A stretch of DNA of 64,000 nucleotides, taken from Bacteroidia bacterium. GTDB lineage: Bacteria; Bacteroidota; Bacteroidia; UBA7662. Shown piece by piece: positions 1 through 64,000 of the stretch (within the stretch, counting starts at the first letter, position 1; each line of letters starts with the position of its first letter). The translations under genes and the position numbers were made by a program. The stretch is from NCBI GenBank assembly GCA_049431025.1, contig JBMTCP010000008.1, positions 7,105 to 71,104 of the forward strand. The letters are read 5' to 3'. A model generated the notes under the pieces. The model saw only the letters and a list, made by a program, of their open reading frames with translations, had not been told where the DNA came from and searched no databases.

Positions 1-55
1 TTTTTCTTCTATAAAACTTGATTATATAATTTCAATTTCTCAAATTCGTTGTCCA

Positions 56-436
56 ATGAACACCCCCGATAACCTACGCTATACCGCCGAACACGAATGG
101 GTCGAGCTCCAAGATGGAGTCGCTACCGTCGGAATCACCGACTTTGCCCAAAGGGAATTGGGTGATATTGTCTTTGTTGAGTTGGATAGCCTGGGTCGCA
201 CCCTTAATCAAAACGAAGTTTTTGGAACCGTAGAGGCGGTCAAAACCGTTTCTGACCTCTACATGCCCCTCTCCGGGGAAATCATTGCCGTTAACCCCGG
301 CATCAACAGCAATCCCGAATGGGTGAACCAAAACCCTTACGGGGATGGTTGGATGATTCGGATTCAAACCACGCAGCCCCAGGAATGGGAGGCCTTGATG
401 GATGCAGCCGTCTACAGGCAGCATACCGGTCAGTAG
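56..436 (+). CDS. gcvH: glycine cleavage system protein H
   Basis: 126 aa. Lipoyl-attachment region around VEAVKTVSDLY and overall length and sequence are typical of GcvH. Confidence 0.9.
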   Translation: MNTPDNLRYTAEHEWVELQDGVATVGITDFAQRELGDIVFVELDSLGRTLNQNEVFGTVEAVKTVSDLYMPLSGEIIAVNPGINSNPEWVNQNPYGDGWMIRIQTTQPQEWEALMDAAVYRQHTGQ

Positions 437-469
437 AGCCCGGCCCAGCCCCTTTAATCCTATCCTTCG

Positions 470-868
470 ATGCGATCCAGGGGAAAATCTTTGGTTTATT
501 ACATGATGCCATCGGCCTTTTGGTCGGTCGTGATGGCGGTCTTAATGTTCATTCCTGGTTCCGGGTATCCTTCCTTGTCCTTTTCGGGAACTGATCTCCT
601 GGTTCATGTTTTTTTGTTTGCTATTTGGGCCTTTTTGACCGCTCAGGGCCTGTACAAACAAGCCCACTGGCCTGCACTTCGCTTTTACCGTGGCTTTGCG
701 GTCGTTTTACTGGGGGTGCTTTGGGGGGTGGTTTTGGAATTGGTTCAGGGATTGTTGCTTTGGGAGCGTAGCGCTGGATTGGACGATTACCTCGCCGATA
801 TCGTGGGGATTTTTGGAGGTCTCTTTATTTTTGAGCGCTTGGTCAAGGTTAGCCGGGGTCGTCGATAG
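470..868 (+). CDS. VanZ-like family membrane protein
   Basis: 132 aa with four predicted hydrophobic helices and a VanZ-like LELVQ/DDYLADIVG core. Confidence 0.6.
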   Translation: MRSRGKSLVYYMMPSAFWSVVMAVLMFIPGSGYPSLSFSGTDLLVHVFLFAIWAFLTAQGLYKQAHWPALRFYRGFAVVLLGVLWGVVLELVQGLLLWERSAGLDDYLADIVGIFGGLFIFERLVKVSRGRR

Positions 869-948
869 TTCTATTTCTCGGGGAGGACGCTGATTAATTA
901 TTACGCAAAACAAGTTTGTTCAAAATTTGCGTTCTTTGTGGAAAGCTT

Positions 949-1614
949 ATGGAACTCAAGAAAAACCCCAAGGCAGACCTTAACCTCCAAAGGACTCTGT
1001 TTTTTCAGATCGGGCTTTGTGTAGCCCTGGCCGGTACCCTGTATGCCTTCAATTGGCGTGATGATGATGGAGAAGCTGCCAGTCTTGGCACCCTTCAAAT
1101 GGAGGACCTTACCGAAATGGAAATTCCCCAAACGGAACAAAAGGTAACGCCTCCGCCGCCTCCACCGCCTCCAACCTTGGAAGTCGTCGCTGACGAGGAG
1201 GTCATTGAAGAGGACGAAGTCGCGTCCACCGAAGTAACCCAGGAAACCCGTATTGAGGTTCCTGTCGTCGAATTAGAGGAAGAGGTCGCGTCCGAGCCCG
1301 AAATTTTTACGGTGGTTGAAGAAATGCCTTCTTTTCCGGGTGGTGACCAAGAATTGCTCAAATTCATGGCCGAAAACACCAAATACCCACCTTTAGCCCG
1401 TGAAAATGGCCTCCAGGGTATTGTCGTGGTCACCTTTGTTGTGGACGAGCGCGGTCGAATTGACAAAGTTCAGGTGCTCCGTGGTATCGGTGGCGGTTGC
1501 GATGAAGAGGCTGTCCGCGTGGTCAAAGCCATGCCGCAGTGGAGAGCAGGTAAACAGCGTGGGATGCCGGTTAGGGTTCAATACAATTTGCCCTTCCGAT
1601 TTACCCTTCGCTAA
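949..1614 (+). CDS. energy transducer TonB (C-terminal TonB domain protein)
   Basis: N-terminal TM anchor, a PPPPPPPP proline-rich spacer and an acidic linker. The C-terminal TonB domain reads MPSFPGGDQELLKFMAENTKYPPLARENGLQGIVVVTFVVDERGRI...RFTL. An alternative in-frame start lies at 916. Confidence 0.8.
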   Translation: MELKKNPKADLNLQRTLFFQIGLCVALAGTLYAFNWRDDDGEAASLGTLQMEDLTEMEIPQTEQKVTPPPPPPPPTLEVVADEEVIEEDEVASTEVTQETRIEVPVVELEEEVASEPEIFTVVEEMPSFPGGDQELLKFMAENTKYPPLARENGLQGIVVVTFVVDERGRIDKVQVLRGIGGGCDEEAVRVVKAMPQWRAGKQRGMPVRVQYNLPFRFTLR

Positions 1615-1630
1615 CGAAGGGCGCTTTTTG
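1604..1630. terminator. rho-independent-type hairpin (CCCTTCG-CTAA-CGAAGGG) followed by CGCTTTTTG, between convergent tonB-like and sodA genes
   Basis: Perfect 7-bp stem, 4-nt loop and T-run read directly from the sequence. The tonB stop codon lies in the loop. Confidence 0.5.
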
Positions 1631-1685
1631 ATCAACGACAAAGGGCGGTTCGCATCCTGGTCAGCGGGCTCCTCGAGAGCCGCTA

Positions 1686-2438
1686 TTAGCGGCTCGCTTG
1701 GGCAAAGCGGGATGAGACCTCATCCCAGTTCAAAACATTCCAAAAAGCATTCACGTAATCCGCTCTGCGGTTTTGGAATTTCAAGTAATAGGAATGTTCC
1801 CAAACATCCAAACCCAACAGGGGAAAGCCCCCACATCCGTTTTGTTTTTCGGTATCCATGAGCGGATTGTCCTGGTTGGCGGTTGAGCACAAATGCAGCG
1901 CTCCGTCCTTGTAACACAGCCAGGCCCAACCGCTTCCAAACCTGGCCATTGCGGCCTTGGAAAATTGCTCTTTCAGGGCCTCCACGGTTCCAAAGCTTTT
2001 TTGGATTGCGGCCATAAGGGGCTCGGATGGACTTGTACCTGCTTGGGGGGTAAGGATTTTCCAAAACAGCGAATGGTTGTAATGACCGCCTCCGTTATTG
2101 CGTACGGCCACGGGTAGGGACGAAATCATCCCCATCAATTCCTCCAACGAACGATCCGCGTGGGGCGTTCCGGTCAATGCAGCATTGAGGTTGTTGACAT
2201 AAGCTGCATGGTGTTTGGAATGATGAATTTCCATAGTCATGGCATCAAAATGGGGCTCCAAAGCATTGTAGGCGTAGGGTAGGGCGGGGAGTTCGAAAGA
2301 CATGGTAGTGTTAAAGTTTGATGGTGAAGTTGGATTTGTAGCGGCATCTTGGGCCTTCAAAAGCCCACCAAAGCGTGGAAAGACGAGGAGGCCCGTGAGC
2401 CCCATCAAAGTCTTTTGTATCCAATCGCGGCGGTTCAT
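1686..2438 (-). CDS. sodA: superoxide dismutase, Mn-type, with twin-arginine (Tat) signal peptide
   Basis: Fe/Mn SOD signatures ([14 protein letters not shown]). The Mn-type discriminators [11 protein letters not shown] and NQDNP are present. The N-terminus [19 protein letters not shown] resembles a Tat signal. Confidence 0.85.
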
Positions 2439-2471
2439 TATTAAGGTCCAGGTTCAATCGGTTTTTGTAAT

Positions 2472-2507
2472 ATCAAGTGAGCTCTGTCAAAATTAAACGC
2501 ACTTGAT
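2472..2507. promoter_or_regulatory. perfect 8-bp inverted repeat ATCAAGTG-N20-CACTTGAT (with nested ACGCA-N5-TGCGT) in the divergent sodA/metal-transporter intergenic region; candidate operator
   Basis: Read directly from the sequence. Its position between divergently transcribed metal-related genes suggests a metalloregulator site. Confidence 0.3.
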
Positions 2508-2643
2508 GCGTACAAAGTTCATTCGGCGATTAGATTTGGATAAACCATTGAGACGCCGACTTGCGTTAAATTCTATTGAAAGTAGGGTTGGGTGAGGGGT
2601 TGTTTTTTTAGACACAACTAAATTACCTTTGGGTCTTGATGTT

Positions 2644-4500
2644 ATGATGTTGGTGTCCCCTTGTTTAAGGTTTCGGCTTCGCTGGGTTGGGTTCCTGGGT
2701 TGGGGGCTTTTACTCCTGACGGAGCTCCACAGCGCGGTAGCCGCCGAAATCAGCCAAGGAAGCAAAGTCGTCCAAGGGAATCCGCCACGGGTCGTTGCAA
2801 CCACCGGGTTTTTGGCGGATATCGCGTCACAAATAGCGGGTCCTTCGGCCCTTGTGGTTTCCTTGCTTCCGCAGGGTTCCGATCCTCACCGTTACGATGC
2901 CGTTCCTAACGACACCAAAAGGCTTGCCGAAGCCGATTTGATTATCCAAAACGGTCTCAACCTGGAAGGCTGGCTGGACAAACTCATTGCCCAGGCCGCA
3001 AGCAAGGCTCAAAAAGTGACTGCGAGCGATGGAATCGCTGCCCTCAGCGACCCCCAGCACCCCGGCTCCTACGATCCGCACGCGTGGATGGATCCCGTGC
3101 TGGGGCGGGTTTATGCCCGCAATATTTACCGCGCCCTCTTGGCCCTTTGTCCCAATGATTCAATAAACCTAACCCGTCGTTGGTCAGATTATGATCAGCG
3201 CTTGGTGGCTCTGCACGAGGAATGCGATGCCTTGCTCCGTACGGTTCCCGATAAGTTCCGGGTCTTGGCCACGAACCATGACGCATTTCGGTATTTTGCA
3301 GCAAGGTATCGTTTTCGGGTGGTTTCTTTGTTGGGTACAAGTACGGATGCCGATGTACGAACCTCCGATGTTTTGCACATGAAACAAGTGGTTCTTCAAA
3401 ACGATTTACCCTGTGTTTTTGTGGAGGCCAATCTGAATCCCAAAATGTTACAACAAATTGCACAGGATGCGGGTTGTCGTTTGGGGCCCGCACTGTATGC
3501 GGACAGCATGGGTCCTCCAGGCAGTGGGGCGGATTCCTATACCGGTATGTTGTCCAGCAATGCGAGGGTTTTGGCATCCTCGCTGGGAGGCAAAGGGACC
3601 CCAAACAGGACCTCGGACCATTCGGCGCCGGTTTCGGTGTTTTGGGTTTTGAGCTTAATGCTCCCTGCAGGGGCTTTTTTGGCCTGGTCTTTGCGGCCAT
3701 CGCGCTCTGCTAACGCGATTTCCACCGGCCCTAACGAAGACAAACCGGGTCCGCGATTACGGGTTCAGGATCTTAGCGTAACCTACGATCGTAAGTCGGT
3801 CCTGAATGCTTTTTCGGCGGAATTCCATGAGGGATTGTGTTACGGTATATTAGGGCCGAACGGAGCCGGAAAGTCCACGTTATTCAAGGCGATTCTGGGA
3901 TTGAACGAGCCGGACCACGGTAACATTGAATACCGGCAAGAGCCGGTAAGGGTTTCCCCAAGGCGCATCGCTTATGTTCCCCAAAAAGGTATGGTGGACT
4001 GGGACTTTCCGGCCACCGTCCAAGACATCGTTCAAATGGGACGATTGCCGTGGCGGGGGGCCGGGCGACCCCTGGGTCGCGCGGACCTGCGGTCCGTCCA
4101 GGAAGCCCTGGAAGCCCTGGAGTTGGTGGACCTGCGCCACCGTCCCCTCAACCAACTTTCCGGGGGGCAGCAACAAAGGGTCTTCCTGGCCCGGGCCCTC
4201 GCCCAAGAAGCCGAAACCCTCTTGTTGGATGAGCCCTTCGTGGGGGTGGATGCCGCCACCGAGGCCAAAATTGTGGAAATACTCCATCGGTTTACCCGGG
4301 AACAAGGGGGCTTGGTGCTCATGATCCACCACGACCTTCAAAGGGCCAACACCTATTTTGATGAGGTCCTATTGATAAACCAACGCCTCATTGCCCAAGG
4401 CCCCCCGGAAGAGATTCTGGTCGAATCCAACCTGCTCAAGGCCTTTTCGGGGGTGGACCCCGGCTACGCAGACGCCGCCCAATACCGCAACAAACGCTGA
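2644..4500 (+). CDS. fused metal ABC transporter: periplasmic substrate-binding protein (TroA/ZnuA cluster A-I) - TM helix - ABC ATPase (ZnuC/MntB-like)
   Basis: Signal peptide MMLVSPCLRF...HSAVA. SBP motifs DPHRYDA, DPHAWMDP, NHDAFRYF. Hydrophobic segment VSVFWVLSLMLPAGAFLAWSL at about 3630-3695. The NBD carries Walker A GPNGAGKST, signature LSGGQQQRV and Walker B LLLDEP. There is no in-frame stop between the domains. The ORF track starts at TTG 2629; the first ATG is at 2644. Confidence 0.75.
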   Translation: MMLVSPCLRFRLRWVGFLGWGLLLLTELHSAVAAEISQGSKVVQGNPPRVVATTGFLADIASQIAGPSALVVSLLPQGSDPHRYDAVPNDTKRLAEADLIIQNGLNLEGWLDKLIAQAASKAQKVTASDGIAALSDPQHPGSYDPHAWMDPVLGRVYARNIYRALLALCPNDSINLTRRWSDYDQRLVALHEECDALLRTVPDKFRVLATNHDAFRYFAARYRFRVVSLLGTSTDADVRTSDVLHMKQVVLQNDLPCVFVEANLNPKMLQQIAQDAGCRLGPALYADSMGPPGSGADSYTGMLSSNARVLASSLGGKGTPNRTSDHSAPVSVFWVLSLMLPAGAFLAWSLRPSRSANAISTGPNEDKPGPRLRVQDLSVTYDRKSVLNAFSAEFHEGLCYGILGPNGAGKSTLFKAILGLNEPDHGNIEYRQEPVRVSPRRIAYVPQKGMVDWDFPATVQDIVQMGRLPWRGAGRPLGRADLRSVQEALEALELVDLRHRPLNQLSGGQQQRVFLARALAQEAETLLLDEPFVGVDAATEAKIVEILHRFTREQGGLVLMIHHDLQRANTYFDEVLLINQRLIAQGPPEEILVESNLLKAFSGVDPGYADAAQYRNKR

Positions 4501-4501
4501 A

Positions 4502-5851
4502 ATGGAAGCCCTGGAAACGACCTGGACCCTTTGGGACTACCTCCAACAGCCTTATTTTCAAAGGGCCCTTGGGGCAGCGATTATGGCCGGCACCGCCTGC
4601 GCCCTTTTGGGTTGTTTTATGGTGTTACGAAACATGGCCCTGATTGGCGATGCGCTTTCGCACGCCATACTGCCGGGGGTTGTGGTGGGTTTTATGATTG
4701 CAGGTCATAGTTTACTTGCCTTTTTTGTTGGTTCCGTTATGGCCGGTTTGTTCGCGGCAGTGCTGATTGCCTGGTTGCAAAACCGGGGTGGGGCTCGAAA
4801 CGACGCCGCTATCGGAATTGTTTTTTCGGCAATGTTCGCTTTGGGTGTTATCGGGATTTCTACACTTACCCGGCGTGAAGGGGTACACCTGGACATGAAA
4901 GATTTTTTGTTTGGTAATGTGTTAGGAATTGGTCAAGATGATTTGGTTTTGTCTGCCCTGGTTTTGGTTTTCGATGTCTTTTGTATTGGGGTGTTTTTGC
5001 CTTATTTCTTTGCCTCCGCATTTCAGGCCGATGTTGCCCAAACCATGGGAATCCCTACCCGTATTCTGCATTATTTCACCGTTTGGATGCTTAGCCTGAC
5101 GGTGGTGGCTTCCTTGCAATCGGTGGGCGTCATTTTGGTCGTATCCATGCTTATCGTACCTGCTTCCACGGCTTTGATCATGAGCCATAAACTACAAAAA
5201 GTCCTGCTTTGGGCTATGGGCTTAGGGGCCTTTAGTTCGGCCAGCGGGCTTATGGCCTCGGTCTATTGGGATACCGCGCCCGGTCCGGCGATCACCCTTA
5301 CCGCCACATTCCTGTACCTTATCGTTTTGGTGGGCCATCCCCAAAGAGGATTATGGCCCCAAAAGATGCGTAAAGCCCTTCGAATCTGGCAACATTGGGC
5401 CGAAGATTTTATCAAAGCCCTGCATCGTAACCCGGATTATAACAACAAACAAATCCAAGACGAATTGGGATGGAGCCCAAGAATCCTTTACCTCTCTCTG
5501 CTTTATTGCCGTAACAAAGGATGGATTCTTACCGATTCCAAGAACAAATCGCAATCGGCCCTCACCCCAACCGGGCTCCAGAAAGCCTTGAATATGGTTA
5601 GGGCCCACCGGCTCTGGGAAAGTTATTTGGCCCAAAAGCAAGGCTTTGAACCGCATCAATTGCATTGGTTGGCCGAGAAGGATGAACACGTGCTACCCCA
5701 AGAGTTTTTGGATCAAATCGACCAACGCCTGGGATTCCCCGATTTGGATCCCCACGGCTCACCCATACCACGAAACGAAGCCCATCCAAGCCCAAAGCCA
5801 CCATCAGCTCCAACGGGCTTCGACCCATCAGCCGCTCGTAAAGGCCTCTAA
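4502..5851 (+). CDS. fused ABC-3 family metal permease (ZnuB/MntC/TroC-like) - DtxR/MntR-family metalloregulator (HTH plus metal-binding dimerisation domain)
   Basis: The N-terminal roughly 280 aa is a multi-TM permease (LGCFMVLRNMALIGDALSHAILPGVV). The C-terminal roughly 170 aa has a winged helix (NKQIQDELGWSPRILYLSLLYCRNKGWIL...LTPTG) and a DtxR-like VRAHRLWESYL...EKDEHVLPQEFLDQIDQRLGFPDLDPHGSPIP. The ATG at 4502 follows the upstream stop directly. Confidence 0.75.
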   Translation: MEALETTWTLWDYLQQPYFQRALGAAIMAGTACALLGCFMVLRNMALIGDALSHAILPGVVVGFMIAGHSLLAFFVGSVMAGLFAAVLIAWLQNRGGARNDAAIGIVFSAMFALGVIGISTLTRREGVHLDMKDFLFGNVLGIGQDDLVLSALVLVFDVFCIGVFLPYFFASAFQADVAQTMGIPTRILHYFTVWMLSLTVVASLQSVGVILVVSMLIVPASTALIMSHKLQKVLLWAMGLGAFSSASGLMASVYWDTAPGPAITLTATFLYLIVLVGHPQRGLWPQKMRKALRIWQHWAEDFIKALHRNPDYNNKQIQDELGWSPRILYLSLLYCRNKGWILTDSKNKSQSALTPTGLQKALNMVRAHRLWESYLAQKQGFEPHQLHWLAEKDEHVLPQEFLDQIDQRLGFPDLDPHGSPIPRNEAHPSPKPPSAPTGFDPSAARKGL

Positions 5852-6906
5852 AGAGTCGTTCCTGCTGCGATTTCGCCTTTGTTGGCCAATTGGCCGCAGG
5901 CGGCATCGATATCCCGGCCCCGGCTGCGACGAAAACTGCAGGTAATTCCTGCATCCTCCAGGGCTTCGGTATAAGCTGCAATGGCCGATGGATGAGCCTG
6001 CTTCAAATGATCCTCGCCCACGCTGTTGTATTCGATCAAATTCACCTTGCTTGGAAATTTCCGTGCAAAACGAACCAAAGCGCGTACGTCTTCTTCCCCA
6101 TCATTCACGCCCTCCCAGACCACGTATTCCAAGGTAACTCGGCTCTTGGTTTGCTGGTACCAATACGACAAAGCAGCTTCCAAATCGGACAGCGTATTCG
6201 TTTCGTTAATGGGCATGAGGCGACTTCGCTTGGACTCAATGGCTGAATGCAGGGAAAGGGCTAATTTGAAGCGAACCTTTTCGTCCGCCATTTGACGGAT
6301 CATTTTGGCTACTCCCGCCGTGCTTACGGTTATTCGTCGGGGAGAAAGCCCCAAGCCTGTGGGAGAGGTTATTTTTTCGATGGCCTCCAACGTGTTACGG
6401 TAATTGAGTAAGGGTTCACCCATACCCATAAACACAATATTGGTCAAGGGCCTTCCCAGGGTTTCTTGCGCCTGCTTCTGGATTGCAACCACTTGATCAT
6501 AAATCTCATCGGGATTCAAATTCCGCATTCTTTTCATCCGAGCCGTTGCACAAAACGTACAACCCAGGCTGCAACCCACCTGGGATGACACACAAGCGGT
6601 GATGCGGGTGGGTGTTGGAATCATCACCGACTCCACCACCAAACCATCGTGCAGGGTTAATGCGTTCTTGATCGTGCCATCCTTGCTGTATTGGGAGTGC
6701 TGAACCTTGAGGTTACGTATTTCAAAATGTTCTTCCAGGCGGTTTCTCAAGGCCAACGATAAATTGGTCATATCGCCAATTTGGGTTGCCCCCTTGTTCC
6801 ATAACCATTCGTAAACCTGCCTGGCTCGGTAAGCGGGCTCCCCCCATTCGGCCAAGCGCTGGGTTAATTCCTCCAAACGAAGGCTTCGGATATCGGTTTT
6901 GGTCAT
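5848..6906 (-). CDS. rlmN: 23S rRNA (adenine2503-C2)-methyltransferase RlmN (radical SAM)
   Basis: CxxxCxxC radical SAM motif GCSLGCTFCATA and an overall RlmN/Cfr-like sequence. The start was chosen at the Met whose ATG overlaps the upstream gene stop by 1 nt. An alternative start lies at 6933. Confidence 0.85.
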   Translation of the reverse strand: MTKTDIRSLRLEELTQRLAEWGEPAYRARQVYEWLWNKGATQIGDMTNLSLALRNRLEEHFEIRNLKVQHSQYSKDGTIKNALTLHDGLVVESVMIPTPTRITACVSSQVGCSLGCTFCATARMKRMRNLNPDEIYDQVVAIQKQAQETLGRPLTNIVFMGMGEPLLNYRNTLEAIEKITSPTGLGLSPRRITVSTAGVAKMIRQMADEKVRFKLALSLHSAIESKRSRLMPINETNTLSDLEAALSYWYQQTKSRVTLEYVVWEGVNDGEEDVRALVRFARKFPSKVNLIEYNSVGEDHLKQAHPSAIAAYTEALEDAGITCSFRRSRGRDIDAACGQLANKGEIAAGTTL

Positions 6907-8561
6907 TAGCGCCAACGAAGTTCGGTGGTCCAACCGGGTTTGAGCTCCAAATTACGGCTAATCCAACGGACTGTTTCCGGTTGGCGCCCCTCACGGTAAC
7001 GACCGGCATCCCATTCGCCGTTGTTGTTGCGGTCCTCCAGGACCGAAACCTTGTACAGGCCCGGCAAAATACCTTCCAGCGCATGAAGCGTCAATCCTTC
7101 TTCGCGGCTCTTGTAAACCAAGCGCTCCACCAGCTGATCGTCCATGGTCCAAACACTTAAAACCAAGGACCCCGACCTATCCCATTCGTCCAAAGCCGTA
7201 TCCAGGCCCAAAACCAAAGCGGCGCGCTCCCCCTCTTGACCCCAGTCGGCCTGATAGGGCCCGCTCTCGCGATCGTTACCATCCACAAATGCCCCGCTAT
7301 CCACACGCAAGCGCCATTCGGCGGCCAACTTCTTGTCCGTTTCCGGAGCCAACGCATACCATTCCTTTCCGGCAGATCCATAAGGTGTTCGACCCTCGGC
7401 ATCTCGTTTCCAAACCACGGCCTTCTCGCCTTTTTGGGCATGCTGCCAGCAAGCCAAAGACTTTCCATCTTGGTAATGAACCGGACGGTCCCATACCAAT
7501 CGCCGCTCCATCGCATGAACCGCCGGACCCCACGAAACGACTTTGGGTCCCATAACCCGGCCCAAGGCCTCTTGCTTCGGGTCCTTTCCTTCTTCCTGCG
7601 AATGGAGTTCAGTCAACAGGGTATCCGTGCCCTGTGGAAAGACCACCCGCAAAGCAAAAGACGATTCCCCCTGGGGGGGCACCGAAACCCAAAGAGTATC
7701 CCCCGAAACCCGTGTTTGGGCGCCGTAAATCAAAAGGCCGTCCTCGTTAACCGCCCTAACCTTGATCGCATAGGGTTTCCCATAAAAAACCAAGGCCAGG
7801 GAGCCATCCTCGGACCATTTCCAACGACGGAGCCGGGTAGAGGCCTCTTCGTCCTGAGCGAAAAGCGGCAGCAAAACCGCCGTATCAACGGTTGGATCCA
7901 AAAAGCCCGTAAAGGCTTTGGGTTGGTCGGGCCCATAGGCCTTATCCCGTTCCGGGTCTTCAAAAGCTACCAGTCGGTATATGCGCGTTGGCAGATTGCG
8001 AAAAACAAAGCGACCAGAATCATCGGCCAAGGTCCAACGCAAGGGCATAACGGACTCCGAACGATCTGCGTAAAGGCCGACTGTCAAATTTTTGACGGGC
8101 ATCCCGCTGCGGGCATCCCGAATGCGGCCCTGCAACGACAACGAATCCAAATAGGTCCCCGTTGAAAAAGCATAGGTAAGTTTTGATAACACATTTCCTT
8201 CGGTAAGGTCGGAGACAGCCCCACCCAAATCCACGCTGTACGTTGATGCTTCCTCCAAAGAATCGGAATCCAAAATCAAATACACCCGCTTGAGCCTGGT
8301 TCTCAATTCGTTACGACCCCTAGGGACCAAGCCCCACCGAACCAGGCCGGGGTCTTTGACCTGAACATATTCATCAAATTCAAAAACCAATCGGTCCGGC
8401 CTTTGTCCTACACTTTGATCGGGTGGGGTAACTCGGATTAATCGGGGTGGGGTTTGGTCTTTGGCCCCCCCATCCGGAGGCACAATGTTAGCGCAAGCGT
8501 TAAAAAGCAGGAGCAACAGCGAACCAAGAACCCAACGCATGCCTGCCCAATAATTCCTCAA
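6906..8561 (-). CDS. lipoprotein with N-terminal bacterial Ig-like domain, function unknown
   Basis: Signal peptide plus lipobox LLLLLFNAC. The N-terminal PPRLIRVTPPDQSV...LVFEFDEYV resembles Big_5/SbsA-type Ig-like domains. No catalytic motif recognised. Confidence 0.5.
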   Translation of the reverse strand: MRNYWAGMRWVLGSLLLLLFNACANIVPPDGGAKDQTPPRLIRVTPPDQSVGQRPDRLVFEFDEYVQVKDPGLVRWGLVPRGRNELRTRLKRVYLILDSDSLEEASTYSVDLGGAVSDLTEGNVLSKLTYAFSTGTYLDSLSLQGRIRDARSGMPVKNLTVGLYADRSESVMPLRWTLADDSGRFVFRNLPTRIYRLVAFEDPERDKAYGPDQPKAFTGFLDPTVDTAVLLPLFAQDEEASTRLRRWKWSEDGSLALVFYGKPYAIKVRAVNEDGLLIYGAQTRVSGDTLWVSVPPQGESSFALRVVFPQGTDTLLTELHSQEEGKDPKQEALGRVMGPKVVSWGPAVHAMERRLVWDRPVHYQDGKSLACWQHAQKGEKAVVWKRDAEGRTPYGSAGKEWYALAPETDKKLAAEWRLRVDSGAFVDGNDRESGPYQADWGQEGERAALVLGLDTALDEWDRSGSLVLSVWTMDDQLVERLVYKSREEGLTLHALEGILPGLYKVSVLEDRNNNGEWDAGRYREGRQPETVRWISRNLELKPGWTTELRWR

Positions 8562-9481
8562 CCTTTACGAAAAACATAGAGCTTGCTGCTCGCTCCTCGG
8601 TCTTTCTTGACCGTTCTCCACCAAAAACCCAGCCCCATCAACAAACCGCGCACCGGACTATCCTTGCCCCGCTTGTATTTTTCGCTAAGCATCGAAATAT
8701 AAAAGGGGTCGAGGGGGAGGTTAATCTCTTCAACACAGGCAAATCCCGCCTGTTCTATGCGAAACCTCAGCACGGTGCTCTTAAAATGATACAAATGGCG
8801 AGGCACATCCCAGGCGGCCCAAAATTCTCGGTAATGGCTGGCATCCAAGGACTCGCTGTTGGGAACCGCAATAAACAAATACCCCCCTTTGCGAACCAAG
8901 CGCGTAAATTGGTCGATTCGTTCGCCCAGATCCCGAACATGTTCCAGCACGTGCCAGAGGGTAACGGCATCGTAGGCCTCTTTGGGTTCCTTCAACCAGT
9001 CCTCCGAATGCACCGCTAAGCCGTGCTTGGACTCGGCCCGGGCCCGGGCCATTGAATCCGGTTCCACGGCATCCACGGTCCAGCCCGCTGTTTTCATATA
9101 ACCTGCAAAATCCCCGGTACCACAACCAATATCCAGTAAGCGTCCCTTTTTGGGGACCACCCGCTCAACCCAAGACCGCTTTAGACCCAAGGTCCACTGA
9201 CGAGCCCACCGATAAAGGCGATAGATCCAGCCGCTGGCTTCATCGTCGGTATGCGATATGTAATCCGCAAAGCGATAGTACCGTTCCATGTCTTCGGGTA
9301 GAGGACGGGGATTGGTAAATCGCAAACCACAGTCTTTGCATTGGGTAATGTTAAAAATTTCTCCGCTTGCACTAAAATCCTTGACCTTCAAAAAGGAATA
9401 AAGTTTTTCGCTTTGACAAAGCGGACAAGACCAAATCTGTTCCAAGGCTGATAAAAGATTGCGGGGGTAAAAATCGCCCAA
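8558..9481 (-). CDS. class I SAM-dependent methyltransferase with N-terminal Cys4 zinc ribbon
   Basis: SAM motif LLDIGCGTGDFAGYM, plus LWHVLEHV and a CPLCQS...CKDCGL zinc ribbon. Confidence 0.7.
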   Translation of the reverse strand: MGDFYPRNLLSALEQIWSCPLCQSEKLYSFLKVKDFSASGEIFNITQCKDCGLRFTNPRPLPEDMERYYRFADYISHTDDEASGWIYRLYRWARQWTLGLKRSWVERVVPKKGRLLDIGCGTGDFAGYMKTAGWTVDAVEPDSMARARAESKHGLAVHSEDWLKEPKEAYDAVTLWHVLEHVRDLGERIDQFTRLVRKGGYLFIAVPNSESLDASHYREFWAAWDVPRHLYHFKSTVLRFRIEQAGFACVEEINLPLDPFYISMLSEKYKRGKDSPVRGLLMGLGFWWRTVKKDRGASSKLYVFRKG

Positions 9482-9493
9482 AAAACGCTAAAA

Positions 9494-11392
9494 TCAGCCT
9501 TTTTTATTCAAATAAACCATTAAAACACTCATATCGGCCGGATTAATACCGCTTATCCGATAGGCCTGACCCAGATTGACAGGGGCCGCCTTTTGTAATT
9601 TTTCTACCGCCTCCGATGAAAGCCCTTTCACTTCGTGATAGGGGAAATCGGGACGCATACGAATTTGTTCTAAATCATCCATACTCCGTGCCCACGCCTC
9701 TTCTCTGGCAAGATAAGATGCGTATTTTACCTGAATTTCAACGCTTTGCAAATTTTGTTCTTCAAATTCTTCCAAAAAAGAATTCAGCTCCGGGTCGGCA
9801 TCACGCAGCGAGGCGATACCTATACCTGGCCGTAACAATAATTGATCCAAGCGTGTTTTTTGACGAATTGCGGCCTCCCCCTTCGAAACAAAATGATCGT
9901 TAAATAGTTCATTATTAATTGAATACGAATGTATTCTTTTTTCGATTGCAGAAATTTGTTCTTGTCTTTTTTCAAAATCTCTAAACACCGACTCCGGCAA
10001 AAGTCCGGCGCGATAACCCAATTCACTTAGACGCAGGTCGGCGTTGTCTTGTCGTAACATAATACGATACTCGGCCCTCGACGTGAACATTCGATAGGGT
10101 TCCTCGGTGCCTTTGTTCACCAAGTCATCAATCAACACCCCGATATAAGCCTCGGATCGACTCAAAACCAAAGGCTCCAAGCCCCGCAAAGATCGGTGGG
10201 CATTTATGCCCGCCATAAGCCCTTGACCAGCCGCTTCCTCGTAACCCGTGGTCCCGTTGAGTTGACCTGCCAAATACAAACCCTGCAAAGCCTTGGATTC
10301 CAATGATAAATGCAATTGTGTGGGGAAAAAATAATCGTATTCAATCGCGTAACCGGGGCGGAAAATTCTCGCCTTTTCAAAGCCTTTGACCTGCCGAAGG
10401 GCCTTGGTTTGTACTTCTTCGGGCAATGAAGTCGAAAATCCGTTGACATAAACCTCGACTGTGTCCCAACCCTCCGGCTCAATAAACAACTGATGCCGGT
10501 CTCTTTCGGCAAATCGATTGATTTTGTCTTCGATGCTTGGGCAATAACGAGGCCCAATGCCCTGAATTCGCCCGGTAAACATGGGTGATTGTTCAAATCC
10601 TTCCTGCAGAATTTCGTGAACGCGGGTATCGGTATAGGTAATCCAACAGCTTTTTTGGTGTTCCAGGGCCTTGCTTTCCTTGCGGTACGAAAACTTGCCC
10701 GGCCTATCGTCACCTTTTTGCTCTTCCATCAAGTCGTAATTCAACGTCCTCCCATCTACTCTTGGGGGGGTCCCGGTTTTCATGCGTCCACCTTCCAGGC
10801 CCTCGGCCTTGAGCTGCTCTGTAATCCCGTACGATGCCGACTCACCCGCCCTTCCGCCGCCCAATTGTTTCTCGCCCACATGAATTAAACCATTCAAAAA
10901 GGTGCCTGTGGTCAAAACAACACGGGGTGCCCGGATTACCTGGCCCAAGCCCGTAATCACCCCTTGGACTTTACCTTGTTTCAACAACAACTGCTTTACG
11001 GAATCCTGTCGAAAGCTTAGGTTGGGGATTTGTTCCAAGCGGTATCGCCAATTGGCCGCAAACATAAAACGGTCGTTTTGGGTCCTCGGGCTCCACATAG
11101 CAGGTCCCTTGGAGCGATTAAGCATCCGAAACTGCAAAGCCGAATAATCCGAAACCAAGGCCGATAATCCCCCCAAAGCATCGATTTCACGAACAATTTG
11201 TCCTTTGGCCACACCACCCATAGCGGGATTGCAAGACATCTGTGCAATCGTTTGCATGTTCATGGTCACCAAAAGCGTTGACGAGCCCATATTGGCCGCT
11301 GCGGCAGCGGCTTCACAGCCGGCATGACCGGCACCAACAACGATGATATCAAAATCCCAATGTTCCACGTAGAACGCCTTTTGGCGCTGCAA
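9494..11392 (-). CDS. mnmG: tRNA uridine 5-carboxymethylaminomethyl modification enzyme MnmG (GidA)
   Basis: FAD-binding DIIVVGAGHAGCEAA, 632 aa, full-length GidA-like sequence. Confidence 0.92.
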   Translation of the reverse strand: MQRQKAFYVEHWDFDIIVVGAGHAGCEAAAAAANMGSSTLLVTMNMQTIAQMSCNPAMGGVAKGQIVREIDALGGLSALVSDYSALQFRMLNRSKGPAMWSPRTQNDRFMFAANWRYRLEQIPNLSFRQDSVKQLLLKQGKVQGVITGLGQVIRAPRVVLTTGTFLNGLIHVGEKQLGGGRAGESASYGITEQLKAEGLEGGRMKTGTPPRVDGRTLNYDLMEEQKGDDRPGKFSYRKESKALEHQKSCWITYTDTRVHEILQEGFEQSPMFTGRIQGIGPRYCPSIEDKINRFAERDRHQLFIEPEGWDTVEVYVNGFSTSLPEEVQTKALRQVKGFEKARIFRPGYAIEYDYFFPTQLHLSLESKALQGLYLAGQLNGTTGYEEAAGQGLMAGINAHRSLRGLEPLVLSRSEAYIGVLIDDLVNKGTEEPYRMFTSRAEYRIMLRQDNADLRLSELGYRAGLLPESVFRDFEKRQEQISAIEKRIHSYSINNELFNDHFVSKGEAAIRQKTRLDQLLLRPGIGIASLRDADPELNSFLEEFEEQNLQSVEIQVKYASYLAREEAWARSMDDLEQIRMRPDFPYHEVKGLSSEAVEKLQKAAPVNLGQAYRISGINPADMSVLMVYLNKKG

Positions 11393-11460
11393 AAATAGAC
11401 TTTTCCTTGCCGCTCTTATCCTTTTGGGGATAGATGAGTTCCTTGTTCCACGTGGAACAA

Positions 11461-11895
11461 TCAGGCTTTTATTCTGGACCTTATGGCCAAAGCCTCCTCC
11501 TCGTGTCTCCGCATAGTCCTTTTGTCCAGATCGGTTTGGTCGTCGTATCCCAACAAATGCAAAAGGCCGTGAACCAAAACACGGTGCATCTCGTCTTCAA
11601 ACGACGCGCCCCAAACCTTGGCCTGCTCCCGAATCATGCTTGGACTGATACAGCATTCACCGTGAATGATGCCGTCCTTGGGATTCTCGCTGTAATCAAA
11701 AGTCAAAATATCGGTGTCGCCCTCGTGATTCAAAAACTCCTGGTTCAAGTTCTCCATCCAGGCCGATGAACCAAAAGCATAGGAAAGGTGTTCAATTCTT
11801 GCCTCGTGCTGGGCAGCCACCTCCACCAACCAAGATCGCAGCCAGCGTCGCTTTGGGGGCAAAGGCATGCCATCAGCCGAAACAAAAGTGATCAT
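11461..11895 (-). CDS. ybeY: rRNA maturation endoribonuclease YbeY
   Basis: HGLLHLLGYDDQTD zinc-binding motif; 144 aa. Confidence 0.88.
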   Translation of the reverse strand: MITFVSADGMPLPPKRRWLRSWLVEVAAQHEARIEHLSYAFGSSAWMENLNQEFLNHEGDTDILTFDYSENPKDGIIHGECCISPSMIREQAKVWGASFEDEMHRVLVHGLLHLLGYDDQTDLDKRTMRRHEEEALAIRSRIKA

Positions 11896-14800
11896 CGGGA
11901 GGGTGGCGATTGGCGTAGTTTGCTTTGATACCTCAAATTGCGTTCGCGGTAATAAGCATTTAAATCAGGAGCGGCGGGCTTGTAAGCGCCCTGTTTATTG
12001 ATGTTAAGTCGCTGAATGGGGTCCAAGGACGACCCGGTTCTGTCCTGGTTTTGTTGTTTGGCGCTTTCGGAAGAACGACTTTGTTCCATTTCTCGCTCCT
12101 GTTCTGCCTTCTCAGCCTCCAACATTCGGCTCAAAATTTGTTGCTGCCTTTGCAGGCTTTCCATGCTAATCTTTTTGTTGACCAGCTCCTTTTCGGTTTG
12201 TTCCATTTGTTTGACGGCTTCCTCGATGGCTTGGCGGCCGGGCTGGTTCCCCCCTTCTTTGTTAAGCTCCTTGAGGATTTTTTCCATTTCGCGCCTTATG
12301 GCTTCTTGCTGGGCGACCATTTGCGCAAACTCTTTACCTCCTTCGCCCCTGGAAGGCTTGTTCCCGGCCTTGGATTCGCCCTGGCCTTGACCCTTGCTTT
12401 TGCCCTGCTGTTCCTGCATTTGATTGCTCAGTTTCTTTTGCATGCTGCGCAAGCGAGACATTCCGGAGCCCCCGGGTTTGGGTTTTTTGCATTGCTGATT
12501 CCCGGGCATTTGGCTGGCCTTCTGTTCGGTCGCTTGCTGCAACAATTCCGACAAAAGGTTGGCAAGGTTGTTGGCCGCCGTCATGGTGTATTGCTGGCGG
12601 CCTTTGGCCCCGTTGACATCCCTTTGGTTCATCCGCTCCAGGGTGGCCTTGTAGTGTTCTTCGAGTTCCTTGATTTCTTTTTGGACAGGGGCCTGTATTT
12701 GCCAGACGCGACGCGATAAAGCTTCCAGGCTGTCTTTCATGGGATCCAATTGCTCACGCAAACCAAATTGCTCACGAGATAATTGCACAAAAACCTGGGA
12801 ATAGTTGGTTTGGTCTTTGAGGCGGTCCATGATGGCCTCCTGATCAAAGGAAAACTTGAGAACACGACCCAAGAGACGGCGCATGGCCCGGAGATCTTCC
12901 TCCAGTTCTTCCATTTCCTGCTGAGCCAATTGCTTTTGCATTTGGTTACTCATTTGGCGCATTCCGGCTGCCGCTTTTTGCTGTTTTTGTGCGGATTTGC
13001 TTCGGTTTTGTTGGTTTTTGGCTTGATTTTCGGCCTCTTCCTGATCCTTGGTCACTTCTTCGCCTTGGTCTTCCAGACCATCCAGGTCTTTGGGGCGCTC
13101 AAGCTCTTGGTTCTTTTCCTTGGTTTTCTCCCAGTCCTTGAGAAGGTCTTTGGTTTCTTGACGCAACTTTTCTTGTTCTTCGGCTACTTTATTCAGGTCC
13201 TGTTCGGGGTTTTTGGTTTTCTGCGCCAAATCTTCTTGCTGCCGGGCCAGTTCCTCCAATTTCTTCATGGCTTTTTCTATACGATCCTCAACCTCTAACT
13301 CCTTGAAGAACTGCAACATACGGTCCAATTCTTTGCTAACTCTGCTCTGGTCTTTCTCGAGTTTTTCGAGTTGTTTCTGGATTTCGGGTTTGGCCGCTTC
13401 GTCTCGTAACATTTTTTCTATGCTACGCAGCATTTCCTTCATTTCTTCGTTGAGTAATCTCTCCGCCATTTCTTTGATTTTCTCCTGTTTTTCAAGGATT
13501 TGAACGGGGGTTTCAGCGGATGATTTTTGTTGTTGTAACTCTAGTTTTTTTTGAATTTCTTCGACCTCTTCGATGGCCTGACGTTGTTCGTTCCTTAATT
13601 TTTCCAGGTCTTTGCGGTCTTCAAAGCCCCACTCCTTTTGCTGTTTAAGACGATCAGATAATTTACGGGTCTGCTGTTGAGCCTCTTGCATGTCCTTGTC
13701 TGCTTTTTGAAAACCCGTAGACGTTTCACGCGATAAGGCTTCAAGGGCCTGGGCTTTTTCACGCTCAGAGGATAAGCGCCATTCAAACAGGGCGGAGCGA
13801 CTTCGTTTATAGCCAGCCGGCTGATCGTTATCCTCCACTTCCAATCCGTACCGAAGGCCGTCCCCGGGGTTTAAACCCATTTTGAGGGGGTCAACAACTT
13901 CCTCAAAACGCCTTTCGGCAATCCCCCCCTCCCAAGCAAAGGGCAAAAATTGCTCTTTGGAATCAAAGTCCTTTTGACCAGCGCGCTTGATCCAATAAAC
14001 CCAATGCAAACTTCGGAGGCCGTAATCATCCCATGCCCTACCCGAGACCAAAGGGGGCTCCAGAGGATCCGCAGACTCCTTAACCTCAACCTCAAGACCC
14101 GGAGGCATGTCTTCAACCAAATCAACACCAAAAGCCAACGTATCCGCTTCTTGGCCCTGGTTGCTGTACAAAAGCAGTTTGTACGCGCTGCTAAGGGCTG
14201 GAATCCAACGCAGCGAATAGCGCTGCCCCGTTGAAGCATCGTTTTCGCGTACTCCAAAACGAGGAGCGGTCGCTTCCGGGGTCAAGAGGCCCAAGCCGTT
14301 GCTGTGCTTGCTATCCACAACAAAACGCAAAGACGTACCCCTTGGAACCTGAACATCTCCGCTATTCAATAGACGTTCAGCCGCTTTACCGGTATGAGGA
14401 GGGTATTCTATCCACAAAGCCAATTGCAACAGCGTGGGTTTATGAAAAACCGTCAATTGTTCTTCGGACGAAGAAAACCCGGAAGCGCTAAACCAAAACG
14501 ATCCGGAACGCCGAACATTGGGAACTTTAAAAGCAAAACGACCCGGAGAAATTCGGCGCATTTTGTAGGCCTGCTGGCCCCAATGAACCAATGCTTCCTG
14601 AGGAATTTCTCTTCCGGAAATTTCAAGCTGAACATCCCATTCTGAACCCGCCTCAACGCGCAATGGCGTTTGATCCCAATCAAACTCAAAGGGGGCGGGA
14701 AGCGTGTAACCTACATTGTAACGAAGTATTCGACCGGTTCCAACCGACATCACATCAGGAACCCAAAACCACAAAAACAACCATAAAGCCGCTAAAGGAA

Positions 14801-15278
14801 CCACAACCCAGGCATAGGGTTTCAATTTGGACCAAGGAACAATCGCCGAAAAAGCCAAGGACCTTACCCATCCATGCCGCTGCTCCAAACTGGCCTCTAT
14901 CAAATCGCGGGAAACCCCCTGATCCGCTTCGGTCTGTAAATCCACCATATTCAAAAGCTTGTCTTGAATTTGAGGATAATAAACCCCGATTCGTAGAGCC
15001 GCTTCGCGACGAGACATGCGCGGCAAACGGCCCTTCCACCGTAACCAAGGTAGAAGAACCCCAAAAGCCAAGACCAACAAATTCACCAATACATACCCCA
15101 ACAACAACCACAAGCGCAAGGCGCTACCCATCCAGGTATAAAAAGCACCGGCAGCCAAGAGCATCCACGGCAAAACCAAAACAGCAACCCAAACCAAAAA
15201 CCCCCGCACCATACGCCAACCGTAGTAGTGCCGAATGGTAGCATCCAGCCGTTGGTTGATGTCATTCAAAGCCTTCAT
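11892..15278 (-). CDS. large membrane-anchored protein with extended K/E/Q-rich coiled coil (possibly DUF4175-like), function unknown
   Basis: 1128 aa. N-terminal TM helices, a roughly 450-aa non-repetitive region, then about 500 aa of a charged heptad-like segment (EEVEEIQKKLELQQQK...), and a basic Gly/Lys-rich C-terminus. Stop and start codons overlap those of xth and ybeY by 4 bp. Confidence 0.5.
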   Translation of the reverse strand: MKALNDINQRLDATIRHYYGWRMVRGFLVWVAVLVLPWMLLAAGAFYTWMGSALRLWLLLGYVLVNLLVLAFGVLLPWLRWKGRLPRMSRREAALRIGVYYPQIQDKLLNMVDLQTEADQGVSRDLIEASLEQRHGWVRSLAFSAIVPWSKLKPYAWVVVPLAALWLFLWFWVPDVMSVGTGRILRYNVGYTLPAPFEFDWDQTPLRVEAGSEWDVQLEISGREIPQEALVHWGQQAYKMRRISPGRFAFKVPNVRRSGSFWFSASGFSSSEEQLTVFHKPTLLQLALWIEYPPHTGKAAERLLNSGDVQVPRGTSLRFVVDSKHSNGLGLLTPEATAPRFGVRENDASTGQRYSLRWIPALSSAYKLLLYSNQGQEADTLAFGVDLVEDMPPGLEVEVKESADPLEPPLVSGRAWDDYGLRSLHWVYWIKRAGQKDFDSKEQFLPFAWEGGIAERRFEEVVDPLKMGLNPGDGLRYGLEVEDNDQPAGYKRSRSALFEWRLSSEREKAQALEALSRETSTGFQKADKDMQEAQQQTRKLSDRLKQQKEWGFEDRKDLEKLRNEQRQAIEEVEEIQKKLELQQQKSSAETPVQILEKQEKIKEMAERLLNEEMKEMLRSIEKMLRDEAAKPEIQKQLEKLEKDQSRVSKELDRMLQFFKELEVEDRIEKAMKKLEELARQQEDLAQKTKNPEQDLNKVAEEQEKLRQETKDLLKDWEKTKEKNQELERPKDLDGLEDQGEEVTKDQEEAENQAKNQQNRSKSAQKQQKAAAGMRQMSNQMQKQLAQQEMEELEEDLRAMRRLLGRVLKFSFDQEAIMDRLKDQTNYSQVFVQLSREQFGLREQLDPMKDSLEALSRRVWQIQAPVQKEIKELEEHYKATLERMNQRDVNGAKGRQQYTMTAANNLANLLSELLQQATEQKASQMPGNQQCKKPKPGGSGMSRLRSMQKKLSNQMQEQQGKSKGQGQGESKAGNKPSRGEGGKEFAQMVAQQEAIRREMEKILKELNKEGGNQPGRQAIEEAVKQMEQTEKELVNKKISMESLQRQQQILSRMLEAEKAEQEREMEQSRSSESAKQQNQDRTGSSLDPIQRLNINKQGAYKPAAPDLNAYYRERNLRYQSKLRQSPPSR

Positions 15279-16054
15279 GGCTTGTTAGGGCCTTCAGACA
15301 AAACCAAAGAAACCGGACAATGGTCCGAATGAACAGCCTCCGGGTGCAAAGCGGCCCCCTCCAGGCGATTCCTTAACGATTGGCTGAAACAATGGTAATC
15401 AATCCGCCAGCCCTTGTTTTTGGCGCGGGCCCCTTGACGATACGACCACCACGAATAAGCAACTTCCGTTGGAAATAGCATTCGGTAGGCATCACAAAAC
15501 CCACGGTCCAAAAACGAATCAAACCACGCTCTTTCCTCGGGCAAAAAACCAGACGAGTGGGCATTGCCCACAGGATCATGGATATCAATGGCCTGATGAC
15601 AGATATTATAATCCCCCGCAATCACCAAACCCGGCAATTGGTTCGCTAATTCCTGAGCGTACGAACCAAAAAAATCCAAAAACCTCATTTTATAGGCTTG
15701 GCGCTCGTCACCCGAAGAACCCGAAGGCATATAAACCGTCATAAAAGAAATATCCTCGAAATCAAGACGTAAAACGCGGCCTTCAAGGTCAATCCAATCC
15801 TGTCCACAGCCTCGGACTACCGATATCGGTTGTCTACGGCTCAAAATAGCAACCCCGCTGTATCCTGGTTTTTGAGCAGATTCAGCATAAAATTGATAGC
15901 CCGCTTGGATGAAGGGAGACCAATCAAACTGATTCTCAAAAGCCTTAATCTCTTGCAGCCCTATAACATCAGCATTCTGCTCCAACAACCAGGTGCTTAA
16001 GCCCTTGGTTTCTGCAGCACGAATACCGTTGACGTTATAGGAAATAAATTTCAT
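15275..16054 (-). CDS. xth: exodeoxyribonuclease III (AP endonuclease)
   Basis: MKFISYNVNGIRA...LQEIK N-terminus and an ExoIII/APE1 fold-length protein of 259 aa. Confidence 0.88.
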   Translation of the reverse strand: MKFISYNVNGIRAAETKGLSTWLLEQNADVIGLQEIKAFENQFDWSPFIQAGYQFYAESAQKPGYSGVAILSRRQPISVVRGCGQDWIDLEGRVLRLDFEDISFMTVYMPSGSSGDERQAYKMRFLDFFGSYAQELANQLPGLVIAGDYNICHQAIDIHDPVGNAHSSGFLPEERAWFDSFLDRGFCDAYRMLFPTEVAYSWWSYRQGARAKNKGWRIDYHCFSQSLRNRLEGAALHPEAVHSDHCPVSLVLSEGPNKP

Positions 16055-16776
16055 TTGAGAATACCCGCCTTCAAAATGCGAACATCCGTCGATGGACGAT
16101 CAGCGCCGCCGGTCGCTGTTTTGGCTATCTTATCCAAAACATCCATTCCTTCGATTAATTGACCAAAAACCGTATACCCCCCGTCAAGATGAGGGGTCCC
16201 ACCCTGTTCACGGTACATCCTTTTTTGTTCCTCGCTGTAACGACGACCGGAACGAGCTTCCATGGCCGCTAAATCAGCATCTTTCCAGGTACGGCCTTGA
16301 ACAATGTAAAATTGGGAACCGCTGGATTCTTTGCGCGGATTCATGTTATCCCCTAAGCGAGCCGCAGCCAAAGCACCCTTGACATGGATCAAGGAATCCA
16401 CAAATTCCGCAGGAATCGTATAGCCAGGACCGCCATTACCTAGCATCTGACCGGGTTTGGCGTCTTTTGAATCCGGGTCACCCCCTTGAATCATAAAATC
16501 CTTGATCACCCGATGAAATAAAACCTGATCGTAATAACCCTCCTTGATGAGTTTCAAAAAATTATCTCTATGCAGGGGGGTTGCATTGCTAAGTTCAAGA
16601 ACCATGCGGCCCTCGGTGGTTTCTAAAAAAACTTTCACCTCTGCGGGTTTAGAAGATCCTTTGCTGGGAAACCCGCTCCCGTGGTCCAAAGACATCGATC
16701 GGTAAGGGAAAAATCCAAGAAAAAGTATGGCCCCTAAAGACCATAAAGCTTGGTTGGAAAGGGTGAGATTAATCAT
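16051..16776 (-). CDS. peptidyl-prolyl cis-trans isomerase, cyclophilin type, secreted
   Basis: FHRVIKDFMIQGGDP and SQFYIV cyclophilin motifs, with an N-terminal signal peptide. Confidence 0.85.
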   Translation of the reverse strand: MINLTLSNQALWSLGAILFLGFFPYRSMSLDHGSGFPSKGSSKPAEVKVFLETTEGRMVLELSNATPLHRDNFLKLIKEGYYDQVLFHRVIKDFMIQGGDPDSKDAKPGQMLGNGGPGYTIPAEFVDSLIHVKGALAAARLGDNMNPRKESSGSQFYIVQGRTWKDADLAAMEARSGRRYSEEQKRMYREQGGTPHLDGGYTVFGQLIEGMDVLDKIAKTATGGADRPSTDVRILKAGILK

Positions 16777-16778
16777 CG

Positions 16779-17204
16779 CTATGAAATATTTGGTTTTTCA
16801 AAAATAAGACGCACAGCTTCCTCAAAAACAGGATCGTTCTCTCGGAAAAATTGAACAGCACAGGCCCTCAACAGAGCCTCCTGTTCTGATAAACCCGTAA
16901 CAGCGGGCTTGCGCAGGACCTTGTAATGAGGCCAACCCCCGGAATCCCTACCTTGAAACTCAAAGTACTCAACAAAAGATAATAGTTCACAGGCGGCAAT
17001 GTGCATAAGATCCTGTTTTTCTTCTTTGGTAAACTCCCGTAATCCCTGGCCCAAAACATTAACCCCAATCAAAAAAAGTAAACCGTTCATATCCGGTTTT
17101 TTACCAACTTGTTGTTCTAGATGAGCTAGCAATGCTTGCCATTCTCGCGCCTGTTCACTCAATTCCAGACGACCCTGTAAGCGTTGATTCAAAATGTTCA
17201 TGAT
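16779..17204 (-). CDS. hypothetical protein
   Basis: ORF with coding-like composition in an operonic position and no recognised motif. The start was taken at the internal Met (MNILNQ). Confidence 0.4.
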   Translation of the reverse strand: MMNILNQRLQGRLELSEQAREWQALLAHLEQQVGKKPDMNGLLFLIGVNVLGQGLREFTKEEKQDLMHIAACELLSFVEYFEFQGRDSGGWPHYKVLRKPAVTGLSEQEALLRACAVQFFRENDPVFEEAVRLIFEKPNIS

Positions 17205-18001
17205 TCCATTAGTTGAAAAGAGTCCGCGTCGTTCAAAAATGGGTAGGCACGACGAAAAACATTCAAAACATGGATATCCAAGAAACAAGAACCTATACCG
17301 GATTCATGGTTCATTTGAAGTAAAATCCTGCCATCCGGGCCCAAAACCATCGATTCGCCGGAATAAACCGTACCCGTAGCGTCCGTTCCAACCCGGTTAA
17401 CACCTACCACGTAGGCTTGATTTTCGATGGCTCGTGCCATTAACAAAGACCTCCACGCATGAGCTCTCGCTTGAGGCCAATTGGCCACACAAAACAAAAG
17501 CTGATAATCCTTACGATAACGCAACCAAACCGGAAACCTTAGATCATAACATATACTTGGTAAAATACTCCATGGTTCGTCATGCCAAAGAACACGCGAT
17601 GATCCTGAATGGTAGGACCGGTTTTCGCCTGCCAAACCAAAAAGATGTTTTTTGTTATACGGTTGATAAATAAAAAGTTCCTTCTGGGGTTGAACGGCAA
17701 TCAAACGGTTGTACAAACGCTCATTTTGATAATAAGCCATTGACCCAGCTACGGTTAGATTATATTTTTTAGCGGTTTCTTGCATCCATTGCAGAATGAA
17801 AATTTGTTGTTCCTTTATCAAAGAAATATCATCACTTAAATTCCAATCGGTAACAAATCCTTGCGCGAACATTTCCGGTAAGAGCAACCACCCCCCCTTT
17901 TCCTTTACAATAGGGTTTTCCTTTAACAATAGATCAATCGCCTTAAGACTATGAATAGGGTCTTTCCAGACGGCATTGTTTTGAACAAGATGAACCCACA
18001 T
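17198..18001 (-). CDS. carbon-nitrogen hydrolase family protein (omega-amidase, YafV-like)
   Basis: Nitrilase-superfamily catalytic Cys context CYDLRFPVW and an EMF Glu motif (LLLPEMFAQGF); 267 aa. Confidence 0.75.
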   Translation of the reverse strand: MWVHLVQNNAVWKDPIHSLKAIDLLLKENPIVKEKGGWLLLPEMFAQGFVTDWNLSDDISLIKEQQIFILQWMQETAKKYNLTVAGSMAYYQNERLYNRLIAVQPQKELFIYQPYNKKHLFGLAGENRSYHSGSSRVLWHDEPWSILPSICYDLRFPVWLRYRKDYQLLFCVANWPQARAHAWRSLLMARAIENQAYVVGVNRVGTDATGTVYSGESMVLGPDGRILLQMNHESGIGSCFLDIHVLNVFRRAYPFLNDADSFQLMES

Positions 18002-18005
18002 GGCT

Positions 18006-19202
18006 TCAAAAACCTAAATATTGACGCAAATTACCCAAACCTAATTCCATTTTTTCTTTGCTTTTGGCAAAACATAAGCGCATTAACAAAGGTCCTTCCT
18101 GGGACGTGTTCTCCATAAACGGAGAAAAAGGAATCATAGCACATCCTGCTTTCAAAGCCCATTCCTCAGCCAATACCAAATCCGATGGAGAATTAGATAG
18201 AAACGAAAAGTCAAGCCATTGAAAATAAGTTCCTTGAACAGGAACAGCCTTGATCGGAGTGGATTTCAATAACGAAAACAAAAAATCACGTTGATCCAAA
18301 TAAAAGGAGGCAATTTCCTTGCGAACCGAATCGTGTTGTAAAAAAATCTCAAAGCTGCGTTGCATTAATGAATTGACACAAAAAACATTGTATTCGTGGT
18401 GTTGACGCAATCGTAACATCCAAGCCTCAGAACCCGCAGCATAACCCAATTTCCAACCGGTACAATGGTACGTCTTCCCAAAAGAATGCACAACCATGAT
18501 CCGATTTTGGTTGTTTTTTAACGTAAGAAGACTTTTGAAGGGGGATTCAAAAACCAAATAAGCATAAACCTCATCACCCAACACAAACAAACCTTGGTGC
18601 TCCTCCAAAATAGACTCTACCGCTTTGAAATCTTCCTCAGACCAACAATAACCGCTGGGATTATGGGGGTTATTAATTAACCACAATTTGGTTTTGTGAC
18701 TAATAGCATCGCGAATTCTATTCCAATCCAATGAAAACCCGTATTCTGGATTAAAATCCATAGCAACCCGAACCGGAACGGCACCAACCGAACGAACAAC
18801 CGGTGCATACGAATCATAAGCGGGATCCAAAATCAAAACCTCATCTCCAGGCGCTAGAACCGAAACGATGGCATCATGCAAAGCCTGTGTAGCCCCAGCA
18901 GTAACCGTTATTTGAGTATTTTGGTCAAGAAAAACACCAAAGTCTTCCTGCCAAATTCGTGCAATTTGCTGACGCAATCCCAGCAAACCAAACGACGGAA
19001 CATACTGGTAGTAATTTTCTTGCAAAGCTTCCTGAACCGCAGCCAAAAGCAAAGCGGGGGGTTGATGATCCGGGAAGCCTTGTCCCAAATTGACCGCTCC
19101 CGATTGAGCGGCCCAAGCGTTAACGCGGGTAAAAATACTGGTTTGCTGATCCATCATGCCGACGCCAAAAATACGGGGAGCCAGGATGAAGGATTTGAAC
19201 AA
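18006..19202 (-). CDS. PLP-dependent aminotransferase class I (methionine/glutamine aminotransferase, YbdL-like)
   Basis: VNLGQGFPD N-terminal motif, PLP-lysine context SFGKTY, 398 aa. Confidence 0.75.
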   Translation of the reverse strand: MFKSFILAPRIFGVGMMDQQTSIFTRVNAWAAQSGAVNLGQGFPDHQPPALLLAAVQEALQENYYQYVPSFGLLGLRQQIARIWQEDFGVFLDQNTQITVTAGATQALHDAIVSVLAPGDEVLILDPAYDSYAPVVRSVGAVPVRVAMDFNPEYGFSLDWNRIRDAISHKTKLWLINNPHNPSGYCWSEEDFKAVESILEEHQGLFVLGDEVYAYLVFESPFKSLLTLKNNQNRIMVVHSFGKTYHCTGWKLGYAAGSEAWMLRLRQHHEYNVFCVNSLMQRSFEIFLQHDSVRKEIASFYLDQRDFLFSLLKSTPIKAVPVQGTYFQWLDFSFLSNSPSDLVLAEEWALKAGCAMIPFSPFMENTSQEGPLLMRLCFAKSKEKMELGLGNLRQYLGF

Positions 19203-19244
19203 ACCAAAGAACTATAAAAAGGTATTTTTTTTGTTTTTATACTT

Positions 19245-19475
19245 TAGGGCTGTGGAAAAGTGGATAATCACTTATTCCTCCATTATACACGGGTTTATCC
19301 ACTCAAAAAAAGATAAAAACTACCTTAAAAACCATAGAAAAGCATAATTACATTCCACTTGTGAATAAGTGTATAGATAACAGGACAAAAGTTATCCTTA
19401 TCCACATGGAATAACCCCGTACCCGATGGTGGACAAAAAGAAGGCTCCTTTTATTATACACTTTTTATCCACGCC
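19245..19475. promoter_or_regulatory. cluster of DnaA-box-like 9-mers in an AT-rich intergenic region (candidate oriC or DnaA-regulated promoter)
   Basis: TTATCCACA perfect at 19398-19406. TTATTCACA (reverse) at 19360-19368. TTATCCACT at 19295-19303 and (reverse) 19259-19267. TTTTCCACA (reverse) at 19251-19259. TTATCCACG at 19465-19473. An A/T-rich stretch lies at 19305-19350. Confidence 0.45.
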
Positions 19476-20043
19476 AAAATGGGTGATTTGCACAGGTTTT
19501 CCATAGAATATCCGGAACCAAATACCGTACAGAAAGCCCTTGAGCAAGGCGACGACGAATCAGCGTTGAAGAAATTTCGATTTTGGGAGCTTCAACCAAA
19601 CGGTGAGGAACCGGGTTTTCGGGTAATTGACCATCGAAATGCCGCGGATAAACCCACAAAGGCCAGGAATTCAGAATCAACTCGTAATTTTTCCAACGGG
19701 TAAACTGAATTAACTGATCCTCACCCAGTAACAAAACAAAAGAACGATCGGGATAAAGATTCCCTAGGTGTTCAAGGGTTCTGTGGGTATAGGAAGGAAG
19801 GGGAAAGTCTTTTTCGACTGTACAAAGCTTTAATCGAGGATTATCCTGAATACAGGTTTCAATCCAGCTGGCTCTGGTTTCAAAGTCAAGCATATGATCA
19901 CCGCTTTTGAGGGGATTTTGCGGTGAAAGAACCAACCAAACTTCCTCCATTTCCGATAAGGAAGCAAAGTATTCAGCAAGGATGAGGTGGCCCTGATGAA
20001 TGGGATTGAACGAACCAAAAAACAAACCCGTAAGCTTAGTCAT
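19465..20043 (-). CDS. nadD: nicotinate-nucleotide adenylyltransferase
   Basis: GLFFGSFNPIHQGHL (HxGH nucleotidyltransferase motif); 192 aa. Confidence 0.88.
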   Translation of the reverse strand: MTKLTGLFFGSFNPIHQGHLILAEYFASLSEMEEVWLVLSPQNPLKSGDHMLDFETRASWIETCIQDNPRLKLCTVEKDFPLPSYTHRTLEHLGNLYPDRSFVLLLGEDQLIQFTRWKNYELILNSWPLWVYPRHFDGQLPENPVPHRLVEAPKIEISSTLIRRRLAQGLSVRYLVPDILWKTCANHPFWRG

Positions 20044-20629
20044 GTTGGAACGACGTTGATTGGGGCTGGTAACCGGCTTTTTGAAACAAGTCCAATAGGG
20101 CCTCTTGGGCTACTTTAAGGTCATCGTTCGGAATAACCGTATCAAAAAATACCGCCTCGGCCATTTCTGCTCTGGCTTTGTCCAGACGCATGCGGATTTT
20201 GGTTTCACTTTCTGTTTGACGACGTCTTAACCTCATTTCCAAAACCGAAATATCCGAAACTCCAACAAAAAGGGCTTTTGTTTGATCAGGAAATGCTTTT
20301 TTGAAGGCCAAACCCCCGCGCACATCCAAATCAAAAAGCATAGGTATACCGGACTCAAGGGAATCCAAAACCGGATGCAGGGGAGTACCGTAAAAATGAC
20401 CGGGATAGACCTCTTCCCATTCCACAAAAAAACCCTCGTTTATTTTGTTACGAAAATCCGATTCACTCACAAAAAAATAATCATGACCATCTTTTTCGTG
20501 TGCTCGCGGAGGGCGGCTGGTATAAGAAACAGAAAAGTTGAAATCCGGGAACAGGGATTGAATAAAGCGGACCAAAGTCGTTTTACCCGCCCCGCTGGGT
20601 GCCGAAAAAACAAAAAACAATGGATTCAT
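20036..20629 (-). CDS. gmk: guanylate kinase
   Basis: P-loop SAPSGAGKTTL, plus YTSRPPR and a YFFVS/E guanylate kinase motif. Confidence 0.9.
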   Translation of the reverse strand: MNPLFFVFSAPSGAGKTTLVRFIQSLFPDFNFSVSYTSRPPRAHEKDGHDYFFVSESDFRNKINEGFFVEWEEVYPGHFYGTPLHPVLDSLESGIPMLFDLDVRGGLAFKKAFPDQTKALFVGVSDISVLEMRLRRRQTESETKIRMRLDKARAEMAEAVFFDTVIPNDDLKVAQEALLDLFQKAGYQPQSTSFQHD

Positions 20630-21577
20630 TTACAATAAATTGGCAGCCTGTTCCTTTATTTTTTCTAACCACTCTTTGGCCATGACAACCCGGTGCTGAA
20701 TTTCAAAATCAGACGCCTTGGAGCCGATGGTATTCACTTCTCTTCCAATTTCCTGGGCAACAAAACCAAGTTTACGCCCTTGTTCGCTCTCGTTTTCCAA
20801 GACGCTTTGCGCTAATTCAAGATGAGCACCCAAACGCACCAATTCTTCCGAAATATCCTTTTTTTCCAGATAAAATAGGATTTCCTGTTCCAAGCGAAGG
20901 GGATCTGGGGACCATCCGGGGGGTACGTTGGCGGGGTTTTTCCATTCGTCCAGAAATTCGTTGATTTTTTGACGGACGCTTATGCTTTTTTTGGAGTCGT
21001 TCTCGGAAATAAACGTGAGTAGTTTACGGATTTCGTTAAGGTAATCCTGGATAACCAGGGCTATGCTGCGGCCTTCGTTCTGACGAAATTCCTGGCAGGA
21101 ACGAATGGCCGAATTCAACGCCGTTCGGTACGTCGCCAACGCATCAAGGTCCAAGGCCAAGGGGCTTGCGGATTCCGCTTGGGGAGAAGAATCCTTGAAA
21201 AGCAAAGGATGTTTGGCGGCCAATTCTAACCAAGCTGTTGATTCCTCCGGCGAAGGTTTCATTGTTGGGTTTTTGGAGACCAACCAGCTTTGCCAGGCCC
21301 CCCAAACCTCATCCAAAATGTCGGCGCGAAGGGAGCGCGACGAACCTATTCCCTTGGTGGCGGAATCTTCCTGGTAAATTTGTAGGGTGATTTTGCCGCG
21401 AATAAATTCCTTTTGAAGGGTTTTGAGGGTTTCTGCTTCGAAGGCGGACCAGGACTCACCCCATCGGCATTGAATATCCAGGCCTTTACTGTTCAATGTT
21501 TTGATTTCTATTCGGTAGGATTGGTCGCCAAGCATCAAGGTGGCCTGACCAAAACCCGTCATGGAGGTGGTTTTCAT
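20630..21577 (-). CDS. yicC: YicC/YloC family stress-induced protein
   Basis: N-terminal MTGFG(QA) and a conserved C-terminal YicC domain (EIGREVNTIGSKA); 315 aa. Confidence 0.8.
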   Translation of the reverse strand: MKTTSMTGFGQATLMLGDQSYRIEIKTLNSKGLDIQCRWGESWSAFEAETLKTLQKEFIRGKITLQIYQEDSATKGIGSSRSLRADILDEVWGAWQSWLVSKNPTMKPSPEESTAWLELAAKHPLLFKDSSPQAESASPLALDLDALATYRTALNSAIRSCQEFRQNEGRSIALVIQDYLNEIRKLLTFISENDSKKSISVRQKINEFLDEWKNPANVPPGWSPDPLRLEQEILFYLEKKDISEELVRLGAHLELAQSVLENESEQGRKLGFVAQEIGREVNTIGSKASDFEIQHRVVMAKEWLEKIKEQAANLL

Positions 21578-22083
21578 AAAGGCTCAAAATAGATACGAAC
21601 CTGCGCAAAAACATCGTCGGAAGGATAGCCTTTGCCGATAAGGTAACGGGATAATTTGGCGCAAAGTTTTTGGCGCTGGCGATAATCGATAGCCGGTTCG
21701 TTCGCGGTAAGCAAGGCCCATTTGGCCTGGGCCAGGGCCGGTAACGCCGTTCGGTTGGGATCCAATTCCAAGCACCAGGAACGGGCCTCTTCCAAATAAT
21801 CCTTTAATCCCCACAACATCAAACCATGACGAATTTTATTCCATCCCCATCGGGCTCGACCGCAGCGATCGCGGCAATAAATTTCAACAAAGCGTCGGTT
21901 GTCCACAAAGCGCTCCCGCACAAGCCGTTCCAATATTTCATTTTGTTGTTCGGCGGCGAGATTAGTGCGGTTCAGCTTTTGTTGAATATGCCAAACACAG
22001 CACTCTTTTCGGGAACAAAGCGCCATGAGCCGCTGTAGAACGCGCTGTGGGTCGTCAGGGGTGTCTTTTTTCAAAATCAACAC
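21574..22083 (-). CDS. recX: recombination regulator RecX
   Basis: Three-helix repeat pattern (RVLQRLMALCSRKECCVWHIQQKL..., ILERLVRERFVDNRRFVEIY...). A GTG start at 22083 gives about 169 aa and avoids overlap with murF. The longer ORF to 22395 would overlap murF by 270 nt. Confidence 0.65.
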   Translation of the reverse strand: MLILKKDTPDDPQRVLQRLMALCSRKECCVWHIQQKLNRTNLAAEQQNEILERLVRERFVDNRRFVEIYCRDRCGRARWGWNKIRHGLMLWGLKDYLEEARSWCLELDPNRTALPALAQAKWALLTANEPAIDYRQRQKLCAKLSRYLIGKGYPSDDVFAQVRIYFEPL

Positions 22084-22124
22084 GAAGCAATCGCTTTCAA
22101 ATTTCGGTATTTTTACCCATTCCC

Positions 22125-24698
22125 ATGAATCCCGAACCCAAACTTTCTTGGAATTTGCAAGGCATCGCCCAAGCGGTTCAGGGTTCGGTTTGGGTGCGTC
22201 AGGGTTCATCGGCGACACAAAGTGTAAGCGAATGGGTTTACGATACACGCCGGTGTACACACCCTGAACGGGGTCTTTTTTTGGCTTTGTCCGGCACAAA
22301 TTCCGGGCGGGATGGTCATCACTTTTTGGATGAGGCGTACCGTTTGGGCATAAGGAATTTTTTGGTAAAGGAAGGCCACGTTGACTCGTGGCCACCCGAG
22401 GATTTGACGGTTTCTGTACTGGCGGTACCGGACCCCCTCAAGGCCTTGCAAGAACTTGCGGCCATCCACCGGCATCGCTGGGGTGGTGACGTATGGGCTA
22501 TTACGGGCTCCAACGGCAAAACCCAGGTCAAAGAATGGATGGCAGAAATGCTCCAGGGCCAAACCCGCTTTTGCAAGACCCCGGGTAGTTTTAATTCCCA
22601 GTTGGGCTTGCCTTTATCGGTTTTGGGCGCCACCCGGGATTGCCGTTTAGGGGTTTTTGAAGCGGGAATTTCCCAAGAGGGTGAAATGAAAGCCCTTGCC
22701 CGGATCCTTAGGCCTCAGGGAGGCCTTCTGACGCATTTTGGTGAAGCACACCAGGAAGGGTTTTTGAGCACAGCTCATAAATTGAAGGAAAAACTAAGTC
22801 TTTTTGAGGGCTGTACCTGGGTTGTTGCCAGGGCCGACTTGGAGGAAGAACACCAAAAAGTTTGGCGAGACCTGGTCTTGCGTAACCCACAAACCGGGTT
22901 TCATTGGTGGATCCCGGAAGCTGCCTCTGAAAGGTTGGCTTCGTGGTTTGAAGAATTGGTGAAGGAAGGGGCAAGCAGGAAGCAGTTGCACAGCTGGAAA
23001 CTACTCGCCCAACCCGATCAAGCGAAAAACCCGAATAGACATGAATTGTGTTGCGAAGGCAAAACACCGGTGGTTTTTGATGTTCCGCGTTCCGGGGAAG
23101 CTGTTTTGGAAAACATGGTTGGTACAGTCTTGACCCTTATGGTTGGGGGTTATTGGTCCAACGAATGGGCTCCCCGATGCGCCGAGCTGAGAACGCTGTC
23201 CATGCGCATGGAAATCAAGGAGATACCGGGTTCTTGTCGTTTGTTGAACGACAGTTACAGCCTGGATTTGGATTCCTTTCAATGGGCTTTGCGGGAATGG
23301 GCATTGCAGGTTGGAGATTCAGAAGGTATTGTGGTATTGTCCGAGCCCGATACCCGAGAACAAACGCCGTTGGAGCCTTTTTTGCAAACCCTGCAACGGT
23401 ATCCGTGGAAACGTCTTTATTTGGTAGGACCGCGCTGGAAGGAACAGGCTTGGACGCCCCAGTCGAATCAAATCGTGGATTTTTTTGAGGACACCAATCA
23501 ATTGTTACAACAATGGCCATTAGGCCAAAGCGCCCATGCCTGCATTTTGCTGAAAGGCGCCAGAAAGTTTGGCTTTGAACGGATTGAGCAAAAGCTTTTG
23601 GTTCAGGGCCATCAGACTGTTTTGGAAATTGACTTGGAAGCGGTACGGCACAATTTCGGGATTTTTCGCTCCTTGGTCTCGCCGGGGGTTCGCATGATGG
23701 TTATGGTCAAAGCGGGTGCCTACGGGAGCGGGAGCGTTGAAATTGCTCGAGCCCTACAAGAGGCGGGGGTTGATTATTTGGCCGTGGCCAGTGCAGGCGA
23801 AGGTATAGAGTTAAGGCGCGGAGGCGTTCATTCCCCGGTATTGGTCATGAACTGTGGTCCAACGTCAACCGATACGGTTTTGCAATACGGACTGGAACCG
23901 GATTTGTACGCTCTGGACGAAATACGCCGTTGGACCAAGGCCCTAAGAGAGCCCGCTTTTTTTCATTTGCCCCTGGATACGGGCATGCGCAGGCTGGGCT
24001 TGGGTATGGAAGACCGCGAAGAAGCCTTGAACTTATTGTCCCAATCGGCCCAAAACATCAGAATACGCAGCATTTATACGCATCTCACCTCCTCTGAGGA
24101 GCCTGCTCAGGATAGTTTTAGTGCCGGTCAATGGCAGAGCCTTCAGGATTTTGTTGGTGCATTTGAAAAGCGTATGGGCTATAGGCCCTTGGTGCACGCG
24201 CTGAATACCGCAGGGATTGTTCGTTTTCCGGATTACCAAGCGGATATGGTCCGTTTGGGCTTGGGTTTATATGGTCTGGATTCCACGAACATGCTTCAGG
24301 AAAGACTGAAGCCACTAGCAAAATTCAAAACTATTTTGGTTCAGACCCATCAACTAAAACGCGGTCAAACCCTGGGCTATGGTAATCAGGGCGTAATGAA
24401 TCAAGACGGGGTTGTAGGGGTATTGCCCGTGGGGTATGCTGACGGCTTGACAAGAACCCTGGGCATGGGAAAGGCGTCCTTCCTGATTAACGGATCTTGG
24501 GCCCCTACCATTGGGAGGATTAGCATGGATTTCTGTTTGATTGATTTAACGGATATTCCGGCTCATGTTGGCGACGAGGTCGTTTTGTGGAGCAATACGC
24601 GTGATGTGAGAGCCTGGGCAGAAGCCAGCGGCACCATACCCTATGAAATTTTGACCGGCTTATCTCCAAGGGTGCAGCGGGTGTACATTCGGGGTTAA
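22125..24698 (+). CDS. murF: bifunctional UDP-N-acetylmuramoyl-tripeptide--D-alanyl-D-alanine ligase (MurF) / alanine racemase (Alr)
   Basis: N-terminal Mur ligase domain with ATP motif AITGSNGKTQVKEW. The C-terminal roughly 370 aa is an alanine racemase (PLP-Lys in VMVMVKAGAYGSG). Confidence 0.85.
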   Translation: MNPEPKLSWNLQGIAQAVQGSVWVRQGSSATQSVSEWVYDTRRCTHPERGLFLALSGTNSGRDGHHFLDEAYRLGIRNFLVKEGHVDSWPPEDLTVSVLAVPDPLKALQELAAIHRHRWGGDVWAITGSNGKTQVKEWMAEMLQGQTRFCKTPGSFNSQLGLPLSVLGATRDCRLGVFEAGISQEGEMKALARILRPQGGLLTHFGEAHQEGFLSTAHKLKEKLSLFEGCTWVVARADLEEEHQKVWRDLVLRNPQTGFHWWIPEAASERLASWFEELVKEGASRKQLHSWKLLAQPDQAKNPNRHELCCEGKTPVVFDVPRSGEAVLENMVGTVLTLMVGGYWSNEWAPRCAELRTLSMRMEIKEIPGSCRLLNDSYSLDLDSFQWALREWALQVGDSEGIVVLSEPDTREQTPLEPFLQTLQRYPWKRLYLVGPRWKEQAWTPQSNQIVDFFEDTNQLLQQWPLGQSAHACILLKGARKFGFERIEQKLLVQGHQTVLEIDLEAVRHNFGIFRSLVSPGVRMMVMVKAGAYGSGSVEIARALQEAGVDYLAVASAGEGIELRRGGVHSPVLVMNCGPTSTDTVLQYGLEPDLYALDEIRRWTKALREPAFFHLPLDTGMRRLGLGMEDREEALNLLSQSAQNIRIRSIYTHLTSSEEPAQDSFSAGQWQSLQDFVGAFEKRMGYRPLVHALNTAGIVRFPDYQADMVRLGLGLYGLDSTNMLQERLKPLAKFKTILVQTHQLKRGQTLGYGNQGVMNQDGVVGVLPVGYADGLTRTLGMGKASFLINGSWAPTIGRISMDFCLIDLTDIPAHVGDEVVLWSNTRDVRAWAEASGTIPYEILTGLSPRVQRVYIRG

Positions 24699-24759
24699 AG
24701 ACCCGTTATTTTTGGGGAATCAATTACCCCACCCCGCAACCCCCATTTGAGCGTAATCA

Positions 24760-24981
24760 ATGTTATCAAACACCGCTATTTTAGTTTACCACAAGCCTTT
24801 TGTCAGGCTGATCATGGTGTTGATGATTATTATGGGTTTGGGCGTAAGTTCGGCCTGTTCCAGCAGACGTAAGGGTCGTAACAAAAAATGCAATTGTCCG
24901 TCCATTGGTGCCGTTTATCCCTCGCAAGAGAGCAAAACGGCCCTCAACCGGACCCCCAATTCCATCAACGACCGTAGTTAG
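24760..24981 (+). CDS. small hypothetical Cys-rich membrane/lipoprotein-like ORF upstream of feoA (doubtful)
   Basis: 73-aa ORF with a hydrophobic segment MVLMIIMGLGVSSAC and a basic CSSRRKGRNKKCNC tail. Its ATG lies inside an AT-rich TAATCA/TTATCA element that may instead be the feo operator. Confidence 0.25.
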   Translation: MLSNTAILVYHKPFVRLIMVLMIIMGLGVSSACSSRRKGRNKKCNCPSIGAVYPSQESKTALNRTPNSINDRS

Positions 24982-24983
24982 AT

Positions 24984-25259
24984 ATGCCTCAACGACAAGG
25001 CAGTTTGGATCAAGCTCCGACCGGTGTTCCGTTGCAGGTTGTTCGCCTGGACGAAAGTGATTTGTCCCTCAAACTCATGGAGATGGGGTGTTTACCCGGA
25101 GAAAATTTAGAAATATTGCATCGCGCCACCGGCGGTGATCCCTTGGCCATCAAGGTAATGGATTATGTGCTGGGATTGAGGGCCCGCGAAGCCGCCGCCG
25201 TATGGGTTTCATGGGGGGATACCCCATTGCGTAACTTGTGGAATTCGGAGACCCCATGA
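24984..25259 (+). CDS. feoA: ferrous iron transport protein FeoA
   Basis: 91 aa, SH3-like FeoA domain (LSLKLMEMGCLPGENLEILHRATGGDPLAIKV). Confidence 0.85.
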   Translation: MPQRQGSLDQAPTGVPLQVVRLDESDLSLKLMEMGCLPGENLEILHRATGGDPLAIKVMDYVLGLRAREAAAVWVSWGDTPLRNLWNSETP

Positions 25260-27241
25260 GCTTACCCCAAATTTTTTTGGCCGGGAACCCCAACTCTGGG
25301 AAAAGCACCCTCTTCAACGCTCTTACCGGGTTGCATCACAAAACGGCTAATTTTCCGGGCGTCACGGTAGAAAGCCTTCAGGCTGAAATGAATATACCGG
25401 AGATTGGGCGAACGACCATCGTTGATTTACCGGGAACCTACAGCTTGTACCCTCAATCCCAAGATGAATGGGTTGCCTGTCATGCTTTGGTCAACGCAGC
25501 CGCCCTGAAGGTTCCGGTTTTGGTGGTGGTGGTGGTGGATGCGGCTAACCTCAACCGCAGCATGTTGCTTATCAGCCAAATTCAGGAATTGGGGGTGAGC
25601 ATGCGGATTGTGCTTAACAAAGCCGATCGGGTGGCCAGCCCTGGGCTTAAAGGGGTTGTGCAATGGTTTGAGAACGAATTGAAGATCAAAGCACAGGCCT
25701 GCGATGCCCGTAAGGGCACCGGTATGAGCGAACTGACCAAAATTTGGGGGCGCGCCTTGTCCTCGGCCCACGAGGAAATCGGAAAAGCCAACAAGGGCGA
25801 CTGGGCCGCTTCTTGGAACCGGGTATTTGGGCAGGGTCTGGACACGCAAGACCAGGGCAACGAAGAGATTCGCACACAGCATTCAAGCGAGACCATAGAC
25901 CGGTATCGTCGAATAAACCAGGCCCTCAAAACCTGCCCTATCCACGAAACCAAAGCCAAAGCCGCTTTACCCAACGGCCCGGATCGTATTTTACTTCACC
26001 CCGTGGGGGGAATGCTGGTTTTTGTAGCGGTCATGGCTTTAATGTTTCAGGCTCTGTTTGCCTGGGCCTCTTATCCAATGGAGGGAATCGAAAACATGAT
26101 GTTATGGGCAGGCGAATATTTACGACAGGTACTTGAGCCTCGTTCACAGGCCCTTAGCAACTTGATAACCAAAGGGTTAATGCCGGGCATTGGGGGCGTT
26201 TTGGTTTTTGTGCCCCAAATCTTTTTGTTGTTTTTCTTTTTGGTGGTACTGGAGGAAAGCGGATACATGGCCAGGGTGAGTTATTTGATGGACCGCAACC
26301 TCAAAAAAATTGGCCTTAATGGCAAATCGATTGTTCCCATGCTGGGCGGATTTGCTTGTGCGGTTCCGGCTATTGCGGCTACTCGTAACATTGTTTCGTG
26401 GAAAGAACGTTTATCGACGATTATGGTACTGCCGTTGATGAGTTGCAGCGCTCGCTTGCCTGTGTATGCCCTCTTGATTCAATTTGCTGTACCTGAAGGT
26501 TATTTCATGGGGATTTTTAGCCTGCAGGGCCTAACCATGATGGGATTGTATCTCATGGGAGTGCTTGCTGCCGTTTTATCAGCGTTGGTCATGAAATTTT
26601 GGATACGCGAAAAAGGCCCCTCGTATTTTATGTTGGAAATACCGACGTATCAATGGCCGGTATCCCGCAATCTATGGCAGGTTCCTTGGCGCTATTGCAT
26701 GAGTTTTGTTCAAGGCGCCGGTAAGGTGATCGTATTGGTTTCGCTTTTGCTTTGGGTATTGGCGAGTTTTGGTCCTGATCACGGCATTCAAGACACGTTG
26801 AGCGGTCGTTCCGAGGCCCCTGCCTTAGAAAAAAGTTATGCCGGCGTTTTGGGGAAGGCCCTGGAGCCCGTGATCCGTCCTTTGGGATTTGATTGGAAAA
26901 TCGGGATTGCCCTGGTTACCTCTTTTGCTGCGCGCGAGGTCTTTGTCGGAACCATGGCCACCATATACGGCTTGGAAGGCGACCCGGAATCGGATGGTAA
27001 TGTACTCCGCCTCAAAGAGCGCATGCAAAGGGATCGCGTGGAGGGAAGTCAACAACCCTTGTTTAACCGGGCGACGGTTTGGTCGCTCTTGGTATTCTAT
27101 GCTTTTGCCTTGCAGTGCATGAGCACGGTTGCAGCGACCCGACAGGAAACAAGGTCTTGGAAGTGGCCTTTGATTCAGTTGTTTTACCTCAGCGCATTGG
27201 CCTATTTGGCCAGCCTGGCGGTTTATCAATGGAGTCTTTGA
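25256..27241 (+). CDS. feoB: ferrous iron transport protein FeoB
   Basis: G-protein domain GNPNSGKSTLFNALTG, then a polytopic membrane domain. The ATG overlaps the feoA stop (ATGA). Confidence 0.9.
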   Translation: MSLPQIFLAGNPNSGKSTLFNALTGLHHKTANFPGVTVESLQAEMNIPEIGRTTIVDLPGTYSLYPQSQDEWVACHALVNAAALKVPVLVVVVVDAANLNRSMLLISQIQELGVSMRIVLNKADRVASPGLKGVVQWFENELKIKAQACDARKGTGMSELTKIWGRALSSAHEEIGKANKGDWAASWNRVFGQGLDTQDQGNEEIRTQHSSETIDRYRRINQALKTCPIHETKAKAALPNGPDRILLHPVGGMLVFVAVMALMFQALFAWASYPMEGIENMMLWAGEYLRQVLEPRSQALSNLITKGLMPGIGGVLVFVPQIFLLFFFLVVLEESGYMARVSYLMDRNLKKIGLNGKSIVPMLGGFACAVPAIAATRNIVSWKERLSTIMVLPLMSCSARLPVYALLIQFAVPEGYFMGIFSLQGLTMMGLYLMGVLAAVLSALVMKFWIREKGPSYFMLEIPTYQWPVSRNLWQVPWRYCMSFVQGAGKVIVLVSLLLWVLASFGPDHGIQDTLSGRSEAPALEKSYAGVLGKALEPVIRPLGFDWKIGIALVTSFAAREVFVGTMATIYGLEGDPESDGNVLRLKERMQRDRVEGSQQPLFNRATVWSLLVFYAFALQCMSTVAATRQETRSWKWPLIQLFYLSALAYLASLAVYQWSL

Positions 27242-27248
27242 GGATAAG

Positions 27249-27890
27249 GTGGAGCAGGATTACCGTAATCGTGCGGTTTTGGAGCCGCTTATCAAGCCCC
27301 TAAGGGCTTACATGGGCAAGGAGGCCGCGGAATGGGTTGCGCAGCTTTTGGTGGTGCATGGCGTTGAACTTTTGATTACCAAGGAAAGGAGTTCCAAGTA
27401 TGCCGATTATCGCCCTCCATGGAGGCAAAAAGGCCATGTAATTACCCTTAACGCGAATCTTCGACCGCTCAGCTTCTTGTTGATTTTTTTGCACGAATAC
27501 GCTCACCTTTTGACCTGGGTCGAAAGCGGACCCCGCGTAAAACCTCACGGACCCGAATGGGCATCGGCCTATGCCCGCCTGGTGCACGGAGCTATACGCC
27601 GAGGGTTTTTTCCGGAGGCCATGCATGCCCCTCTTCGTCGTGCTATGCGACAACCTCAGGTATCGGGCTGCGCTCAACCTGAACTTATGGAATGGCTACG
27701 ACAGTTTGAAGGAACGGAAGCCGGATGGGTGCCCCTCGAAAAACTTCAACCCGGGGCTCGTTTTGAAACCAAGGCCGGCATGCTTTTCGAAAAAGGCCCC
27801 AAGGGCCGAACCCGTTATCGTTGTCGACGGCTACCAGGAGGCGCGCTTTATGTTATTCACCAAAGTTTATTGGTTCGACCGGTTGAATAA
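27249..27890 (+). CDS. SprT-like zinc metallopeptidase domain protein
   Basis: HExxH context FLHEYAHLLTW and SprT-like spacing; 213 aa. Confidence 0.55.
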   Translation: MEQDYRNRAVLEPLIKPLRAYMGKEAAEWVAQLLVVHGVELLITKERSSKYADYRPPWRQKGHVITLNANLRPLSFLLIFLHEYAHLLTWVESGPRVKPHGPEWASAYARLVHGAIRRGFFPEAMHAPLRRAMRQPQVSGCAQPELMEWLRQFEGTEAGWVPLEKLQPGARFETKAGMLFEKGPKGRTRYRCRRLPGGALYVIHQSLLVRPVE

Positions 27891-30455
27891 TCAACGAAGG
27901 CCGTCCCGGTTTTCGTTGGCCAAAGCGCGAATACGTTGCGAAGGGTGGTTTTTGAGTATATCGTAATACGCTTGACCCCGCTCTCGTTGGTTGAGCCGCA
28001 AAAGGGCACGGTTATAATCCTTGAGCCAGTTGGGGTATTGACGCAAGGAACGAGAATCGCGCAATTGCATCAAACATTTTTCCATAAAATCAAGGTCTTT
28101 TTCGCGACCGTAAACCGCATAAAAACCAAAGAGATTACCGACCATGCTGTTTTCGTTTTGCAAATCATCGGCAATTTTGAAAGCCAGCTCCGGGTTGGAT
28201 TTGGCGATAGGGCGCAATGCGGCCGCAGTTACCAGCAAGGAGGAATCCGTGGCTATACGCTGTTCCAACCAATTTGCGGGAAGGGCTTTGCCGGAGTCCG
28301 CGGTTTCGACAAGCTTAATCAAAGCCCGTTGACGGACCTGGGAACGGATGTCTTTTTCGGCCGTTCTCATCAACAACCCGTACAAAAGCGCGTCTTGTTT
28401 TAGCAAAGAAGCCGGTAACGCATCGGCCACCAAACCTCGGATAACGGGTGATGGATCGCGAAAAGCTCTGGCGATTAAATCCTGGTAGGTGACGGCTTCG
28501 GTTATCCGGGCCGGGTCGTTCCATGCCCCCCAAAAGCGCTTTGGGTTTTGGAACAAGGCCTCCAAAGCCCGTTTGCGGTCGTAATAAAAGGGCGAACCCT
28601 TGAACTGAAAAACAAACTCTTCGAAGGTGCGACCGTCGTTGTATTCGCATAACAATATTCGACCCAAGTTGTGGCCGGTCCACACAGGCACAGGAAAATC
28701 AAAACGGAATTCCTGGAATTCCTGGTTGAGAACCACGGTTCTCGCCACCGATGAATCAAAGAAATAGAATTCCAATTGAACGGGTAATTCGAAAACTTGA
28801 CCGGGTATAGCGCTATGTTTTTGGCGGAACTCAAAAACACATTGTCGACTAAGGCTATCGTAGCGGTATTTCATGTCCACCACCGGATGCCCCTTGGACA
28901 AAAACCACTGGTTAAAGAAAACCTGCAAATCCCTACCGGTTACTTCTTCGCAAATAAGTCTAAAATCATGAATTTCAGCGGATTTAAATGAAAAACGACT
29001 TAGATACAAACGAATCGATTCAAAGAATGCCCGGTCACCGATGAGGTTTCGTAACATATGAAGAACACGAGCACCTTTGGCGTAACTGTGCCGGTCAAAC
29101 ATGTCTTCGTTGTTTTCGTAGTAATACCGGATAAGGTCCACCTGCTTGCGCTTGGATTCCGCTAAATAATCCCTCATATTCCCTTCGAGGGCGGCATCCG
29201 CCTCCTCGGGACCGTAGGCGTGTTCGTACCAAAGCGGCGTTCCGTAGGTGGCAAAAGACTCGTTGAGGCTCAGGTTGCTCCAGCTTTCGCAGGTAACCAA
29301 ATCCCCAAACCAGTGGTGAAACATTTCATGGGCAACGGTTCCCTCTGCCGAACCGTCCACCAATTCGCGGTTCGAGCGCTGCGCCCATTGCCCAAACACC
29401 ACCGCACCGGTATTCTCCATGGCGCCGGAAACAAAATCCCGGACGGCGATTTGGTGGTACGAGGACCAAGGGTAATCCACGCCCAGCTTTTGGGAGTAAT
29501 ACGTAAGCATATCCTTGGTTCGGTGGAAGATGCGTTCTGCTTGCGGGGCATAGCGCGGTTCAACATAGTAGTGTACGGGGATATTCCGCCACCGGTCTTT
29601 CACCACCGAAAAACGACCCGCAGCAATCATGGCCAAATAAGGCGCATGCGGCAAACGATGTTCCCAAACATCGGTGCGGGTTCCGTCGGGATTTTGTTTC
29701 GAAGAAGTCATTAATCCATTCGAAAGGGTAACCATGGAACTGTCCACGGTGATGGCGAAGACCTGGGTTGTTTTTTGGTTGGGGGCGTCTATGGTGGGAA
29801 ACCAGCAGGAATTATGGTCGGTTTCACCCTGGGTCCAAACCTGCATTGGTTTGTCGGGGTCCACCGAATCGGGGCGGATGAAATACAGGCCCTTTTCGCC
29901 CTGGATGGCGGCTGATCCGGGCCCAGCACCCAGGGAATCCGGTGATGCTGTGTATTCCATGTAAATTTCAAATCGCGTTCCGGGTTCCAATTTCCTTGGA
30001 AGGTTTAGGGTAACAACCCGTTGATCGTAGGAATACCGTGGTTCCAAGGATTTTGTGGAGTCCGCGTCCAGGGTGCGAAAACGAAGGCGATGTATGCGAA
30101 AACCCTGAGCATCCAGGTCCACGCTTTGAATGGAGTAGAACCCTACAGCGGCCTCTATCCAGGCTTTACCGCTTAGTTGCGCGGTTTCAAAAAGGGGTTT
30201 TAGGTCGAGCCGGGTATGAATAAGACGAACATCCTTGGGTCTGGACGCCCGGTACACCTTGGTCCAAGTTGCCGCTTTGGAAGAGTCTTGGGGCGGCTGA
30301 ACCCCCGCATTCCCGGTTTGGGCCCGGTTAGGACCGACTTGCGTTTGGTCTGAGACCGACGTTTTTTTCTTGAAAAGGGGCTGGCATGCCATCAGGCTCC
30401 CGGTGAACAGGGACCAAAGGACGAAGCGGGTTAGGGACATTGGAGGTTGAATCAT
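27891..30455 (-). CDS. pepN: aminopeptidase N family (M1) zinc metallopeptidase, lipoprotein
   Basis: GAMENTG exopeptidase motif and HEMFHHWFG...E gluzincin motif. The N-terminus MIQPPMSLTRFVLWSLFTGSLMAC looks like a lipoprotein signal. The C-terminus is helical HEAT-like. Confidence 0.85.
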   Translation of the reverse strand: MIQPPMSLTRFVLWSLFTGSLMACQPLFKKKTSVSDQTQVGPNRAQTGNAGVQPPQDSSKAATWTKVYRASRPKDVRLIHTRLDLKPLFETAQLSGKAWIEAAVGFYSIQSVDLDAQGFRIHRLRFRTLDADSTKSLEPRYSYDQRVVTLNLPRKLEPGTRFEIYMEYTASPDSLGAGPGSAAIQGEKGLYFIRPDSVDPDKPMQVWTQGETDHNSCWFPTIDAPNQKTTQVFAITVDSSMVTLSNGLMTSSKQNPDGTRTDVWEHRLPHAPYLAMIAAGRFSVVKDRWRNIPVHYYVEPRYAPQAERIFHRTKDMLTYYSQKLGVDYPWSSYHQIAVRDFVSGAMENTGAVVFGQWAQRSNRELVDGSAEGTVAHEMFHHWFGDLVTCESWSNLSLNESFATYGTPLWYEHAYGPEEADAALEGNMRDYLAESKRKQVDLIRYYYENNEDMFDRHSYAKGARVLHMLRNLIGDRAFFESIRLYLSRFSFKSAEIHDFRLICEEVTGRDLQVFFNQWFLSKGHPVVDMKYRYDSLSRQCVFEFRQKHSAIPGQVFELPVQLEFYFFDSSVARTVVLNQEFQEFRFDFPVPVWTGHNLGRILLCEYNDGRTFEEFVFQFKGSPFYYDRKRALEALFQNPKRFWGAWNDPARITEAVTYQDLIARAFRDPSPVIRGLVADALPASLLKQDALLYGLLMRTAEKDIRSQVRQRALIKLVETADSGKALPANWLEQRIATDSSLLVTAAALRPIAKSNPELAFKIADDLQNENSMVGNLFGFYAVYGREKDLDFMEKCLMQLRDSRSLRQYPNWLKDYNRALLRLNQRERGQAYYDILKNHPSQRIRALANENRDGLR

Positions 30456-30488
30456 GTTGGCGGGGCTGGCGTTTAATTTCGCAAACTT

Positions 30489-31010
30489 ATGCACCACGAC
30501 AAGTTCTCGAACAAAGCCCGAATCCGTTGGGGCCAAAACACGGTAGAAGTGGCATCGGATGCGATGGGACAAACGTTTGTGGTGGATTCCAGAACCTATG
30601 TTCCCGATATATTGGAAAGGGCTCCCGGCGTATTCCATGTATTGGTTCAGGGAAAATCCCTGCGTTTGCGGCAAATAAGCCGGGACGCCTCGGGGCTTGT
30701 TTTGGAATGCAACGGCCGGCGTTACCGGGTAGATATCAAGACCCGCTTGGAAGAAATGCTCGACCAAATGGGCGCATCCAAGTCAAAGTCAAGGGGTCCC
30801 GCAACGGTACAGGCTCCCATGCCGGGTTTGGTCTTGAGGGTCATGACCGAGGTTGGCGCTTTGGTTCAAAGCGGGGACCCGCTGGTGGTTCTAGAATCCA
30901 TGAAAATGGAAAATACCCTGAGGGCCGCCGGGCCAGGTCAGGTTCTTGAAATCCCCGTTCAGGCCGGGCAGGCTGTGGAAAAAGGCCAACTTTTGGTCAA
31001 ATTTGGTTGA
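30489..31010 (+). CDS. biotin/lipoyl attachment domain protein (biotin carboxyl carrier-like)
   Basis: C-terminal domain with the ESMKMEN biotinylation motif; 173 aa. Confidence 0.65.
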   Translation: MHHDKFSNKARIRWGQNTVEVASDAMGQTFVVDSRTYVPDILERAPGVFHVLVQGKSLRLRQISRDASGLVLECNGRRYRVDIKTRLEEMLDQMGASKSKSRGPATVQAPMPGLVLRVMTEVGALVQSGDPLVVLESMKMENTLRAAGPGQVLEIPVQAGQAVEKGQLLVKFG

Positions 31011-31106
31011 AAACTTTGTATCTTTGCGCTTGCAATGAAAACGGAGGGGGCGAAGGCCCCCTTTTTGTTTTTGGAGCACAACTTTCGCCAAAACGCCCTT
31101 TGGGCC

Positions 31107-31574
31107 ATGCAAACCACCGAAACCTCCCGCTCAACCCTCTTGGCCGACCTCAAGGCCTCCGTTCAAACCCTTTTGGATGGGTATTTTGTTGATCAGCCTT
31201 GGTTTGTAGTTGAAAGCCGTTGGTCACCCGATGCCCGCAAGCTCATGGTCAATGTGGACGGAGATCAAGGCGTTACCATCGAGGTATGCACGGCGCTTAA
31301 CCGCGCTTTGGGGGCCTTGGTGGACGAACACCCTTACGATGCACCGGTGGTGCTGGAGGTAGGATCTCCCGGGGCCGATTCCCCTTTGGGCCTCCCCCGC
31401 CAATACCCTCAGCACCAAGGCCGGCGATTGCAGGTTACGACCGCCCAAGGGGAAGTCCACGAAGGCCTCTTGATCGACGTTGATCAGGAGGGTTTTGGCC
31501 TGGAAACCCCCAAGGAAACCCTGCGTTTTTCGTTTAACCAGGTGCGAACCTCCCGCGTTTTACTTCCGTTTTGA
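31107..31574 (+). CDS. rimP: ribosome maturation factor RimP
   Basis: RimP-like sequence immediately upstream of nusA (conserved rimP-nusA-infB order). The start was taken at the internal Met; the ORF extends to 31035. Confidence 0.75.
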   Translation: MQTTETSRSTLLADLKASVQTLLDGYFVDQPWFVVESRWSPDARKLMVNVDGDQGVTIEVCTALNRALGALVDEHPYDAPVVLEVGSPGADSPLGLPRQYPQHQGRRLQVTTAQGEVHEGLLIDVDQEGFGLETPKETLRFSFNQVRTSRVLLPF

Positions 31575-31610
31575 TTTTTAAACCCCTCAGTTTGTTCAAT
31601 ATCTATTGTT

Positions 31611-32879
31611 ATGCCTGTTAAAGCCAAAACCCAGCCGTTAAACCAAAACCAGGTTTTGATCAGCTCCTTTTCGGAGTTCAAGGAATTCAAAAACATTGAT
31701 CGCGCAACAATGATGCGGATCATGGAAGATGTATTCCGCAGTATGGTCAAACGTAAATTCGGAACCGACGAAAACTTTGATGTTATTCTTAACACCGAGA
31801 AAGGTGATTTGGAAATTTGGAGAAATCGTGAAATCGTAGAAGATGATTCCGAAGAATTGGGACAGCCCGATAAAATTTCTTTGAGCGAGGCCCGAACCAT
31901 TGAGCCAGATTTTGAAGTCGGTGAGGAGGTTTCGGACGAAATTAAATTGGACGATTTTGGTCGCCGTGCGGTGTTAGCGGCCCGTCAAACCCTGGTTCAA
32001 AGGGTTTTGGAGCTGGAAAAAGATAATATTTATAAAAAATACAAGGACCGTGTGGGTGATATTATCACCGGTGAGGTTTACCAAATTTGGAAAAAAGAAA
32101 TGTTGGTTTTGGACGACGAGGGCAACGAATTGATTTTGCCCAAGAACGAACAAATTCCGGCTGATTTTTACAAAAAAGGCGATACCCTCAAGGCGGTGAT
32201 TTTGCGTGTTGAGATGCAGAATATCACTCCCCGCATTATCATTTCACGAACCGATCCGGCTTTCTTGGCCCGTCTTATGGAGATGGAAGTGCCCGAAATT
32301 TTTGATGGACTGATCACCATTCGCAGCATCGTGCGTGAGCCCGGAGAGCGCGCCAAAGTGGCCGTCGAAAGTTACGACGATCGTATTGACCCGGTCGGCG
32401 CTTGCGTTGGGATGAAAGGATCCCGTATTCACGGTATTGTCCGCGAACTTCGCAACGAAAGCATCGATGTTATCAATTTTACCAACAACCTGGAGCTCTT
32501 CATCCAGAGGGCGTTGAGTCCGGCGAGGGTCGTTAGTTTGGAAATCAACAAGGACGCTAACAAAGTCAACGTTTTCTTGAAGCCCGATCAGGTTTCCCTT
32601 GCCATTGGTAAAGGGGGACACAATATTCGTTTGGCTGCTAAACTGACCGGTTACGAAATCGATGTTTTCCGTGATGTTCAGGATGATGACTCCGATGTTG
32701 ATTTGGACGAATTTGCCGATGAAATTGATGGCTGGGTCTTGGATGAACTCAAAGCCTTGGGCTGTGATACCGCCAAGTCGGTAATCAAAATTGGTCTTGA
32801 GGAATTGGTTCGTCGTACCGAACTGGAGGAAGAAACCGCCGCCCAGGTATTGGCTATCTTGCGCTCAGAGTTTGAATAA
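31611..32879 (+). CDS. nusA: transcription termination/antitermination factor NusA
   Basis: N-terminal domain SFSEFKEFKNIDRATMMRIMEDVFR, S1 and KH domains, 422 aa. Confidence 0.9.
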   Translation: MPVKAKTQPLNQNQVLISSFSEFKEFKNIDRATMMRIMEDVFRSMVKRKFGTDENFDVILNTEKGDLEIWRNREIVEDDSEELGQPDKISLSEARTIEPDFEVGEEVSDEIKLDDFGRRAVLAARQTLVQRVLELEKDNIYKKYKDRVGDIITGEVYQIWKKEMLVLDDEGNELILPKNEQIPADFYKKGDTLKAVILRVEMQNITPRIIISRTDPAFLARLMEMEVPEIFDGLITIRSIVREPGERAKVAVESYDDRIDPVGACVGMKGSRIHGIVRELRNESIDVINFTNNLELFIQRALSPARVVSLEINKDANKVNVFLKPDQVSLAIGKGGHNIRLAAKLTGYEIDVFRDVQDDDSDVDLDEFADEIDGWVLDELKALGCDTAKSVIKIGLEELVRRTELEEETAAQVLAILRSEFE

Positions 32880-32913
32880 ATAGTACCCTTACCCCTAAAA
32901 GCCCCAACAAAGA

Positions 32914-35871
32914 ATGTCCGAAGGCACCGTTCGCGTCAAAAAAGCGGCAACCGAGTTCAACATCAGCGTACAGCACCTGGTGGAACATCTTGCCTCCAAA
33001 GGATTTAGCGTTGAATCCAACCCCAACGCCAAAATCTCGGAGGAAATGTACCAGATGCTTTTGCGCGATTTTGGACAGGACAAGAAAATCAAAGAGCAGG
33101 CTTCCCAAATTCATATTGGGAAGTCGGGGAAAGAAGATCTTGTTCTGGACCAAAAAGCGGTTAGCCAATCGCCCAAATCCAGAGCAGACCAAAAAGAAGT
33201 CCTGATCAAGGGCATGAGCCATGCAGTGGCAGCCCCAAGCCCCAAGCCCGCGTCCAAGTCAACGACCAAGACGAGCACCAAAACCACGGTATCGCCAGCT
33301 GAAGAGATTCAATCCGAACCGGCCCCCGTTGTCGGGCCAGAAAACACCGCGCCCGCGGTAGAGGCACAACCGGTTGTTGAAGCCAAAGCCGAAACCGCAC
33401 CCGGGATCAAGGTGGTGGGCAAAATTGATCTGAGCACGACCACCGGCGGAAAAGGCATCAAAAAGTCCCGCAAAAAAGACGAAGTTCCCGCCGCAGAGGG
33501 ATCAGTTTCTGCTGCCGTAGAAGGCACTGCGTCGGAAACAACGACCGTCTCGGCGCCCAATACAGGCTCGACCCCGGTTGAAACTGCGCATACAGACACG
33601 GTTCAGAAACCCGAAACCCCTGTCGAAACACCCCCTGCGGACCAAGTTTCTGCGCCAAAAATGGAGGATGATCTGATTCGGGCCAAAGCCGATCGCCTAC
33701 AAGGCACAACGGTTTTGGGGAAAATCGACGTCACCCAGTTTGAAAAGCGCAAACCTGTTGCTAGTTCTGCAGCCGATCAGGTCGGCAAACGCAAGCGCAA
33801 ACGGGTTGATGGCACAACACCGGGTCCCGGCGCCAGTGCTGACCCCAACCAAAGGCCCAGTGTTAGCGGCGTTGGATCCGTATCGGCACGACCGCCCAGA
33901 GGCCGTACGGGCGAAGTGGCGGGTCGTCGTGGTGCGGGCCCTGCGGGTCCCAAGGCCGAATTGACCGAAAAGGAGATTCAAGACCAAATCAAAGCCACTT
34001 TGGCACGATTGCAAGGTGGTAGAGGAACCAATACCCGTTCCAAGTTCAAGAAGCAAATGCGTCGTTTGGAGGGCGAAGAAAACTCCAGCAACGATAACAA
34101 CAAAGAACTACGTGGTGGTAAAACCAAGCTTCAATTGACCGAATTTATCACGACGGGTGAATTGGCCGGTTTGATGGACGTCGCTGTTGGCGAGGTCATT
34201 ATGAAGTGTTTTGCTTTGGGCATTGTGGTTACCATCAACCAGCGACTCGATGCTGAAACCATTGTCGTTGTTGCGGATGAGTTTGGTTATGATGTCAGCT
34301 TTATTTCAGCAGCGGCGGATGAGCCGCAATTGGAGGAAGCCGACAATCCGGATAATATGCAAGACCGTGCGCCTATTGTTACCATCATGGGACACGTTGA
34401 CCACGGTAAAACCTCGTTGTTGGATTATATCCGTAAAGCGAATGTTATCGCCGGTGAGGCCGGTGGAATTACCCAGCATATCGGGGCTTACGAAGTAACA
34501 CTGCCCAACCAAAAACACATTACCTTCCTGGATACCCCCGGTCACGAAGCTTTTACGGCAATGCGTGCCCGCGGTGCCAAGGTGACGGATATCGTGGTTA
34601 TTGTGATTGCTGCCGATGATCAGGTTATGCCCCAAACCAAAGAGGCCATCAGTCACGCCCAGGCTGCCGGGGTTCCCATGATTTTTGCCATTAACAAAGT
34701 GGATCGCCCCGAAGCGAATCCCGAAAAAATTCGTGAGCAATTATCGGCCATGAACATTTTGGTAGAAAGCTGGGGCGGCAAGTACCAAGACCAAGAAATT
34801 TCGGCCAAAAAAGGTCTGAACGTTGACTTACTCCTCGAAAAAATACTTTTGGAAGCCGAAATTCTCGAGCTCAAGGCCGACCCCGACAAACGTGCGGTGG
34901 GAACGGTTATCGAGGCTTCTTTGGATAAAGGAAGGGGTGTTGTGACGACAGTTTTGATTGAATCGGGGACCCTCCGAACCGGGGACCCAATTTTGGCGGG
35001 TGCCCATTACGGCCGTGTCAAAGTTTTGCAAAACGAACGCGGTCAGAAAATTTCCCAAGTTGGTCCTGCTCAACCGGTTCAAATCCTCGGTTTTGCAACC
35101 GCCCCCACCGCCGGGGAACGATTTTATGTTGCAGATAGTGAATCAGCCGCCCGCGAGATCAGCAATAAACGTCAACAATTGATGCGGGAACAAGGAATGC
35201 GAACCCGCAAACACATTACACTGGACGAAATCGGAAGACGTTTGGCCATTGGTAATTTCAAAGAACTTAACTTGATTGTCAAAGGGGACGTGGATGGATC
35301 GGTGGAGGCTTTGAGCGATTCGCTTCTACAGCTATCGACCAAGCAAATTCAAGTCAACGTGGTACACAAGGGCGTTGGTCAAATCACCGAGTCCGATATC
35401 ATGCTGGCTTCGGCATCGGATGCCATTATTGTCGGCTTCCAGGTACGCCCATTGGCGTCGGTTCGTCGTTTGGCCGAACAAGAAGAGATCGATATTCGGA
35501 CCTATTCCATCATCTACGACGCCATTGATGAAATCAAGAGCGCCATGGAAGGCATGTTGGCCCCAACTTTTGAAGAAAAGGTGGTTGCGAACGTCGAAAT
35601 CCGAGAGGTCTTCAAGATTACCAAGGTGGGAAGCGTTGCGGGATGTATGGTGCTCGACGGCAAAATCAACCGCAACACCAAGGTTAGAATTTTACGGGAT
35701 GGGGTGGTGATTTATACCGGCGAATTGGCATCGCTCAAACGTTTCAAAGAGGACGTCAAAGAGGTGGCTACCGGTTACGAATGCGGCTTGAACATTCACA
35801 ATTTTAACGACATCAAGGTTGGCGACCTGATCGAGGGTTACGAACGTATTGAGGTCAAGGCTAAGTTGTAA
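32914..35871 (+). CDS. infB: translation initiation factor IF-2
   Basis: G domain [12 protein letters not shown] and DTPGHEAF. Low-complexity N-terminal region. 985 aa. Confidence 0.93.
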
Positions 35872-36458
35872 TGCAGGTACCGGAACCCGTTTTTTGGGTT
35901 GAAACCGGGGCTGCTGTTTTGGGAGTTTGGGGAGTTTGGGATTTAGGTTCCGGTTTGCGTCGCGGGTACATCAGCGGCATGTTGAGCACCATCACCTATG
36001 TATTTCTTTGTGCCTGGAACGGGATTTATGCGGACGCTGTGATTAACGGATGGTATACCGTGATGAGTGTTGTGGGTTGGTTGGCTTGGACCAAACGAAC
36101 AGGAGGAAACCCAAGCAATTTGTTTCAATCCATGACAAGGCAAGGCTTGGTTGGGGGCTTGGTTGGAGGTCTTAGTGCTTTGCTTTTGTTTGGGTATTTG
36201 CTGAGCACTTATACGGACAGCACCGTTGTTTGGTGGGATGCAACAACGTCGGCCTTGGCGATTACCGCGATGGTTTGGATGGCCGCCGGTTATACATGGA
36301 ACTGGCCTTTGTGGATGGTAATTAACCTTTTGTCGGTAGGTCTATACCTCTACAAAGGCATGATTCCTACGGCGTTACAGTACCTTGTTTTTGGCTTTCT
36401 GGCACTGCGGGGTTGGCGGATATGGACCCGAACCATGGACCGCACCTCGGCGCATTAA
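35871..36458 (+). CDS. pnuC: nicotinamide riboside transporter PnuC
   Basis: 195 aa with 6-7 TM helices and Trp-rich PnuC-like motifs (GWYTVMSVVGWLAW, WNWPLWMVINLL). Confidence 0.65.
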   Translation: MQVPEPVFWVETGAAVLGVWGVWDLGSGLRRGYISGMLSTITYVFLCAWNGIYADAVINGWYTVMSVVGWLAWTKRTGGNPSNLFQSMTRQGLVGGLVGGLSALLLFGYLLSTYTDSTVVWWDATTSALAITAMVWMAAGYTWNWPLWMVINLLSVGLYLYKGMIPTALQYLVFGFLALRGWRIWTRTMDRTSAH

Positions 36459-36485
36459 CCCTCTACGTCAGGCCCGTTGCGCCGG

Positions 36486-37367
36486 CTATTTGTTTTTCTG
36501 TAACAAAAGATAAACTGAGGTGGTGAAAAAGTCCCGCAAATAAGGAAGGGATTTTAGTACAGGGATTTGAAGGCGAGTTTTTAAGCCAAACTTGTAGGCA
36601 TAAATGGGGTTAATGAGGTAGTGGGTTTCCCGATGAACAGGCATAAGGGATTGACGGGCAATTCGGTGCATGCGCTGAATGCCTATTCCGCAATCGTAAA
36701 TGGATAACAATTCTTCGCGTGTTTCTGAATTTTGGCCGGTTGCCTTGAGCAAAGCCGCATAGGCTGAACGTGGAAGGAGATGAATCCAGGGAAATTTCTG
36801 GACCCAACCTTCGGCAATTTGTTGATGCCCCCCAAAAGGCATGGTCCATGGCGGCCATCCAATAAAGAGCAACCCGTTGTTCTTGAGGAACTTTTGCATT
36901 TGTTTCAAGGCCTTGGGCTGATCCGGCAAATGTTCAATGACGTCTTTGAGAACAATTAAATCAAAACGCCCCGAAAACTCGGCTTCAATGTCGGGATTGT
37001 AGATATCCTCGGCCCGAAGGTCCATTTGGCCGGTGGAAATATGCTGGGACATCCTTACTCGCCCAAACTCAATTTTGCTCCGGTTCAGGTCAATGCCGGT
37101 ACCTCGGGCCCCGGCCTCCACAAAGGGAAGCAAATTACCCCCTTCACCGCAGCCCAATTCCAAAACCTCCAGGTTCTCCCAACCCTTTCGTGAAGAATCC
37201 AGTGCTTGCAAACCTTCCAAACAAAAGGGCATGATGCTATCGCGGGCATTGCGTGCCAAGAAATCCAGGTAAAATTCGTGGTCGTGATGGAAATCGTATG
37301 GCATAATGTTATGGAATAAAAGCAGGTTACCGAATATCCCAATTAAAGTCCCTTCAGCAAGGACCAA
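36486..37367 (-). CDS. class I SAM-dependent methyltransferase
   Basis: SAM motif LELGCGEGGN, plus FDLIVLKDVIEHL. Confidence 0.65.
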   Translation of the reverse strand: MVLAEGTLIGIFGNLLLFHNIMPYDFHHDHEFYLDFLARNARDSIMPFCLEGLQALDSSRKGWENLEVLELGCGEGGNLLPFVEAGARGTGIDLNRSKIEFGRVRMSQHISTGQMDLRAEDIYNPDIEAEFSGRFDLIVLKDVIEHLPDQPKALKQMQKFLKNNGLLFIGWPPWTMPFGGHQQIAEGWVQKFPWIHLLPRSAYAALLKATGQNSETREELLSIYDCGIGIQRMHRIARQSLMPVHRETHYLINPIYAYKFGLKTRLQIPVLKSLPYLRDFFTTSVYLLLQKNK

Positions 37368-37990
37368 ACCGATTGCCCCAGGAGGTACAGCCCGGATACC
37401 CCGAAAATAAGCCCGGTTCCAAGATGTATTCTTCTCATAATCAAGGGAGTAAGTAGTTTTTTAATACGGTGTGCTGCAAAGGAAATACCCGTTTCGGTGA
37501 TTAAAATACTGAGAATAATTCCTCCAAAAAAGTTCAGACTTTGGTAAAACGAGTAATCCAAAACCTGAGAGGTGTAGGTAATGATGGCTAACCAGGAAAT
37601 CCAATTCGTCGGATTAAAAAAATTTAAACTAAAACCCATTCCCAGGTAAAGCCACGAGGTTTTCCGGCCGGTGCTTTGGTAAGATGCTCTGGATTTACGT
37701 AAGATATTGTTAAGACCCATTCCCAATAACAACAAGCCCCCGATAATTTGAGCCGGGTTACGAAAATTGAGTTCAGCAGGGAGTAGACTTTCAACCCCTG
37801 AAAAAGTGATGAATAACAAAAAAAGGTCCGCGAACACAACGCCCAACGTAATCAAAAAGCCAACCCAACGACCGTTTTCGATGCTGTTTTGGATAATGGA
37901 AAACATGACGGGCCCCAGGCTAACACAAAAGGGTATGCCCACCAAGAGGCCTTCAAGAATGGTTTGGAAGTAAAACCAGCGCTCACCCAT
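37343..37990 (-). CDS. LysE/RhtB family amino-acid exporter
   Basis: 215 aa, six TM helices, LysE-type N-terminal motif (GPVMFSIIQNSIENGRWVG). Confidence 0.65.
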   Translation of the reverse strand: MGERWFYFQTILEGLLVGIPFCVSLGPVMFSIIQNSIENGRWVGFLITLGVVFADLFLLFITFSGVESLLPAELNFRNPAQIIGGLLLLGMGLNNILRKSRASYQSTGRKTSWLYLGMGFSLNFFNPTNWISWLAIITYTSQVLDYSFYQSLNFFGGIILSILITETGISFAAHRIKKLLTPLIMRRIHLGTGLIFGVSGLYLLGQSVWSLLKGL

Positions 37991-38429
37991 GGCGCAGCGA
38001 TTGGAAGAACGAGGTCATTAAGCTTCCGCATTCCTGGTGCAGTAGCCCCATGGACCAGGCCGTTTTGGGATGCAAAAGCGAACCGTGAAGGGTGAAGCCC
38101 CGCTTGGGGTCCGAAGCCCCGGCCACAACCCGCCCGATTTGACTCCAAAACAAGGCCCCGGCGCACATTACGCAGGGTTCAAGGGTGACATAAAGGGTGC
38201 ACTCGTTGAGGTATTTGGAGCTGAGTTGATGGGTGGCTGCGGTGATGGCTTCCATTTCGGCATGAGCCGTGGGGTCGTTGAGTTGCTCACAACGGTTATG
38301 CCCACGTCCGATAATTTTCCCTTCGTGGACGATGACTGCGCCGACCGGAATTTCGCCCATGCGATAGGCCTGCCGTGCCAAGCGTAAGGCTTGTTCCATG
38401 TAATATTCGTCGCCTTCGGGACCGAGCAT
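37983..38429 (-). CDS. tadA: tRNA-specific adenosine deaminase TadA
   Basis: HAEMEAI and LEPCVMCAGAL zinc-binding deaminase motifs; 148 aa. Confidence 0.88.
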   Translation of the reverse strand: MLGPEGDEYYMEQALRLARQAYRMGEIPVGAVIVHEGKIIGRGHNRCEQLNDPTAHAEMEAITAATHQLSSKYLNECTLYVTLEPCVMCAGALFWSQIGRVVAGASDPKRGFTLHGSLLHPKTAWSMGLLHQECGSLMTSFFQSLRHG

Positions 38430-38514
38430 TCTTCAAAGATAGGCTTGAGCACTGCCCTCAGCGAAGCGCTGTAGGGGTGAAAGTTCTATTTTTGTGGGCC
38501 ATACTCCTTAATTT

Positions 38515-40293
38515 ATGCTACGAACCCACCGCTGCGATGAATTGAACCTGGCCCATGCGGGCCAAAGCGTAACCCTCTGCGGATGGGTGAGCAAAATCAG
38601 GGATAAGGGGGGCTTGATTTGGGTGGATTTGAGGGACCGTTATGGGATAACCCAATTGGTGGCCGAAGAAGGTGTTTGTGCTCAGGATGTTTTGGAACGT
38701 ATGCGATCCCTCGGTAGGGAATTCGTGGTACGCGCCACAGGTCTCGTGGTGGAACGCCATAACAAAAACCCCAACCTCCAAACAGGAGAAATCGAAATTC
38801 GGATGCATGCCCTCGAGATACTCAATGCGTCGGCCTTACCTCCTTTTTTGATCGAAGACGAAACCGACGGCGGAGAAGATCTGCGCATGCAATTTCGTTA
38901 TTTGGATATTCGCCGCAATCCGGTACGGTCCAAGCTGGAATTGCGTCACCGCATGGCCCAAGAGGTGCGTAAATATCTTGATAGTCATTCGTTTATAGAA
39001 GTTGAGACCCCCGTTTTGATCAAAACAACCCCCGAGGGTGCCCGTGATTTTGTCGTCCCATCGCGGATGCATCCCGGGCAGTTTTATGCCTTGCCCCAAT
39101 CCCCCCAAACGTTCAAACAATTGTTGATGGTCGGGGGGCTTGATCGGTATTTTCAGATCGTTAAATGTTTTCGTGATGAAGATTTAAGGGCCGATCGTCA
39201 ACCTGAATTCACCCAGATTGACTGCGAAATGTCTTTTGTTGAGCGTTCGGATATTTTGGCCATGTTTGAAGGCCTGTTTCGACACCTCTTCTTGCAGGTT
39301 AAGGGCCTGGACATCGGGGAAATCCCGGTGATGACCTATGCCGACGCCATGCTTCTTTACGGTAACGACAAACCGGATTTGCGTTGGACGGCCCCTCTGT
39401 TGACCCTCAAGGGGGGACAGGCTTTTGGAGCAGCTCCCTGGGCCGGGTTGGGTGTTGAAGGTGTGGGTTTTGGGGTTTTTGAAGAGGCCGAAGCCGTGAT
39501 AGGGGTTCCGGTGCCCGGAGGCGCTAACTGGACGCGCAAGGAATTGGACGCCTTAACCGACTGGGTCAAAAGGCCACAAATCGGCATGAAGGGCATGGTT
39601 TGGATGCGCTGCGAAAGCGAAGACGGGAATTACCGCTCATCAGTGGATAAATTTTATAGCACTGAACATTTGAAGACCTGGATGCAAGCAGCGAATTTGG
39701 GCAAGGGGGATTTGATGTTGGTCTTGGCGGGGCCAGAGGGCTTAACCCGCAAAGCTGCCGCGGAGTTACGCCTTGAAATAGGACAACGCCTGGGCCTTCG
39801 TTCCCCCGATGTTTACCGTGCGCTGTGGGTGGTGGATTTTCCTTTGTTGGATTGGGATGAAGAAAGCGGGCGCTGGGTCGCCATGCACCATCCGTTTACA
39901 TCGCCATTGCCCGAGGATAGGGCTTTGATGCAAAGCGAACCGGGCAAGGTGCGGGCCAATGCCTACGATATGGTTTTGAACGGAACGGAAATAGGCGGAG
40001 GCTCCATTCGTATTCACGACAAAACCTTACAGGCCAGGCTGTTTGAGCTGCTGGGCTTTGAGGCCGAAGACGCTCAGGCCAAGTTCGGGTTTTTGCTTAA
40101 AGCTTTTGAATACGGTGCGCCGCCCCACGGCGGCATTGCATTTGGATTCGATCGGCTTTGTGCCTTGTTTGGTGGACAGGAAAGCATCCGCGACTTTATC
40201 GCCTTTCCCAAAAACAACGCAGGCCGCGATGTGATGATCGATGCCCCTTCGGGCATAGACCCCATTCAGCGCAAAGAACTGGGACTGCCGTAA
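38515..40293 (+). CDS. aspS: aspartate--tRNA ligase
   Basis: 592 aa. Class II aaRS motifs ([43 protein letters not shown]). Confidence 0.93.
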
Positions 40294-41021
40294 ACGGCAC
40301 GAACCCGCTGAAGGTCATCGGGATTATCCACCCCCGAAGGCAGAGGCTCGCTGAGCCTGAGCATGTGGATAGGAATGCCGTGGTGCAAAAAGCGCAATTG
40401 CTCGAGTTTTTCGGCTTCCTCGGAAGGGGCGGGCTGTAGCCTTGTAAATTCCAAAAGCCGGGATGGACGGTAAGCGTAAAGGCCCGCATGCATGAAGCGC
40501 TCAGGCGGGCTATCGGAATCCAAACGTTGAACCGGAATGGGGGCCCGCGAAAAATAAAGCGCCCGATCGCGGGCATCCAGGACCACTTTGACCCGATCCG
40601 GGTTATGAACGTCCTCGGTTTCGGGCCAAGGGCAACAAGCCGAAGCAACCTGAACATCAGCGTCTTGGAACAGGGCCACCAATCTATCCAAAGCGGAGGC
40701 GGGGATCAAGGGTTCATCCCCCTGAACATTGACGACGACATCGTAAATTGGTGTTAAGGAGAGGGACTCCAGGGCTTCTGCCAGGCGATCGCTTCCGCTG
40801 TGGTGTACGCGCGTTGAAAGAACGGCGTAACCCCCGTGTTGCGTTACGACCTCCAGAATTTCATCCGAATCTGTAACAACGATCACTTTATCGAAACATG
40901 TGGCCCGCTGTACCGCCTCCAGAGTTCGAACAATCAAGGGCTTACCTCCCAAGTCGGCAAGCATTTTGCGGGGGAGACGGGAGGACTCTAAACGCGCGGG
41001 GATGAGGGCGATCGCGGACAT
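40266..41021 (-). CDS. kdsB: 3-deoxy-manno-octulosonate cytidylyltransferase (CMP-Kdo synthetase)
   Basis: N-terminal [15 protein letters not shown] motif; 251 aa. The 3-prime end overlaps convergent aspS by 28 nt. Confidence 0.88.
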
Positions 41022-41028
41022 AGGGTTT

Positions 41029-41520
41029 TTAGGAAGGACGTTGGAGATCCAAGAACATCCGGGTATGCCAAAGCCCCACCTCCATAAGAGGTTCGTGGTA
41101 GGCGCGGTAACCCAGTTTATCGTAGAATCTTACCGCTTGGGGCCGGGCATGCAGAAAAACAAGGCGGGCATTAGGCTGATCACGAAGCCAATTTTGGGTG
41201 TGCAGGACCAATTGCCGGCCCAAACCCAGGCCCTGGAAGCTGGGTTTCACGGCTACTTGTCGCATTTGATAGGCCTCCCCTGCGGTATAGTTTTGGGGAA
41301 GTACCGAATGGGTTGAGGCAGGTCGCAGGACCAAACAGGCCAAGACCTCGCCTTCTTCGCTAAATCCCGCCCAATGAATCGAATCTTGTTCGTTATCGAG
41401 ATCGTTCAGGTTAAAATGCAGACCCAGCGGTTCTCGTAATATATCGTAACGAAGAGCTACGGTAAGGGCGTAAGCGCAAGAACCCCACCCCACTTTTTGA
41501 AAATTAAGTTTTGGACCCAT
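41029..41520 (-). CDS. GNAT family N-acetyltransferase
   Basis: Acetyl-CoA binding motif QVAVKPSFQGLGLGRQLV; 163 aa. Confidence 0.75.
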   Translation of the reverse strand: MGPKLNFQKVGWGSCAYALTVALRYDILREPLGLHFNLNDLDNEQDSIHWAGFSEEGEVLACLVLRPASTHSVLPQNYTAGEAYQMRQVAVKPSFQGLGLGRQLVLHTQNWLRDQPNARLVFLHARPQAVRFYDKLGYRAYHEPLMEVGLWHTRMFLDLQRPS

Positions 41521-42607
41521 CTTCGTGTACCGTTACCATGGTTCGGGTGGGGAAGGCAAAATCCGTAGGGTATTGGTTGACGATGGCAAAGATTCCAAAA
41601 TTGATTTCTTCGCGAACCGCGAGGTATTCGTTGTAATCCGGAGTTTTGACGAGGTAAATAATCTGCAAATCCAAGGAGCTTTCGCCGTATCCATAAAAGG
41701 AAACCACCGGGTTTTCGTCAATCATGGGGTGTTGGTTAAGCAGGGCTTTGGTATCGCGAATCACCGCCTTAAGGGTATCGGGGCTTGTTTGGTACACCAG
41801 GCCCAATTGGAAGGAGGCCCGTCGGTGGGTGCTTTCGGTGATGTTGTTCAAAGGCTCGGTAACCAAGGCTTTGTTAGGAACCGTAACAAAGGATTTATCC
41901 AATGTTCGGAGCCGTGTGGAGCGGAAGCCTACCTTCTCTACCGTTCCTGTAATCCCCTTAAATTCAATGGTATCTCCGACGGTGAAGGGCTTATCCAAAA
42001 AGATGGTGAAGGAGCCCAGCAAATTCGCCAAACTTTCCTGGGCCGCCAAGGCTACCGCCAAACCCCCAATCCCCAGACCACCAACAAGGGCTGCAATATT
42101 GGCCTGAAAAACAATCCCGATAACAAATAAAAAAGCGGATAAAATAACCCCCACCTTGATGCCGTCCTTGATGTAGGGCACCCATTGGTCTTGGGTTTTT
42201 TCAGGGTTTTGGGCAGCTTTTTGTTGCCAGACCTTCGCCACAAAATCGGCGACTTTCAGCAGGGTTTTGGCTGCGTACCAGACCAGGCCCAACTGAAGGA
42301 AAATTTCGATATAGAAATGAATTCGTATGGGTTTGCCAAACCAAACAACCCGCAAGGGTATGCTTAATACCATAAAGGCCACAAAGAGCGCGACCAAGAG
42401 GAGGAAGCGCCGCAAGGGGCGGCCGGTTAGCTCGTGAAAGTGGCGGCGACGCTCGGCGCTTTTCTCGCTGAAAATCCTATAAACCAGCGCATTAATTAAA
42501 CCCGCCAAAGGACGGTTAAAAAACAGCATGAAAGTCAGGACCCCAAGAGCCAGGGCCCATTGGAACAGGGTTTGGCCCGCCCAGGATTGCTGCAAAAGGG
42601 TATTCAT
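41504..42607 (-). CDS. mechanosensitive ion channel family protein (MscS-like)
   Basis: TM helices plus a conserved MscS beta domain (FTVGDTIEFKGITGTVEKVGFRSTRLRTLD). Confidence 0.85.
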   Translation of the reverse strand: MNTLLQQSWAGQTLFQWALALGVLTFMLFFNRPLAGLINALVYRIFSEKSAERRRHFHELTGRPLRRFLLLVALFVAFMVLSIPLRVVWFGKPIRIHFYIEIFLQLGLVWYAAKTLLKVADFVAKVWQQKAAQNPEKTQDQWVPYIKDGIKVGVILSAFLFVIGIVFQANIAALVGGLGIGGLAVALAAQESLANLLGSFTIFLDKPFTVGDTIEFKGITGTVEKVGFRSTRLRTLDKSFVTVPNKALVTEPLNNITESTHRRASFQLGLVYQTSPDTLKAVIRDTKALLNQHPMIDENPVVSFYGYGESSLDLQIIYLVKTPDYNEYLAVREEINFGIFAIVNQYPTDFAFPTRTMVTVHEDGSKT

Positions 42608-42611
42608 GGGA

Positions 42612-43967
42612 TTAGGATGGGTTCGAAGAAAGGGGTTGTAATTGGTCCAGTGCTTTGCGATAACCCTCCCAACATAGACCCGTCATCAAGGTCCTGTCTT
42701 GGGGTAAGCAACCCAAAACGGCTTGTCGGATAGTTCGCGCCACGTCATCAAAAATATCCCCGGCCTGCATGCCCGGTTCATCCTGCATCAGGTAGGCAAA
42801 TACCCGGGCCATTCCGCAATTGGCCACAAAATCGGGAATCACAGCGATACGTTCATCCACCGAACGAGCAATCGGGCCCATAAAAATTTCGGGATCCGCG
42901 AAAGGCACATTTGCACCGCAGGAAACGAGGTTTAACCCTTTGTCAATCAAAGAGTTTATCTGTACACCTGTAACCAGCCTGGAAGCCGCAGCCGGCACAA
43001 AAACATCGGCGCTTTGGGACCAAAAGAGGGGTGCGGCTTCTTGATGGGGAAGGCAGGCGATGGAATCGGGGTTGAGGGCATTGCCGCGGCGCATAAGGAG
43101 CAAACGGCGACAGGATTCCAGGTCCAGAGGAGAATCTGTTCCCGCTACCCAGCCGTATTCGCGGTCCAAAATGCCTTGAATTTTCATCCCCGCATAACAC
43201 AAGTAATAGGCTGCGGTGGCGGCGACATTACCCCAACCCTGGATCAGGACGAGGCGATTTTGGAAGGAGGGATGTCCCTCCAAAACCCAGGAACCCCCGG
43301 AAGGTTGGGGGGTGCCGGCCTGGGCGGCGTAATAGGCGAGCACCGATTCGGCCACACCCCATCCTGTGATCAGGTCGGCGATGGTCATGGTGGGCAACGG
43401 ATCGAGGCCGGCACCGGGCAAGCTGTTGTGGGCCGGGGTGTACCAAGGATCGGTCACCGGCAGGCTAACCCCTTCCCGCAATTGAGCCAGGCGCTTTTCG
43501 CGGAGGTGTCGTCCGTAGTGGCCTTGGACCACCCCCTGTTGAGGATGCTGGAGGTCGTTCGCCAAGGTATAGGGAATGACCTCATGGATTTCGTCAACGT
43601 TGAGGTCGCCACCGGTTCCATAAAAATTTTTGAGTAGAGGGTCCAAAGCCTTGTACCAGCGTTTGAGGACTTGGTCTTTGCGGGGGTCCGCTGGGTCAAA
43701 ATCAATTCCTGATTTGGCACCACCAATGGCCGGTCCCGAAACGGTAAATTTGATCTCCATCGTTTTGGCCAGGGACTCCACCTCACGCCGGTCCAAACCA
43801 CGACGCATTCGGGTCCCGCCACCGGCAGCCCCACCCCGAAGGGAATTCAGTACAGCCCAGCCGCGTGCCCCTGTGGGAGCGTCGTTCCATTCAAAGACAA
43901 TTTCGGGAGCTTGGTTTTCGAAAGCCTGAAGGCGTTCAAGGATAGGGTTTTCCGTCATGGATTTCAA
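42612..43967 (-). CDS. Glu/Leu/Phe/Val dehydrogenase family protein
   Basis: GGAKSGI catalytic-lysine region and a Rossmann-like second domain; 451 aa. Substrate not assignable. Confidence 0.55.
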   Translation of the reverse strand: MKSMTENPILERLQAFENQAPEIVFEWNDAPTGARGWAVLNSLRGGAAGGGTRMRRGLDRREVESLAKTMEIKFTVSGPAIGGAKSGIDFDPADPRKDQVLKRWYKALDPLLKNFYGTGGDLNVDEIHEVIPYTLANDLQHPQQGVVQGHYGRHLREKRLAQLREGVSLPVTDPWYTPAHNSLPGAGLDPLPTMTIADLITGWGVAESVLAYYAAQAGTPQPSGGSWVLEGHPSFQNRLVLIQGWGNVAATAAYYLCYAGMKIQGILDREYGWVAGTDSPLDLESCRRLLLMRRGNALNPDSIACLPHQEAAPLFWSQSADVFVPAAASRLVTGVQINSLIDKGLNLVSCGANVPFADPEIFMGPIARSVDERIAVIPDFVANCGMARVFAYLMQDEPGMQAGDIFDDVARTIRQAVLGCLPQDRTLMTGLCWEGYRKALDQLQPLSSNPS

Positions 43968-44008
43968 AGCAGGAGGGGTAAGACCCGCGCTTTCAAAGAT
44001 AGGGAGGC

Positions 44009-44740
44009 TTAGTTCAAGCGCAAAAGCTGATTTTCCAACTCCACGATTCGAGGAAAAAGCTCTTGGGCCTCTCGGTCTTCGTGGGCCATCCAGACCTGCC
44101 CAAAAGCCTGTAAATCGTTCACCAAGCGACTCTTGGATTCCGAAGAGGGATCTTCTTGGAGAAGAATTCGTGCCTTGTTCAACATGTGTTGGAACACTTC
44201 AAATAAAACATCGACCTCCAGGTCATCGGTCAGGGCATGGTTCTGCATGGCCTCCAGGCATAGGGTATGCGATAATTCCCCGGCAACTCCCCGATTAAGA
44301 AGCTGCAGGTAGGGAAACCATTCTTCTTCCTCCAGCAAAAAGTGGCAAGCAATCTCCGCAGCAAGTAGTTGGAAATCATCCGCAAAGATCTCAAAAGCAG
44401 GATCACTATCCAAGCTATGGCGAAGATCCCTGACTCCTTGTCCCAGCAGATGGGCATGATCAGCACGGAGGGAATTGATCAGTCGAGGTATATCCGCGTC
44501 CATTCCAGTTTGAGCGGCCTCCCAGGAGCCACTTTCCCCGTTAACCAAGAAATTCAATAGCATCATAGGCTCCCATCCAATGCTTTGGGCGACCTGCTCC
44601 ACCGTAAGGCAATCGGTTACCGCCGGGGGTGGCACACCAAGGCGCTCCAATTCGGCCCCTGCCGTGGGCAAAACCATCAACAAATCGCAAATATTGGATT
44701 CGGGCCGCCACGAAGGCAGGGTCGGGGTCCGGGCGCTCAT
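44009..44740 (-). CDS. hemerythrin-like di-iron domain protein, RIC/ScdA-like (variant lacking the CCGG motif)
   Basis: HFLLEEEEWFPYL resembles the RIC/YtfE hemerythrin motif (H...EE..LFP). The N-terminal domain resembles ScdA_N but reads PPPAVTDCL where the canonical DYCCGG would be. Confidence 0.45.
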   Translation of the reverse strand: MSARTPTLPSWRPESNICDLLMVLPTAGAELERLGVPPPAVTDCLTVEQVAQSIGWEPMMLLNFLVNGESGSWEAAQTGMDADIPRLINSLRADHAHLLGQGVRDLRHSLDSDPAFEIFADDFQLLAAEIACHFLLEEEEWFPYLQLLNRGVAGELSHTLCLEAMQNHALTDDLEVDVLFEVFQHMLNKARILLQEDPSSESKSRLVNDLQAFGQVWMAHEDREAQELFPRIVELENQLLRLN

Positions 44741-44831
44741 GCAATCAAATCGTACTCTATTAAGACCCCTAACCGACCAAAAGGTTTTGATTGGCCAGGG
44801 GTTTTACCTTTGTGGCCCAGTCGCCCTATCT

Positions 44832-45668
44832 ATGCCTCCTTCCAACCCTTTTTTGGCTAACTCGTCCTTGTGGCATGTTTTGGAACTTGGTGAAGGCGAA
44901 CCCCTAGTTGTTTTGCACGGGGTTTTTGGGTCCGGAGATAATTGGTTGAGCATTGGGCGGCGTTTGGAGTCCCAATTCAAAATTTACTTACCCGATCAAC
45001 GAAATCACGGAAAATCTTTCCAATCCACGGAATTCAGCTACGATCTCTTGGCCGAGGATTTGAGGCAATGGATGGATTTCAAGGGCCTGAACACGGTCCA
45101 TCTCCTGGGCCATTCGATGGGGGGCAAAGCCGCCATGCGCTTTGCGGCTCTGGCACCGGAACGCCTTCGCAGTTTGGTGGTCGTGGACATCGCCCGTAGA
45201 GCCTACCGCCTCGACACTCACCGGGGTATGCTTGAGGCCATGAAGGCCTTGGATTTGGATGCTTGCCGTACCCGCTCCGATTTGGATAGGGCGCTTCAAC
45301 CCTCTGTTCCTGAGGAAAGCACGCGCTTGTTCATTCTCAAAAATATCGAGCGAGATTCTACGGGCTCTTTTCGATGGCGAATTGCTTTGGACCCTTTGCT
45401 GCATGCGTTGGAAGCTATAGGAACGGCCCTCGAAAATCACGAACCCCTTCAAGTACCGTGTTTGGTGTTACGGGGAAGTGAATCCGGCTATGTAAACGAT
45501 GTAGATTTTGAATCCATCCAGACCAATTTTCCCCAGAGCCGCTTGGTGACCATACAGGGCGCCGGTCATTGGGTGCATGCCGATCGACCCACGGAATTAA
45601 CCCAAGCCTTGATGGATTTTTGGGCTCCTTGGATCCCATCCAAAAACCAAAACCATGCCACGTCCTAA
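44832..45668 (+). CDS. alpha/beta hydrolase fold protein
   Basis: Nucleophile elbow GHSMGG and HG oxyanion motif (LHGVFGSG). The start was taken at ATG 44832; the ORF extends upstream to 44580. Confidence 0.75.
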   Translation: MPPSNPFLANSSLWHVLELGEGEPLVVLHGVFGSGDNWLSIGRRLESQFKIYLPDQRNHGKSFQSTEFSYDLLAEDLRQWMDFKGLNTVHLLGHSMGGKAAMRFAALAPERLRSLVVVDIARRAYRLDTHRGMLEAMKALDLDACRTRSDLDRALQPSVPEESTRLFILKNIERDSTGSFRWRIALDPLLHALEAIGTALENHEPLQVPCLVLRGSESGYVNDVDFESIQTNFPQSRLVTIQGAGHWVHADRPTELTQALMDFWAPWIPSKNQNHATS

Positions 45669-47079
45669 ACCCAAACCCATGCCCGTTGTTGAATGCACCG
45701 TTACCGGTATGGGTGAGGACGGGTTGGGGGTGGCCAAAACCGAAACCAAGGTGCTTTTTGTGGAGGGGGGCCTTCCCGGAGATCGGGTTGAGGTTCAGGT
45801 TTTTCGTCAAAAACCCCGGTACATGGTGGGCCGGGTCCTTAGGCTTCTGGAACCTTCCCCGCACCGGGTTGAGCCGGTTTGCCGTCATTTTGGGCTTTGC
45901 GGGGGTTGTAAATGGCAAAATTTGGCGTACGAAACCCAACTTTTTTATAAGGCGGGTCAAGTTCGCGATGCTTTGGCTCGCCTGGGCGGTTTGGATTTGA
46001 GTCAAGTGGAGATCCACGAGCCTCTGGGCGCGCCCCGAACATACGCTTTCCGTAACAAATTAGAATTTACATTCACCAACCGACGTTGGCTTCATGCCGA
46101 AGAAATGGGCGATGAGTCCCTGAATCGCAACGGCTTGGGATTTCATTTGCCCGGTCGCTTCGAGAGGGTGGTTCATCTCGATGAATGTCATCTGATGCAT
46201 CCCCTCATGAATGAAATTCGGGAGGCTTTTTATCAAACTGCGCTGGAACAAAACCTTACCTTTTACGATGTCCGTCAGCGCAGCGGTTACCTGCGGAATT
46301 TGATGATTCGTAACACAACCCAAGGGGAATGGATGGTTTTGTTATCGGTCTCCGAGGATCAACCCTCGGCCTTGGCCGCCCTGATGGATAGGGTTCATGA
46401 GCGGGTTCCTGCCGTCCAAAACCTCTTGTACACGGTGAATACCAAGGCCAACGATAGCCTTGAGGGCTTGGATATACAGGTTTACAAGGGTCAGAACCGG
46501 GTTGTGCAGGTCTGGGATGGCCTGTCCTTTGGGATATCGGCCTCATCGTTTTTCCAGACGAATCCCGAGCAGGCCGAAGCTATGCTCCGTTTGGTACGGG
46601 AATGGTGCGGATTGAAAGGCCACGAATTGGTTTATGATTTGTACACCGGAACCGGGAGCATTGCGCTCTTTTTGGCCAGGCAAGCCGGTCGAGTAGTCGG
46701 CATTGAATACGTCGAAGCAGCCGTCCAAGATGCGCGTCAAAACGCAATGTCCAACCAAATTTATAACACTGAATTTTTTGCCGGCGATATGGCCGCTCTG
46801 TTGAAGCGTGAATTCTTTGATGCTCACGGATACCCGGACGTGGTGGTGGTGGACCCACCGCGGGCGGGAATGCATGCCGATGTGGTCGAGGCCCTCAAAG
46901 GATGTGGTGCCGAACGATTGGTTTACGTGTCCTGCAATGCTGCAACACAGGCCAGGGATTTACAGGCTTTATCCGACACCTACCGCCTCCTTCGTTACCG
47001 TCCGGTGGATCTCTTTCCCCAGACCGCCCATATCGAAAACCTTGCTCTATTGGAGCGAATAAACCGAGATAACCCATGA
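45655..47079 (+). CDS. rlmD: 23S rRNA (uracil-5-)-methyltransferase RlmD/RumA family
   Basis: TRAM domain, Fe-S Cys cluster (CRHFGLCGGCKWQ), and C-terminal SAM MTase motifs (DLYTGTGSIALFLA, VVVDPPRAG). Confidence 0.85.
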   Translation: MPRPKPKPMPVVECTVTGMGEDGLGVAKTETKVLFVEGGLPGDRVEVQVFRQKPRYMVGRVLRLLEPSPHRVEPVCRHFGLCGGCKWQNLAYETQLFYKAGQVRDALARLGGLDLSQVEIHEPLGAPRTYAFRNKLEFTFTNRRWLHAEEMGDESLNRNGLGFHLPGRFERVVHLDECHLMHPLMNEIREAFYQTALEQNLTFYDVRQRSGYLRNLMIRNTTQGEWMVLLSVSEDQPSALAALMDRVHERVPAVQNLLYTVNTKANDSLEGLDIQVYKGQNRVVQVWDGLSFGISASSFFQTNPEQAEAMLRLVREWCGLKGHELVYDLYTGTGSIALFLARQAGRVVGIEYVEAAVQDARQNAMSNQIYNTEFFAGDMAALLKREFFDAHGYPDVVVVDPPRAGMHADVVEALKGCGAERLVYVSCNAATQARDLQALSDTYRLLRYRPVDLFPQTAHIENLALLERINRDNP

Positions 47080-47468
47080 GTTCCGACGAAAATTCCCTCA
47101 CGCCTTTACCCTTGGAGGATCTCCAAAAAGACCTGGGGTATTATGCCACGTATTTGCAAGGGATAGCCCACGAAATCCTGGACAGCGGGACTTCCAAATA
47201 CCCGGTTTTTGTGGCATATTCTATCGGTTTACCCGATTTGGGAAGGCCCCTTTTGGATCACCGGCAATTGGATACCCGATGGAGCATACGGGTTTCGGTT
47301 ATGGAGGAATTTGTTCGCAAATCGATCCTTAGCCGCGAACAGTTCCAGGTCTTCAAACAAAGCTGGAAAGACCCCAACGATTTTATGTGCGTTTTTGTGG
47401 CGGATCCTCAGCAGGCTGTTTTTGTTTATTTTCCGTATCCTACCCCCGAAGAAGGGGATGATCTTTGA
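47076..47468 (+). CDS. hypothetical protein
   Basis: 130-aa ORF with ATGA overlap to rlmD; no motif recognised. Confidence 0.4.
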   Translation: MSSDENSLTPLPLEDLQKDLGYYATYLQGIAHEILDSGTSKYPVFVAYSIGLPDLGRPLLDHRQLDTRWSIRVSVMEEFVRKSILSREQFQVFKQSWKDPNDFMCVFVADPQQAVFVYFPYPTPEEGDDL

Positions 47469-47970
47469 AGCCGTGGTTCACGATTCGTCCTCTACGGATT
47501 TGAAGCAGCCCCGGCTGGGTCCTGCTTATCGTTTTTTGTTTCCGATTTATCTGTTGTTCCAGTTGCCCTTGGCCTGGGTTGCGGGCCTTCGTTTGGTCTC
47601 TTTGGAACAGGGTCGTTGCGTGGTGCGTATGCGGCATCGCTTTTGGAACAAGAACCCTTTTGGGTCCATGTACTTTGCGGCGATGGCGATGGGGGCTGAA
47701 ATGTCCACCGGATTACCGGCCTATGTTTTTTTGCGCCAAAACCGCAAGAGTGTGAGCCTGCTTTTGGCCGGAATGGAAGCCGATTACCACAAAAAAGCCG
47801 TCGGAAGGTTAACCTTCGAATTCGAAGACCAAGGCGAATTGCTTCAGGCTTTGGGTAACCTGAAACGTAGCGGTGATGCTTGCCGCATCGTTTTGGTATC
47901 GCGCTGTTACGATGCCTCAAAACAATTGATGGCTGAATTTCGTTTTACTTGGACCTTCAGGCAGCGCTGA
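47455..47970 (+). CDS. hypothetical protein (DUF4442/hotdog thioesterase-like?)
   Basis: 171 aa from the internal ATG. Family assignment is tentative, from overall resemblance only. Confidence 0.4.
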   Translation, partial: GMIFEAVVHDSSSTDLKQPRLGPAYRFLFPIYLLFQLPLAWVAGLRLVSLEQGRCVVRMRHRFWNKNPFGSMYFAAMAMGAEMSTGLPAYVFLRQNRKSVSLLLAGMEADYHKKAVGRLTFEFEDQGELLQALGNLKRSGDACRIVLVSRCYDASKQLMAEFRFTWTFRQR

Positions 47971-47996
47971 TACCGGCCAACCAGAGGGCATAACCC

Positions 47997-48563
47997 ATGT
48001 CCAACCAACGTTTTCTTTTTGCCCCAGGCATTGCACTTAGCTTAGGAATCGCCTTGGCGGTGGGCGGCTCCTGGACTTTTTTACAACCCCTTTTTATGAA
48101 CCACGAATCAACCGATTTTCAGGCTATGGATACAACGGCCTTACCTCAGGGCCCGGATAGCAGCACGGAATGGACTCAAAAGACCGACGAGGAATGGAAG
48201 CAACGCCTAAGCCCTGAAGAGTACAGGGTTTTGCGCAGGCAAGGAACCGAACGGCCTCATACCGGGGTTTATGATCAGCATTGGGAGGCCGGAACCTATG
48301 TGTGCAAAGGTTGTGGTGCTGAATTGTTTCGTTCCGAAACCAAATTTGACGCCGGTTGCGGTTGGCCTTCTTTTTACGAGGGTATAGCCAAGGACCGTAT
48401 CCGGGAATTACGGGATATCAGCCACGGGATGATCCGCCTAGAGGTGCGTTGCGCTCGCTGTGATGGGCATTTGGGCCATGTTTTTGACGACGGACCCCGC
48501 CCCACCGGTCTACGGTATTGCATTAATTCCGTCAGCCTGGGATTCAAGAAGGCAGAGCCTTAA
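47997..48563 (+). CDS. msrB: peptide-methionine (R)-S-oxide reductase MsrB, secreted
   Basis: Signal peptide. Two CxxC zinc motifs ([21 protein letters not shown]) and the catalytic RYCINS motif. Confidence 0.88.
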
Positions 48564-48566
48564 ATA

Positions 48567-48590
48567 CCGGAGCCTCCGGGGGATCGTTTG
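48567..48590. terminator. short GC hairpin CCGGAG-C-CTCCGG after msrB, between convergent genes (weak terminator candidate)
   Basis: Perfect 6-bp inverted repeat read from the sequence. The downstream T-run is poor (CGTTTGG). Confidence 0.25.
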
Positions 48591-48622
48591 GACTTAATGG
48601 CCCCCTTCTTGGTGACCTAGAC

Positions 48623-48698
48623 GGTCTTGGTCGTGCAGAGTTTATTCGTGCAAATCCTGGTCGTCCAGAATTTCTTCGTGTAAATCCTGGTCGTGCAG
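48623..48698. repeat. imperfect roughly 30-bp tandem direct repeats (TTCGTG[C/T]AAATCCTGGTCGT[C/G]CAG) at the 3-prime coding end of the amidohydrolase gene
   Basis: Read directly from the sequence. They encode an acidic His-containing C-terminal tail: DLGGLHDQDLHEEILDDQDLHE. Confidence 0.5.
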
Positions 48699-51600
48699 TC
48701 CGCCCAAATCCTCGCAATGGTAGGCTCTGCGGCCGCGACGGTAAGCAGGCCCGGTGGTGGCACCCTCGTTCTTGGCCCGAAGCGCTTTTTCGACAAGCTT
48801 TTTGCGGAGTAAGTCCCGTTGGTTTTGGGCAGCTTGGTCTGCTTCGTATTCGTAGGCAGTTCGGCCTTCAACGATGGTGTGCAGGGGATGGCTGTAAACC
48901 GACAAGGGGTGACCGTTCCATAACACCAGATCAGCTTCTTTGTTGGGCTCAATGCTGCCCACGCGCTGGTCAATGCGCAGCATACGGGCCGGGTTGATGG
49001 TCACCATATTCAGCGCTGCTTCTTCGTCCAAGCCGCCGTAACGAACCGCTTTGGCGGCTTCTTGGTTAAGGCGCCGTGCCATTTCGGCGTCATCGGAATT
49101 GATGGCCACGTTGACCCCCATGCGGTGCAAAATCGCCGCATTGTAGGGAATCGCATCGATAACCTCGTATTTGTAAGCCCACCAATCGGCAAAAGAGCTG
49201 GCGTTGACCCCGTGGGCTTTCATTTTGTCCGCCACCTTAAAGCCTTCCAAAATGTGGGTGAAGGTGTTGACCTTGAAGCCTACCGAGTCGGCCACCTTCA
49301 TCAACATGTTGATTTCGGATTGGACATAGGAGTGGCAGGTGATATGCCTTTGGTTTTGTCGAATTTCCTGAAGGGCTTCCATGGTCAGGTCTTTGCGGTG
49401 AAGTTGGGTTGACTTCTGACGGTTCTTTTGGTATTCGATGGAACGCAGGAAGCCGTCCAAAATCGTTTGTTCAACCCCCATGCGGGTTTGCGGAAAACGA
49501 ACGGTGTTACGATCGCCCCAATTGGATTGCTTGACGTTTTCGCCCAAGGCAAATTTGATGAAACCGGGAGCCCCTTCGAATTTGAGCAGTTCCGGATCGG
49601 TAACACCCCAACGCATGCGGATAAGTTGGGTTTGTCCGCCGATGGAATTGGCCGAGCCGTGGAGCAGGTGGCTGGTGGTGACGCCGCCGGCCAGTTGGCG
49701 GTAGATGTTGGGGTCATCCGGATCGAGGGCATCCCCGATGCGCACTTCGGAGGTAATGGACCGGGTGCCTTCGTTCACGCCCCTGGTGATGGCAATATGG
49801 CTGTGTTCGTCGATAAGGCCCGGGGTAAGGTGGAGGCCGGCGGCGTAGAGGGTTCGGAAGGGGTTTGGGCCAAAAATCTTTTTGGGGTCCAATCCGGTTC
49901 CGACCGCGATGATTTTGCCGTTCATGACTGCAACGTCGGCGTTCGGAAGGCGTCCTTGAGGACCGCAGGTCCAAACGGTTGCCTCGCGAATCAGCCAGGA
50001 ATTGGCCGTGGAGCGCATCCCCGACGTTTGCCCCAGGCCGGCGGGGAGGCCCAGGTCGGCCATGGGTTCAAGGCGCAGGCTATCCCAGGGCTCGGGCAGG
50101 TGTTGGGCAAGGCTGTTGGTTTTGGAGGAATCCGACGAGCGTTCCTGGGCGGTTTTGGTCTTGGTGGTATCGTTGAGCAAGGCCTCGGCCCAAAAATTTT
50201 GGGGATTTTGGCTGGCGTTATTGGTCGTTCCGTAGATTTTCCCGTCCCGGTACCAAACCAAAGCCTGCAAGGGGTTGGGGAAGCCGGCTACTTTGTGTTT
50301 CCAAGTCAGCTTAAGGAAGGTTCCTGTGACCTCGGAACCGGCCTCGATGGGGGTGCTGTCGTTAAGATGCAGAACAAATACCGGCGTGGCGGATTTGAGG
50401 CCGGAAGAAGGGCCGGAGGGTTGGCGAATTTCAAGGATTTTGCCGTTCAGCATATCGCCTTGAATTTGGTAGCGGCCGCTGGCCCAATGGGAGGTGCTTG
50501 GCCAGGGCTTGACCGGAAAGGCCTGGCCCTGTATCCAAACGGCACGAATTTCGCAGTTGGCTTTGAAAAGGGTATCGCTGGCGACTACCAGGTGGGCGTA
50601 TTGACCGGGCGCTATGGAGCCCAAAACCGAATCCAAACCGAGCAATCGGGCCGGGGTTGTGGTCAGGGCGGCCAGGGCATCGTCAAAGGAAAGCCCGGCA
50701 GCGATGGCTTTGCGAACAGCGGCCGCGAAGCCGTCAATCTTGTCCAAACCGTTGGAGGTGAGGGCGATGGGGACGCCGGCTTTGCGCAGCAAAGCGGCAT
50801 TGGCAGGGGCCTGGTCCCAATGGACCAAGGACCCCAGGCCTATGCGGCGGGCCTCCACGGGATCGCTGAGGTCAGGAACCTCCGGAAAGCGCAGGGGAAG
50901 CACGACGGGGCGACCCAAGGCCCGCACGGCGTCCAGGTACATGTACTCCTCCCCGGTGCCTTTGTAAACAAAGGTCCGGTTGAACTCCTTGGCAATACGT
51001 TCGGCCCGAAGTATATCGTATTTGTTGTTGGTAACAAAAAATTGAGGAAGCCCGGCGGTACGTCCAATGCTCTCCAAATTCAGGTCGGTAAAATCCCGGT
51101 TTTTTCCAAGGGACCGGTACCATTGTTCATCGTACAGGGTCTGCCGTAACAATGCAATGCATCCCATGAGCGACGAAGGGTAGTCCTGGGTACTGCTGCC
51201 TTTTTCGAAACTCCAAAAAGCCCCGCTTTCTTTGCGGAGTATTGCCCTATGCGCACCGGGTCCTTCAGGATGATGCGCCTCGATGGCCCCCGGTGTTTCG
51301 GGTCCGAGCGGAGCCAATAAAACCGAGGTACCCCGGGCTAAACCATCGGCTATATGGGCGTTGACCGCCCCAAATCCCGCATTGCGGTAGGATTCAGCCC
51401 ACTTATTATCCGGTTTGAACTCGTTGGAAGCCACCTGATCGGCACGGATCGCGTCATTGGCTCCGTAAGCCCCCAAACGGGTTGGGGTCATCTGGGGGTT
51501 TTCCCGCCAAACCCGGCCCGTGGCGCTACTGCTTCGGCCCGTAGGCACCTCCCCCATTAACTCAACCAGGGCAGGAAACAACCAATGACCCCGCAAATCC

Positions 51601-51938
51601 ACTACCGTGGCATCCGATGGCGGGTTAAGGCCCTTACCAACCGCCACAATGCGGCCGTTACGCTCCAGCAACATGGCCGAATCCAAGACACGACCCGGAC
51701 CCAAATAAATGCGGGCGTTGGTAAAAAGGTGAGCGGAGGTTCGTTGATCACGAACCCCGTTGAACGGCAAATGGGATTGGGCGCTTGCCAACCAAGTCAC
51801 CCCAAGGGCAGACCACGCCATTCCGAGTAAAAGTCCTAAGGCAAGAACCCGTACGGTTCTTTTCCGGCTATGCAAAAGGTTTAGGCTAAACATGCACCAA
51901 ATTAAGGGGAATGGAATGAAATTTGCCCCAAGACTCAA
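48642..51938 (-). CDS. secreted amidohydrolase family protein with two tandem metal-dependent hydrolase (TIM-barrel amidohydrolase) domains
   Basis: 1098 aa. Signal peptide. Two HxH-type amidohydrolase modules (IDEHSHIAI, and GLVELMGEV...). Acidic repeat tail. Confidence 0.7.
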   Translation of the reverse strand: MSLGANFIPFPLIWCMFSLNLLHSRKRTVRVLALGLLLGMAWSALGVTWLASAQSHLPFNGVRDQRTSAHLFTNARIYLGPGRVLDSAMLLERNGRIVAVGKGLNPPSDATVVDLRGHWLFPALVELMGEVPTGRSSSATGRVWRENPQMTPTRLGAYGANDAIRADQVASNEFKPDNKWAESYRNAGFGAVNAHIADGLARGTSVLLAPLGPETPGAIEAHHPEGPGAHRAILRKESGAFWSFEKGSSTQDYPSSLMGCIALLRQTLYDEQWYRSLGKNRDFTDLNLESIGRTAGLPQFFVTNNKYDILRAERIAKEFNRTFVYKGTGEEYMYLDAVRALGRPVVLPLRFPEVPDLSDPVEARRIGLGSLVHWDQAPANAALLRKAGVPIALTSNGLDKIDGFAAAVRKAIAAGLSFDDALAALTTTPARLLGLDSVLGSIAPGQYAHLVVASDTLFKANCEIRAVWIQGQAFPVKPWPSTSHWASGRYQIQGDMLNGKILEIRQPSGPSSGLKSATPVFVLHLNDSTPIEAGSEVTGTFLKLTWKHKVAGFPNPLQALVWYRDGKIYGTTNNASQNPQNFWAEALLNDTTKTKTAQERSSDSSKTNSLAQHLPEPWDSLRLEPMADLGLPAGLGQTSGMRSTANSWLIREATVWTCGPQGRLPNADVAVMNGKIIAVGTGLDPKKIFGPNPFRTLYAAGLHLTPGLIDEHSHIAITRGVNEGTRSITSEVRIGDALDPDDPNIYRQLAGGVTTSHLLHGSANSIGGQTQLIRMRWGVTDPELLKFEGAPGFIKFALGENVKQSNWGDRNTVRFPQTRMGVEQTILDGFLRSIEYQKNRQKSTQLHRKDLTMEALQEIRQNQRHITCHSYVQSEINMLMKVADSVGFKVNTFTHILEGFKVADKMKAHGVNASSFADWWAYKYEVIDAIPYNAAILHRMGVNVAINSDDAEMARRLNQEAAKAVRYGGLDEEAALNMVTINPARMLRIDQRVGSIEPNKEADLVLWNGHPLSVYSHPLHTIVEGRTAYEYEADQAAQNQRDLLRKKLVEKALRAKNEGATTGPAYRRGRRAYHCEDLGGLHDQDLHEEILDDQDLHE

Positions 51939-51950
51939 CCTTTTTACCCT

Positions 51951-52667
51951 ATGATGACCGGCCTACTTCACACCCACACCCTAAGCGTTGTGCTTTTTTT
52001 GTTGATTTACTTGACCAAAGCGGTGCTCCTTTGGACCAACCCAAACCGCTTGGAATCCTTTAACAAAAGATTGAAGATTCCCGAAATGGTGGTTTCCACC
52101 CTTTTCTTGTTGACCGGTTTGGCCTTGGCCTATAACAACGCCAGCATTGGGGTAGGTTCTTGGTTCTGGATCAAATTGGGTGCTGTTTTTGTGGCCATAC
52201 CCTTGGCCGTGATCGGTTATCGTCGCCATAACAAAGCCTGGGCCACCCTCTCCCTGCTTTTGATTGTCTATGCCTACGGTGTTTCCGAAACCAAATCAGC
52301 CCGGATGAACAAAAAAGACTTTGCCGAAGCCGGTCGTCAACTCGCTCTTCAGGCTCATCCCGAGCTCTCGGCGGTGGTTACCGAACCCATGGACAGCAGC
52401 GGCAAAACCAACAGCAATTACGATTTGGTTGCCCACGGCAAATCTGTTTTTTTGGCCCAATGCGCCTTGTGTCATGGCGAAGACGGTAAAAAAGGCCTTG
52501 GAGGCGCCAAAAATCTCCAAGAAACCCGTTTGGACAAAAATCAAATAATGGACCTTTTGCTCAACGGCAAAAACACCATGCCCTCGTATCGAAATGTGTT
52601 AAGCCAACAGGAAATGATGGCCGTTGTGGCTTATGTTAAAATTCAATTTGCCCCCCAAGGTCATTAA
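51951..52667 (+). CDS. membrane-anchored cytochrome c family protein
   Basis: Four N-terminal TM helices and a C-terminal CALCHG heme-binding motif with Met ligand region. Confidence 0.65.
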   Translation: MMTGLLHTHTLSVVLFLLIYLTKAVLLWTNPNRLESFNKRLKIPEMVVSTLFLLTGLALAYNNASIGVGSWFWIKLGAVFVAIPLAVIGYRRHNKAWATLSLLLIVYAYGVSETKSARMNKKDFAEAGRQLALQAHPELSAVVTEPMDSSGKTNSNYDLVAHGKSVFLAQCALCHGEDGKKGLGGAKNLQETRLDKNQIMDLLLNGKNTMPSYRNVLSQQEMMAVVAYVKIQFAPQGH

Positions 52668-52680
52668 GTCCCTTTGTTGA

Positions 52681-53676
52681 ATGGCATTTGCGCCCGCCGA
52701 CCGTTTGGAACTCCAGTGGTCCTACAACGGCTCTCGTTGGGGGCATCAAGACCCCCTCTTGTTCATGGGCTCTTGCTTTGCCGAACGCATGGGTTTGCGT
52801 TTACATCGACATCTTTTTGATGTGGTTTGGCAACCGGCCGGCACGCTTTTTGACCCGCTTTCCTTGCATCATCAGGTCAAAGCGTACCTGGGTTTGGCCC
52901 GCGATGGTCATCACGGGTTGGATTTGGAGGATTGGGTCGCCAGAGACGGGGTCTGGCATCGCTGGGACATGCATTCGGATTGTTCCGATACCGACCGGGA
53001 CAGAGCTATCCAAAAACTAAAATCCGCCCTTCAACGCGGAGCCGAACAGCTTTCCAGGGCCCATACCCTGGTTTTGACCCTGGGTACGGCCTATGTCTAT
53101 TTTTTGGCCAGCGATGGCCGTCCGGTCGCCAATTGCCATCGTTTTCCAGCAGCCCATTTTGAACGACGTCTGGTGACGGTGGAAGTCATGCAAGCCCTTT
53201 GGGAGGAATTGTTGGAGCAAATTCAAGCCTGGCGACCTGACCTTCAGGTTTGGTTTACCGTAAGTCCGGTTCGGCATGCCCGCGATGGTTTGGTGGAAAA
53301 CAACCGAAGCAAAGCGCGTTTATTGGAATTAGCGCATCGCCTGACCGAAGGCTCCCAGGGACGAACCTATTTCCCTTCGTACGAATGGCAAATTGATGTG
53401 TTACGAGATTACCGTTATTACGACACCGACCTGGTTCACCCCAACTATGCGGCAACCGCCTTTCTGTACGATCGCCTTGTTCAGTACGCCATGAAACCCG
53501 AAACAGTGGCCCTGTTGCCCCGACTGGAGTCCTTGGTGACCGCCGATGCACATCGTTCCCGTTTGCCGGATAGCCCTGGTAATCAGTTGTTTGAAAAACA
53601 ACGCGAACAGCAATGGCTGGAACTTTTCCAGGATCACCCGTATTTGGCTCAACGCCGTAATCGACCCACTTCATGA
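52681..53676 (+). CDS. GSCFA family protein
   Basis: Contains the eponymous MGSCFAE motif near the N-terminus; 331 aa. Confidence 0.7.
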   Translation: MAFAPADRLELQWSYNGSRWGHQDPLLFMGSCFAERMGLRLHRHLFDVVWQPAGTLFDPLSLHHQVKAYLGLARDGHHGLDLEDWVARDGVWHRWDMHSDCSDTDRDRAIQKLKSALQRGAEQLSRAHTLVLTLGTAYVYFLASDGRPVANCHRFPAAHFERRLVTVEVMQALWEELLEQIQAWRPDLQVWFTVSPVRHARDGLVENNRSKARLLELAHRLTEGSQGRTYFPSYEWQIDVLRDYRYYDTDLVHPNYAATAFLYDRLVQYAMKPETVALLPRLESLVTADAHRSRLPDSPGNQLFEKQREQQWLELFQDHPYLAQRRNRPTS

Positions 53677-54569
53677 AAATATGGTTTTTATTTTTGCTGA
53701 GCTTAATCTGCGGTTCAGCCTCGGGCCAATCCCTGCACGGCTTTGACCTCCAAGGTCATCGGGGCTATCGAGCCCTTTGGCCCGAAAATACCTGGCTTGG
53801 CATGAAGGCCGCTTTGGAAGCCGGGGTAGCTACCCTCGAAATGGATGTGGTCATCAGCAAGGACCTTCAAGTTGTGTTATCCCACGAGCCCTGGATGAAT
53901 GCCGAAATTTGTGCAACACCGTCCGCTCTGAATTTGTACCAAATGGATTACGCGCAAATCCGTTCCTACGATTGTGGGAGCCCATCGGGGCATCCCCGAT
54001 TCGCTCACCAACGGCCTTGGCCTTCCCCCAAACCCCTGCTGAAGGAGATTTTTGATTCTGTACGGGTTTATTGCAAGGACATGGGGCGGGTTTTACCCCT
54101 ATGGAATATCGAAATCAAGTCAAGACAGGAATGGGACGGGGTTTTTCACCCCTCACCGGAGGACTATGTTCGCTTGGTCCTGGACGTTGTGACGGCATCG
54201 GGCATGAAAGACCGTTGCATGATTCAAAGCTTTGACCGAAGAATACCGCCTTGCGTTTTTGCGCTTGATTCCACCGTGGAGTTGGTGGTTTTGGAAGAAT
54301 ACCGTAGGAATCCCTTCAAAACCAAGGTGGCACAGCGCACCTTGGACGCCGTGGTCGTACCGGTGGGAACCTATGCTCCGCAGTACCGGATGGTTACCCG
54401 GCGTTTGGTTCGTCGGATGCACCAAAAAGGGATACGCGTTGTTCCCTGGACGGTTAACGAGCCGAAGGCTATGCGTCGTCTCCTCCAAATGGGGGTGGAT
54501 GGTCTGATTACCGATGATCCGGCCATTTTCATGCGCCTCAAATTCCCAAGGGCAGGTCAAACGCCTTAG
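53673..54569 (+). CDS. glycerophosphodiester phosphodiesterase family protein, secreted
   Basis: Signal peptide. [12 protein letters not shown] catalytic His-Arg motif and EMDV; 298 aa. ATGA overlap with the GSCFA gene. Confidence 0.8.
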
Positions 54570-54597
54570 TTTTGTTCGGCAAATAGAAACATTTGCC

Positions 54598-56070
54598 ATG
54601 CTGGATTTTACGCAGAGAATTGTCGGGGAGGGATTGACCTACGATGACGTCCTTTTGTTGCCTTCTTATTCCGAAGTACTACCCCGGGATGTCAATATTA
54701 CCGGCAGACTGAGCCGAAACATTGAACTCAAGGTGCCGATTGTTTCGGCGGCCATGGACACGGTGACCGAGTCCGGCATGGCGATTGCCATTGCTCAGAA
54801 TGGTGGACTGGGTATGATTCACAAGAACATGAGCATTGAGCGTCAGGCTCAGGAAGTCCGCAAAGTGAAGCGGTCCGAAAGCGGGTTAATTGTGGATCCC
54901 ATTGTCCTTTCGCGTTCGGCATTGATCGAAGAGGCCCTTCAACTGATGGCCGAGAATCGCATTGGGGGCATTCCGGTGGTGGACGAAAACCGCAAATTGG
55001 TGGGGATCCTGACCAACCGGGACCTGCGCTTTGAAACCGACCCGCAAAAACCCGTCTGGGAGGTCATGACCCGCGAAAACCTGATTACGACCCCTGCGGG
55101 AACCTCCCTGCGTCAGGCCGAAGGGATTTTGCAGGAACACAAAATCGAAAAACTCCCGGTTGTGGATGAAGAGGGCCGCTTGGTGGGTTTGATTACCTAC
55201 AAAGACATTCTCAAAATCAAAGATTTCCCCATGGCCTGCAAAGACCGCATGGGTCGATTGCGGGTGGGGGCAGCGGTGGGCGTTACGGCCGATTTGTCCG
55301 AAAGGGTCCAAGCTTTGGTGCAGGCCGGGGTGGATGTACTGACCGTGGATACGGCCCATGCCCATTCGCGGGGTGTTTTGGAGGCTTTGGGAACGGTCAA
55401 AAAAATTACCGGGGACCGGGTGGATGTGGTAGTTGGTAACATTGCTACCGGTCAAGCAGCCCAAATGTTGGTGGATGCCGGCGCCGATGCCGTCAAAGTG
55501 GGGGTGGGACCCGGCAGCATTTGCACGACCCGGGTAGTGGCCGGCGTTGGGGTTCCTCAATTGACTGCGGTGATGGAAGTGGCGCATGTTTTGCGGGGAA
55601 CAGGGGTTACCCTGATTGCTGACGGAGGCATTCGCTATTCCGGGGATATTGTCAAAGCCTTGGCGGCCGGTGCGGATTGCATTATGGCCGGTTCCATGTT
55701 TGCGGGGGTTGAAGAATCTCCCGGCGAGACCATCATCTACGAAGGTCGCAAATTCAAGACCTACCGCGGTATGGGGTCCATCGAGGCCATGAAAGAAGGG
55801 TCCAAGGACCGCTACTTCCAAGATGCCGAAGACGAAATCAAAAAATTAGTTCCCGAAGGAATCGTGGGCCGTGTTCCCTTCAAGGGCAATTTGTCGGAGG
55901 TCATGTACCAATATATCGGTGGCCTAAAGGCCGGAATGGGTTATTGCGGGGCGGTGGATCTGGAAGCATTGCGTCAAGCGCGCATGGTCAAAATCACCAA
56001 CGCCGGTCTTCGCGAAAGCCACCCGCACGGCATTGATATCACCCGCGAAGCCCCCAATTATTCTCGTTAA
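54598..56070 (+). CDS. guaB: IMP dehydrogenase
   Basis: [11 protein letters not shown]-terminus, tandem CBS domains, catalytic [11 protein letters not shown] loop. Start at ATG 54598. Confidence 0.93.
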
Positions 56071-56104
56071 TCGTTGTTGTAACATCGATGTAATTCTATC
56101 CTTC

Positions 56105-57172
56105 ATGAACCCTGAACAAGAACCTGTAAGCCCCCTTTCCTGGGACGAAACCCTGGAGAACCTGCGCCGCGAAGCGGCGGCCTTTGAGGTGGGTGATGCG
56201 GCGGCGGCCGAAGCCTTTCGCTTGCGCTTCCTCAGCAAGAAGGGCGAGGTGACGCGCTTGTTCGAGGCCTTCAGGGCCCTTAGCGGTCCCGAAAAAAAAT
56301 CCGTGGGGCAGGCCCTGAATGCCCTGCGCCAGGAGGTGGAAGCCCGCTGGAAAGAGGCTTCGGCGGGCCAAGCCCGAGCGGTCGCCGCCTCCGGCGCGAC
56401 CGCCGCCGCCGCCGCCCCCCTTGCCGATCTCCCCGCTCCAATCTGGGGTCGCGGATCCCGGCACCCCTTGTCCCTGACCCGTCGGCTCATGCTGGATTTC
56501 TTTGGAGAGCTGGGCTTCCGCTGGTCCGATGGCCCCGAAATCGTGGACGACTGGCACAACTTTGGGGCGCTGCACTTTGAAGCCGACCACCCGGCCCGGG
56601 ATATGCAAGACACCTTTTTTGTTTCCCTCGATCCGGTATCCCTGCTCCGCACCCATACCTCTTCCGTTCAGGTCAAAGAGATGATGAAGGGCCTGCTCCC
56701 CCTGCGCACCGTTTCTCCGGGCCGAGTTTACCGCAACGAAACTGTTTCGGCCCGTTCGCATTTGCAATTTCACCAGGTCGAAGGCCTGTACATTGACCGC
56801 GATGTCAGCTTTGCCGACCTCAAAAAAGTGCTTTACGATTTTGCCATTCACCTCTTTGGTCCGGAAGTTCAAATTCGTTTTCGTCCTTCCTATTTTCCTT
56901 TCACCGAGCCCTCCGCCGAAATGGATGTTTCGTGTTTCTTGTGTTCCGGACAAGGCTGTCATGTGTGTAAACACAGCGGTTGGGTTGAGATTCTGGGTTG
57001 CGGCATGGTGGACCCTCAGGTTCTCGAAAACTGCGGCATCGACTCCGAAGTTTACAGCGGTTACGCCTTTGGCATAGGTGTTGAACGCCTGACCATGCTT
57101 CGCCACCGCATTCCCGATATACGGCTTTTTTACGAAAACGATTTACGATTTGTTAAACAATTTGGGGTTTGA
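56105..57172 (+). CDS. pheS: phenylalanine--tRNA ligase alpha subunit
   Basis: Class II motifs FEADHPARDMQDTFF, FRPSYFPFTEPSAE, GFAFGIGVERL. Ala-rich low-complexity insertion in the N-terminal coiled-coil region. Confidence 0.9.
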   Translation: MNPEQEPVSPLSWDETLENLRREAAAFEVGDAAAAEAFRLRFLSKKGEVTRLFEAFRALSGPEKKSVGQALNALRQEVEARWKEASAGQARAVAASGATAAAAAPLADLPAPIWGRGSRHPLSLTRRLMLDFFGELGFRWSDGPEIVDDWHNFGALHFEADHPARDMQDTFFVSLDPVSLLRTHTSSVQVKEMMKGLLPLRTVSPGRVYRNETVSARSHLQFHQVEGLYIDRDVSFADLKKVLYDFAIHLFGPEVQIRFRPSYFPFTEPSAEMDVSCFLCSGQGCHVCKHSGWVEILGCGMVDPQVLENCGIDSEVYSGYAFGIGVERLTMLRHRIPDIRLFYENDLRFVKQFGV

Positions 57173-58044
57173 AAACGGAACACGGTTTTGAACGGGTTAT
57201 GGTGGCCGGCGCCGGCACCATGGGTCAGGGCATAGCCCAACTCTGCATCGAAGCCGGTTTGCCCACCCTGCTCTTTGACGTCAACGCCGCCATGCTGACC
57301 AAAGCCAAGGCCGGAATACAGGCCGTTTGGGATGCCCGGGTTGCCAAAGGCCGTTTGGATGCGGAGCAGGTCCGGCTATGGTCCTCCCAACTCAGCTTTA
57401 GCGACCGCAGCGAGGACCTTAGGGGGGATTTGCTCATCGAGGCGGTGGTGGAATCCGCTCCTGTCAAAAGAACCCTCTTTGCGACGGTCGAAGCCCAGAA
57501 CGGCCCCCAAACCGTTTTGGCCAGCAATACCTCGTCCATTCCCATGGAACAACTTGCTCAGGGACTGGCCAGGCCCGAGCGGGTGGTTGGCCTGCACTTT
57601 TTTAACCCGGCACCGGTCATGAAACTCGTGGAGGTGATTCGCGGACCCGGGACTTCGGCCGAGGTTGCCGAGAAGGTGGATGCCCTGGCCCAAACCATGG
57701 GCAAAATCGTGGTTCATGCCCAAGACTCCCCCGGTTTTATTGTGAACCGGGTCGCGAGGCCGTATTACGCCGAAAGCCTCCGTATCGTGGGCGAAGGCGG
57801 ACTAACACCCGTTGAGGTGGACCGTCTCATGGAATCGGTGGGTTTTCGGATGGGCCCGTTCCGACTCATGGACCTGATCGGCGTGGACACCAATTTGGCC
57901 GTAACCACCTCCGTTTATGAGGGCTTGGGTCAACCGGCCCGCTTTGAACCCCACCCTCTCCAGCAGAACAAAGTCGCTCAAGGCCATAACGGACGCAAAA
58001 GCGGTCGTGGCTTTTACGATTATACCCTCCCCAACCCCTTATGA
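57169..58044 (+). CDS. 3-hydroxyacyl-CoA (3-hydroxybutyryl-CoA) dehydrogenase
   Basis: NAD-binding VMVAGAGTMGQGIAQ; conserved HFFNPAP and NRV motifs; 291 aa. Confidence 0.85.
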   Translation: MKTEHGFERVMVAGAGTMGQGIAQLCIEAGLPTLLFDVNAAMLTKAKAGIQAVWDARVAKGRLDAEQVRLWSSQLSFSDRSEDLRGDLLIEAVVESAPVKRTLFATVEAQNGPQTVLASNTSSIPMEQLAQGLARPERVVGLHFFNPAPVMKLVEVIRGPGTSAEVAEKVDALAQTMGKIVVHAQDSPGFIVNRVARPYYAESLRIVGEGGLTPVEVDRLMESVGFRMGPFRLMDLIGVDTNLAVTTSVYEGLGQPARFEPHPLQQNKVAQGHNGRKSGRGFYDYTLPNPL

Positions 58045-58487
58045 GCCTTTCTCTACGCCTGGCTGGACTCTTTTGGGTCATGGCTACCCTCTTGACCCCC
58101 CTTCAGGGATGCCGAGGGCGGGTTCCCGCCGACCAAATCCCCCAGGTCCCGGTGGATTTTAGCCTAAACCTCCAGCTTCCCACCTATAATCACCTGCAAT
58201 TGGTGGGTCAATACGCCTATATCGACGCCGGTTACCGGGGAATTCTTCTGTACCGTTCGGGTTTGGACCGGCTCCAGGCCTTTGATCGTGCCTGCACCTA
58301 TGCTCCCAGTCAAACCTGCCACAAGGTTGCGGTGGTGGACTCCCTGATGCTGGCCCAATGCGAATGCTGCGAATCCCGCTTTGGTCTCCAGGACGGGCAG
58401 CCCTTTCGAGGCCCCGCCGGCTGGCCCTTACGCTCCTACCGGGTCTTTTTTGATGAAGTCAGTGGCTCGGTGAGGATTACCAATTAA
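58041..58487 (+). CDS. lipoprotein with degenerate Rieske-like [2Fe-2S] domain
   Basis: Lipobox LTPLQGC. The C-terminal fold pattern (GILLYRSG...AFDRACTYAPSQTCHKV...AQCECCESRFGLQDGQPFRGPAGWPLRSYRV) parallels the Rieske CxH...CxxHGSxF...GPA arrangement, but with Cys/Tyr in place of His ligands. Confidence 0.5.
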   Translation: MSLSLRLAGLFWVMATLLTPLQGCRGRVPADQIPQVPVDFSLNLQLPTYNHLQLVGQYAYIDAGYRGILLYRSGLDRLQAFDRACTYAPSQTCHKVAVVDSLMLAQCECCESRFGLQDGQPFRGPAGWPLRSYRVFFDEVSGSVRITN

Positions 58488-58563
58488 GTCCAGCCCAAAC
58501 ATTGGAGCCCCGTTAAACCTTGGGCGAGGCGGATAGTCCATAAGGCCGAACAGTCCATACGCC

Positions 58564-58824
58564 ATGAAAATCAGCCAGAATATCGCCATCTCCGAGAACG
58601 GTTTTATGTTCAACCCCGCCACCGGGGATTCCTTTAGCACCAACGAAACGGGCAAGGAGATTATCCGACTTCTTCAGGAAGGCAAAAACCAAGCCCAAAT
58701 CCTGGATGCCCTGGAAAGTCATTTTGCGACCGACCGCGCTTCCCTCGAAAAGGACCTCGCTGATTTTTTGTACATGCTGGGCAATTACCGCATCCTGGAC
58801 GTGAACATCGGCCAGACCCGCTAA
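58564..58824 (+). CDS. PqqD-family protein (RiPP recognition element-like peptide chaperone)
   Basis: 86 aa. FNPATGDSFSTNETGKEIIRLL...EKDLADFLYMLGNYRIL follows the PqqD/RRE winged-helix pattern. Confidence 0.7.
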   Translation: MKISQNIAISENGFMFNPATGDSFSTNETGKEIIRLLQEGKNQAQILDALESHFATDRASLEKDLADFLYMLGNYRILDVNIGQTR

Positions 58825-58837
58825 TTCCATAGGTTTT

Positions 58838-59911
58838 ATGAATAGTCCCCAACCCAACGCCTCCGGGCGCATTCCTTGCACCGTGGCGGTGAGCGGCCTC
58901 AACAACGTGGACTCTCCCGGTCCGGGCATGCCCGTTATTCGGGCCTTGCGCCTCAGCGAGCGTTACGATTTTCGTGTGGTGGGCTTGAGTTACGATAGCC
59001 TGGAGCCCGGTCTGTACATGCACGATTTGGTGGACAAATCCTACCAAATACCCTTGCCTTCCGCCGGTACCGGGGCCCTCATGGAACGCCTGCGTTACCT
59101 GCAATCCGTGGAATCCATCGATGTTTTGATTCCCAATTTTGACGCGGAACTCCACAACTTTATTCGCCTGGCGCCCGCTTTGGAAGCCGAGTTGGGCATA
59201 AGGACCTTTTTGCCCGGTTTACAGGAATTTGATGCCCGTCACAAAGCAGTGCTTTTTGAATACGGCCAAAAGCACGGGGTCAAAGTCCCTGTTGCTAACA
59301 CCGTTTACACCATCCATGAATTTCACCGCGCCCTCGAGACTTCGGTTTACCCTTTGGTGGTCAAAGGCAAATACTACGACGCTCAAATTGCCCACAGCGC
59401 GGACGAAGCCCTGAGTGCTTTTTACAAGATCTCGGCCAAATGGGGTTTGCCGGTTTTGGTCCAGCAATACGTCCGGGGTAACGAAGTGAACGTGACCGCA
59501 CTGGGGGATGGAAAAGGGCGTTGCATCGGGGCTGTTCCCATGCGCAAACTGTACATCACCGACAAGGGCAAAGCCTGGGCCGGGGTCTCCATCGAAGACC
59601 ATGAACTCATGCGCCTATCGGCGGACTTGATTGCTTCTGCGCGCTGGAAAGGCCCCTGCGAATTGGAATACATGCGCACCGAAGACGGCGAATACTACCT
59701 GATGGAAATGAACCCCCGTTTTCCGGCCTGGGTTTACTTGGCTGTTGGTTGCGGTCAAAACCACCCCGAAGCCTTGGTGGATATGGCCCTGGGCCACCAA
59801 GCACCGGTTATGGATACCTACGAAATCGGCAAAATGTTTATCCGCTATTCCCAGGACCTGGTGGTCCCCATGCAGGAATTCGAAAAAATATCCACCCTCG
59901 GCGAACTCTAA
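58838..59911 (+). CDS. ATP-grasp domain carboxylate-amine ligase
   Basis: ATP-grasp core (LVVKGKYYDA, LVQQYVRGNEVNV, EYYLMEMNPRF Mg/ATP motif); 357 aa. Confidence 0.75.
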   Translation: MNSPQPNASGRIPCTVAVSGLNNVDSPGPGMPVIRALRLSERYDFRVVGLSYDSLEPGLYMHDLVDKSYQIPLPSAGTGALMERLRYLQSVESIDVLIPNFDAELHNFIRLAPALEAELGIRTFLPGLQEFDARHKAVLFEYGQKHGVKVPVANTVYTIHEFHRALETSVYPLVVKGKYYDAQIAHSADEALSAFYKISAKWGLPVLVQQYVRGNEVNVTALGDGKGRCIGAVPMRKLYITDKGKAWAGVSIEDHELMRLSADLIASARWKGPCELEYMRTEDGEYYLMEMNPRFPAWVYLAVGCGQNHPEALVDMALGHQAPVMDTYEIGKMFIRYSQDLVVPMQEFEKISTLGEL

Positions 59912-59984
59912 ATATTCCACTAAGCCTTAGTCCTCGACGTAACCTTCGACATCTTTTCAGACTTTCCAATACGACCTACGCACC

Positions 59985-61349
59985 ATGAGCAAAAAAACCT
60001 ACGAGCGCCCTTATTTGCGCAAGCTTAACGCCGGCCTCGGTAACAAATTCGGAACACGGAATTCCCAGCTTCCGGTTACCGAAATTGATGGGGTACCGGT
60101 GGCCTCCATCATGGAAAAATACGGCTCCCCGTGTTTTGTGTTATCCGAACAAACCATACGCCAAACCTACCGCAATGCGGTCCGGGCTTTTGGTACCCGT
60201 TACCCCAAAGTCCAAATGGCCTGGTCTTACAAAACCAATTACCTCAACGCCGTTTGCCGGATTTTTCACGAAGAAGGATCCTGGGCCGAAGTGGTGAGCA
60301 TTTTTGAATACCGCAAAGCCCTGGCCAACGGGGTTCCCGGTCACCAAATTCTTTTTAACGGCCCCGATAAATCCGCCGAGGACCTGCTTATTGCCGTCCA
60401 AAACGGATCCCTCATCCACATGGACCATCTGGATGAACTGTACCAGCTTTCCGAAATTCTGGCCGCCAAGGACCTCAAGGCCCGGGTCGCCCTCCGTATC
60501 AACATGGATACCGGGGTGTACCCGCTCTGGGATCGCTTTGGGTTCAATTACGAAAACGGATCCGCCTGGACCGCCATTACCAAAGTCATGGCCCAACCGC
60601 GCATGCAATTGGTGGGCCTCCATTGCCATATCGGAACCTACATGCTAAGCGCACAGGCCTATGCTGTTGCGGCCAACAAATTATGCGACCTGGCTTTGGA
60701 AATCCGCAACCAATACCAACACCGCATCGAATACCTGGACCTTGGCGGCGGGTTTGCTTCGGGAAATACCCTCAAAGGATCGTATTTGCAGGGCTCGGAT
60801 ATAATTCCTACCATGGATGATTATGCCGAAGCCATATCGGGAGCAATTCTTCAGCATCCTTTTGGGATGAGCGGCGAATTGCCCACCCTCTTTTTGGAAT
60901 CCGGTCGGGCCTTGATTGACGATGCCGGTTATTTGCTGGGTACGGTATTGGCGCTCAAACGCTTGGGCGATGGACGACGGGCAACCATTATGGATTTTGG
61001 GGTTAATTTATTGTTCACCTCGTTCTGGTACGAACACCGAATTTCTCCCGCCCAGGATTATTCCAGCCATCACGAAGACATGGTTTTGTACGGACCTTTG
61101 TGCATGAACATTGATGTGGTTCGCGAAAATGTTTCTCTGCCCTTGCTCCAAAAGGGCGACCGTGTGGTGGTGCATCGGGTTGGCGCGTACAACATGACCC
61201 AGTGGATGCAGTTTATCCAAATGCGCCCCAACGTAGTTTTGATCGATTCGCGCGGTGAAGTTCATTTGATCCGCCGACGGGAAGACGTTCAAACCCTTAA
61301 CGATCAGGAACTTATTCCGACCTATCTGGAGGGAAACCAAGGGTCGTAA
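59985..61349 (+). CDS. PLP-dependent decarboxylase, fold type III (Orn/DAP/Arg decarboxylase family)
   Basis: PLP-lysine context WSYKTNY, LDLGGGF, ESGRALID and GPLC motifs as in DAP/ornithine/carboxynorspermidine decarboxylases; 454 aa. Confidence 0.75.
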   Translation: MSKKTYERPYLRKLNAGLGNKFGTRNSQLPVTEIDGVPVASIMEKYGSPCFVLSEQTIRQTYRNAVRAFGTRYPKVQMAWSYKTNYLNAVCRIFHEEGSWAEVVSIFEYRKALANGVPGHQILFNGPDKSAEDLLIAVQNGSLIHMDHLDELYQLSEILAAKDLKARVALRINMDTGVYPLWDRFGFNYENGSAWTAITKVMAQPRMQLVGLHCHIGTYMLSAQAYAVAANKLCDLALEIRNQYQHRIEYLDLGGGFASGNTLKGSYLQGSDIIPTMDDYAEAISGAILQHPFGMSGELPTLFLESGRALIDDAGYLLGTVLALKRLGDGRRATIMDFGVNLLFTSFWYEHRISPAQDYSSHHEDMVLYGPLCMNIDVVRENVSLPLLQKGDRVVVHRVGAYNMTQWMQFIQMRPNVVLIDSRGEVHLIRRREDVQTLNDQELIPTYLEGNQGS

Positions 61350-61350
61350 C

Positions 61351-63543
61351 ATGGCCCGGCCAACTGGACTACGCTCATTTTGGAACGGCCCCGTGAAGGG
61401 GGTTCTCAACAGCTATGCCCAGTTGTTTTTTGCCCTACATCCTTTTTTGGGATTCTTGGCCCTGGGGGTGAGTTTTATGGACCCCTTGCTGGGGTTCTGC
61501 GGGCTGTTATCGGTGGTCCTGGTGCAGCTGATGGGACGTTTGACGGGCCAAAACCGCGAACTTCTGCAGGAAGGGATGTACGGCTTCAATGCGTTGCTTT
61601 TGGGTTTGGCCATGGCCCATCGATACCGCGTTGATCCCCCCATGCTTTTGGTGTTACTGGCCGGTTTGGTTTTGTTGCTGACCCTGATTGTTTGGTGGAA
61701 TCGGCATTTGGGACGCTACGGCCTGCCCTACCTTACCTTGCCTTTTGTCCTGACCTACTGGGTTTTGATGGAAGGTTCGGATAGCTTGGCCGCGGTAACG
61801 CTGCGCTACCCCGGCACGACAGGGACATCGGGTCAAGCGGAATTGTTGGCTTCGGCGGGCCTGGAAATAGCGGCCGCCGATCCCTTTTGGAAAAGTTTTT
61901 TGCGAACCCTGGGTTCCATATATTTTCAGGACTCGGTGCTTGCCGGTTTGCTATTGGCGATGGGTTTGCTGATCCAAAGCCGTTTGTCGTTTTTGTTGGC
62001 GGTGGGCGGATATGCCCTGGCTTTTGGTTTGTTTCAATCCATGGGCGCATCGACCGTTCCCTTAACTGATTTTTTGGTGGGTAGTAATTTTGTGTTTATG
62101 GCCATCGCCTTGGGGGGATTTTATCTTGTGCCCTCGTTGGGTACGCTGGGCCTGGTGGCGCTTTTGACCCCGGTTTTGGCCGTTCTTATGTTTGCGTTTG
62201 AAGGTTGGTTAGCCCCCTGGGACTTGCCCCCTTTTACCTTGGCCTTTAGTGGGTTAACGCTGTTGGTTTTGTATTTTTTGCAGTCGTCTCCTCCAATCCG
62301 CGGGCTAGTTCCGGTTGCCCTGCAGTATTATTCTCCCGAAAAAACGCTGTACAAGCACGCCGTCAATGCTCAGCGTTTGGCCAACCTGTATACCCCGCGA
62401 TTTCATTTGCCCTTTTGGGGAACCTGGACCGTGACCCAGGGCTACCAAGGTCAACACACCCACCTGGGGGATTGGTCCAAGGCTTTGGATTTTGAAATCA
62501 CGGACCAGGAGGGCCGTTACGCCAGCGGGGATGGCCAGCGTCTGGAAGATTACTATTGTTATAACAAACCCGTAGTCGCTCCGCTCGAAGGCACGGTGGT
62601 CGCCTTGACCAACCATGTACCGGATAACCCCATAGGCGCGGTGGATTTGGAGCAAAACTGGGGCAATTCCCTGGTTCTGCAGCACACCAACGGCTTGTAC
62701 ACCCAATACTCTCATTTGCGCCAAGACAGCTTCAAGGTGGCTTTGGGCCAATGGGTGGTTCGAGGACAGGTCATGGCTACCTGTGGTAATTCCGGCCGTT
62801 CGCCCCGTCCGCATTTGCATTTTCAGGTGCAGCATAGCCCCGAAATCGGCGCTCGTACCCTTGCTCATCCCATGGCCTATTACCGCTTGGAGGAGGGTGC
62901 GGATTCAGTTTTGCAGCGCTGGTCCGTCCCAAGCGAGGGTCAGCGGGTGAGTTCGGTGGATGCGGCACCGGACCTTGTATCGGCTTTTGCATGGAAGCCC
63001 GGTCAGGTTTTGCGGATGCAGTCCGAGGAACGCCCGGACTGGATGGTGGATTGGAAGGTAGGAACGGATGCTTACAACCGAACCTATTTGTATTGTTCCG
63101 CTACGCGTTCTACGATGTGGTATGTCAACGATGGGGTTATGTTTTGGGCCTATGATTTTGAGGGTTCGCGTTCGTCTTTGCTTTACCGTTTTTATGGGAG
63201 CGTTTATCGCTTATCCTTAGTTCAGGATGCCGGGATGGTGGACGATGTTATGCCCCTGATTCATTTTAGTCGTCCTTTGTTACGGATAATACAGGATCTT
63301 GTTGCCCCTTTGTTTCTTTTTTACAGCGTTCACTACCGCTCCGAGGTCTTGAAGAAGGGCTCGGGTCCAACCGCCGATGAGGGGGCTTTGCACAGCTCGG
63401 TATCTTCCAAGGTGCTTGGTCGCCCGGTACGGCAAATCGATTTTGAACTCTATACCCGGGATGGTTCTCTCCATCGATGGGTACAACAGCCTCCCAAGGG
63501 TTCCAACCAGCCTCCAACAGCCTACCGATGCAGTTGGAGTTAA
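61351..63543 (+). CDS. fusion protein: urea-transporter-like polytopic membrane domain + peptidase M23 (LytM) domain + C-terminal domain of unknown function
   Basis: The N-terminal roughly 330 aa is UT-like (YAQLFF...GMYGFNALLLGLAM). The M23 motifs HTHLGD, NSGRSPRPHLHFQV and HxH lie at about 62380-62850. 730 aa in total. Confidence 0.6.
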   Translation: MARPTGLRSFWNGPVKGVLNSYAQLFFALHPFLGFLALGVSFMDPLLGFCGLLSVVLVQLMGRLTGQNRELLQEGMYGFNALLLGLAMAHRYRVDPPMLLVLLAGLVLLLTLIVWWNRHLGRYGLPYLTLPFVLTYWVLMEGSDSLAAVTLRYPGTTGTSGQAELLASAGLEIAAADPFWKSFLRTLGSIYFQDSVLAGLLLAMGLLIQSRLSFLLAVGGYALAFGLFQSMGASTVPLTDFLVGSNFVFMAIALGGFYLVPSLGTLGLVALLTPVLAVLMFAFEGWLAPWDLPPFTLAFSGLTLLVLYFLQSSPPIRGLVPVALQYYSPEKTLYKHAVNAQRLANLYTPRFHLPFWGTWTVTQGYQGQHTHLGDWSKALDFEITDQEGRYASGDGQRLEDYYCYNKPVVAPLEGTVVALTNHVPDNPIGAVDLEQNWGNSLVLQHTNGLYTQYSHLRQDSFKVALGQWVVRGQVMATCGNSGRSPRPHLHFQVQHSPEIGARTLAHPMAYYRLEEGADSVLQRWSVPSEGQRVSSVDAAPDLVSAFAWKPGQVLRMQSEERPDWMVDWKVGTDAYNRTYLYCSATRSTMWYVNDGVMFWAYDFEGSRSSLLYRFYGSVYRLSLVQDAGMVDDVMPLIHFSRPLLRIIQDLVAPLFLFYSVHYRSEVLKKGSGPTADEGALHSSVSSKVLGRPVRQIDFELYTRDGSLHRWVQQPPKGSNQPPTAYRCSWS

Positions 63544-64000
63544 TCCACCCGGTTCGGCTTCCAGCATGGCTTTTGGGGGGCTTATGGCTGGTTTTTGGCG
63601 CCTATTCGGCTCAGGCCCAGCCAGGACGGGTGGATAGTTTGACCCGTTATGCCTTGGCCTACGGGGAATACGTGGACCTTATTCAGGCCGGTCGTCAGGC
63701 CATCAAGGAAGGTTGGGTAACGGCCGAATTGCATCGACGCATGGCTTTGGCGTATCGAATGTTACAAGACCATGAGCGCGCCGTTGACCATTGGCGCACT
63801 GCTTCCCGCATGGTTCCCGGTTCGGCACTTTTGGCCGGGGAGTATCGACAGGAATTGTGGACTTGTCGGCGTTGGGACGAATGGCGTTGGGCCACGATGC
63901 AAAACGAGGCGGATGATTTAGGCGTTTTGGCCTTGGATTATGCGGTGGTGAATGCGGGCCTTTTGTACCCACCGGGTTCAGGTTCCTTTCGGGATGAGGT
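63528..64000 (+). CDS. secreted TPR-like repeat protein (partial, runs off window end)
   Basis: Not in the supplied ORF track because there is no stop before the window end. An ATG at 63528 gives MQLELIHPVRLPAWLLGGLWLVFGAYSAQAQ (a signal peptide), followed by TPR-like helical repeats. Confidence 0.5.
   Translation, partial: MQLELIHPVRLPAWLLGGLWLVFGAYSAQAQPGRVDSLTRYALAYGEYVDLIQAGRQAIKEGWVTAELHRRMALAYRMLQDHERAVDHWRTASRMVPGSALLAGEYRQELWTCRRWDEWRWATMQNEADDLGVLALDYAVVNAGLLYPPGSGSFRDE

Follow-up and report, generated by a model that had tools for sequence, protein, structure and literature searches.

Results

A binding protein and its ATPase encoded by one gene

On the forward strand of the window (the entire 64,000-nucleotide stretch of DNA analysed here), a reading frame is open along its entire length from position 2629 to position 4500. 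Its coding part, read from ATG 2644 to the stop codon, specifies 618 residues that comprise, in order, a signal peptide, a metal-binding domain of the ZnuA/TroA type, a hydrophobic helix of 21 residues, a basic linker of about 21 residues and an ABC ATPase (Table 1). The preliminary description of the locus had placed the binding domain and the ATPase in a single frame. This is borne out: the frame is uninterrupted, both domains are complete and all of their motifs were found. Residues are numbered throughout in the 623-residue frame that opens at TTG 2629; for the protein that begins at ATG 2644, five is to be subtracted.

The ATG is almost certainly the true start of the gene, because the 97%-identical homologue P0001 (618 residues) begins MMLVSP at the equivalent position and because a conserved TAnnTTTG element overlaps TTG 2629; on the same two observations the TTG was rejected as a start. 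The element lies just upstream of the ATG. In the window and at two loci encoding fused homologues (L081 and L001), a block, CTAAATTAaCTTTG, is conserved directly before the start codon. TAnnTTTG is the published -7 promoter consensus of Bacteroidota, from which the presumed promoter role of positions 2624-2631 follows. A search of the intergenic region (2439-2643) for inverted repeats or an MntR-box-like palindrome yielded only one weak palindrome, at 2468-2495, with 71% complementarity.

Table 1. Coordinates of the fused gene, its parts and its neighbours in the window
Feature	Position	Strand	Basis or remark
Fe/Mn superoxide dismutase with twin-arginine-like signal (MNRRDWIQK...)	1686..2438	-	Divergently transcribed
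-7 promoter-like element TACCTTTG	2624..2631	+	Matches TAnnTTTG; just upstream of start codon, overlaps TTG 2629
Fused gene (signal peptide, ZnuA-type domain, TM helix, ABC ATPase)	2644..4500	+	618 residues plus stop
Predicted Sec signal peptide MMLVSPCLRFRLRWVGFLGWGLLLLTELHSAVA, followed by AE	2644..2742	+	Sequence; cleavage site inferred from AxA rule
Cluster A-I (ZnuA/TroA-fold) metal-binding domain, residues 55-320	2791..3588	+	Pfam, invariant columns, PDB relatives, AF2
Candidate metal ligand H87	2887..2889	+	Invariant in 95 homologues
Candidate metal ligand H151	3079..3081	+	Invariant in 95 homologues
Candidate metal ligand H217	3277..3279	+	Invariant in 95 homologues
Candidate metal ligand D292	3502..3504	+	Invariant in 95 homologues
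Periplasmic flexible linker, residues 321-334	3589..3630	+	AF2 pLDDT about 52
Single TM (stop-transfer) helix VSVFWVLSLMLPAGAFLAWSL, residues 335-355	3631..3693	+	Hydropathy, AF2; internal ATG 3658 within
Cytoplasmic basic linker RPSRSANAISTGPNEDKPGPR, residues 356-376	3694..3756	+	K+R enrichment past helix
ABC nucleotide-binding domain, residues 377-623	3757..4497	+	Pfam, PsaB match, invariant catalytic residues
Walker A GPNGAGKST, residues 409-417	3853..3879	+	Invariant in 95 homologues
LSGGQ, residues 510-514	4156..4170	+	Invariant in 95 homologues
Walker B LLLDE, residues 531-535	4219..4233	+	Invariant in 95 homologues
ABC-3 permease with C-terminal DtxR/MntR-like metal-binding and dimerisation domain	4502..5851	+	Pfam ABC-3 E 4e-65, Fe_dep_repr_C E 6e-22

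The binding domain matches the Pfam family ZnuA (PF01297) over residues 55-316 with an E-value of 9e-67, covering 261 of the 263 profile positions, and the ATPase matches ABC_tran (PF00005) over residues 392-537 (E 4e-30). The motifs DPH(87)RYDA, DPH(151)AWMDP and NH(217)DAFRYF were found together with D292, and their key residues are invariant in 95 homologues. The same holds for all of the ATPase motifs, which include Q452 (Q-loop) and H568 (H-loop) besides those listed in Table 1. Among solved structures, the closest relatives of the binding domain are 8SVC, 5KZJ, PsaA and TroA, and that of the ATPase is PsaB (7KYO, E 1.6e-52). In the AF2 model (mean pLDDT 86.5), helix 335-355, flanked by a linker of low confidence on either side, separates two confident globular domains. 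Most of the binding domain, which contains a long backbone helix (175-203), has a pLDDT above 90; that of the signal-peptide region, modelled as a helix at residues 20-41, is low. The signal peptide ends in LHSAVA, followed by AE, and has no lipobox, its sole cysteine (C12) preceding the hydrophobic core.

The partner permease and the gene neighbourhood

The permease gene starts one nucleotide past the stop codon of the fused gene. Directly downstream, in the window and at the loci of all the other fused homologues examined (L001, L081, L082/L083 and L084), lies one gene for an ABC-3 permease bearing a DtxR-like tail. In the clade of fused and anchored proteins (the latter described below), there is one permease gene, as against two in most ordinary loci. 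No DNA-binding region is detectable in the DtxR-like part of the permease. We considered whether the permease-DtxR fusion might be specific to this clade; it is not, being common in ordinary loci of several phyla. The divergent arrangement with the superoxide dismutase gene (Sod_Fe_N plus Sod_Fe_C) recurs at L081 and L082/L083 but not at L084; the product of that gene is a possible consumer of the imported metal.

The fusion is retained in a family of homologues

All 95 full-length homologues analysed, which range from 97% down to 38% identity and come from NCBI, JGI, ENA and Logan assemblies, carry the same fusion. Both PF01297 and PF00005 are found in each of the 120 best database clusters, down to 40% identity; 117 of these have lengths of 559-721 residues, and the other three (P0015, P0017 and P0018; 372-497 residues) are truncated proteins. 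For one fused homologue, P0010, exactly the same sequence is present in three sources (NCBI, JGI/IMG and Logan) and turned up on 8 contigs. The fused gene is thereby confirmed as real rather than an assembly error, and the recurrence of fused homologues in independent assemblies excludes the outcome under which homologues would always be separate genes and this assembly the sole exception.

The family is small, and the layout recurs in a single lineage of Bacteroidota. At 50% identity it forms about 10 clusters in a set of 1.84 billion representative proteins. With one exception, its named sources are metagenome-assembled genomes (MAGs) of Bacteroidota, and all carriers found are either MAGs of uncultured organisms or contigs from metagenomes. 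An apparent spread to Paenibacillus, Rhodobacteraceae, Planctomycetes and others was dispelled by frame analysis, which resolved 79 of the 80 best tblastn loci into ordinary adjacent genes for binding protein and ATPase, joined only in the tblastn output, and left L001 as the only true fusion among these 80 genome loci. Proteins of 520-660 residues that matched in two stretches in the search of representative proteins were likewise rejected as independent fusions of binding domain and ATPase: a Pfam scan of ten of them showed two ATPases in tandem in nine cases and two binding domains in tandem in the remaining one (P0218).

The junction between the two domains

The 21-residue hydrophobic segment noted between the domains (residues 335-355) is modelled by AF2 as a single helix, and a hydrophobic 19-mer occupies this position in 95/95 homologues (best Kyte-Doolittle window at least 1.5, mean 2.57). 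Lysine and arginine within 15 residues of the helix average 3.1 on its C-terminal side and 1.45 on its N-terminal side; positive charge follows the helix in every homologue, and acidic residues lie mainly before it. A signal-like hydrophobic stretch is found at the N-terminus of 83 of the 95. The topology proposed at the outset, with the binding domain outside, the helix across the membrane and the ATPase inside, is supported by the signal peptide, the hydrophobic helix and the charge bias.

The periplasmic linker has a median length of 13 residues and a minimum of 7. From the end of the helix to L382 the median is 21 residues; 78 of the 95 homologues have 17-23, and none has fewer than 17. 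Between L319 and L382 the alignment of the 95 homologues contains no invariant or near-invariant column, no conserved motif was found in the helix or in either linker, and helix sequences are entirely different between subclades. Comparison with L081 gives dN/dS values of 0.06 in the binding domain, 0.11 in the ATPase, 0.16 in the helix alone and 0.19 in helix and linker together; the reading frame is under purifying selection, junction included. To judge from the alignment, the tether looks passive, with no conserved column even though the lengths of the linkers are bounded.

Of the internal start that had been pointed out at ATG 3658, the codon itself stands, in frame, as Met344. It lies in the middle of the helix, however, and is kept only in the closest clade, which rules it out as a conserved second start. 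In the cytoplasmic linker of the 95 homologues, neither a start codon nor a motif is conserved.

Anchored relatives with a separate ATPase gene

The nearest relatives of the fused family occur in Saprospiraceae and Chitinophagales. There the same binding protein ends, at its C-terminus, in a membrane anchor, and the ATPase is encoded by a gene of its own that follows. Binding proteins ending in a transmembrane anchor are encoded by nine genomes of Saprospiraceae, Chitinophagales and unclassified Bacteroidota (L002, L003, L043, L049-L053 and L061), and an anchor without an ATPase is found in about 17 further representative clusters. These proteins share with the fused ones the signal peptide, the C-terminal helix, the basic residues past it and the downstream ATPase, and two loci (L002 and L043) have the same permease-DtxR partner. 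They differ in having a genuine stop 4-8 residues past the helix (at the loci whose C-termini were read) and an ATPase with its own start; most have a stand-alone MntR gene upstream, and several have no adjacent permease. Five of the six junctions read show an unambiguous separate start for the ATPase (TAA-TAA-GTG, TAA-ATG, an 11-nucleotide overlap in another frame, or a spacer of about 200 nucleotides); in the sixth, L051, the ATPase frame opens 40 nucleotides downstream in a different frame.

The identity of anchored but unfused proteins reaches 68% with fused ones and does not exceed 47% with unanchored binding proteins. Fused and unfused forms interleave on the tree. Parsimony requires 7-13 changes between the two states in each of 200 bootstrap trees, a count that tree error may inflate given the simple methods (neighbor-joining trees, Fitch counting). 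The anchor-bearing clade is monophyletic in 74 of the 200 bootstraps, a weak support.

Discussion

ABC importers are modular, and the fusions known among them are those of a permease with an ATPase, of two ATPases, or of a binding domain with a permease. The fusion described here is of another kind: a natural polypeptide that would start outside the cell as a binding protein and end inside it as a motor. The architecture had been called unusual, and indeed it is rare; we found no description of a binding protein-TM-ATPase fusion in the full-text literature searched. The "SBD-NBD" of one report (PMC8144104) refers to gene order and not to a fusion. Annotation pipelines mask the fused architecture, labelling it, for example, "zinc ABC transporter substrate-binding protein".

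In its components, the system belongs with the importers of Mn, Zn and Fe chelates. PsaBCA of Streptococcus pneumoniae, MntBC-A of Bacillus anthracis and ZnuABC are built from the same three families (PF01297, PF00950 and PF00005), and PsaA and MntC-type binding proteins are among the solved structures closest to the binding domain of the fused protein. The binding-protein fold, the ATPase motifs and an ABC-3 permease in the same operon are all found in the window. PsaBC and MntBC have a homodimeric translocator, which the single permease gene likewise implies here. In contrast to the window system, however, these importers consist of three separate polypeptides, with a binding protein that is either soluble in the periplasm or an N-terminally lipidated lipoprotein; here a C-terminal transmembrane helix runs into the ATPase, and the permease bears a DtxR-like domain. 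The departure is thus one of organisation, not of fold or chemistry. As for membrane-anchored binding proteins, the N-terminal lipobox type of anchor is lacking and the C-terminal transmembrane type is present (helix 335-355).

The TroABCD-TroR system of Treponema pallidum has the same order of binding protein, ATPase, permease and DtxR-family protein, and TroA (1TOA, 1K0F) is among the closest solved binding proteins. Tro comprises five separate genes, two of them for permeases, whereas the present system has a single permease and its neighbouring genes are merged in pairs (A with B, permease with R-like domain); set against TroR, the R-like domain has no detectable DNA-binding region. TroA presumably has the same His-His-His-Asp ligand set, and the ligand positions are conserved here. 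The third ligand is presumably of the Zn/TroA type, being a histidine where PsaA and MntC have glutamate. The metal specificity of the binding domain is ambiguous: the His-His-His-Asp site would suit zinc or a broad, TroA-like range, while the Fe/Mn superoxide dismutase next door and the MntR-like sensor point to manganese.

Covalent tethering of a binding domain by a short flexible linker is also known from OpuA and GlnPQ, which have two (or four) such domains per translocation pathway; comparable effects, namely a high local concentration and a fixed stoichiometry, would be expected here. OpuA and GlnPQ are type I importers in which the domain, of a cluster F-type class unrelated to PF01297, is fused to the permease, whereas the present binding domain has a transmembrane helix of its own and is joined to the ATPase across the membrane, the permease being a separate gene. 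Permease-fused binding domains do exist elsewhere in the metal family (P0195 and P0194). BtuCD-F and FhuCDB, which are type II importers, have a different permease family (FecCD, 10 TM helices), different substrates and a non-covalent association. In vivo, binding proteins of type II importers are reported to remain on their permeases, with a stoichiometry of 1:1 or less (PMC12094219), and metal importers of the ABC-3 family behave in a type II-like manner (PMC8487065). A tethered binding domain would imitate this state, and its permanent tethering is therefore plausible as a mechanism.

The following model appears to us quite likely to be the best account of these data. The N-terminal signal peptide would send the metal-binding domain out through Sec, the hydrophobic helix would act as a stop-transfer anchor and the ATPase would fold in the cytoplasm, yielding a single type I membrane polypeptide. 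Two such chains, with a homodimer of the downstream permease, would form a complex of composition (binding domain-TM-ATPase)2 (permease-DtxR-like)2, an importer of the Mn/Zn/Fe-chelate type (ABC-3, PsaBC/MntBC/TroBCD-like). As there is a single permease gene, the complex probably has two tethered binding domains for one docking site, and import of zinc or manganese by such a complex is the most likely function that the sequences suggest. The His-His-His-Asp site, of the TroA/AztC type, would capture a divalent metal (Zn2+ and/or Mn2+), the binding domain would swing on its linker of about 14 residues and dock on the permease, and ATP hydrolysis by the covalently joined ATPases would power import. 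The helix and both linkers would serve as passive tethers, holding the binding domain at the membrane and matching its copy number to that of the motor without transmitting any signal. Topology, stoichiometry, metal identity and tether passivity are the inferred elements of this model; the content of domains and their conservation, the hydrophobic helix, the bias in charge and the intermediate forms were observed. It retains one half of the original suggestion that the binding protein is "permanently docked in 1:1 stoichiometry": the tether is covalent and copy number is tied to the motor, but "docked" overstates the case for a domain on a flexible linker.

One could envision that the cell makes two proteins from the frame, either because translation also starts internally, close to where the helix ends, or because the cytoplasmic linker is cut by proteolysis, giving an anchored binding protein and a free ATPase functionally equal to the unfused version of Saprospiraceae. 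Close relatives use exactly that arrangement, an in-frame TTG (the codon of L355, at the cytoplasmic end of the helix) is available besides ATG 3658, and the cytoplasmic linker, which shows no conservation, is disordered by prediction. Bacteroidota, moreover, are not known to rely on Shine-Dalgarno sites, and hence the sequence alone would not rule out an internal start. We regard this arrangement as rather unlikely all the same. A start at Met344, a residue limited to the closest clade, would leave the ATPase with half a transmembrane helix; no start codon or motif is conserved in the linker of the 95 homologues; and a linker of at least 17 residues, mostly 17-23, is expected if it spans from the membrane to the ATPase and is unexplained if the chain is cut.

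A more active role of the junction can also be envisioned. The helix and the cytoplasmic linker might form a mechanical or allosteric wire, the helix being a surrogate tenth helix on a 9-TM permease, so that docking or metal loading is relayed to the ATPase, with trans-inhibition by the DtxR-like sensor in addition; this would be a direct trans-membrane coupling route, known in no ABC importer. We consider it quite improbable. Slightly less probable still, in our estimate, is the view that the helix is a functional part of the translocator, occupying for example the tenth-helix position that 9-TM metal permeases lack relative to the BtuC type, and that the chain transmits the occupancy of the binding domain to the ATPase. 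Permeases of the MntC type are modelled with 9 TM helices as against 10 in solved type II importers (PMC8487065), the length of the cytoplasmic linker is tightly bounded, and one permease gene stands in place of two. Yet not one residue of helix or linkers is conserved, the helices differ wholly between subclades, both linkers are predicted to be disordered, and the joining to the ATPase has been lost and regained repeatedly.

An artefact of sequencing or assembly, in which a stop codon was lost or a frameshift introduced between two ordinary adjacent genes, is effectively refuted and has next to no probability: although such genes are normally adjacent in this order and the annotation of one close homologue from a MAG gives two proteins (P0133 and P0132), the fusion recurs in 117 full-length clusters from four independent data sources, the dN/dS of the junction is 0.19, and ordinary binding proteins end in NVxTIVxALK with no hydrophobic tail, such that read-through would not create a 21-residue helix plus linkers.

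Returning to the passively tethered importer, we judge the membrane tether, not the link to the ATPase, to be the conserved innovation of this family, because close relatives have the anchored binding protein with a separate ATPase gene. As comparison of the loci shows, the tether came first, as a C-terminal anchor, and the in-frame joining of the ATPase arose later and reverted repeatedly through loss and gain of a stop codon. The covalent link is a recurrent and probably near-neutral loss of a stop codon. That it can be dispensed with is shown by frequent fission, so that any benefit of fusing the two proteins would be hypothetical. Reversion having occurred so often, the fusion as such seems to contribute little to the mechanism, which limits its importance.

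Does a type II-like metal importer ever require its binding protein to leave the transporter? A proteomics study of 2025 raised this question (PMC12094219). The fused protein puts it to a test found in nature, and the anchored but unfused sister systems offer a matched control. By fixing stoichiometry, it would also be useful for structural work. Finally, the family illustrates a stepwise gene fusion, in which the anchor comes first and loss of the stop codon follows.

Results

A metal-binding protein fused to its ATPase

A single frame on the + strand, open from 2629 up to its stop codon (4498-4500), encodes a full-length ZnuA domain (Pfam; aa 55-316, E 9e-67) and an ABC_tran domain (aa 392-537, E 4e-30). 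Residues are numbered here from TTG 2629, where the 623-aa frame begins; the protein starting at ATG 2644 is shorter by 5. All motifs quoted in the preliminary description were found in this frame. The nearest NCBIfam families are of the AztC/MntC type for the binding half and of the MntA/AztA type for the ATPase half, with all scores below the equivalog cut-offs. Aligning 95 full-length homologues, which range in identity from 97% to 38%, showed no variation at the candidate metal ligands (H87, H151, H217 and D292) or at the catalytic positions of the ATPase (G409-T417, Q452, L510-Q514, D534/E535 and H568).

The start proposed earlier, ATG 2644, agrees with the N-terminus of P0001, a 97% identical homologue that begins MMLVSP. 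The mechanical TTG start is covered by a conserved CTAAATTAaCTTTG block, which fits the Bacteroidota TAnnTTTG -7 element (window 2620-2649). On this sequence evidence, ATG 2644 is almost certainly the true start. The block ends about 12 nt 5' of this codon, implying a very short leader. At two other fused loci, L081 and L001, the start codon lies at most 5 nt after the TTTG block. In the window, the ATG that lies about as close (2639) is out of frame and hits TGA after two codons, so the start has moved to 2644.

The fusion of binding domain, helix and ATPase in one ORF is no artefact, as the database search bears out: both Pfam domains are present in all 120 best clusters, 117 of which measure 559-721 aa, the remaining three (P0015, P0017 and P0018; 372-497 aa) being truncated. 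The fused homologue P0010 has an identical sequence in NCBI, JGI/IMG and Logan, on 8 contigs. Comparison of the window gene with that of L081 (80% identical) gave a dN/dS of 0.06 in the binding domain, 0.11 in the ATPase and 0.19 across linkers plus helix; this last value indicates that the junction is read in this frame and is subject to purifying selection. In the P0002 cluster, one MAG has a close homologue that is annotated as a pair of proteins, P0133 (461 aa) and P0132 (142 aa), lying on a single 4755-nt contig. The split falls inside the ATPase domain rather than where the two domains meet; its probable cause is a frameshift or misassembly in that MAG, not natural fission.

Between the two domains, all 95 homologues contain a 19-residue window whose Kyte-Doolittle hydropathy is 1.5 or more (mean 2.57). 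Across this set the hydrophobic character of the helix is conserved and its sequence is not; no invariant or near-invariant column occurs from L319 to L382. Lysine plus arginine within 15 residues of the helix averages 1.45 before it versus 3.1 after it, and nearby acidic residues are concentrated on the N-terminal side, a charge bias that is the predicted positive-inside pattern of an N-out, C-in helix. A signal-like N-terminal hydrophobic stretch is found in 83/95; in the window the signal peptide ends ...HSAVA|AE, without a lipobox. AlphaFold2, run on the 95-sequence alignment, produced a model of mean pLDDT 86.5 in which the binding domain (54-320) and the ATPase (377-622) are confidently predicted, the helix falls exactly at 335-355, and the linkers (321-334 and 356-376) have low confidence. 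The periplasmic linker has a median length of 13 and a minimum of 7 residues; the distance from helix end to L382 has a median of 21, lies within 17-23 in 78 homologues and is below 17 in none.

Features of the transporter locus
Feature	Position	Strand	Remark
Fe/Mn superoxide dismutase (SOD)	1686-2438	-	twin-arginine-like signal (MNRRDWIQK...); divergent from transporter
Hydrophobic stretch VSVFWVLSLMLPAGAFLAWSL	3631-3693 (aa 335-355)	+	
Partner permease gene	4502-5851	+	starts 1 nt past fused-gene stop
RlmN	5848-6933	-	convergent with permease gene

Partner permease and neighborhood

The downstream gene joins an ABC-3 permease to a C-terminal DtxR/MntR-type metal-binding and dimerization domain (Fe_dep_repr_C, E 6e-22). 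This domain is 43% identical to the matching region of stand-alone MntR, and the ~65 residues preceding it have no detectable similarity to the MntR DNA-binding domain. This suggests that the tail senses metal in the cytoplasm and trans-inhibits the transporter, rather than serving as a repressor. Permease-DtxR is the partner, and the sole permease gene 3', of every fused homologue examined. Loci that carry it include L001, L002, L043, L081-L084 and many plain ones. We rejected it as a clade-specific trait: it is found in ordinary loci of several phyla, including Verrucomicrobia, Planctomycetes, Spirochaetes and other Bacteroidota, which usually carry a second, plain permease. No paper describing this fusion was found in the literature searched. 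Several genomes with an anchored but unfused binding protein (L003 (5243-9073), L049-L053, L061) have no ABC-3 permease gene after the ATPase; in L003 the adjacent gene encodes a MatE transporter.

Gene order in window 1-9481 is shared with L081: GcvH, a VanZ-like protein, a TonB_C protein, SOD and the fused gene, followed by permease-DtxR, RlmN, a Big_5 protein and a methyltransferase. The 3' ends of the permease and RlmN genes overlap by 4 nt (5848-5851). SprA (type IX secretion), upstream in L081, supports a Bacteroidota origin of the window. The L081 SOD-transporter intergenic region (~5690-5900) carries repeated GCCCCATTGCACTG units on both sides of an N run; that of the window has no such insert. 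The divergent SOD is also found upstream in L082/83 as well as L081, and is absent in L084. Its presence hints that the imported metal may be Mn, for the exported SOD.

Distribution of the fusion

A genome-collection scan suggested a broad distribution, which frame analysis dispelled: of the 80 loci, only L001 (Sphingobacteriia MAG, 64% identity) is fused, and the other 79 are ordinary genes lying side by side. Ordinary binding proteins end in ...NVxTIVxALK, with no hydrophobic tail. In nine loci from Saprospiraceae, Chitinophagales and unclassified Bacteroidota, the binding protein carries a TM anchor at its C-terminus, and a genuine stop codon follows within a few residues. The separate ATPase start is unambiguous in five of the six junctions printed (TAA-TAA-GTG, TAA-ATG, an 11-nt overlap in another frame, ~200-nt spacers); in the sixth, L051, the ATPase is read in another frame, which opens 40 nt downstream. 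Among 1.84 billion representatives at 50% identity, a profile search yielded only ~10 fused and ~17 anchored-but-unfused clusters, and beyond these just plain binding proteins and lone ATPases. Longer two-stretch matches, considered as further fusions, proved to be ATPase tandems (9/10 scanned) or a binding-domain tandem (1/10).

Anchored-unfused binding domains reach 68% identity with fused ones, but no more than 47% with plain ones. Anchor-bearing sequences form one clade in a neighbor-joining tree (bootstrap weak, 74/200), and under Fitch parsimony every one of 200 bootstrap replicates required 7-13 switches between the fused and unfused states. Two readings of these sequences are robust: that the membrane anchor is the defining trait of the lineage, and that the covalent join to the ATPase was gained or lost several times, via changes at one stop codon.

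Discussion

By fold and chemistry, the fused protein is a member of the ABC-3/cluster A-I metal importer family. Its closest solved parts are PsaB (7KYO) for the ATPase and 8SVC, 5KZJ, PsaA and TroA for the binding domain. The predicted ligand set is His-His-His-Asp, the TroA/AztC pattern; Mn-specific PsaA has His-His-Glu-Asp. The ligand set favors Zn2+ or a broad range covering Zn and Mn, and the SOD neighbor and MntR-like sensor lean towards Mn.

In the most likely scheme, the signal peptide would direct export of the binding domain, the helix would serve as stop-transfer and the ATPase would fold in the cytoplasm. The importer would be built from two fused chains and two permease subunits and would carry a pair of tethered binding domains, each held at the membrane in 1:1 ratio with the motor. 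As type II binding proteins remain permease-bound in vivo (PMC12094219) and this family of metal importers is type II-like, having 9 TM helices instead of 10 (PMC8487065), it is plausible that the binding domain is never released from the transporter. That the helix is not conserved and that fission has recurred argues for a passive tether over a signaling element. The fused protein probably does not represent a new mechanism.

A covalently tethered binding domain is shared with OpuA and GlnPQ; the defining trait of those systems, however, is that it is joined to the permease, whereas here it is joined to the ATPase through a private helix. The representative search also identified two relatives from the same binding-protein family, P0195 (589 aa; ZnuA + ABC-3) and P0194 (869 aa; ZnuA + ABC-3 + Fe_dep_repr_C + FeoA), in both of which the binding domain is attached directly to the permease N-terminus. 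These represent a second, OpuA-like route, which fits an N-out, 9-TM permease; tethering has therefore evolved at least twice in the metal family. The troA-troB-troC/D-troR order of the tro operon is mirrored in the window, with neighboring genes fused pairwise. Full-text searches and targeted reading of the literature turned up no account of a binding-protein/TM/ATPase polypeptide; the fused sequences stand in databases under generic names, and earlier cataloguing in TCDB or InterPro is possible. The fusion is real, rare and phylogenetically narrow, and is useful as a natural experiment.

Follow-up and report, generated by a model that had tools for sequence, protein, structure and literature searches.

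Permease-DtxR fusions and related metal importers

The joining of an ABC-3 permease and a DtxR-like domain in a single ORF is known from Chlamydia trachomatis, where YtgC-YtgR (CT069), a product of the ytgABCD operon, carries the permease in its N-terminal part and the DtxR-like domain in its C-terminal part, with an operator at the operon promoter. Both the cleavage of this protein and the promoter binding of the released domain have been shown experimentally. The same arrangement is found in the locus described here, a metal importer operon lying in a 64-kb stretch of DNA from an uncultured Bacteroidia bacterium (hereafter the window), and the YtgC-YtgR-like domain architecture proposed in an initial annotation of this stretch is borne out. 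CT069, of about 450 aa, is similar in total length to the window protein.

Several differences from the chlamydial system should be underlined. In Chlamydia, a second permease (YtgD) is unfused, and the SBP and the ATPase are encoded by genes of their own, whereas the window operon has a single permease, which implies a homodimer bearing two modules, and its SBP and ATPase are fused. YtgR has been reported to depend on Fe(II), in contrast to the Mn-type ligands of the window module. It is also the only such regulator in Chlamydia, whereas relatives of the window locus often have a canonical free DtxR in addition. Lastly, DNA binding has been shown for YtgR, whereas the contact residues are unconserved in the window family, when judged against DR2539 and the free DtxR proteins of Bacteroidota.

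The permease-DtxR architecture is not new, being known from Chlamydia, common in Bacteroidota, annotated and published. The PF00950 and PF02742 domains occur together in all of the best 120 homologue clusters, and those with a named source all belong to Bacteroidota. The fusion was seen in 39 genome loci, and the architecture is explicitly named in IMG. Its occurrence outside Chlamydiae, put forward earlier as a novelty, can thus no longer be regarded as such, the more so as permease-DtxR fusions are ascribed to 11 phyla in a review citing Thompson et al. 2012.

Other described systems resemble individual parts of the locus. PsaBCA from Streptococcus pneumoniae, a Mn ABC importer of solved structure, has in common with it a permease of nine TM helices with the PsaC fold and an Asp/His site in the channel. 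The structures closest to the window SBP are those of AztC-type proteins, PsaA and TroA, the ligand set of TroA and AztC being H/H/H/D. In PsaBCA, TroABCD-TroR and AztABC, the four functions are carried by separate polypeptides, whereas the window locus has the four in two. The repressor gene of tro operons comes after a permease gene, and a gene order of this type is a plausible origin of the permease-DtxR fusion. In structure and in sequence, aa 290-430 are best matched by DR2539 from Deinococcus radiodurans and MntR (Rv2788) from Mycobacterium tuberculosis, of the Mn-dependent subgroup, with which the window module shares a D, E, E, H primary site with a Lys at position 14 and a His/Glu/His/Asp/His ancillary site. 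These repressors are, however, free cytoplasmic proteins with an SH3-like ancillary domain, whereas the window fold is joined to TM9 and lacks this domain. The SH3-like/FeoA domain is present in DtxR, IdeR, ScaR and DR2539, and absent in Bacillus subtilis MntR. The likeness to trans-inhibited importers, such as MetNI with its C2 domain and ModBC, lies only in the way of working, namely that import would be slowed by a cytoplasmic sensing domain of the transporter that binds the substrate brought in. The sensors of MetNI and ModBC are carried by the ATPase and have a fold other than that of DtxR.

Organization of the locus and reality of the fusion

The two genes of the locus encode a metal ABC importer belonging to cluster A-I (PsaABC, TroABCD, ZnuABC), and lie next to a divergent superoxide dismutase gene (Table 1). 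The first gene is an SBP-NBD fusion, as had been noticed initially, with Pfam matches to ZnuA (aa 55-316) and ABC_tran (aa 392-537) in the numbering of a 623-aa ORF; the length given in Table 1 was also returned by an independent gene caller. In each of the 24 related loci with this fusion, the reading frame runs through it without a stop. The metal ligands of its SBP are H/H/H/D, and the His pointed out in the NHDAFRYF motif is present. The assignment of the divergent neighbor as a Mn-SOD is supported by Pfam and by NCBIfam (275 bits for SOD[Mn] versus 193 for SOD[Fe]), and its synteny with the importer operon is kept in 15 related loci. A search of Rfam with positions 1500-6500 gave no riboswitch or other RNA family at E ≤ 1.

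Table 1. Coordinates of the features of the importer locus in the window
Feature	Position	Strand	Basis
Divergent Mn-type superoxide dismutase, twin-arginine-like signal, own promoter	1686..2438	-	Pfam Sod_Fe_N, Sod_Fe_C
-33-like element TTG of the operon promoter	2600..2602	+	Sequence reading; 21 nt upstream of the -7 box
DtxR/MntR-type palindrome TTTAGACACAACTAAA, TTAG-N6-CTAA core 2608-2621	2607..2622	.	Unique in the window, conserved in relatives
Bacteroidetes-type -7 box TACCTTTG (TAnnTTTG)	2624..2631	+	Sequence reading
Gene 1: signal peptide, ZnuA-type SBP, one TM anchor (nt 3631-3693), ABC ATPase; 618 aa	2644..4500	+	Pfam, gene caller
Gene 2: ABC-3 permease, aa 1-282	4502..5347	+	PF00950, AF2, Foldseek to PsaC
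Gene 2: basic linker, aa 283-300	5348..5401	+	AF2 secondary structure
Gene 2: winged-helix domain, aa 301-355	5402..5566	+	AF2, Foldseek
Gene 2: DtxR dimerization and metal-binding domain, aa 356-424	5567..5773	+	PF02742
Gene 2: Pro/Ser-rich disordered tail, aa 425-449, and stop	5774..5851	+	pLDDT, no FeoA match

The second gene reads as one uninterrupted ORF on the forward strand (4502-5851, 449 codons and a stop), whose ATG lies 1 nt past the TGA of gene 1. Its translation contains the VRAHRLWESYL, EKDEHVLPQEF and DPHGSPIP motifs cited earlier in favor of a DtxR-type domain, and Pfam places ABC-3 (PF00950) at aa 16-277 (220.4 bits, cut-off 20.1) and Fe_dep_repr_C (PF02742) at aa 355-424 (78 bits, cut-off 27), so that both folds are indeed found in the same ORF. 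In the AF2 model, the permease part has nine TM helices, with its N-terminus out and its C-terminus in, in agreement with the approximately 280 aa and eight to nine TM helices initially estimated. It matches PsaC (7kyp) in Foldseek with 35% identity and an E value of 5e-13. Residues D50 and H54, equivalent to the D46/H50 channel coordination site of PsaC, are invariant among homologues, and the part as a whole has the type II importer fold with its Asp/His site in TM2. TM9 is at the dimer interface in PsaC. The linker that follows (aa 283-300) is predicted to run on as a single helix into helix 1 of the DtxR fold (residues 284-309, pLDDT 85-91); P280 and G283 are invariant, the remainder being variable and rich in Arg and Lys. 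The product is a nine-helix PsaC-like ABC-3 permease, followed by a short basic helix and a two-domain DtxR/MntR fold. No conserved internal start codon for a free C-terminal domain was found. Translation from M289 was considered as a general route to such a domain and rejected, since this Met is not conserved (Leu in L001, the closest relative).

The possibility that a frameshift or an assembly error joined the permease gene to a separate regulator gene is practically negligible. Nothing was found in its support, and proteins 99-100% identical to this one occur in several independent assemblies (ENA, Logan, NCBI). The junction consists of a conserved SPxxG turn followed by a helix, and the same continuous ORF runs through over 100 homologues (47-91% identity). 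Since the architecture recurs in so many independent proteins, the fusion is real, and the frameshift alternative mentioned in the initial annotation is ruled out.

The operator, the metal site and the winged helix

Bacteroidetes promoters follow a -33/-7 model. A promoter scan found no sigma-70 type promoter, as expected for Bacteroidota. The DtxR-type palindrome that had been expected upstream of the operon is present between the -33 and -7 boxes, and has the TTAG-N6-CTAA layout of the crystallographically defined DR2539 operator ATTTTAGTCGCGCCTAAAAT. This pattern occurs only once in the 64-kb window. Each of 28 related loci likewise has a single copy, located at the operon promoter, which makes 29 promoters with that of the window, for a chance expectation of about six occurrences anywhere in 412 kb. 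In 26 of these 29 promoters, the palindrome is followed at a distance of 3-11 nt by a TAnnTTTG-like box, and its half-sites are invariant in 26 distinct sites. A DtxR-family operator is thus present at the operon promoter, where it would be occupied by a protein of that family. The inverted repeat previously suggested for this role (2472-2507, with arms 2472-2479 and 2500-2507) does exist; it was rejected as an operator since it is absent even from L001 and overlaps the SOD promoter. Neither a TTAG-N8-CTAA spacing nor a degenerate 18-mer allowing mismatches gave more matches than expected by chance.

The same palindrome is found in front of other genes of this family. Lone permease-DtxR genes (L025-L031) have it directly upstream. 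In L011, L015, L039 and L043/L044, the fused operon is accompanied by a canonical free DtxR gene, the product of which scores 57-65 bits with PF01325. This gene comes first in the last three cases, directly behind the palindrome, whereas in L011 it is divergent from the fused operon, with the palindrome between them. No free DtxR gene was found across the 64 kb of the window or in 10 kb of sequence past its left end, the latter context being taken from the contig of a near-identical protein (P0002); an exact-sequence look-up of the window protein itself gave no match.

The metal-binding part of the fused module is strongly conserved. Its ligands, D302, H369, E373, H388, E392, E395, H396, D416 and H418 (positions 11, 79, 83, 98, 102, 105, 106, 126 and 128 in DR2539 numbering), are invariant in 118 of 118 fused homologues, D130 of DR2539 being replaced by Ser in the window protein. 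The dimerization and metal-binding domain evolves with a dN/dS of 0.02-0.05. Acidic primary-site ligands have been described as typical of Mn sensors, and the primary set D302, E392, E395 and H396 (D/E/E/H) is of this Mn type. The ligands are intact, and their conservation suggests that the module is a working metal sensor. The ambiguity raised initially about the metal is real, the H/H/H/D set of the SBP resembling that of TroA and AztC, whereas the sensor ligands and the SOD neighbor are of Mn type; the imported metal is most probably Mn(II). Most fused homologues carry an SH3/FeoA ancillary domain where the window protein has its Pro/Ser-rich tail (pLDDT below 50 for aa 432-449); FeoA (PF04023) gave no match in the window protein and is present in many homologues of 495-510 aa.

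The winged-helix part has retained its fold. Its elements, namely α1 with ligand D302, α2 (315-322), α3 (326-339) and the wing, are modeled with a pLDDT of about 90, and the best structural match of the fused module is the Mn repressor DR2539 (TM 0.83, rmsd 1.7 Å, 128 columns, 30% identity). A phmmer comparison aligns the stretch between the two Pfam matches with the DNA-binding N-terminal domain of DtxR-family proteins of solved structure, the alignment covering residues 5-130 of the ScaR chain and reaching an E value of 1e-15 with M. tuberculosis MntR. PF01325, the DtxR DNA-binding domain, has however no match at E ≤ 1 in the window protein, and reaches 14 bits in the fused homologue P0035, to be compared with the scores of free Bacteroidota DtxR proteins given above. 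The description of the C-terminal region as a full DtxR repressor thus holds for the fold, which is complete according to AF2 and Foldseek, but not for the sequence signature of its DNA-binding domain, and of the two DtxR-family Pfam profiles only PF02742 is recovered.

The residues that contact DNA in DR2539 are all replaced in the window protein: Y12 by F303, A39 by R327, S40 and T42 by I328 and Y330, R46 and K47 by L334 and Y335, and Y59 by K349. Among 118 fused proteins, the residues at these sites vary, whereas they are 92-100% conserved in 120 free Bacteroidota DtxR homologues. The entropy of α3 is likewise 2.70 bits in 103 fused proteins versus 0.51 bits in the 120 free ones, a difference partly biased by the way the sets were retrieved. 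The dN/dS of the HTH is 0.26-0.57 versus 0.02-0.07, and the HTH evolves about ten times faster than the rest of the protein. Residues 6-12 of DR2539 contact the DNA backbone, and their window equivalents sit, in the AF2 model, in a helix running straight into TM9. From these comparisons, the fused HTH would have kept its fold alone, and its residues argue against the module as the reader of the operator. Most fused homologues have an α3 with many Arg, Lys and Gln residues, a composition that would suit nucleic-acid binding.

Could the whole module be a functionless, decaying leftover of an adjacent repressor gene that became fused in a tro-like operon? The fast evolution of the HTH and the loss of the SH3/FeoA domain in the window clade, in which a disordered tail takes its place, would fit. 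Yet few parts of the protein are as well conserved as the metal-binding and dimerization domain, and every ligand is invariant down to 47% identity. Such ligand invariance, together with the low dN/dS of this domain, is incompatible with decay, and this origin appears very improbable.

Repressor or transporter-attached sensor

The reading that we favor, with a probability of about one half, is that a free repressor reads the operator, the fused module being a metal sensor attached to the permease. The first protein joins the SBP to the ATPase by one TM helix, and in the second one the DtxR/MntR fold is cytoplasmic, directly after TM9. A metal-loaded DtxR-family dimer on the palindrome would block RNA polymerase, thereby turning the operon off when metal is plentiful. 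The reader of the palindrome would be a canonical free DtxR/MntR whose gene, assumed to be present in this genome, lies outside the operon; in several related operons such a free gene is visible. The permease-borne module would sense cytoplasmic metal for the transporter itself. Given the position of TM9 at the permease dimer interface, metal-driven dimerization of the two modules could throttle import, in a manner similar to trans-inhibition in other ABC importers. We lean to this division of labor because the metal ligands are invariant and the DNA-reading residues are not, and because free DtxR genes occur in related operons; the missing PF01325 match and the fast-evolving HTH point in the same direction.

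Alternatively, the module could be the operon's own repressor, either proteolytically released or tethered, whose metal-bound dimer would bind the palindrome and autoregulate the importer. This is quite conceivable, if not the explanation to which we lean. It would extend to Bacteroidota what was established for YtgC-YtgR, whose homologous fused domain binds DNA after cleavage, and it would account for a DtxR-type operator at the operon promoter. The retention of a complete, confidently modeled winged-helix fold with a dN/dS below 1, the basic and Gln-rich α3 of most homologues, and the lack of a free DtxR gene within the sequence covered count for autoregulation and against an attached sensor. 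The same is true of the lone permease-DtxR genes behind the palindrome, which look like classical autoregulation, and we know of no transporter gated by a DtxR domain. On the other side, the operator half-sites remain invariant while the supposed reading head is different in nearly all homologues, with no DR2539 contact residue retained, and PF01325 finds no counterpart. A fused repressor would also be redundant with the canonical free DtxR encoded in the same operons, and the uncleaved protein could hardly dock on DNA through a segment predicted to be continuous with TM9. It is thus doubtful that the importer carries its own regulator, as had been proposed, when its unconserved contact residues and drifting HTH are set beside the free DtxR genes found at the same operator in relatives.

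The sighting of a permease-DtxR fusion outside Chlamydiae adds little by itself. More useful is the set of more than 100 Bacteroidota homologues in which the metal site is invariant, the DNA-reading head drifts, the DR2539-type operator is kept and free repressors co-occur. The TTTAG-N6-CTAAA operator moreover offers a means of predicting Mn-homeostasis regulons in metagenome-derived genomes of Bacteroidota. This set makes a question testable, namely whether the cleave-and-repress model of Chlamydia is general or whether the fused domain has been re-used as a transporter sensor. We consider it possible, though rather doubtful, that the fused DtxR fold of Bacteroidota is no longer a transcription factor, that its two modules, leaving TM9 next to each other at the permease dimer interface, dimerize on rising cytoplasmic Mn and lock or slow the importer in a fast trans-inhibition, and that a separate canonical DtxR/MntR handles transcription at the TTAG-N6-CTAA operator. 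If true, this would be the first DtxR-fold domain involved in the post-translational gating of a transporter, and many of the "YtgCR-like repressor fusions" found in databases would not be repressors.

Architecture of the fused protein and of its importer

The fused gene is a single ORF (449 codons plus stop), whose ATG starts 1 base past the TGA of the upstream gene. With high confidence, its product belongs to a large, already annotated Bacteroidota family combining an ABC-3 permease with a DtxR/MntR fold. Pfam detects the permease and the DtxR metal-binding/dimerisation domain (see table). The DtxR-family profile match sought in the C-terminal part is thus obtained for PF02742 only, the DNA-binding model PF01325 giving no match even at E<=1 in the 60-70 residues between the two hits. 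With phmmer, however, aa 300-425 align to both domains of solved DtxR-family members, namely Mtb MntR (5zr4, E 1e-15), MtsR (6o5c), ScaR (chain residues 5-130), SloR, IdeR and DtxR. In an AlphaFold2 model computed from 36 homologues (mean pLDDT 81), the membrane part continues through one long helix into the DtxR fold. For aa 1-275, Foldseek finds PsaC, a Mn permease (7kyp, 35% identity, E 5e-13); the Asp/His site of its channel has D50 and H54, both invariant, as counterparts here. The C-terminal part is closest to DR2539, the DtxR-family Mn repressor of Deinococcus radiodurans (8pvt/8pw0, TM 0.83, rmsd 1.7 A over 128 columns, 30% identity), with MntR, SloR, ScaR, DtxR and IdeR as the next matches. 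The initial annotation had thus described the fused sequence correctly.

Features of the importer locus and of the fused protein (nucleotide positions in the window, or residues of the fused protein)
Feature	Position	Strand	Remark
Mn-type superoxide dismutase (SOD)	1686-2438	-	divergent
Inverted repeat	2472-2507		ATCAAGTG...CACTTGAT
SOD promoter -7	2495-2488	-	TAATTTTG
ACGCA-N5-TGCGT palindrome	2497-2511		SOD promoter spacer
SOD promoter -33	2516-2513	-	TTTG
Importer promoter TTG	2600-2602		
TTAG-N6-CTAA palindrome	2607-2622		TTTAGACACAACTAAA; TTAG-N6-CTAA core at 2608-2621
Importer promoter box	2624-2631		TACCTTTG
Solute-binding protein (SBP)-ATPase gene	2644-4500	+	ATG at 2644; 618 aa: signal peptide, ZnuA-type binding domain, TM helix (aa 330-350), ABC ATPase
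TM anchor joining SBP and ATPase	3631-3693		single TM helix
Permease-DtxR gene	4502-5851	+	
Pro/Ser-rich tail	5774-5848		alignment columns 460-563
PF00950 (ABC-3)	aa 16-277		220 bits
Permease part			nine TM helices (AlphaFold2)
Turn	aa 279-283		AlphaFold2
Long helix	aa 284-309		membrane to DtxR helix 1 (AlphaFold2)
Helices	aa 315-322, 326-339		pLDDT ~90 (AlphaFold2)
β-wing, three dimerisation-domain helices			pLDDT ~90 (AlphaFold2)
PF02742	aa 355-424		78 bits
Disordered tail	aa 432-449		AlphaFold2

Proteins 99-100% identical are present in ENA, Logan and NCBI assemblies, and each of the 120 best homologue clusters, at 47-100% identity, combines PF00950 with PF02742, which rejects a frameshift or assembly artefact. 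The 39 loci from a scan of species-representative genomes nearly all carry a Bacteroidota label. NCBI names these homologues "metal ABC transporter permease", and IMG [quoted passage not shown]. The occurrence of the fusion outside Chlamydiae is therefore not new; Thompson et al. (2012), as summarized in a review of Chlamydia iron biology, reported orthologous fusions of a permease with a repressor from 11 bacterial phyla. In the window clade, the SH3/FeoA ancillary domain is replaced by a variable Pro/Ser-rich tail. Other branches also lack this domain, for instance homologues of 416-432 aa (P0030, P0059, P0093, P0098, P0119) and the 421-aa gene of the related locus L031, so its loss may have involved more than one event.

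The host importer is, with high confidence, a compact two-gene system with a DR2539-type operator. The SBP-ATPase fusion keeps an open frame, free of stops, in 24/24 related loci having it, and together with the permease-DtxR fusion it reduces the whole importer to two polypeptides. An rlmN-like gene lies downstream in convergent orientation, which leaves the operon with two genes and only one permease; the transporter should thus be (SBP-NBD)2(permease-DtxR)2, NBD being the ABC ATPase. Of the nine TM helices of PsaC, TM9 takes part in the dimer interface, which, with the positive-inside loop pattern, places the C-terminal modules in the cytoplasm, near the two-fold axis.

Genes for SprA and GcvH are among the neighbours and, like the named homologues, mark the organism as a member of Bacteroidota. 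The Mn-type assignment of the divergent SOD holds (NCBIfam SOD[Mn] 275 bits vs SOD[Fe] 193), and the order SOD/SBP-NBD/permease-DtxR is preserved in 15 loci. The twin-arginine-like SOD N-terminus (MNRRDWIQK...) suggests export of the cofactor-loaded enzyme as a periplasmic Mn-SOD; a Tat-signal HMM gave no match on this protein. In L010 (~2720-3130), L013, L016 and L017, a small secreted-protein gene with LTxxQ-like repeats, of CpxP/Spy/ZraP-like appearance, is inserted between SOD and importer.

A conserved operator and its apparent regulon

When related operons were aligned over their upstream regions, a palindrome, TTAG-N6-CTAA, emerged directly 5' of the first gene. A DtxR-type palindrome had indeed been anticipated upstream, at another place: the inverted repeat proposed for this role exists, but it was rejected as an operator, being absent from the closest relative (L001) and located in the SOD promoter. 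The 64-kb window holds a single TTAG-N6-CTAA, and the 412 kb of window plus loci hold 32 (~6 expected); 29/32 lie in promoters, either of the importer operon or of a permease-DtxR gene standing alone. The 26 distinct sites share the consensus tTTTAG-RYNNRY-CTAAAtt, with invariant outer pentamers. A TAnnTTTG box, which we take to be the Bacteroidetes -7 promoter element, follows 3-11 nt 3' in 26/29 cases. In the window, the palindrome lies between TTG and TACCTTTG, so that a bound dimer would occupy the promoter spacer. Its layout is exactly that of the experimentally defined and crystallised DR2539 operator, ATTTTAGTCGCGCCTAAAAT. Rfam (E<=1) detects no RNA family at 1500-6500. Repression at this palindrome by a metal-loaded DtxR-family dimer is very probable.

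The SOD promoter spacer holds a separate palindrome, ACGCA-N5-TGCGT, which the rejected inverted repeat overlaps. Its stem is kept and its loop varies in L001-L003; it may be the operator of some other regulator.

Canonical free (unfused) DtxR genes (PF01325 at 57-65 bits, PF02742 and FeoA) accompany the fused operon of L011, of L015 and of L039. In L043 (6001-10881) and L044, a free DtxR gene is followed by SBP, ATPase, permease-DtxR (430 aa) and an additional, plain permease; the L043 layout is tro/ytg-like, with both free and fused DtxR. The palindrome lies 5' of the free DtxR gene in L015, L039 and L043/L044 (37 nt in L043), and between the divergent free DtxR gene and the operon in L011. 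Importer parts are scattered elsewhere: L041 and L045 (6001-8500) carry free DtxR-SBP(-ATPase) operons with no permease nearby, and L025-L031 carry lone permease-DtxR genes, each with its own palindrome. In L025, L026, L027, L030 and L031, the fused gene is near 5001 or the locus start, and neither an SBP nor an ATPase gene occurs within 5 kb. Taken together, these loci suggest a single regulon governed by one canonical repressor.

Metal site and DNA-binding head

The DR2539 primary site (D11/E102/E105/H106 with K14) is matched by D302/E392/E395/H396 and K305, and the ancillary site (H79/E83/H98/D126/H128/D130) by H369/E373/H388/D416/H418, position 130 being Ser instead of Asp. Among 118 fused homologues, none of these positions varies apart from position 130, which is Ser in 112/118. 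According to the DR2539 study, acidic primary ligands typify Mn sensors and sulphur ligands Fe sensors. The SBP ligand set, H/H/H/D, is that of TroA and AztC, unlike the H/H/E/D of PsaA, MntC and SitA; it scores with NCBIfam models for Zn (Azt) as well as for Mn (Mnt, Slo), none of which reaches its cut-off. Both the sensor ligands and the conservation of the Mn-SOD next to the importer favour Mn as the transported metal.

The DNA-binding head behaves differently. Within the window clade, the permease evolves at a dN/dS of 0.02-0.07 and the metal/dimerisation domain at 0.02-0.05, against 0.26-0.57 for helices 2 and 3 and the wing. None of the five residues contacting DNA in the DR2539 complex (Y12, A39, R46, K47, Y59) is retained, the window having F303, R327, L334, Y335 and K349, with SPRILYLSLLYC as putative recognition helix. 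Helix-3 entropy is 2.70 bits in 103 fused proteins, where core leucines alone are conserved, vs 0.51 bits in 120 free Bacteroidota DtxR proteins, a contrast somewhat inflated by the different retrieval of the two sets; it is far smaller for the dimerisation domain (1.23 vs 0.86 bits). In the free proteins, Y12, T27, N28, A38, A39, S40, V41, T42, D43, M44, K46 and Y59 are kept at 92-100%.

Which protein reads the palindrome

We give a probability of about 0.5 to the reading in which a free canonical DtxR/MntR would read TTAG-N6-CTAA at the importer promoter, the fused module being a metal sensor attached to the transporter, devoid of an operator-reading role. That the module is a remnant or an artefact is highly improbable. 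A third reading follows Chlamydia trachomatis YtgCR, whose fused domain is cleaved to 28-30 kDa and binds its promoter: the module would be released and act as an autorepressor. Such a mechanism is possible, if somewhat doubtful. Besides this precedent, the winged-helix fold is retained with dN/dS <1, most homologues from other clades have an Arg/Lys/Gln-rich helix 3, and no free DtxR was found in the 64-kb window or in the 10 kb to its left. Against it, and against the earlier proposal of an importer carrying its own regulator, stand the fast-evolving head, the replaced contact residues, the helix-3 entropy and the canonical free DtxR genes beside the palindrome in related operons. Moreover, DR2539 residues 6-12 touch the DNA backbone and their counterparts lie in the helix running into TM9, so that DNA docking before cleavage would be difficult at best.

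It is hard to see how a helix that keeps changing could read an operator that does not vary. The interest of this family lies in the decoupled conservation of metal site and DNA-binding head, rather than in the permease-DtxR fusion.

Follow-up and report, generated by a model that had tools for sequence, protein, structure and literature searches.

A candidate chromosomal replication origin, unlinked to dnaA, in the nadD-aminotransferase gap of an uncultured Bacteroidota bacterium

In an uncultured Bacteroidota bacterium, the gap that separates nadD from a methionine-type aminotransferase gene contains a dense cluster of DnaA boxes, which is probably the chromosomal origin of replication (oriC) of this organism and is not linked to dnaA. 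This reading is based on conserved, clade-specific boxes, a tandem box pair and GCCC spacer of the type found in the basal unwinding system (BUS), which belongs to origins like that of Bacillus subtilis and was reportedly described by Richardson in 2016, an unstable AT-rich tract, a local switch in GC skew, diverging genes and the nearby mnmG gene. The DNA analyzed was a stretch of 64,000 nucleotides, referred to here as the window. An initial annotation of this stretch had left a choice between a replication origin and a DnaA-titrating or DnaA-regulated site. The syntenic conservation of the cluster, the rarity of such box density elsewhere and a local skew switch of origin sign at 18.75-19.75 kb favored the origin.

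The window is chromosomal DNA and its proteins match those of uncultured Bacteroidota. The cluster fills the gap between two minus-strand genes, from the start of the aminotransferase gene (18006 to about 19157) to the stop codon of nadD (19465-20043). The aminotransferase start was taken from a 383-amino-acid gene call in a contig of the same species (L002). Leftward of the gap, all on the minus strand, are genes for a CN-hydrolase, a small ORF, a cyclophilin-type prolyl isomerase gene, xth and a gene for a 1128-amino-acid DUF4175 protein. These are followed on the same strand by a gap at 11393-11891, where ybeY is located in the relatives, mnmG/gidA (9494-11392, 8 kb from the cluster), a methyltransferase gene, a gene for a Big_5 protein and rlmN. 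Rightward of the gap, four more minus-strand genes follow (nadD, gmk, yicC and one resembling recX), and from about 22.1 kb the genes are mostly on the plus strand (murF-alr, feoAB, rimP-nusA-infB, aspS, guaB, pheS and others). The strand pattern described in the initial annotation was thus confirmed, with every gene from 5848 to about 22,100-22,400 on the minus strand (the start of recX is ambiguous). Over most of the region from 5.8 to 64 kb, the genes are co-oriented with forks diverging from the cluster. Left of 5.8 kb, the ABC transporter genes, tonB, gcvH, sprA and ruvA are head-on to a fork coming from the candidate origin. A tblastn search with E. coli DnaA detected no dnaA in the window, in agreement with the annotation, or in the syntenic loci; its sole match was in an unrelated Sphingobacteriales genome (L046). 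Rfam and tRNA scans of the window returned no matches, and the gap thus gives no sign of a structured RNA.

Six matches to TTATCCACA with at most one mismatch, out of 28 across the 64-kb window, are located at 19251-19473. All six had been listed in the initial annotation and were found at the same coordinates and on the same strands. Five additional boxes with two mismatches lie inside the same 223 bp. The features of the non-coding region that carries this cluster, an arrangement expected of an oriC, include the following:

19158..19464, no strand: candidate oriC as a whole, from the nadD stop to the aminotransferase start codon, defined by ORFs and family matches and, for the start at about 19157, by the L002 gene call
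19251..19259, minus strand: DnaA box TTTTCCACA, one mismatch, second of the tandem pair and nearest to the AT-rich tract
19259..19267, minus strand: DnaA box TTATCCACT, one mismatch, first of the head-to-tail pair (17 bp in total), conserved in the window's clade
19283-91, plus strand: weak box TTATACACG, in the orientation opposite to the tandem pair
19295-303, plus strand: DnaA box TTATCCACT, in the orientation opposite to the tandem pair
19360..19368, minus strand: DnaA box TTATTCACA, conserved in the closest strains only
19398..19406, plus strand: perfect DnaA box TTATCCACA, also perfect in relatives with 77-86% identical NadD
19428..19436, minus strand: weak box TTGTCCACC, two mismatches, kept in L006, L090 and L091
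19454-62, plus strand: weak box TTATACACT, two mismatches
19465-73, plus strand: DnaA box TTATCCACG, at most one mismatch, overlapping the nadD stop codon

Shuffling the 318-bp intergenic region with preservation of dinucleotides (n = 5000) produced a mean of 0.11 boxes and a maximum of 3, versus the 6 observed, and shuffles of the whole window had a mean of 11.4 matches to TTATCCACA with at most one mismatch versus 28. The initial annotation had held that a similar density in other AT-rich regions would speak against an origin. Each of the eleven next most AT-rich 318-bp segments of the window contained 0-1 boxes, so that AT-richness does not account for the density. Outside the window, a single locus among 150 from more distant Bacteroidota (2.09 Mb; among the matches listed) had at least four boxes in 318 bp. 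This single case, L047, was one of 78 distant genome loci (1.34 Mb; among the matches listed), and none of the 72 distant metagenome loci had even three boxes in 318 bp (0.75 Mb). L047 belongs to a Saprospiraceae MAG and has eight boxes, five of them perfect, within about 340 bp (19316-19654), 9 kb downstream of its nadD. This cluster is probably the origin of that genome, in a different gene context.

Relatives were collected through exact-protein look-ups of NadD homologues, a genome scan with an NadD alignment and a metagenome scan. The loci from the genome scan were mostly distant, with 35-50% identical NadD, among the matches listed; the window's own genome and its near relatives came from the look-ups and the metagenome scan. 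The syntenic set consisted of about 12 non-redundant relatives plus duplicate and same-species contigs, with NadD 48-100% identical. Within the window's clade, NadD identity was 85-86% (L091, L103, L104), 77-79% (L090, L105-L107), 66% (L092, L108) or about 60% (L093, L094, L109, L110). In the sister clade, in which nadA is inserted, it was 52-57% (L087, L096, L097, L098), 50% (L008) or 48% (L007). The recovered relatives with NadD identities of at least 48% share the gene order yicC-gmk-nadD-[270-490 bp gap]-(nadA)-aminotransferase-...-ybeY-mnmG, and the gap of each synteny-keeping relative recovered contains two or more boxes with no more than one mismatch, and a larger number when boxes with two mismatches are counted. 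The box cluster is kept even where nadA replaces the aminotransferase gene as the downstream neighbor. An orthologous locus was also located on a 3.4-Mb contig (Ga0450665_004, JGI 3300042370), with nadD at 664,743-665,318, the gap at about 664,345-664,742 and 10 kb read on either side.

In the alignments the boxes appear as conserved islands amid diverged sequence. The sequence TTTTGG[CT]GTGGATAA at the nadD stop is invariant in all seven aligned clade-A sequences, and a box overlaps the stop in six of eight additional close relatives, the other two having a box 4 bp past it. The last codons and stop of nadD (CGT GGA TAA) overlap the box at 19465-19473 and are invariant in the window's clade, and the same bases would thus be both coding sequence and a predicted protein-binding site. 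The block GTGGAWAA...GTGKATAA (19283-19303) is also conserved in the clade-A alignment. At the place of the box at 19360-19368 there is no box in L091, L090 or L092. Taken over NadD identities of 48-100%, the alignments point to clear purifying selection on the boxes and on the core junction.

The best-conserved part of the region is this core junction, TTATCCAC-TTTTCCACA-GCCC-TAA (19267->19244, minus strand). Read along the nadD-coding strand, it is composed of a 9-mer box and an 8-mer box placed head to tail, the 4-bp GCCC and an A-rich tract. Two more features complete the list:

19247..19250, minus strand: GCCC spacer (GGGC on the plus strand) at the junction of the tandem boxes and the AT tract; GCCC, GCAC, GCTC or GCCT in relatives
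19205..19246, no strand: AT-rich least stable duplex (83% A+T), T-rich on the plus strand, putative unwinding element

The TTTCCAC core of the box at 19251-19259 is invariant except in the two most distant relatives, which have TTTGCAC (L008) and TATCAAC (L007). Within 1.66 Mb of loci, the motif CAC[AG]GCCC[TC]AA was found only in these intergenic regions and in two apparent chance matches. The tract at 19205-19246 abuts the spacer on the side to which the tandem boxes point, and an A-rich tract is conserved at this position in all relatives. By predicted duplex stability, the least stable 30-mer of the intergenic region is 19212-19241, and the 42-mer 19205-19246 is within the least stable 0.011% of the window; an AT-rich element of this kind adjoining the boxes is another property of an oriC. 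The initial annotation had proposed as unwinding element an A/T-rich stretch flanked by boxes. Such a stretch exists (47 bp, 19304-19350, 79% A+T), but the least stable duplex lies to the left of the start of the region then annotated, and the likely unwinding element is the predicted one at 19205-19246 rather than 19304-19350.

The position of the cluster, directly upstream of the aminotransferase start, raises the question of whether the boxes mainly regulate the aminotransferase or nadA operon and couple NAD or amino-acid metabolism to the cell cycle. The AT-rich tract must hold the aminotransferase promoter, and 19205-19246 probably overlaps the promoter region. A scan of 19000-19600 for sigma-70 promoters and terminators gave results at chance level with models that are not suited to Bacteroidota promoters. 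However, the core is kept while the downstream gene varies (aminotransferase or nadA), which argues against a gene-specific operator. Furthermore, the 6-11 boxes in these 220 bp, including one within the terminal coding sequence of nadD, go far beyond the DnaA-regulated promoters that we know of, all of which carry far fewer. A promoter function also leaves the skew switch described below unexplained, and it is very unlikely to be the main role of the boxes. Regulation is nonetheless compatible with a real origin as its secondary function, and it is possible that origin-bound DnaA acts secondarily on the adjacent promoter.

The core junction was compared with the published BUS rule, which asks for a box with at most two mismatches and a tandem box in the same orientation with at most four, a spacer within 16 bp of the first box and GC-rich, of about 4 bp, after the second (Pelliciari 2021, PMC8287927), and for a run of at least three consecutive 3'-NAN-5' triplets within 16 bp, the DnaA-trios, written (.A.){3,} (PMC8287927). 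The window has the two same-orientation tandem boxes, TTATCCACT and TTTTCCACA, with one mismatch each (9-mer plus 8-mer, 17 bp), the short GC-rich spacer GCCC (19247-19250), kept in the relatives, and the AT-rich tract on the side to which the boxes point. The GCCC is the same as the CGGG spacer, written 3'->5', of the Bacillus, Geobacter and Treponema entries (PMC8287927 Table S2). Examples, also 3'->5', are B. licheniformis, AATAGGTGT TTAGGTGT CGGG GATGAT..., and Treponema, ...AAAGGTGT CGGG GAT... (PMC8287927 Table S2). The first triplet of the window after a 3-bp spacer is likewise 3'-GAT-5', and it is the single canonical one. Unlike these entries, the window has no run of at least three 3'-NAN-5' trios, and the strand expected to be bound is T-rich. 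A search for (.A.){3,} on the 3'->5' strand found no such run in the window, and among the 8-9 relatives tested only L094 has one. In terms of sequence, the region can be described as a putative DnaA-dependent oriC with a BUS-like double-stranded part that falls outside the strict published BUS by its trios.

In the sister clade, a (YAA)5 tract directly follows the core TTTCCACRGCCC, for example AACAACAACAACAAA (L087 10920-10960; equivalents in L096, L097, L098 and L008), and all three substitutions among the five sequences are at the Y position. This is an element with a 3-nt period at the place where DnaA-trios are expected, but the strand that should carry them lacks their canonical central adenine and has 3'-T(G/A)T-5' repeats, which read as (YAA)5 along the strand of the boxes. 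In the window's own clade, a degenerate T-rich tract takes the place of (YAA)5. We tentatively suggest, as a possibility that we consider doubtful, that this lineage may use a variant unwinding module in which a T-rich strand with 3'-T(G/A)T-5' triplets replaces the canonical 3'-[G/A]AT-5' trios. If that were the case, the trio's "invariant" central adenine would have exceptions, and such origins would be missed or mis-parsed under the current BUS and Ori-Finder rules.

The arrangement also resembles that of E. coli oriC. There, a 5'-T-rich DUE precedes GCCC-TGTGGATAA-3', and in the window a 5'-T-rich tract precedes GGGC-TGTGGAAAAGTGGATAA-3', so that both share the polarity 5'-T-rich-GCCC/GGGC-TGTGGA(T/A)AA of R1 box and DUE (PMC8287927 Table S2). 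The T-rich strand carries TTGT and TTAT motifs, and both loci are unlinked to dnaA and near gidA/mnmG. In contrast to E. coli, no 13-mer repeats or GATC sites were seen by eye in the region, mnmG is 8 kb away rather than adjacent, and the flanking genes are nadD and the aminotransferase gene. Within the same phylum, the DoriC origin of Chitinophaga pinensis (ORI93020100) reads 3'-CAAAAGTGT ATAAGTGT CGG GATTATCATCAC-5' (PMC8287927 Table S2) and has the junction CACAGCCCTAA in common with the window, although its entry includes the trio run that the window lacks. Published origin predictions for Bacteroidota look heterogeneous. Also in this phylum, oriC-based plasmids replicate in Cytophaga hutchinsonii (PMC5288383).

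Sliding GC skew was negative between 5 and 19 kb, close to zero up to 22 kb and positive farther right. Because the gene strand switches at 22 kb, it entered the fit of gene-level skew as a covariate, and within the window the fit was best with a change-point at 19.0-19.5 kb for all sites and at 19-21 kb for third codon positions. The leftmost 5.8 kb of the window does not have negative skew. A 72-kb composite was built from the window and 8.3 kb leftward of it taken from a contig of the same species (L099, 98.9% identical over window positions 1-4704); this contig and that of a relative, L101, were found by a SodA search. Past the left end of the window, its plus strand continues with gcvH, a 7.4-kb sprA and ruvA, and in both genomes (L099 and L101) sprA and ruvA, read in the orientation of the window, have a skew of about -0.05 to -0.09 (about -0.25 at third positions). 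Over the 72 kb, the length-weighted mean skew left of the cluster was -0.041 for plus-strand genes and -0.114 for minus-strand genes; right of it, the values were +0.055 and +0.034, respectively. An explanation of the skew by coding strand alone was rejected, since minus-strand genes differ by about 0.15 between the two sides and sprA and ruvA, on the plus strand at the left, are negative. The change-point of the composite was at 18,750-19,750, and its fit was reached by 0 of 2000 gene-position permutations (7 of 2000 for third positions). On the plus strand, C prevails over G left of the switch and G over C right of it, the sign of an origin and not of a terminus.

The minimum of the cumulative skew is a plateau at 19-22 kb, flat from nadD to recX. 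The mismatch between the gene-strand boundary and the boxes, which the initial annotation had pointed out, is real and can be accounted for by four short head-on genes, nadD, gmk, yicC and recX, across which the cumulative skew is flat. A local cumulative minimum was present within about 3 kb of the gap in 10 of 10 relatives sequenced on both flanks, and in L007, with only 1.8 kb upstream of nadD, it was at the edge of the locus. A segment comprising sodA, tonB and a hypothetical gene (about 900-2440; 2267-4217 in L099 and 10001-11995 in L101) has a skew opposite to that of its neighbors. It was seen both in the species of the window and in a relative whose SodA is 72% identical, and it is a small anomaly within the left arm.

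The skew switch, examined over 72 kb, could also mark an old rearrangement boundary. The cluster might then be a former origin inactivated after a rearrangement, or boxes for another factor, with the skew step inherited from an old inversion boundary, and the sodA/tonB segment does show that local skew anomalies exist. This explanation is extremely improbable: the boxes and core junction appear to be under selection, third codon positions show the same step, and the gene order across the gap is the same in all relatives, which indicates that there was no recent breakpoint there. A recent inversion was rejected in particular, as even relatives whose NadD is 48% identical have that same order.

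Bacterial chromosomes also have DnaA-box clusters that are not origins, such as datA and DARS in E. coli and the DnaA-box clusters in B. subtilis. The cluster under study is like them in being intergenic, in having several DnaA boxes and in its distance from dnaA, and it might be a non-firing cluster that titrates or recycles DnaA, with the true oriC elsewhere, for example near dnaA. Neither dnaA nor dnaN was found within 72 kb, canonical DnaA-trios are absent, and clusters of similar size occur outside origins in model bacteria. However, a non-origin cluster is expected away from the replication start and without an unwinding element, and here a local skew switch of origin polarity and the least stable duplex coincide with the boxes. 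To our knowledge, neither a skew switch nor a box-directed unwinding element accompanies datA, DARS or the B. subtilis clusters, while the oriented tandem boxes, the GCCC and the candidate element in the window form an unwinding-type layout. A non-firing cluster of this kind is the main alternative to an origin, but it is unlikely. Many DoriC-predicted Bacteroidetes origins are at coordinates far from record position 1 (PMC8287927 Table S2); record start sites vary, and these coordinates give only a hint that dnaA-unlinked origins are common in the group.

If the cluster is an origin, we infer the following initiation pathway. DnaA would fill the five or six stronger boxes and the weaker ones across about 220 bp. 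The pair TTATCCAC-TTTTCCACA (19267->19251, minus strand), which faces the AT tract across GCCC, would, by analogy with the Bacillus BUS and E. coli R1, guide a DnaA oligomer to the T-rich strand at 19205-19246. Opening of the duplex at 19205-19246 would then permit loading of the helicase, and forks would leave in both directions.

The candidate provides a well-supported origin assignment, away from dnaA, for an uncultured and mostly freshwater Bacteroidota lineage, and it could be used for genome orientation, for replication-rate (peak-to-trough) estimates from metagenomes and in vector design. While it changes no general concept, the conserved junction of box pair and GCCC without canonical trios is a data point on the reach of the BUS model into Bacteroidota.

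Other observations concern the gene content of the window. The recX-like ORF (21574-22395 in its longest form) overlaps the murF-alr fusion gene (22047-24698) by about 350 bp; the recX calls in the relatives are much shorter (130-175 amino acids), and the long N-terminal extension is probably not real. The 1128-amino-acid protein with a weak DUF4175 match (11892-15278) is encoded beside xth and ybeY in all relatives, and its gene includes two matches to CTATCCACA that are 97 bp apart (14311 and 14408). At 2629-5851 there are two metal-uptake fusions, one of a ZnuA-like substrate-binding domain with an ABC ATPase and the other of an ABC-3 permease with a DtxR/MntR-type C-terminal domain, which are also single gene calls in L099 and L101. 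A urea-transporter (UT) domain and a Peptidase_M23 domain are both encoded by one ORF at 61351-63543.

Follow-up and report, generated by a model that had tools for sequence, protein, structure and literature searches.

What joint task could require a leader-binding protein of the kind found in ribosomal peptide pathways, an amide-forming ligase, a PLP-dependent decarboxylase and a channel fused to a peptidase? The question is raised by four genes, all on the + strand, within the window analysed here, a stretch of 64,000 nucleotides from the genome of a Bacteroidia bacterium. Gene 1 (58564..58824) encodes an 86-aa RRE protein of the PqqD family (PF05402), gene 2 (58838..59911) a 357-aa ATP-grasp amide ligase (PF15632, PRK12767-like), gene 3 (59985..61349) a 454-aa fold-III PLP decarboxylase with the Orn/DAP/Arg decarboxylase N and C domains, and gene 4 (61351..63543) a 730-aa fusion of a UT channel, an M23 peptidase and a β-rich C-terminal domain. 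An earlier note had delimited these open reading frames, their gaps of 13, 73 and 1 nt and their domains correctly. The cassette is a six-gene operon, which continues with a secreted TPR and probable β-barrel protein (gene 5, + strand, its 5' part at 63528..64000 before the end of the window cuts the gene) and a periplasmic TPR protein (gene 6), which lies outside the window and was found on the same contig in locus L085.

Synteny was mapped in 80 loci from a genome scan, with counts limited to loci having enough flanking DNA, and the six-gene order is kept in essentially all of the 80 Bacteroidota/Ignavibacteriota genomes compared. The PqqD gene adjoins the ATP-grasp gene in 75 of the 75 loci with room upstream; where 5.7 kb or more is available downstream (59 loci), the decarboxylase always comes next after the ATP-grasp gene (59/59), and the UT/M23 fusion and the TPR gene are each present in 58. 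Median intergenic distances across loci are -8, 26 and 14 nt. The genes flanking the cassette vary between genomes, which places the upstream pheS and hbd outside the unit, and a 148-aa upstream 'Rieske-like' ORF, with no Pfam or NCBIfam match, is conserved in the closest relatives only. The suggestion of a genuine, unassigned cassette of co-occurring genes is thus borne out, which favours a dedicated system; the operon does not reach upstream into pheS and hbd, and gains two conserved genes downstream. We found no published description of the cassette in the literature searched. It ranges over Bacteroidota and Ignavibacteriota/Kapaibacteria, a relative of the ATP-grasp protein is encoded in at least 564 species genomes, and neither catalytic nor pocket residues vary across 68-83 sequences per protein. 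Genes 1-3 stand apart from genes 4-6 in one genome (locus L033) and three others carry insertions at the same junction, so the two halves may be separable modules.

The first protein was said to be an RRE, and it is a true one: it matches Pfam PqqD at E 4e-12, and its family profile finds the solved structures of TbiB1 (5v1u, E 2.5e-12), TfuB1 (6jx3, 2e-6) and PbaB1 (9x90, 3.5e-4). Judged by these matches it is nearest to the lasso B1 proteins, with TbiB1 and TfuB1 its best solved relatives. Residues N27, D64, F68, L72 and I33 show little or no variation among 75 sequences; N27, D64 and F68 correspond to LppB N33, D70 and F74, while F68, L72 and I33 correspond to PbaB1 F83, L87 and I48. The alignment with PbaB1 is free of gaps and sets these five, together with Y/F54 and L/I77, on published leader-contact residues, among them the Asn and Asp by which leaders of the Tyr-type, YxxP, are specified; the pockets are of the Tyr-type, YxxPxΦ-binding kind. 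A role as a BtrI-type carrier was considered for this small protein and rejected, the fold being an RRE winged helix rather than an acyl carrier protein, with no PP-binding match.

What, then, does the RRE bind? Across about 77 loci, and about ±8 kb per genome, no recurrent small ORF was found inside, upstream or downstream of the cassette on either strand, and no small ORF near it carries a YxxPxΦ leader; the absence of a precursor ORF from the flanks, as first remarked for this one locus, holds well beyond it. A leader-like motif does occur on an enzyme of the cassette. The decarboxylase begins with a family-specific extension (residues 1-23; 59985..60053, + strand) containing Y6-E-R-P9-x-[I/L/V]11 (60000-60017, + strand), in which Y6, E7, P9, N15, N20, K21 and G23 occur in all 76 sequences and position 11 is I in 67, L in 7 and V in 2. 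Similarity to lysA, FigC and DAPDC does not begin until about residues 24-34, the extension has no match in FigC or in the lysA and FslC models, and a scan of all six proteins found no other conserved [YW]xxPxΦ lying outside a folded core. YxxPxΦ is the recognition element of B1-type RREs (PMC10368454, PMC13381572). As the pockets match this motif and no precursor lies near the cassette, the extension is likely to be the ligand of the RRE. The motif is short, and our figure of about 1% for its chance occurrence in a 23-residue stretch is a rough guess, not a calculation; its invariance could instead reflect a structural role in the decarboxylase.

The same observations can be read as a conventional RiPP pathway whose precursor lies elsewhere in the genome, which we judge unlikely but more probable than the other rival readings. 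Here the RRE would bind a small peptide with a YxxPxΦ leader, the ATP-grasp enzyme would form an isopeptide bond between this peptide and an acidic or diamino residue, which the decarboxylase would turn into an amine, and M23 would serve as leader peptidase, with export of the product by the channel, TPR and outer-membrane proteins. In its favour, the RRE is of the lasso B1 type and a genuine leader-binding module, and the parts parallel lasso logic (RRE, peptidase, ATP-dependent amide former, membrane exporter). It also counts for this reading that RRE-dependent precursors, of up to 200 aa, are sometimes remote from their enzymes (PMC13381572). Lasso biosynthesis (B1 RRE, B2 leader peptidase, C ATP-dependent lactam synthetase, D exporter) indeed shares the discrete B1-type RRE with Tyr-type pockets; however, the cassette has no precursor gene and carries its leader-like motif on an enzyme, an M23 peptidase takes the place of the transglutaminase-like Cys protease, an ATP-grasp ligase that of the Asn-synthetase homologue, and a UT channel that of the ABC transporter, and the PLP decarboxylase and two envelope TPR proteins are additional.

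The chemistry is best approached from the decarboxylase, which by sequence is a member of the FigC/SbnH/BtrK/MccE/DAPDC clade of fold-III PLP enzymes and not LysA. Its best solved relative is FigC (7kh2, E 2e-62, as against 2e-45 for the best DAPDC), the match to BtrK being far weaker (E 6e-26). On the lysA model TIGR01048 it scores 228 bits, below the 298-bit cutoff. The PLP Lys83, HCHIGT, GGG and ESGR motifs are kept in the family, and the Cys-Glu-Ser of DAPDC is replaced by Cys-Met-Asn in 76 of 76 sequences. FigC forms one clade with SbnH, AcsE, MccE and BtrK, whose members remove a carboxylate from an amino-acid moiety joined to a larger scaffold (PMC7857480). Structural match, lysA score and active-site residues thus side the enzyme with the conjugate-decarboxylating FigC and BtrK rather than LysA, in support of the comparison with BtrK in the earlier note; the note's question of whether the proteins are simply lysA, ddl or rimK is likewise answered in favour of a dedicated system, NCBIfam equivalog scores being far below their cutoffs.

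The ATP-grasp protein has the EMNPRF motif, is 'carbamoyl-phosphate-synthase-like' and is annotated publicly as 'carbamoyl-phosphate synthase large subunit'; its sequence and fold are similar to CPS, biotin carboxylase, PurK and urea carboxylase domains. It resembles small-molecule amino-acid ligases, most of all the L-amino-acid ligases and PylC, rather than graspetide cyclases, with identity to BL00235, BacD, RizA and PylC of just 13-18%; we know of no member of that group that works with an RRE or a coupled decarboxylase. Its invariant, probably disordered C-terminal tail (…EFEKISTxGEL-COOH; 59876..59908, + strand), in which conservation over the closing ten residues is 61-99% in 83 sequences, the very last one included, and residues 352-357 have an AF2 pLDDT <50, may serve for docking or as a carrier.

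Two known pathways offer precedents for such a pair. Rhizoferrin synthesis by FigA/FigC (FslA/FslC), to which SbnH and AcsE are related, has the order proposed below, side-chain ligation followed by removal of the α-carboxylate. Its ligase is an IucA/IucC NIS synthetase, whereas that of the cassette is ATP-grasp, and the citrate-contacting R387 and N389 of FigC align with Gln and Met; the cassette also lacks an MFS exporter, and its decarboxylase bears the additional leader-like extension. In butirosin synthesis, BtrJ/BtrK/BtrI pair an ATP-grasp enzyme with a DAPDC-clade decarboxylase on a tethered amino acid and include an accessory protein of similar size (~86 aa), which is, however, a phosphopantetheinylated acyl carrier protein.

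The fourth gene joins a urea-transporter-fold channel (residues 17-312; 61399..62286, + strand; PF03253 over residues 17-309, E 3e-46) to an M23 (LytM) metallopeptidase (residues about 345-500; 62383..62850, + strand; PF01551 over residues 405-495) and a β-rich C-terminal domain (residues 505-730; 62863..63540, + strand). The nearest known counterparts of the first two parts are the urea transporters (dvUT, UT-A, UT-B) and the M23/LytM peptidases (LytM, lysostaphin, ShyA, DipM), here fused in one polypeptide with a third domain. Both the fusion and its last domain occur solely in this architecture; public annotations are 'urea transporter' and 'MepM/NlpD'. The channel is 25% identical to dvUT (TM-score 0.85) and largely retains the pore motifs Q24, F79-N80, N246, F192-Q193, S/T129 and S/T296, with position 245 F in 33 sequences and S in 22. 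All 68 sequences compared have the metal and catalytic residues H371, D380, H455, H488 and H490; the first metal motif has the unusual spacing Hx8D rather than HxxxD. Both termini of characterised UTs are cytoplasmic, and the linker past the last TM helix averages 6.9 K+R, against 1.0 K+R and 4.1 D+E in the central loop. Since UT homology and the positive-inside rule agree, we predict that the M23 domain faces the cytoplasm; to our knowledge, characterised M23 enzymes act outside the membrane.

This placement makes cleavage of wall stem peptides, one of the substrates earlier envisaged, unlikely. Cytoplasmic editing or recycling of peptidoglycan peptides would have M23 cut stem peptides or muropeptides, the DAPDC-like enzyme decarboxylate the free D-centre of peptide-bound meso-DAP, a Ddl-/Asl-like ATP-grasp add a residue, and the outer-membrane and TPR proteins connect the process with the wall. 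We think this improbable: prediction puts the M23 domain in the cytoplasm, the decarboxylase lacks Cys-Glu-Ser and falls below the lysA cutoff, the conserved unit contains no Mur, Mpl or AmpG-type genes, and neither the RRE nor the urea-type channel is left with a role. Of similarly low probability is a system for importing and assimilating a small solute, for instance urea or a small amide, which would enter through the outer-membrane protein and the channel; a CPS-like ATP-grasp enzyme would activate this solute, or bicarbonate, and the remaining enzymes would process the adduct. The UT fold with most of its pore residues, the likeness of the ligase to CPS and its kin, and the origin of most matches in environmental metagenomes and MAGs are in keeping with it, but a biotin carrier, a carboxyltransferase, a urease and an allophanate hydrolase are all missing from the conserved unit, the RRE, decarboxylase and M23 domain go without a role, and a small neutral solute needs no TPR/β-barrel pair. 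An accidental clustering of housekeeping genes (lysA, ddl or rimK, and genes for a urea transporter and a wall hydrolase), to which the generic public annotation of each protein lends itself, can be dismissed in view of near-universal synteny, overlapping genes and variable flanks, equivalog scores far under all cutoffs and a fusion confined to this architecture.

The last two genes would extend the system across the envelope. The ATG of gene 5 at 63528 overlaps the stop of gene 4 and is followed by a signal peptide; the complete gene lies at L085 12178-13680, and in its orthologues a signal peptide precedes about 100 aa of TPR and about 310 aa of dominant period-2 hydrophobicity ending in …LKWxF, with Phe last in 14 of 17, so that the product is a probable outer-membrane β-barrel. 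Gene 6 follows (L085 13704-14414) and encodes a protein of 205-236 aa with a signal peptide and TPRs. PgaA, BcsC, AlgK/AlgE and Slam resemble gene 5 in joining N-terminal TPRs to a β-barrel-like C-terminal region behind a signal peptide, next to which gene 6 supplies a periplasmic TPR protein; beyond the TPRs no homology to them was detectable by sequence for gene 5 or 6, the barrel is deduced from sequence features, and the cassette contains no glycosyltransferase or synthase.

We propose, tentatively and with a probability of roughly 40%, that the whole is a dedicated, envelope-spanning six-gene operon in which the RRE serves to dock the decarboxylase onto the ligase and the product is an amine-terminated amide. 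The lasso-B1-type RRE, having no separate precursor, would bind the YxxPxΦ extension of the decarboxylase and, its gene being translationally coupled to the ATP-grasp gene (with a median overlap of 8 nt in other loci), would tether that enzyme to the ligase. The latter would link an amino acid, via its side chain, to the carboxylate or amine of a partner, and the FigC/BtrK-clade decarboxylase would then strip the α-carboxylate of the tethered amino acid, an order suggested by analogy with FigA/FigC, BtrJ/BtrK and MccE. In a variant, the RRE would present the segment after the motif (N15, N20, K21, G23) to the ligase or the peptidase, and the tail of the decarboxylase would itself be modified or clipped. 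The pore of characterised urea transporters is narrow; a ligated, decarboxylated conjugate may be too large or charged for it, and the channel may carry something else or act only as a scaffold. A trimeric UT-type channel would bear an M23 zinc peptidase, its active-site residues intact, and the β-domain on its cytoplasmic face, and the periplasmic TPR and TPR/β-barrel outer-membrane proteins would complete an envelope route for the product or a precursor.

The small 86-aa protein encoded by gene 1 of the cassette (window 58564-58824, plus strand; PqqD family PF05402, E 4e-12) retains an intact leader-binding groove. In profile searches its best solved matches are the lasso B1 proteins TbiB1 (E 2.5e-12), TfuB1 (2e-6) and PbaB1 (3.5e-4), with PqqD itself matched far more weakly (0.04), and the contact residues are conserved. 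Discrete RREs of the lasso type recognise [Y/W]xxPx[L/V/I/F/A] in the leader (PMC10368454, PMC13381572). In the complexes described, an Asp of helix 3 (D70 in LppB, replaced by Gln in PbaB1, which prefers Trp) hydrogen-bonds the Tyr hydroxyl, an Asn at the end of β3 (LppB N33; Gly in PbaB1) fixes the kink at the Pro, a Phe (F74/F83) divides two hydrophobic pockets, and several aliphatic residues line those pockets (PMC13381572). The alignment of the cassette RRE with PbaB1 is gap-free, profile position p corresponding to PbaB1 residue p+15. Position 27 is Asn in 75/75 sequences (LppB N33, PbaB1 G42), position 64 is Asp in 75/75 (LppB D70, PbaB1 Q79), and position 68 is Phe in 73/75 (LppB F74, PbaB1 F83); the pocket is completed by Leu at 72 (72/75; PbaB1 L87), Ile at 33 (68/75; PbaB1 I48), Tyr or Phe at 54 (PbaB1 Y69) and Leu, Ile or Val at 77 (PbaB1 L92). 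Judged by these mapped contacts, the RRE appears built to bind a peptide carrying the Tyr-type YxxPxΦ motif. The N-terminal β-region and third helix are almost invariant (NIAxSxxGFxFNPxxGDSFSxN … EKDxxDF), but conservation is lacking at the C-terminus, evidence against a role as a LysW-like carrier. The LysW/LysX system was rejected, as the cassette has neither a carrier with an acidic EDWGE-type tail nor an ATP-grasp enzyme of the RimK/LysX type; an ACP-type carrier was likewise set aside, gene 1 being a PqqD-family member with no PP-binding/ACP match in Pfam or NCBIfam.

A leader-like motif of this kind is carried by the enzyme encoded two genes downstream. Gene 3 (59985-61349, plus strand) carries both domains of the Orn/DAP/Arg decarboxylase fold, and its PLP lysine and cofactor motifs are intact. 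The possibility, raised in the earlier note, that this protein is simply LysA did not hold: it scores 228 bits on the lysA equivalog TIGR01048, under the cutoff of 297.9 bits. Furthermore, the Cys-Glu-Ser loop of DAPDC touches the distal centre of DAP, and the 'CES' of the M. jannaschii enzyme aligns to 'CMN' (Cys-Met-Asn) in 76/76 sequences. Among solved structures its nearest relative is FigC, an N-citrylornithine decarboxylase (E 2e-62), ahead of the best DAPDC (2e-45) and of BtrK (2j66/7ru7, ~6e-26). FigC remains the closest relative, yet membership of FigC/FslC was rejected, since the protein reaches 216 bits against the NF041039 cutoff of 500 and the citrate-contacting Arg387 and Asn389 of FigC are replaced by Q406 and M408. 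FigC has been grouped with SbnH, AcsE, MccE, BtrK, DAPDC and D-ODC, a clade in which, DAPDC and D-ODC apart, a part in the biosynthesis of specialised metabolites is more likely; the substrates of FigC, SbnH, AcsE, MccE and BtrK are amino-acid moieties on a larger scaffold (Li et al. 2020, PMC7857480).

Ahead of the part that is homologous to lysA, FigC and DAPDC, the cassette decarboxylase has an extension of 23 residues that reads x-K-x-x-Y-E-R-P-x-[I/L/V]-x-x-L-N-x-G-x-M-N-K-[F/Y]-G, in which Y6, E7, P9, N15, N20, K21 and G23 are kept in 76/76 sequences. Three conserved [YW]xxPxΦ motifs occur in the six cassette proteins, and this is the only one that lies outside a folded core, the other two falling in the modelled ATP-grasp protein, where a helix meets a strand, and in a β-strand of the M23 domain. 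A phmmer search of the PDB with the 31-residue decarboxylase tail returned no match.

A precursor gene is absent from the vicinity of the cassette. The earlier note had seen no precursor ORF in the immediate flanks, and a wider search agrees with it: in ~77-82 loci no small ORF recurs on either strand, with or without YxxPxΦ. Within the cassette there is too little room between the genes for one, apart from a few enlarged gaps whose content is unrelated. When 4,795 small flank ORFs (18-130 aa) were clustered, nothing emerged but antisense artefacts within adjacent genes. No ORF recurred in the 250 nt ahead of PqqD across 77 loci, a motif-guided screen of 38,336 ORFs that looked for YxxPxΦ leaders at the N-terminus turned up nothing recurrent, and the intergenic regions of the 64-kb window gave no small-ORF candidates. 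The most durable alternative to the reading that we favour is a classical RiPP pathway whose precursor is encoded at a remote site. RRE domains serve as a class-independent marker in RiPP genome mining, where a separate precursor peptide is assumed, and the groove described here is of the kind found in lasso pathways; the YxxPxΦ motif is invariant, but what carries it is the N-terminal extension of a decarboxylase of 454 aa rather than a small peptide. On balance we regard a remote precursor as rather unlikely.

The 357-aa ATP-grasp protein of gene 2 (58838-59911, plus strand) is recognised by PF15632 and by the 'carbamoyl-phosphate-synthase-like' models of PRK12767, the latter all far below their cutoffs. 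Its table of matches is headed by 2pn1, a structural-genomics structure that carries the annotation carbamoylphosphate synthase large subunit (25), and by the L-amino-acid ligase BL00235 (24), followed by biotin carboxylase-type enzymes, PurD, PurT and PurK (22-23), PylC (22.6) and BacD (21); LysX, RimK and PGM1 stand at 15-17, and the graspetide macrocyclases at 10-12. From these values the protein is a small-molecule-type ligase and not a graspetide enzyme, in a search that cannot separate amide ligases from bicarbonate-activating enzymes. A graspetide pathway of the microviridin type was accordingly dropped, there being no ATP-grasp of the MdnC/PsnB/CdnC type and no precursor with a Ser/Thr/Lys plus Asp/Glu core near the cassette. 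The last residues of the ligase (…EFEKISTxGEL-COOH, residues 347-357; window 59876-59908) are conserved to the very end in 83 sequences and are predicted to be disordered in the AF2 model. This tail might serve for docking, act as a built-in carrier or substrate carboxylate, or be cut by the M23 peptidase.

Gene 4 (61351-63543, plus strand) encodes a 730-aa fusion of a urea-transporter domain (residues 17-309), an M23 peptidase domain (405-495) and a C-terminal domain (505-730), modelled by AF2 with a pLDDT of 89 and a pTM of 0.81. The first part has the ten-helix UT fold with two pore half-motifs, and most of the pore-lining motifs are kept, although position 245 varies: roughly half of the family has Phe there, and the protein of the window has Ser. 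On the urea-transporter equivalog TIGR03441 the fusion scores 109 bits, the cutoff being 274.6. The zinc ligands and catalytic His of the M23 domain (H371, D380, H455, H488 and H490) are invariant, the first metal motif being spaced Hx8D rather than HxxxD. Both termini of urea transporters are cytoplasmic, no transmembrane helix follows the UT domain, and the linker after it averages 6.9 K+R as against 1.0 K+R and 4.1 D+E in the central loop; the M23 and C-terminal domains are thus predicted to lie on the cytoplasmic side. The suggestion of the earlier note that this peptidase acts on the stem peptides of the wall therefore fares poorly, as the charge bias and the UT homology would leave the domain without access to the wall, and a periplasmic wall hydrolase was rejected because the predicted side of the membrane is the wrong one. 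To our knowledge, all M23 enzymes described act outside the cytoplasmic membrane, and we know of no characterised channel of the urea-transporter fold that is fused to a cytoplasm-facing M23 peptidase. No Pfam family covers the C-terminal domain, and its structural matches are weak. It is found in 225 of 1.84 billion representative proteins, and in the full-length matches it always occupies the same position of a protein of ~730 aa.

Two further alternatives bear upon this protein. One is cytoplasmic editing or recycling of peptidoglycan peptides; the loop of DAPDC that touches the distal centre of DAP is replaced in the cassette decarboxylase, and we consider such a role improbable. The other, uptake and assimilation of a small solute, would make direct use of the UT-type pore, and is given just as little credence.

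Gene 5 begins at 63528 on the plus strand, overlapping the stop of gene 4. Both its product and that of gene 6 carry signal peptides. The gene 6 product consists of TPR repeats, and that of gene 5 has ~100 residues of TPR followed by ~310 residues in which a period-2 hydrophobicity dominates; this second part is high in Gly, Asn, Ser and Tyr and ends in …LKWxF, with Phe as the last residue in 14/17 sequences. The signal peptide, the period-2 pattern and the terminal Phe suggest that gene 5 encodes an outer-membrane β-barrel. A search of the PDB with the gene 5 profile gave TPR matches only. Of the TPR and barrel pairing that marks the exopolysaccharide exporters PgaA, BcsC and AlgKE, the TPR part is confirmed here and the barrel is predicted; the inner-membrane glycosyltransferase synthase of such systems has no counterpart, as no glycosyltransferase belongs to the conserved unit. 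Gene 6 is present in two tandem copies at several of the homologous loci from our genome scan (designated L with a number, each with its own coordinates), namely L013, L015, L039 and L079. In one sub-lineage (L034, L036, L050, L063, L080 and L083) a copy lies ~3.5 kb upstream of PqqD, L080 having a downstream copy as well, and in several of these loci the immediate upstream neighbour is a sensor kinase of ~735 aa.

The earlier note had drawn its four co-directional genes with gaps of 13, 73 and 1 nt and with PqqD, ATP-grasp, decarboxylase and UT plus M23 domains; the ORFs of the window and the profile searches bear this out, and the set recurs elsewhere in the same order. A scan of one genome per species located a relative of the ATP-grasp protein in at least 564 genomes, and HMMs built for the six proteins were mapped on the best 80 of these loci, all of them MAGs, some evidently mislabelled taxonomically, with about ±8 kb covered per genome. 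PqqD adjoins the ATP-grasp gene in all 75 loci with room upstream, and, where enough downstream sequence was available, the decarboxylase follows in 59/59, with the fusion gene in 58/59 and the TPR gene in 58/59. Median gaps between cassette genes are -8, 26 and 14 nt, and the RRE and ATP-grasp genes overlap. The order of the six genes is the same around three remote homologues of the ATP-grasp protein (62-64% identical), whose MAGs bear the labels Flavobacteriia, Chitinophagales and Thermonemataceae; there gene 5 encodes 430-450 aa without Pfam domains and gene 6 a TPR protein of ~205 aa, and the flanks of one are unrelated to those of the others. A fusion protein of 100% identity sits on a 90-kb contig of the Bacteroidia MAG GCA_049460595.1, with genes 5 and 6 directly downstream and a convergent metK beyond them. 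Chance adjacency of housekeeping genes is scarcely credible in the face of this recurrence.

The labels given to the loci by their submitters include Flavobacteriales, Chitinophagales, Cyclobacteriaceae, Thermonemataceae, Sphingobacteriia, Saprospiraceae, Bacteroidales, Paludibacteraceae and Ignavibacteria, and one homologue of the fusion protein is labelled Candidatus Kapaibacterium. Several MAG records bear implausible labels (Bifidobacterium, Glaciecola, Chryseobacterium gleum). All of the close homologues listed for the ATP-grasp and fusion proteins, more than 300 entries together, derive from MAGs or metagenomes, and no name of a cultured strain appears even with a Flavobacterium-labelled sequence as the seed; their public annotations are generic. 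Genes 1-3 are present at L033 without genes 4-6 nearby, and insertions separate genes 3 and 4 in three loci (L037, L039 and L064), which argues that the cassette comprises two modules whose boundary is this junction. The insert at L037 (10934-13300) encodes a large secreted leucine-rich-repeat protein, the C-terminus of which resembles, by eye, a type IX secretion sorting domain. A defence system was also considered and dropped, as none of the six proteins matched the PADLOC models and the ATP-grasp protein was not found on viral contigs.

Upstream of the cassette, pheS, a 3-hydroxyacyl-CoA dehydrogenase gene and a 148-aa ORF (58041-58487) overlap by 4 nt as the earlier note had described, although its 'Rieske-like' assignment of the ORF finds no family match in Pfam or NCBIfam. 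The product is Cys-rich, with a CxxC…CxCC pattern and a likely signal or lipoprotein-like N-terminus. Only L005, L007 and L008, the closest relatives, keep it beside the cassette, and it therefore does not count as part of the conserved unit. Often the gene just upstream, in the same orientation, is a regulator. In ~20 loci this neighbour encodes ~200 aa, AraC-like by eye, with a degenerate HMA-like N-terminal domain, and in ~19 a LytTR response regulator stands beside the cassette, sometimes with a LytS-type histidine kinase (PF06580; for example L002 3685-5477, L004 5978-7671 and L033 10528-12329). These recurring neighbours suggest regulated rather than constitutive expression of the cassette. 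The Bacteroidetes -7 element TAnnTTTG occurs upstream of PqqD in 16/77 loci and is absent in this window; scans for σ70 promoters and terminators gave signals below shuffle expectation and were uninformative, and the window has no Rfam matches. Elsewhere in the window, a stretch of 850 nt (4501-5350) lacks any long ORF; the ORFs that it does contain, on both strands, are short and of low quality, and at gathering thresholds Rfam matches nothing there. Six loci (L020, L023, L024, L027, L029 and L030) have upstream, on the opposite strand and at a median distance of ~140 nt, a gene for ~394 aa that by eye resembles M20-family amidohydrolases and N-acyl-amino-acid hydrolases. The gene may provide an accessory enzyme, specific to that lineage, for an amide product.

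It is reasonable to postulate that the RRE docks the decarboxylase, via its leader-like tail, onto the ATP-grasp enzyme. The ligase would build a side-chain-linked amino-acid conjugate, from which the decarboxylase would strip the α-carboxylate, leaving an amide with a terminal amine; at the mouth of the UT-type channel, the M23 and C-terminal domains on its cytoplasmic side might process or gate something, and genes 5 and 6 would supply the periplasmic and outer-membrane leg. In a variant of this scheme, the tail segment after the motif would itself be a substrate of the ligase or the peptidase. We judge docking of the RRE on the decarboxylase tail to be slightly better than an even bet, and the scheme as a whole to fall somewhat short of one. 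The boldest reading is that an RRE has been co-opted for enzyme assembly (the tail being recruited to the ATP-grasp enzyme, or presented for modification or clipping) and works with the UT/M23/β-domain fusion and a TPR/β-barrel route through the outer membrane, to yield an undescribed amine-amide metabolite or modified protein across Bacteroidota; we assign it, tentatively, a probability of roughly 0.35.

Elements of this arrangement have precedents. Lasso pathways likewise combine an RRE, a peptidase, an ATP-dependent amide former and an exit, but the B2 transglutaminase-like peptidase and the C Asn-synthetase-like cyclase are absent from the six genes, as is the precursor gene. FigA/FigC and BtrJ/BtrK share the logic of ligation followed by decarboxylation. 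Unlike FigA/FigC, the cassette has no NIS synthetase. The likeness to BtrJ/BtrK drawn in the earlier note stands insofar as an ATP-grasp enzyme is paired with a decarboxylase of the DAPDC clade, and fails in that the acyl carrier protein tether is missing, the small protein being of the PqqD family. We found no description of the cassette in the literature searched, and neither the RRE-Finder paper nor the 2025 structure-based RRE survey mentions it. We rate it as an RRE-assisted ligase/decarboxylase pathway, a variant of known logic, although the chance is considerable that an RRE acting as adaptor and the channel–peptidase fusion put it in a category of its own.

Traced by its ATP-grasp protein, the cassette occurs in at least 564 species genomes, and what was examined of its loci and homologues came almost entirely from uncultured Bacteroidota. 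This spread, together with the invariant or near-invariant pocket residues, argues that its product or cargo is probably one particular molecule that matters to its carriers in general. If the proposed docking is correct, a phylum-wide RRE whose ligand is the tail of a partner enzyme would alter how 'orphan' RREs are read, and the leader/RRE pair would constitute a natural protein-docking module.
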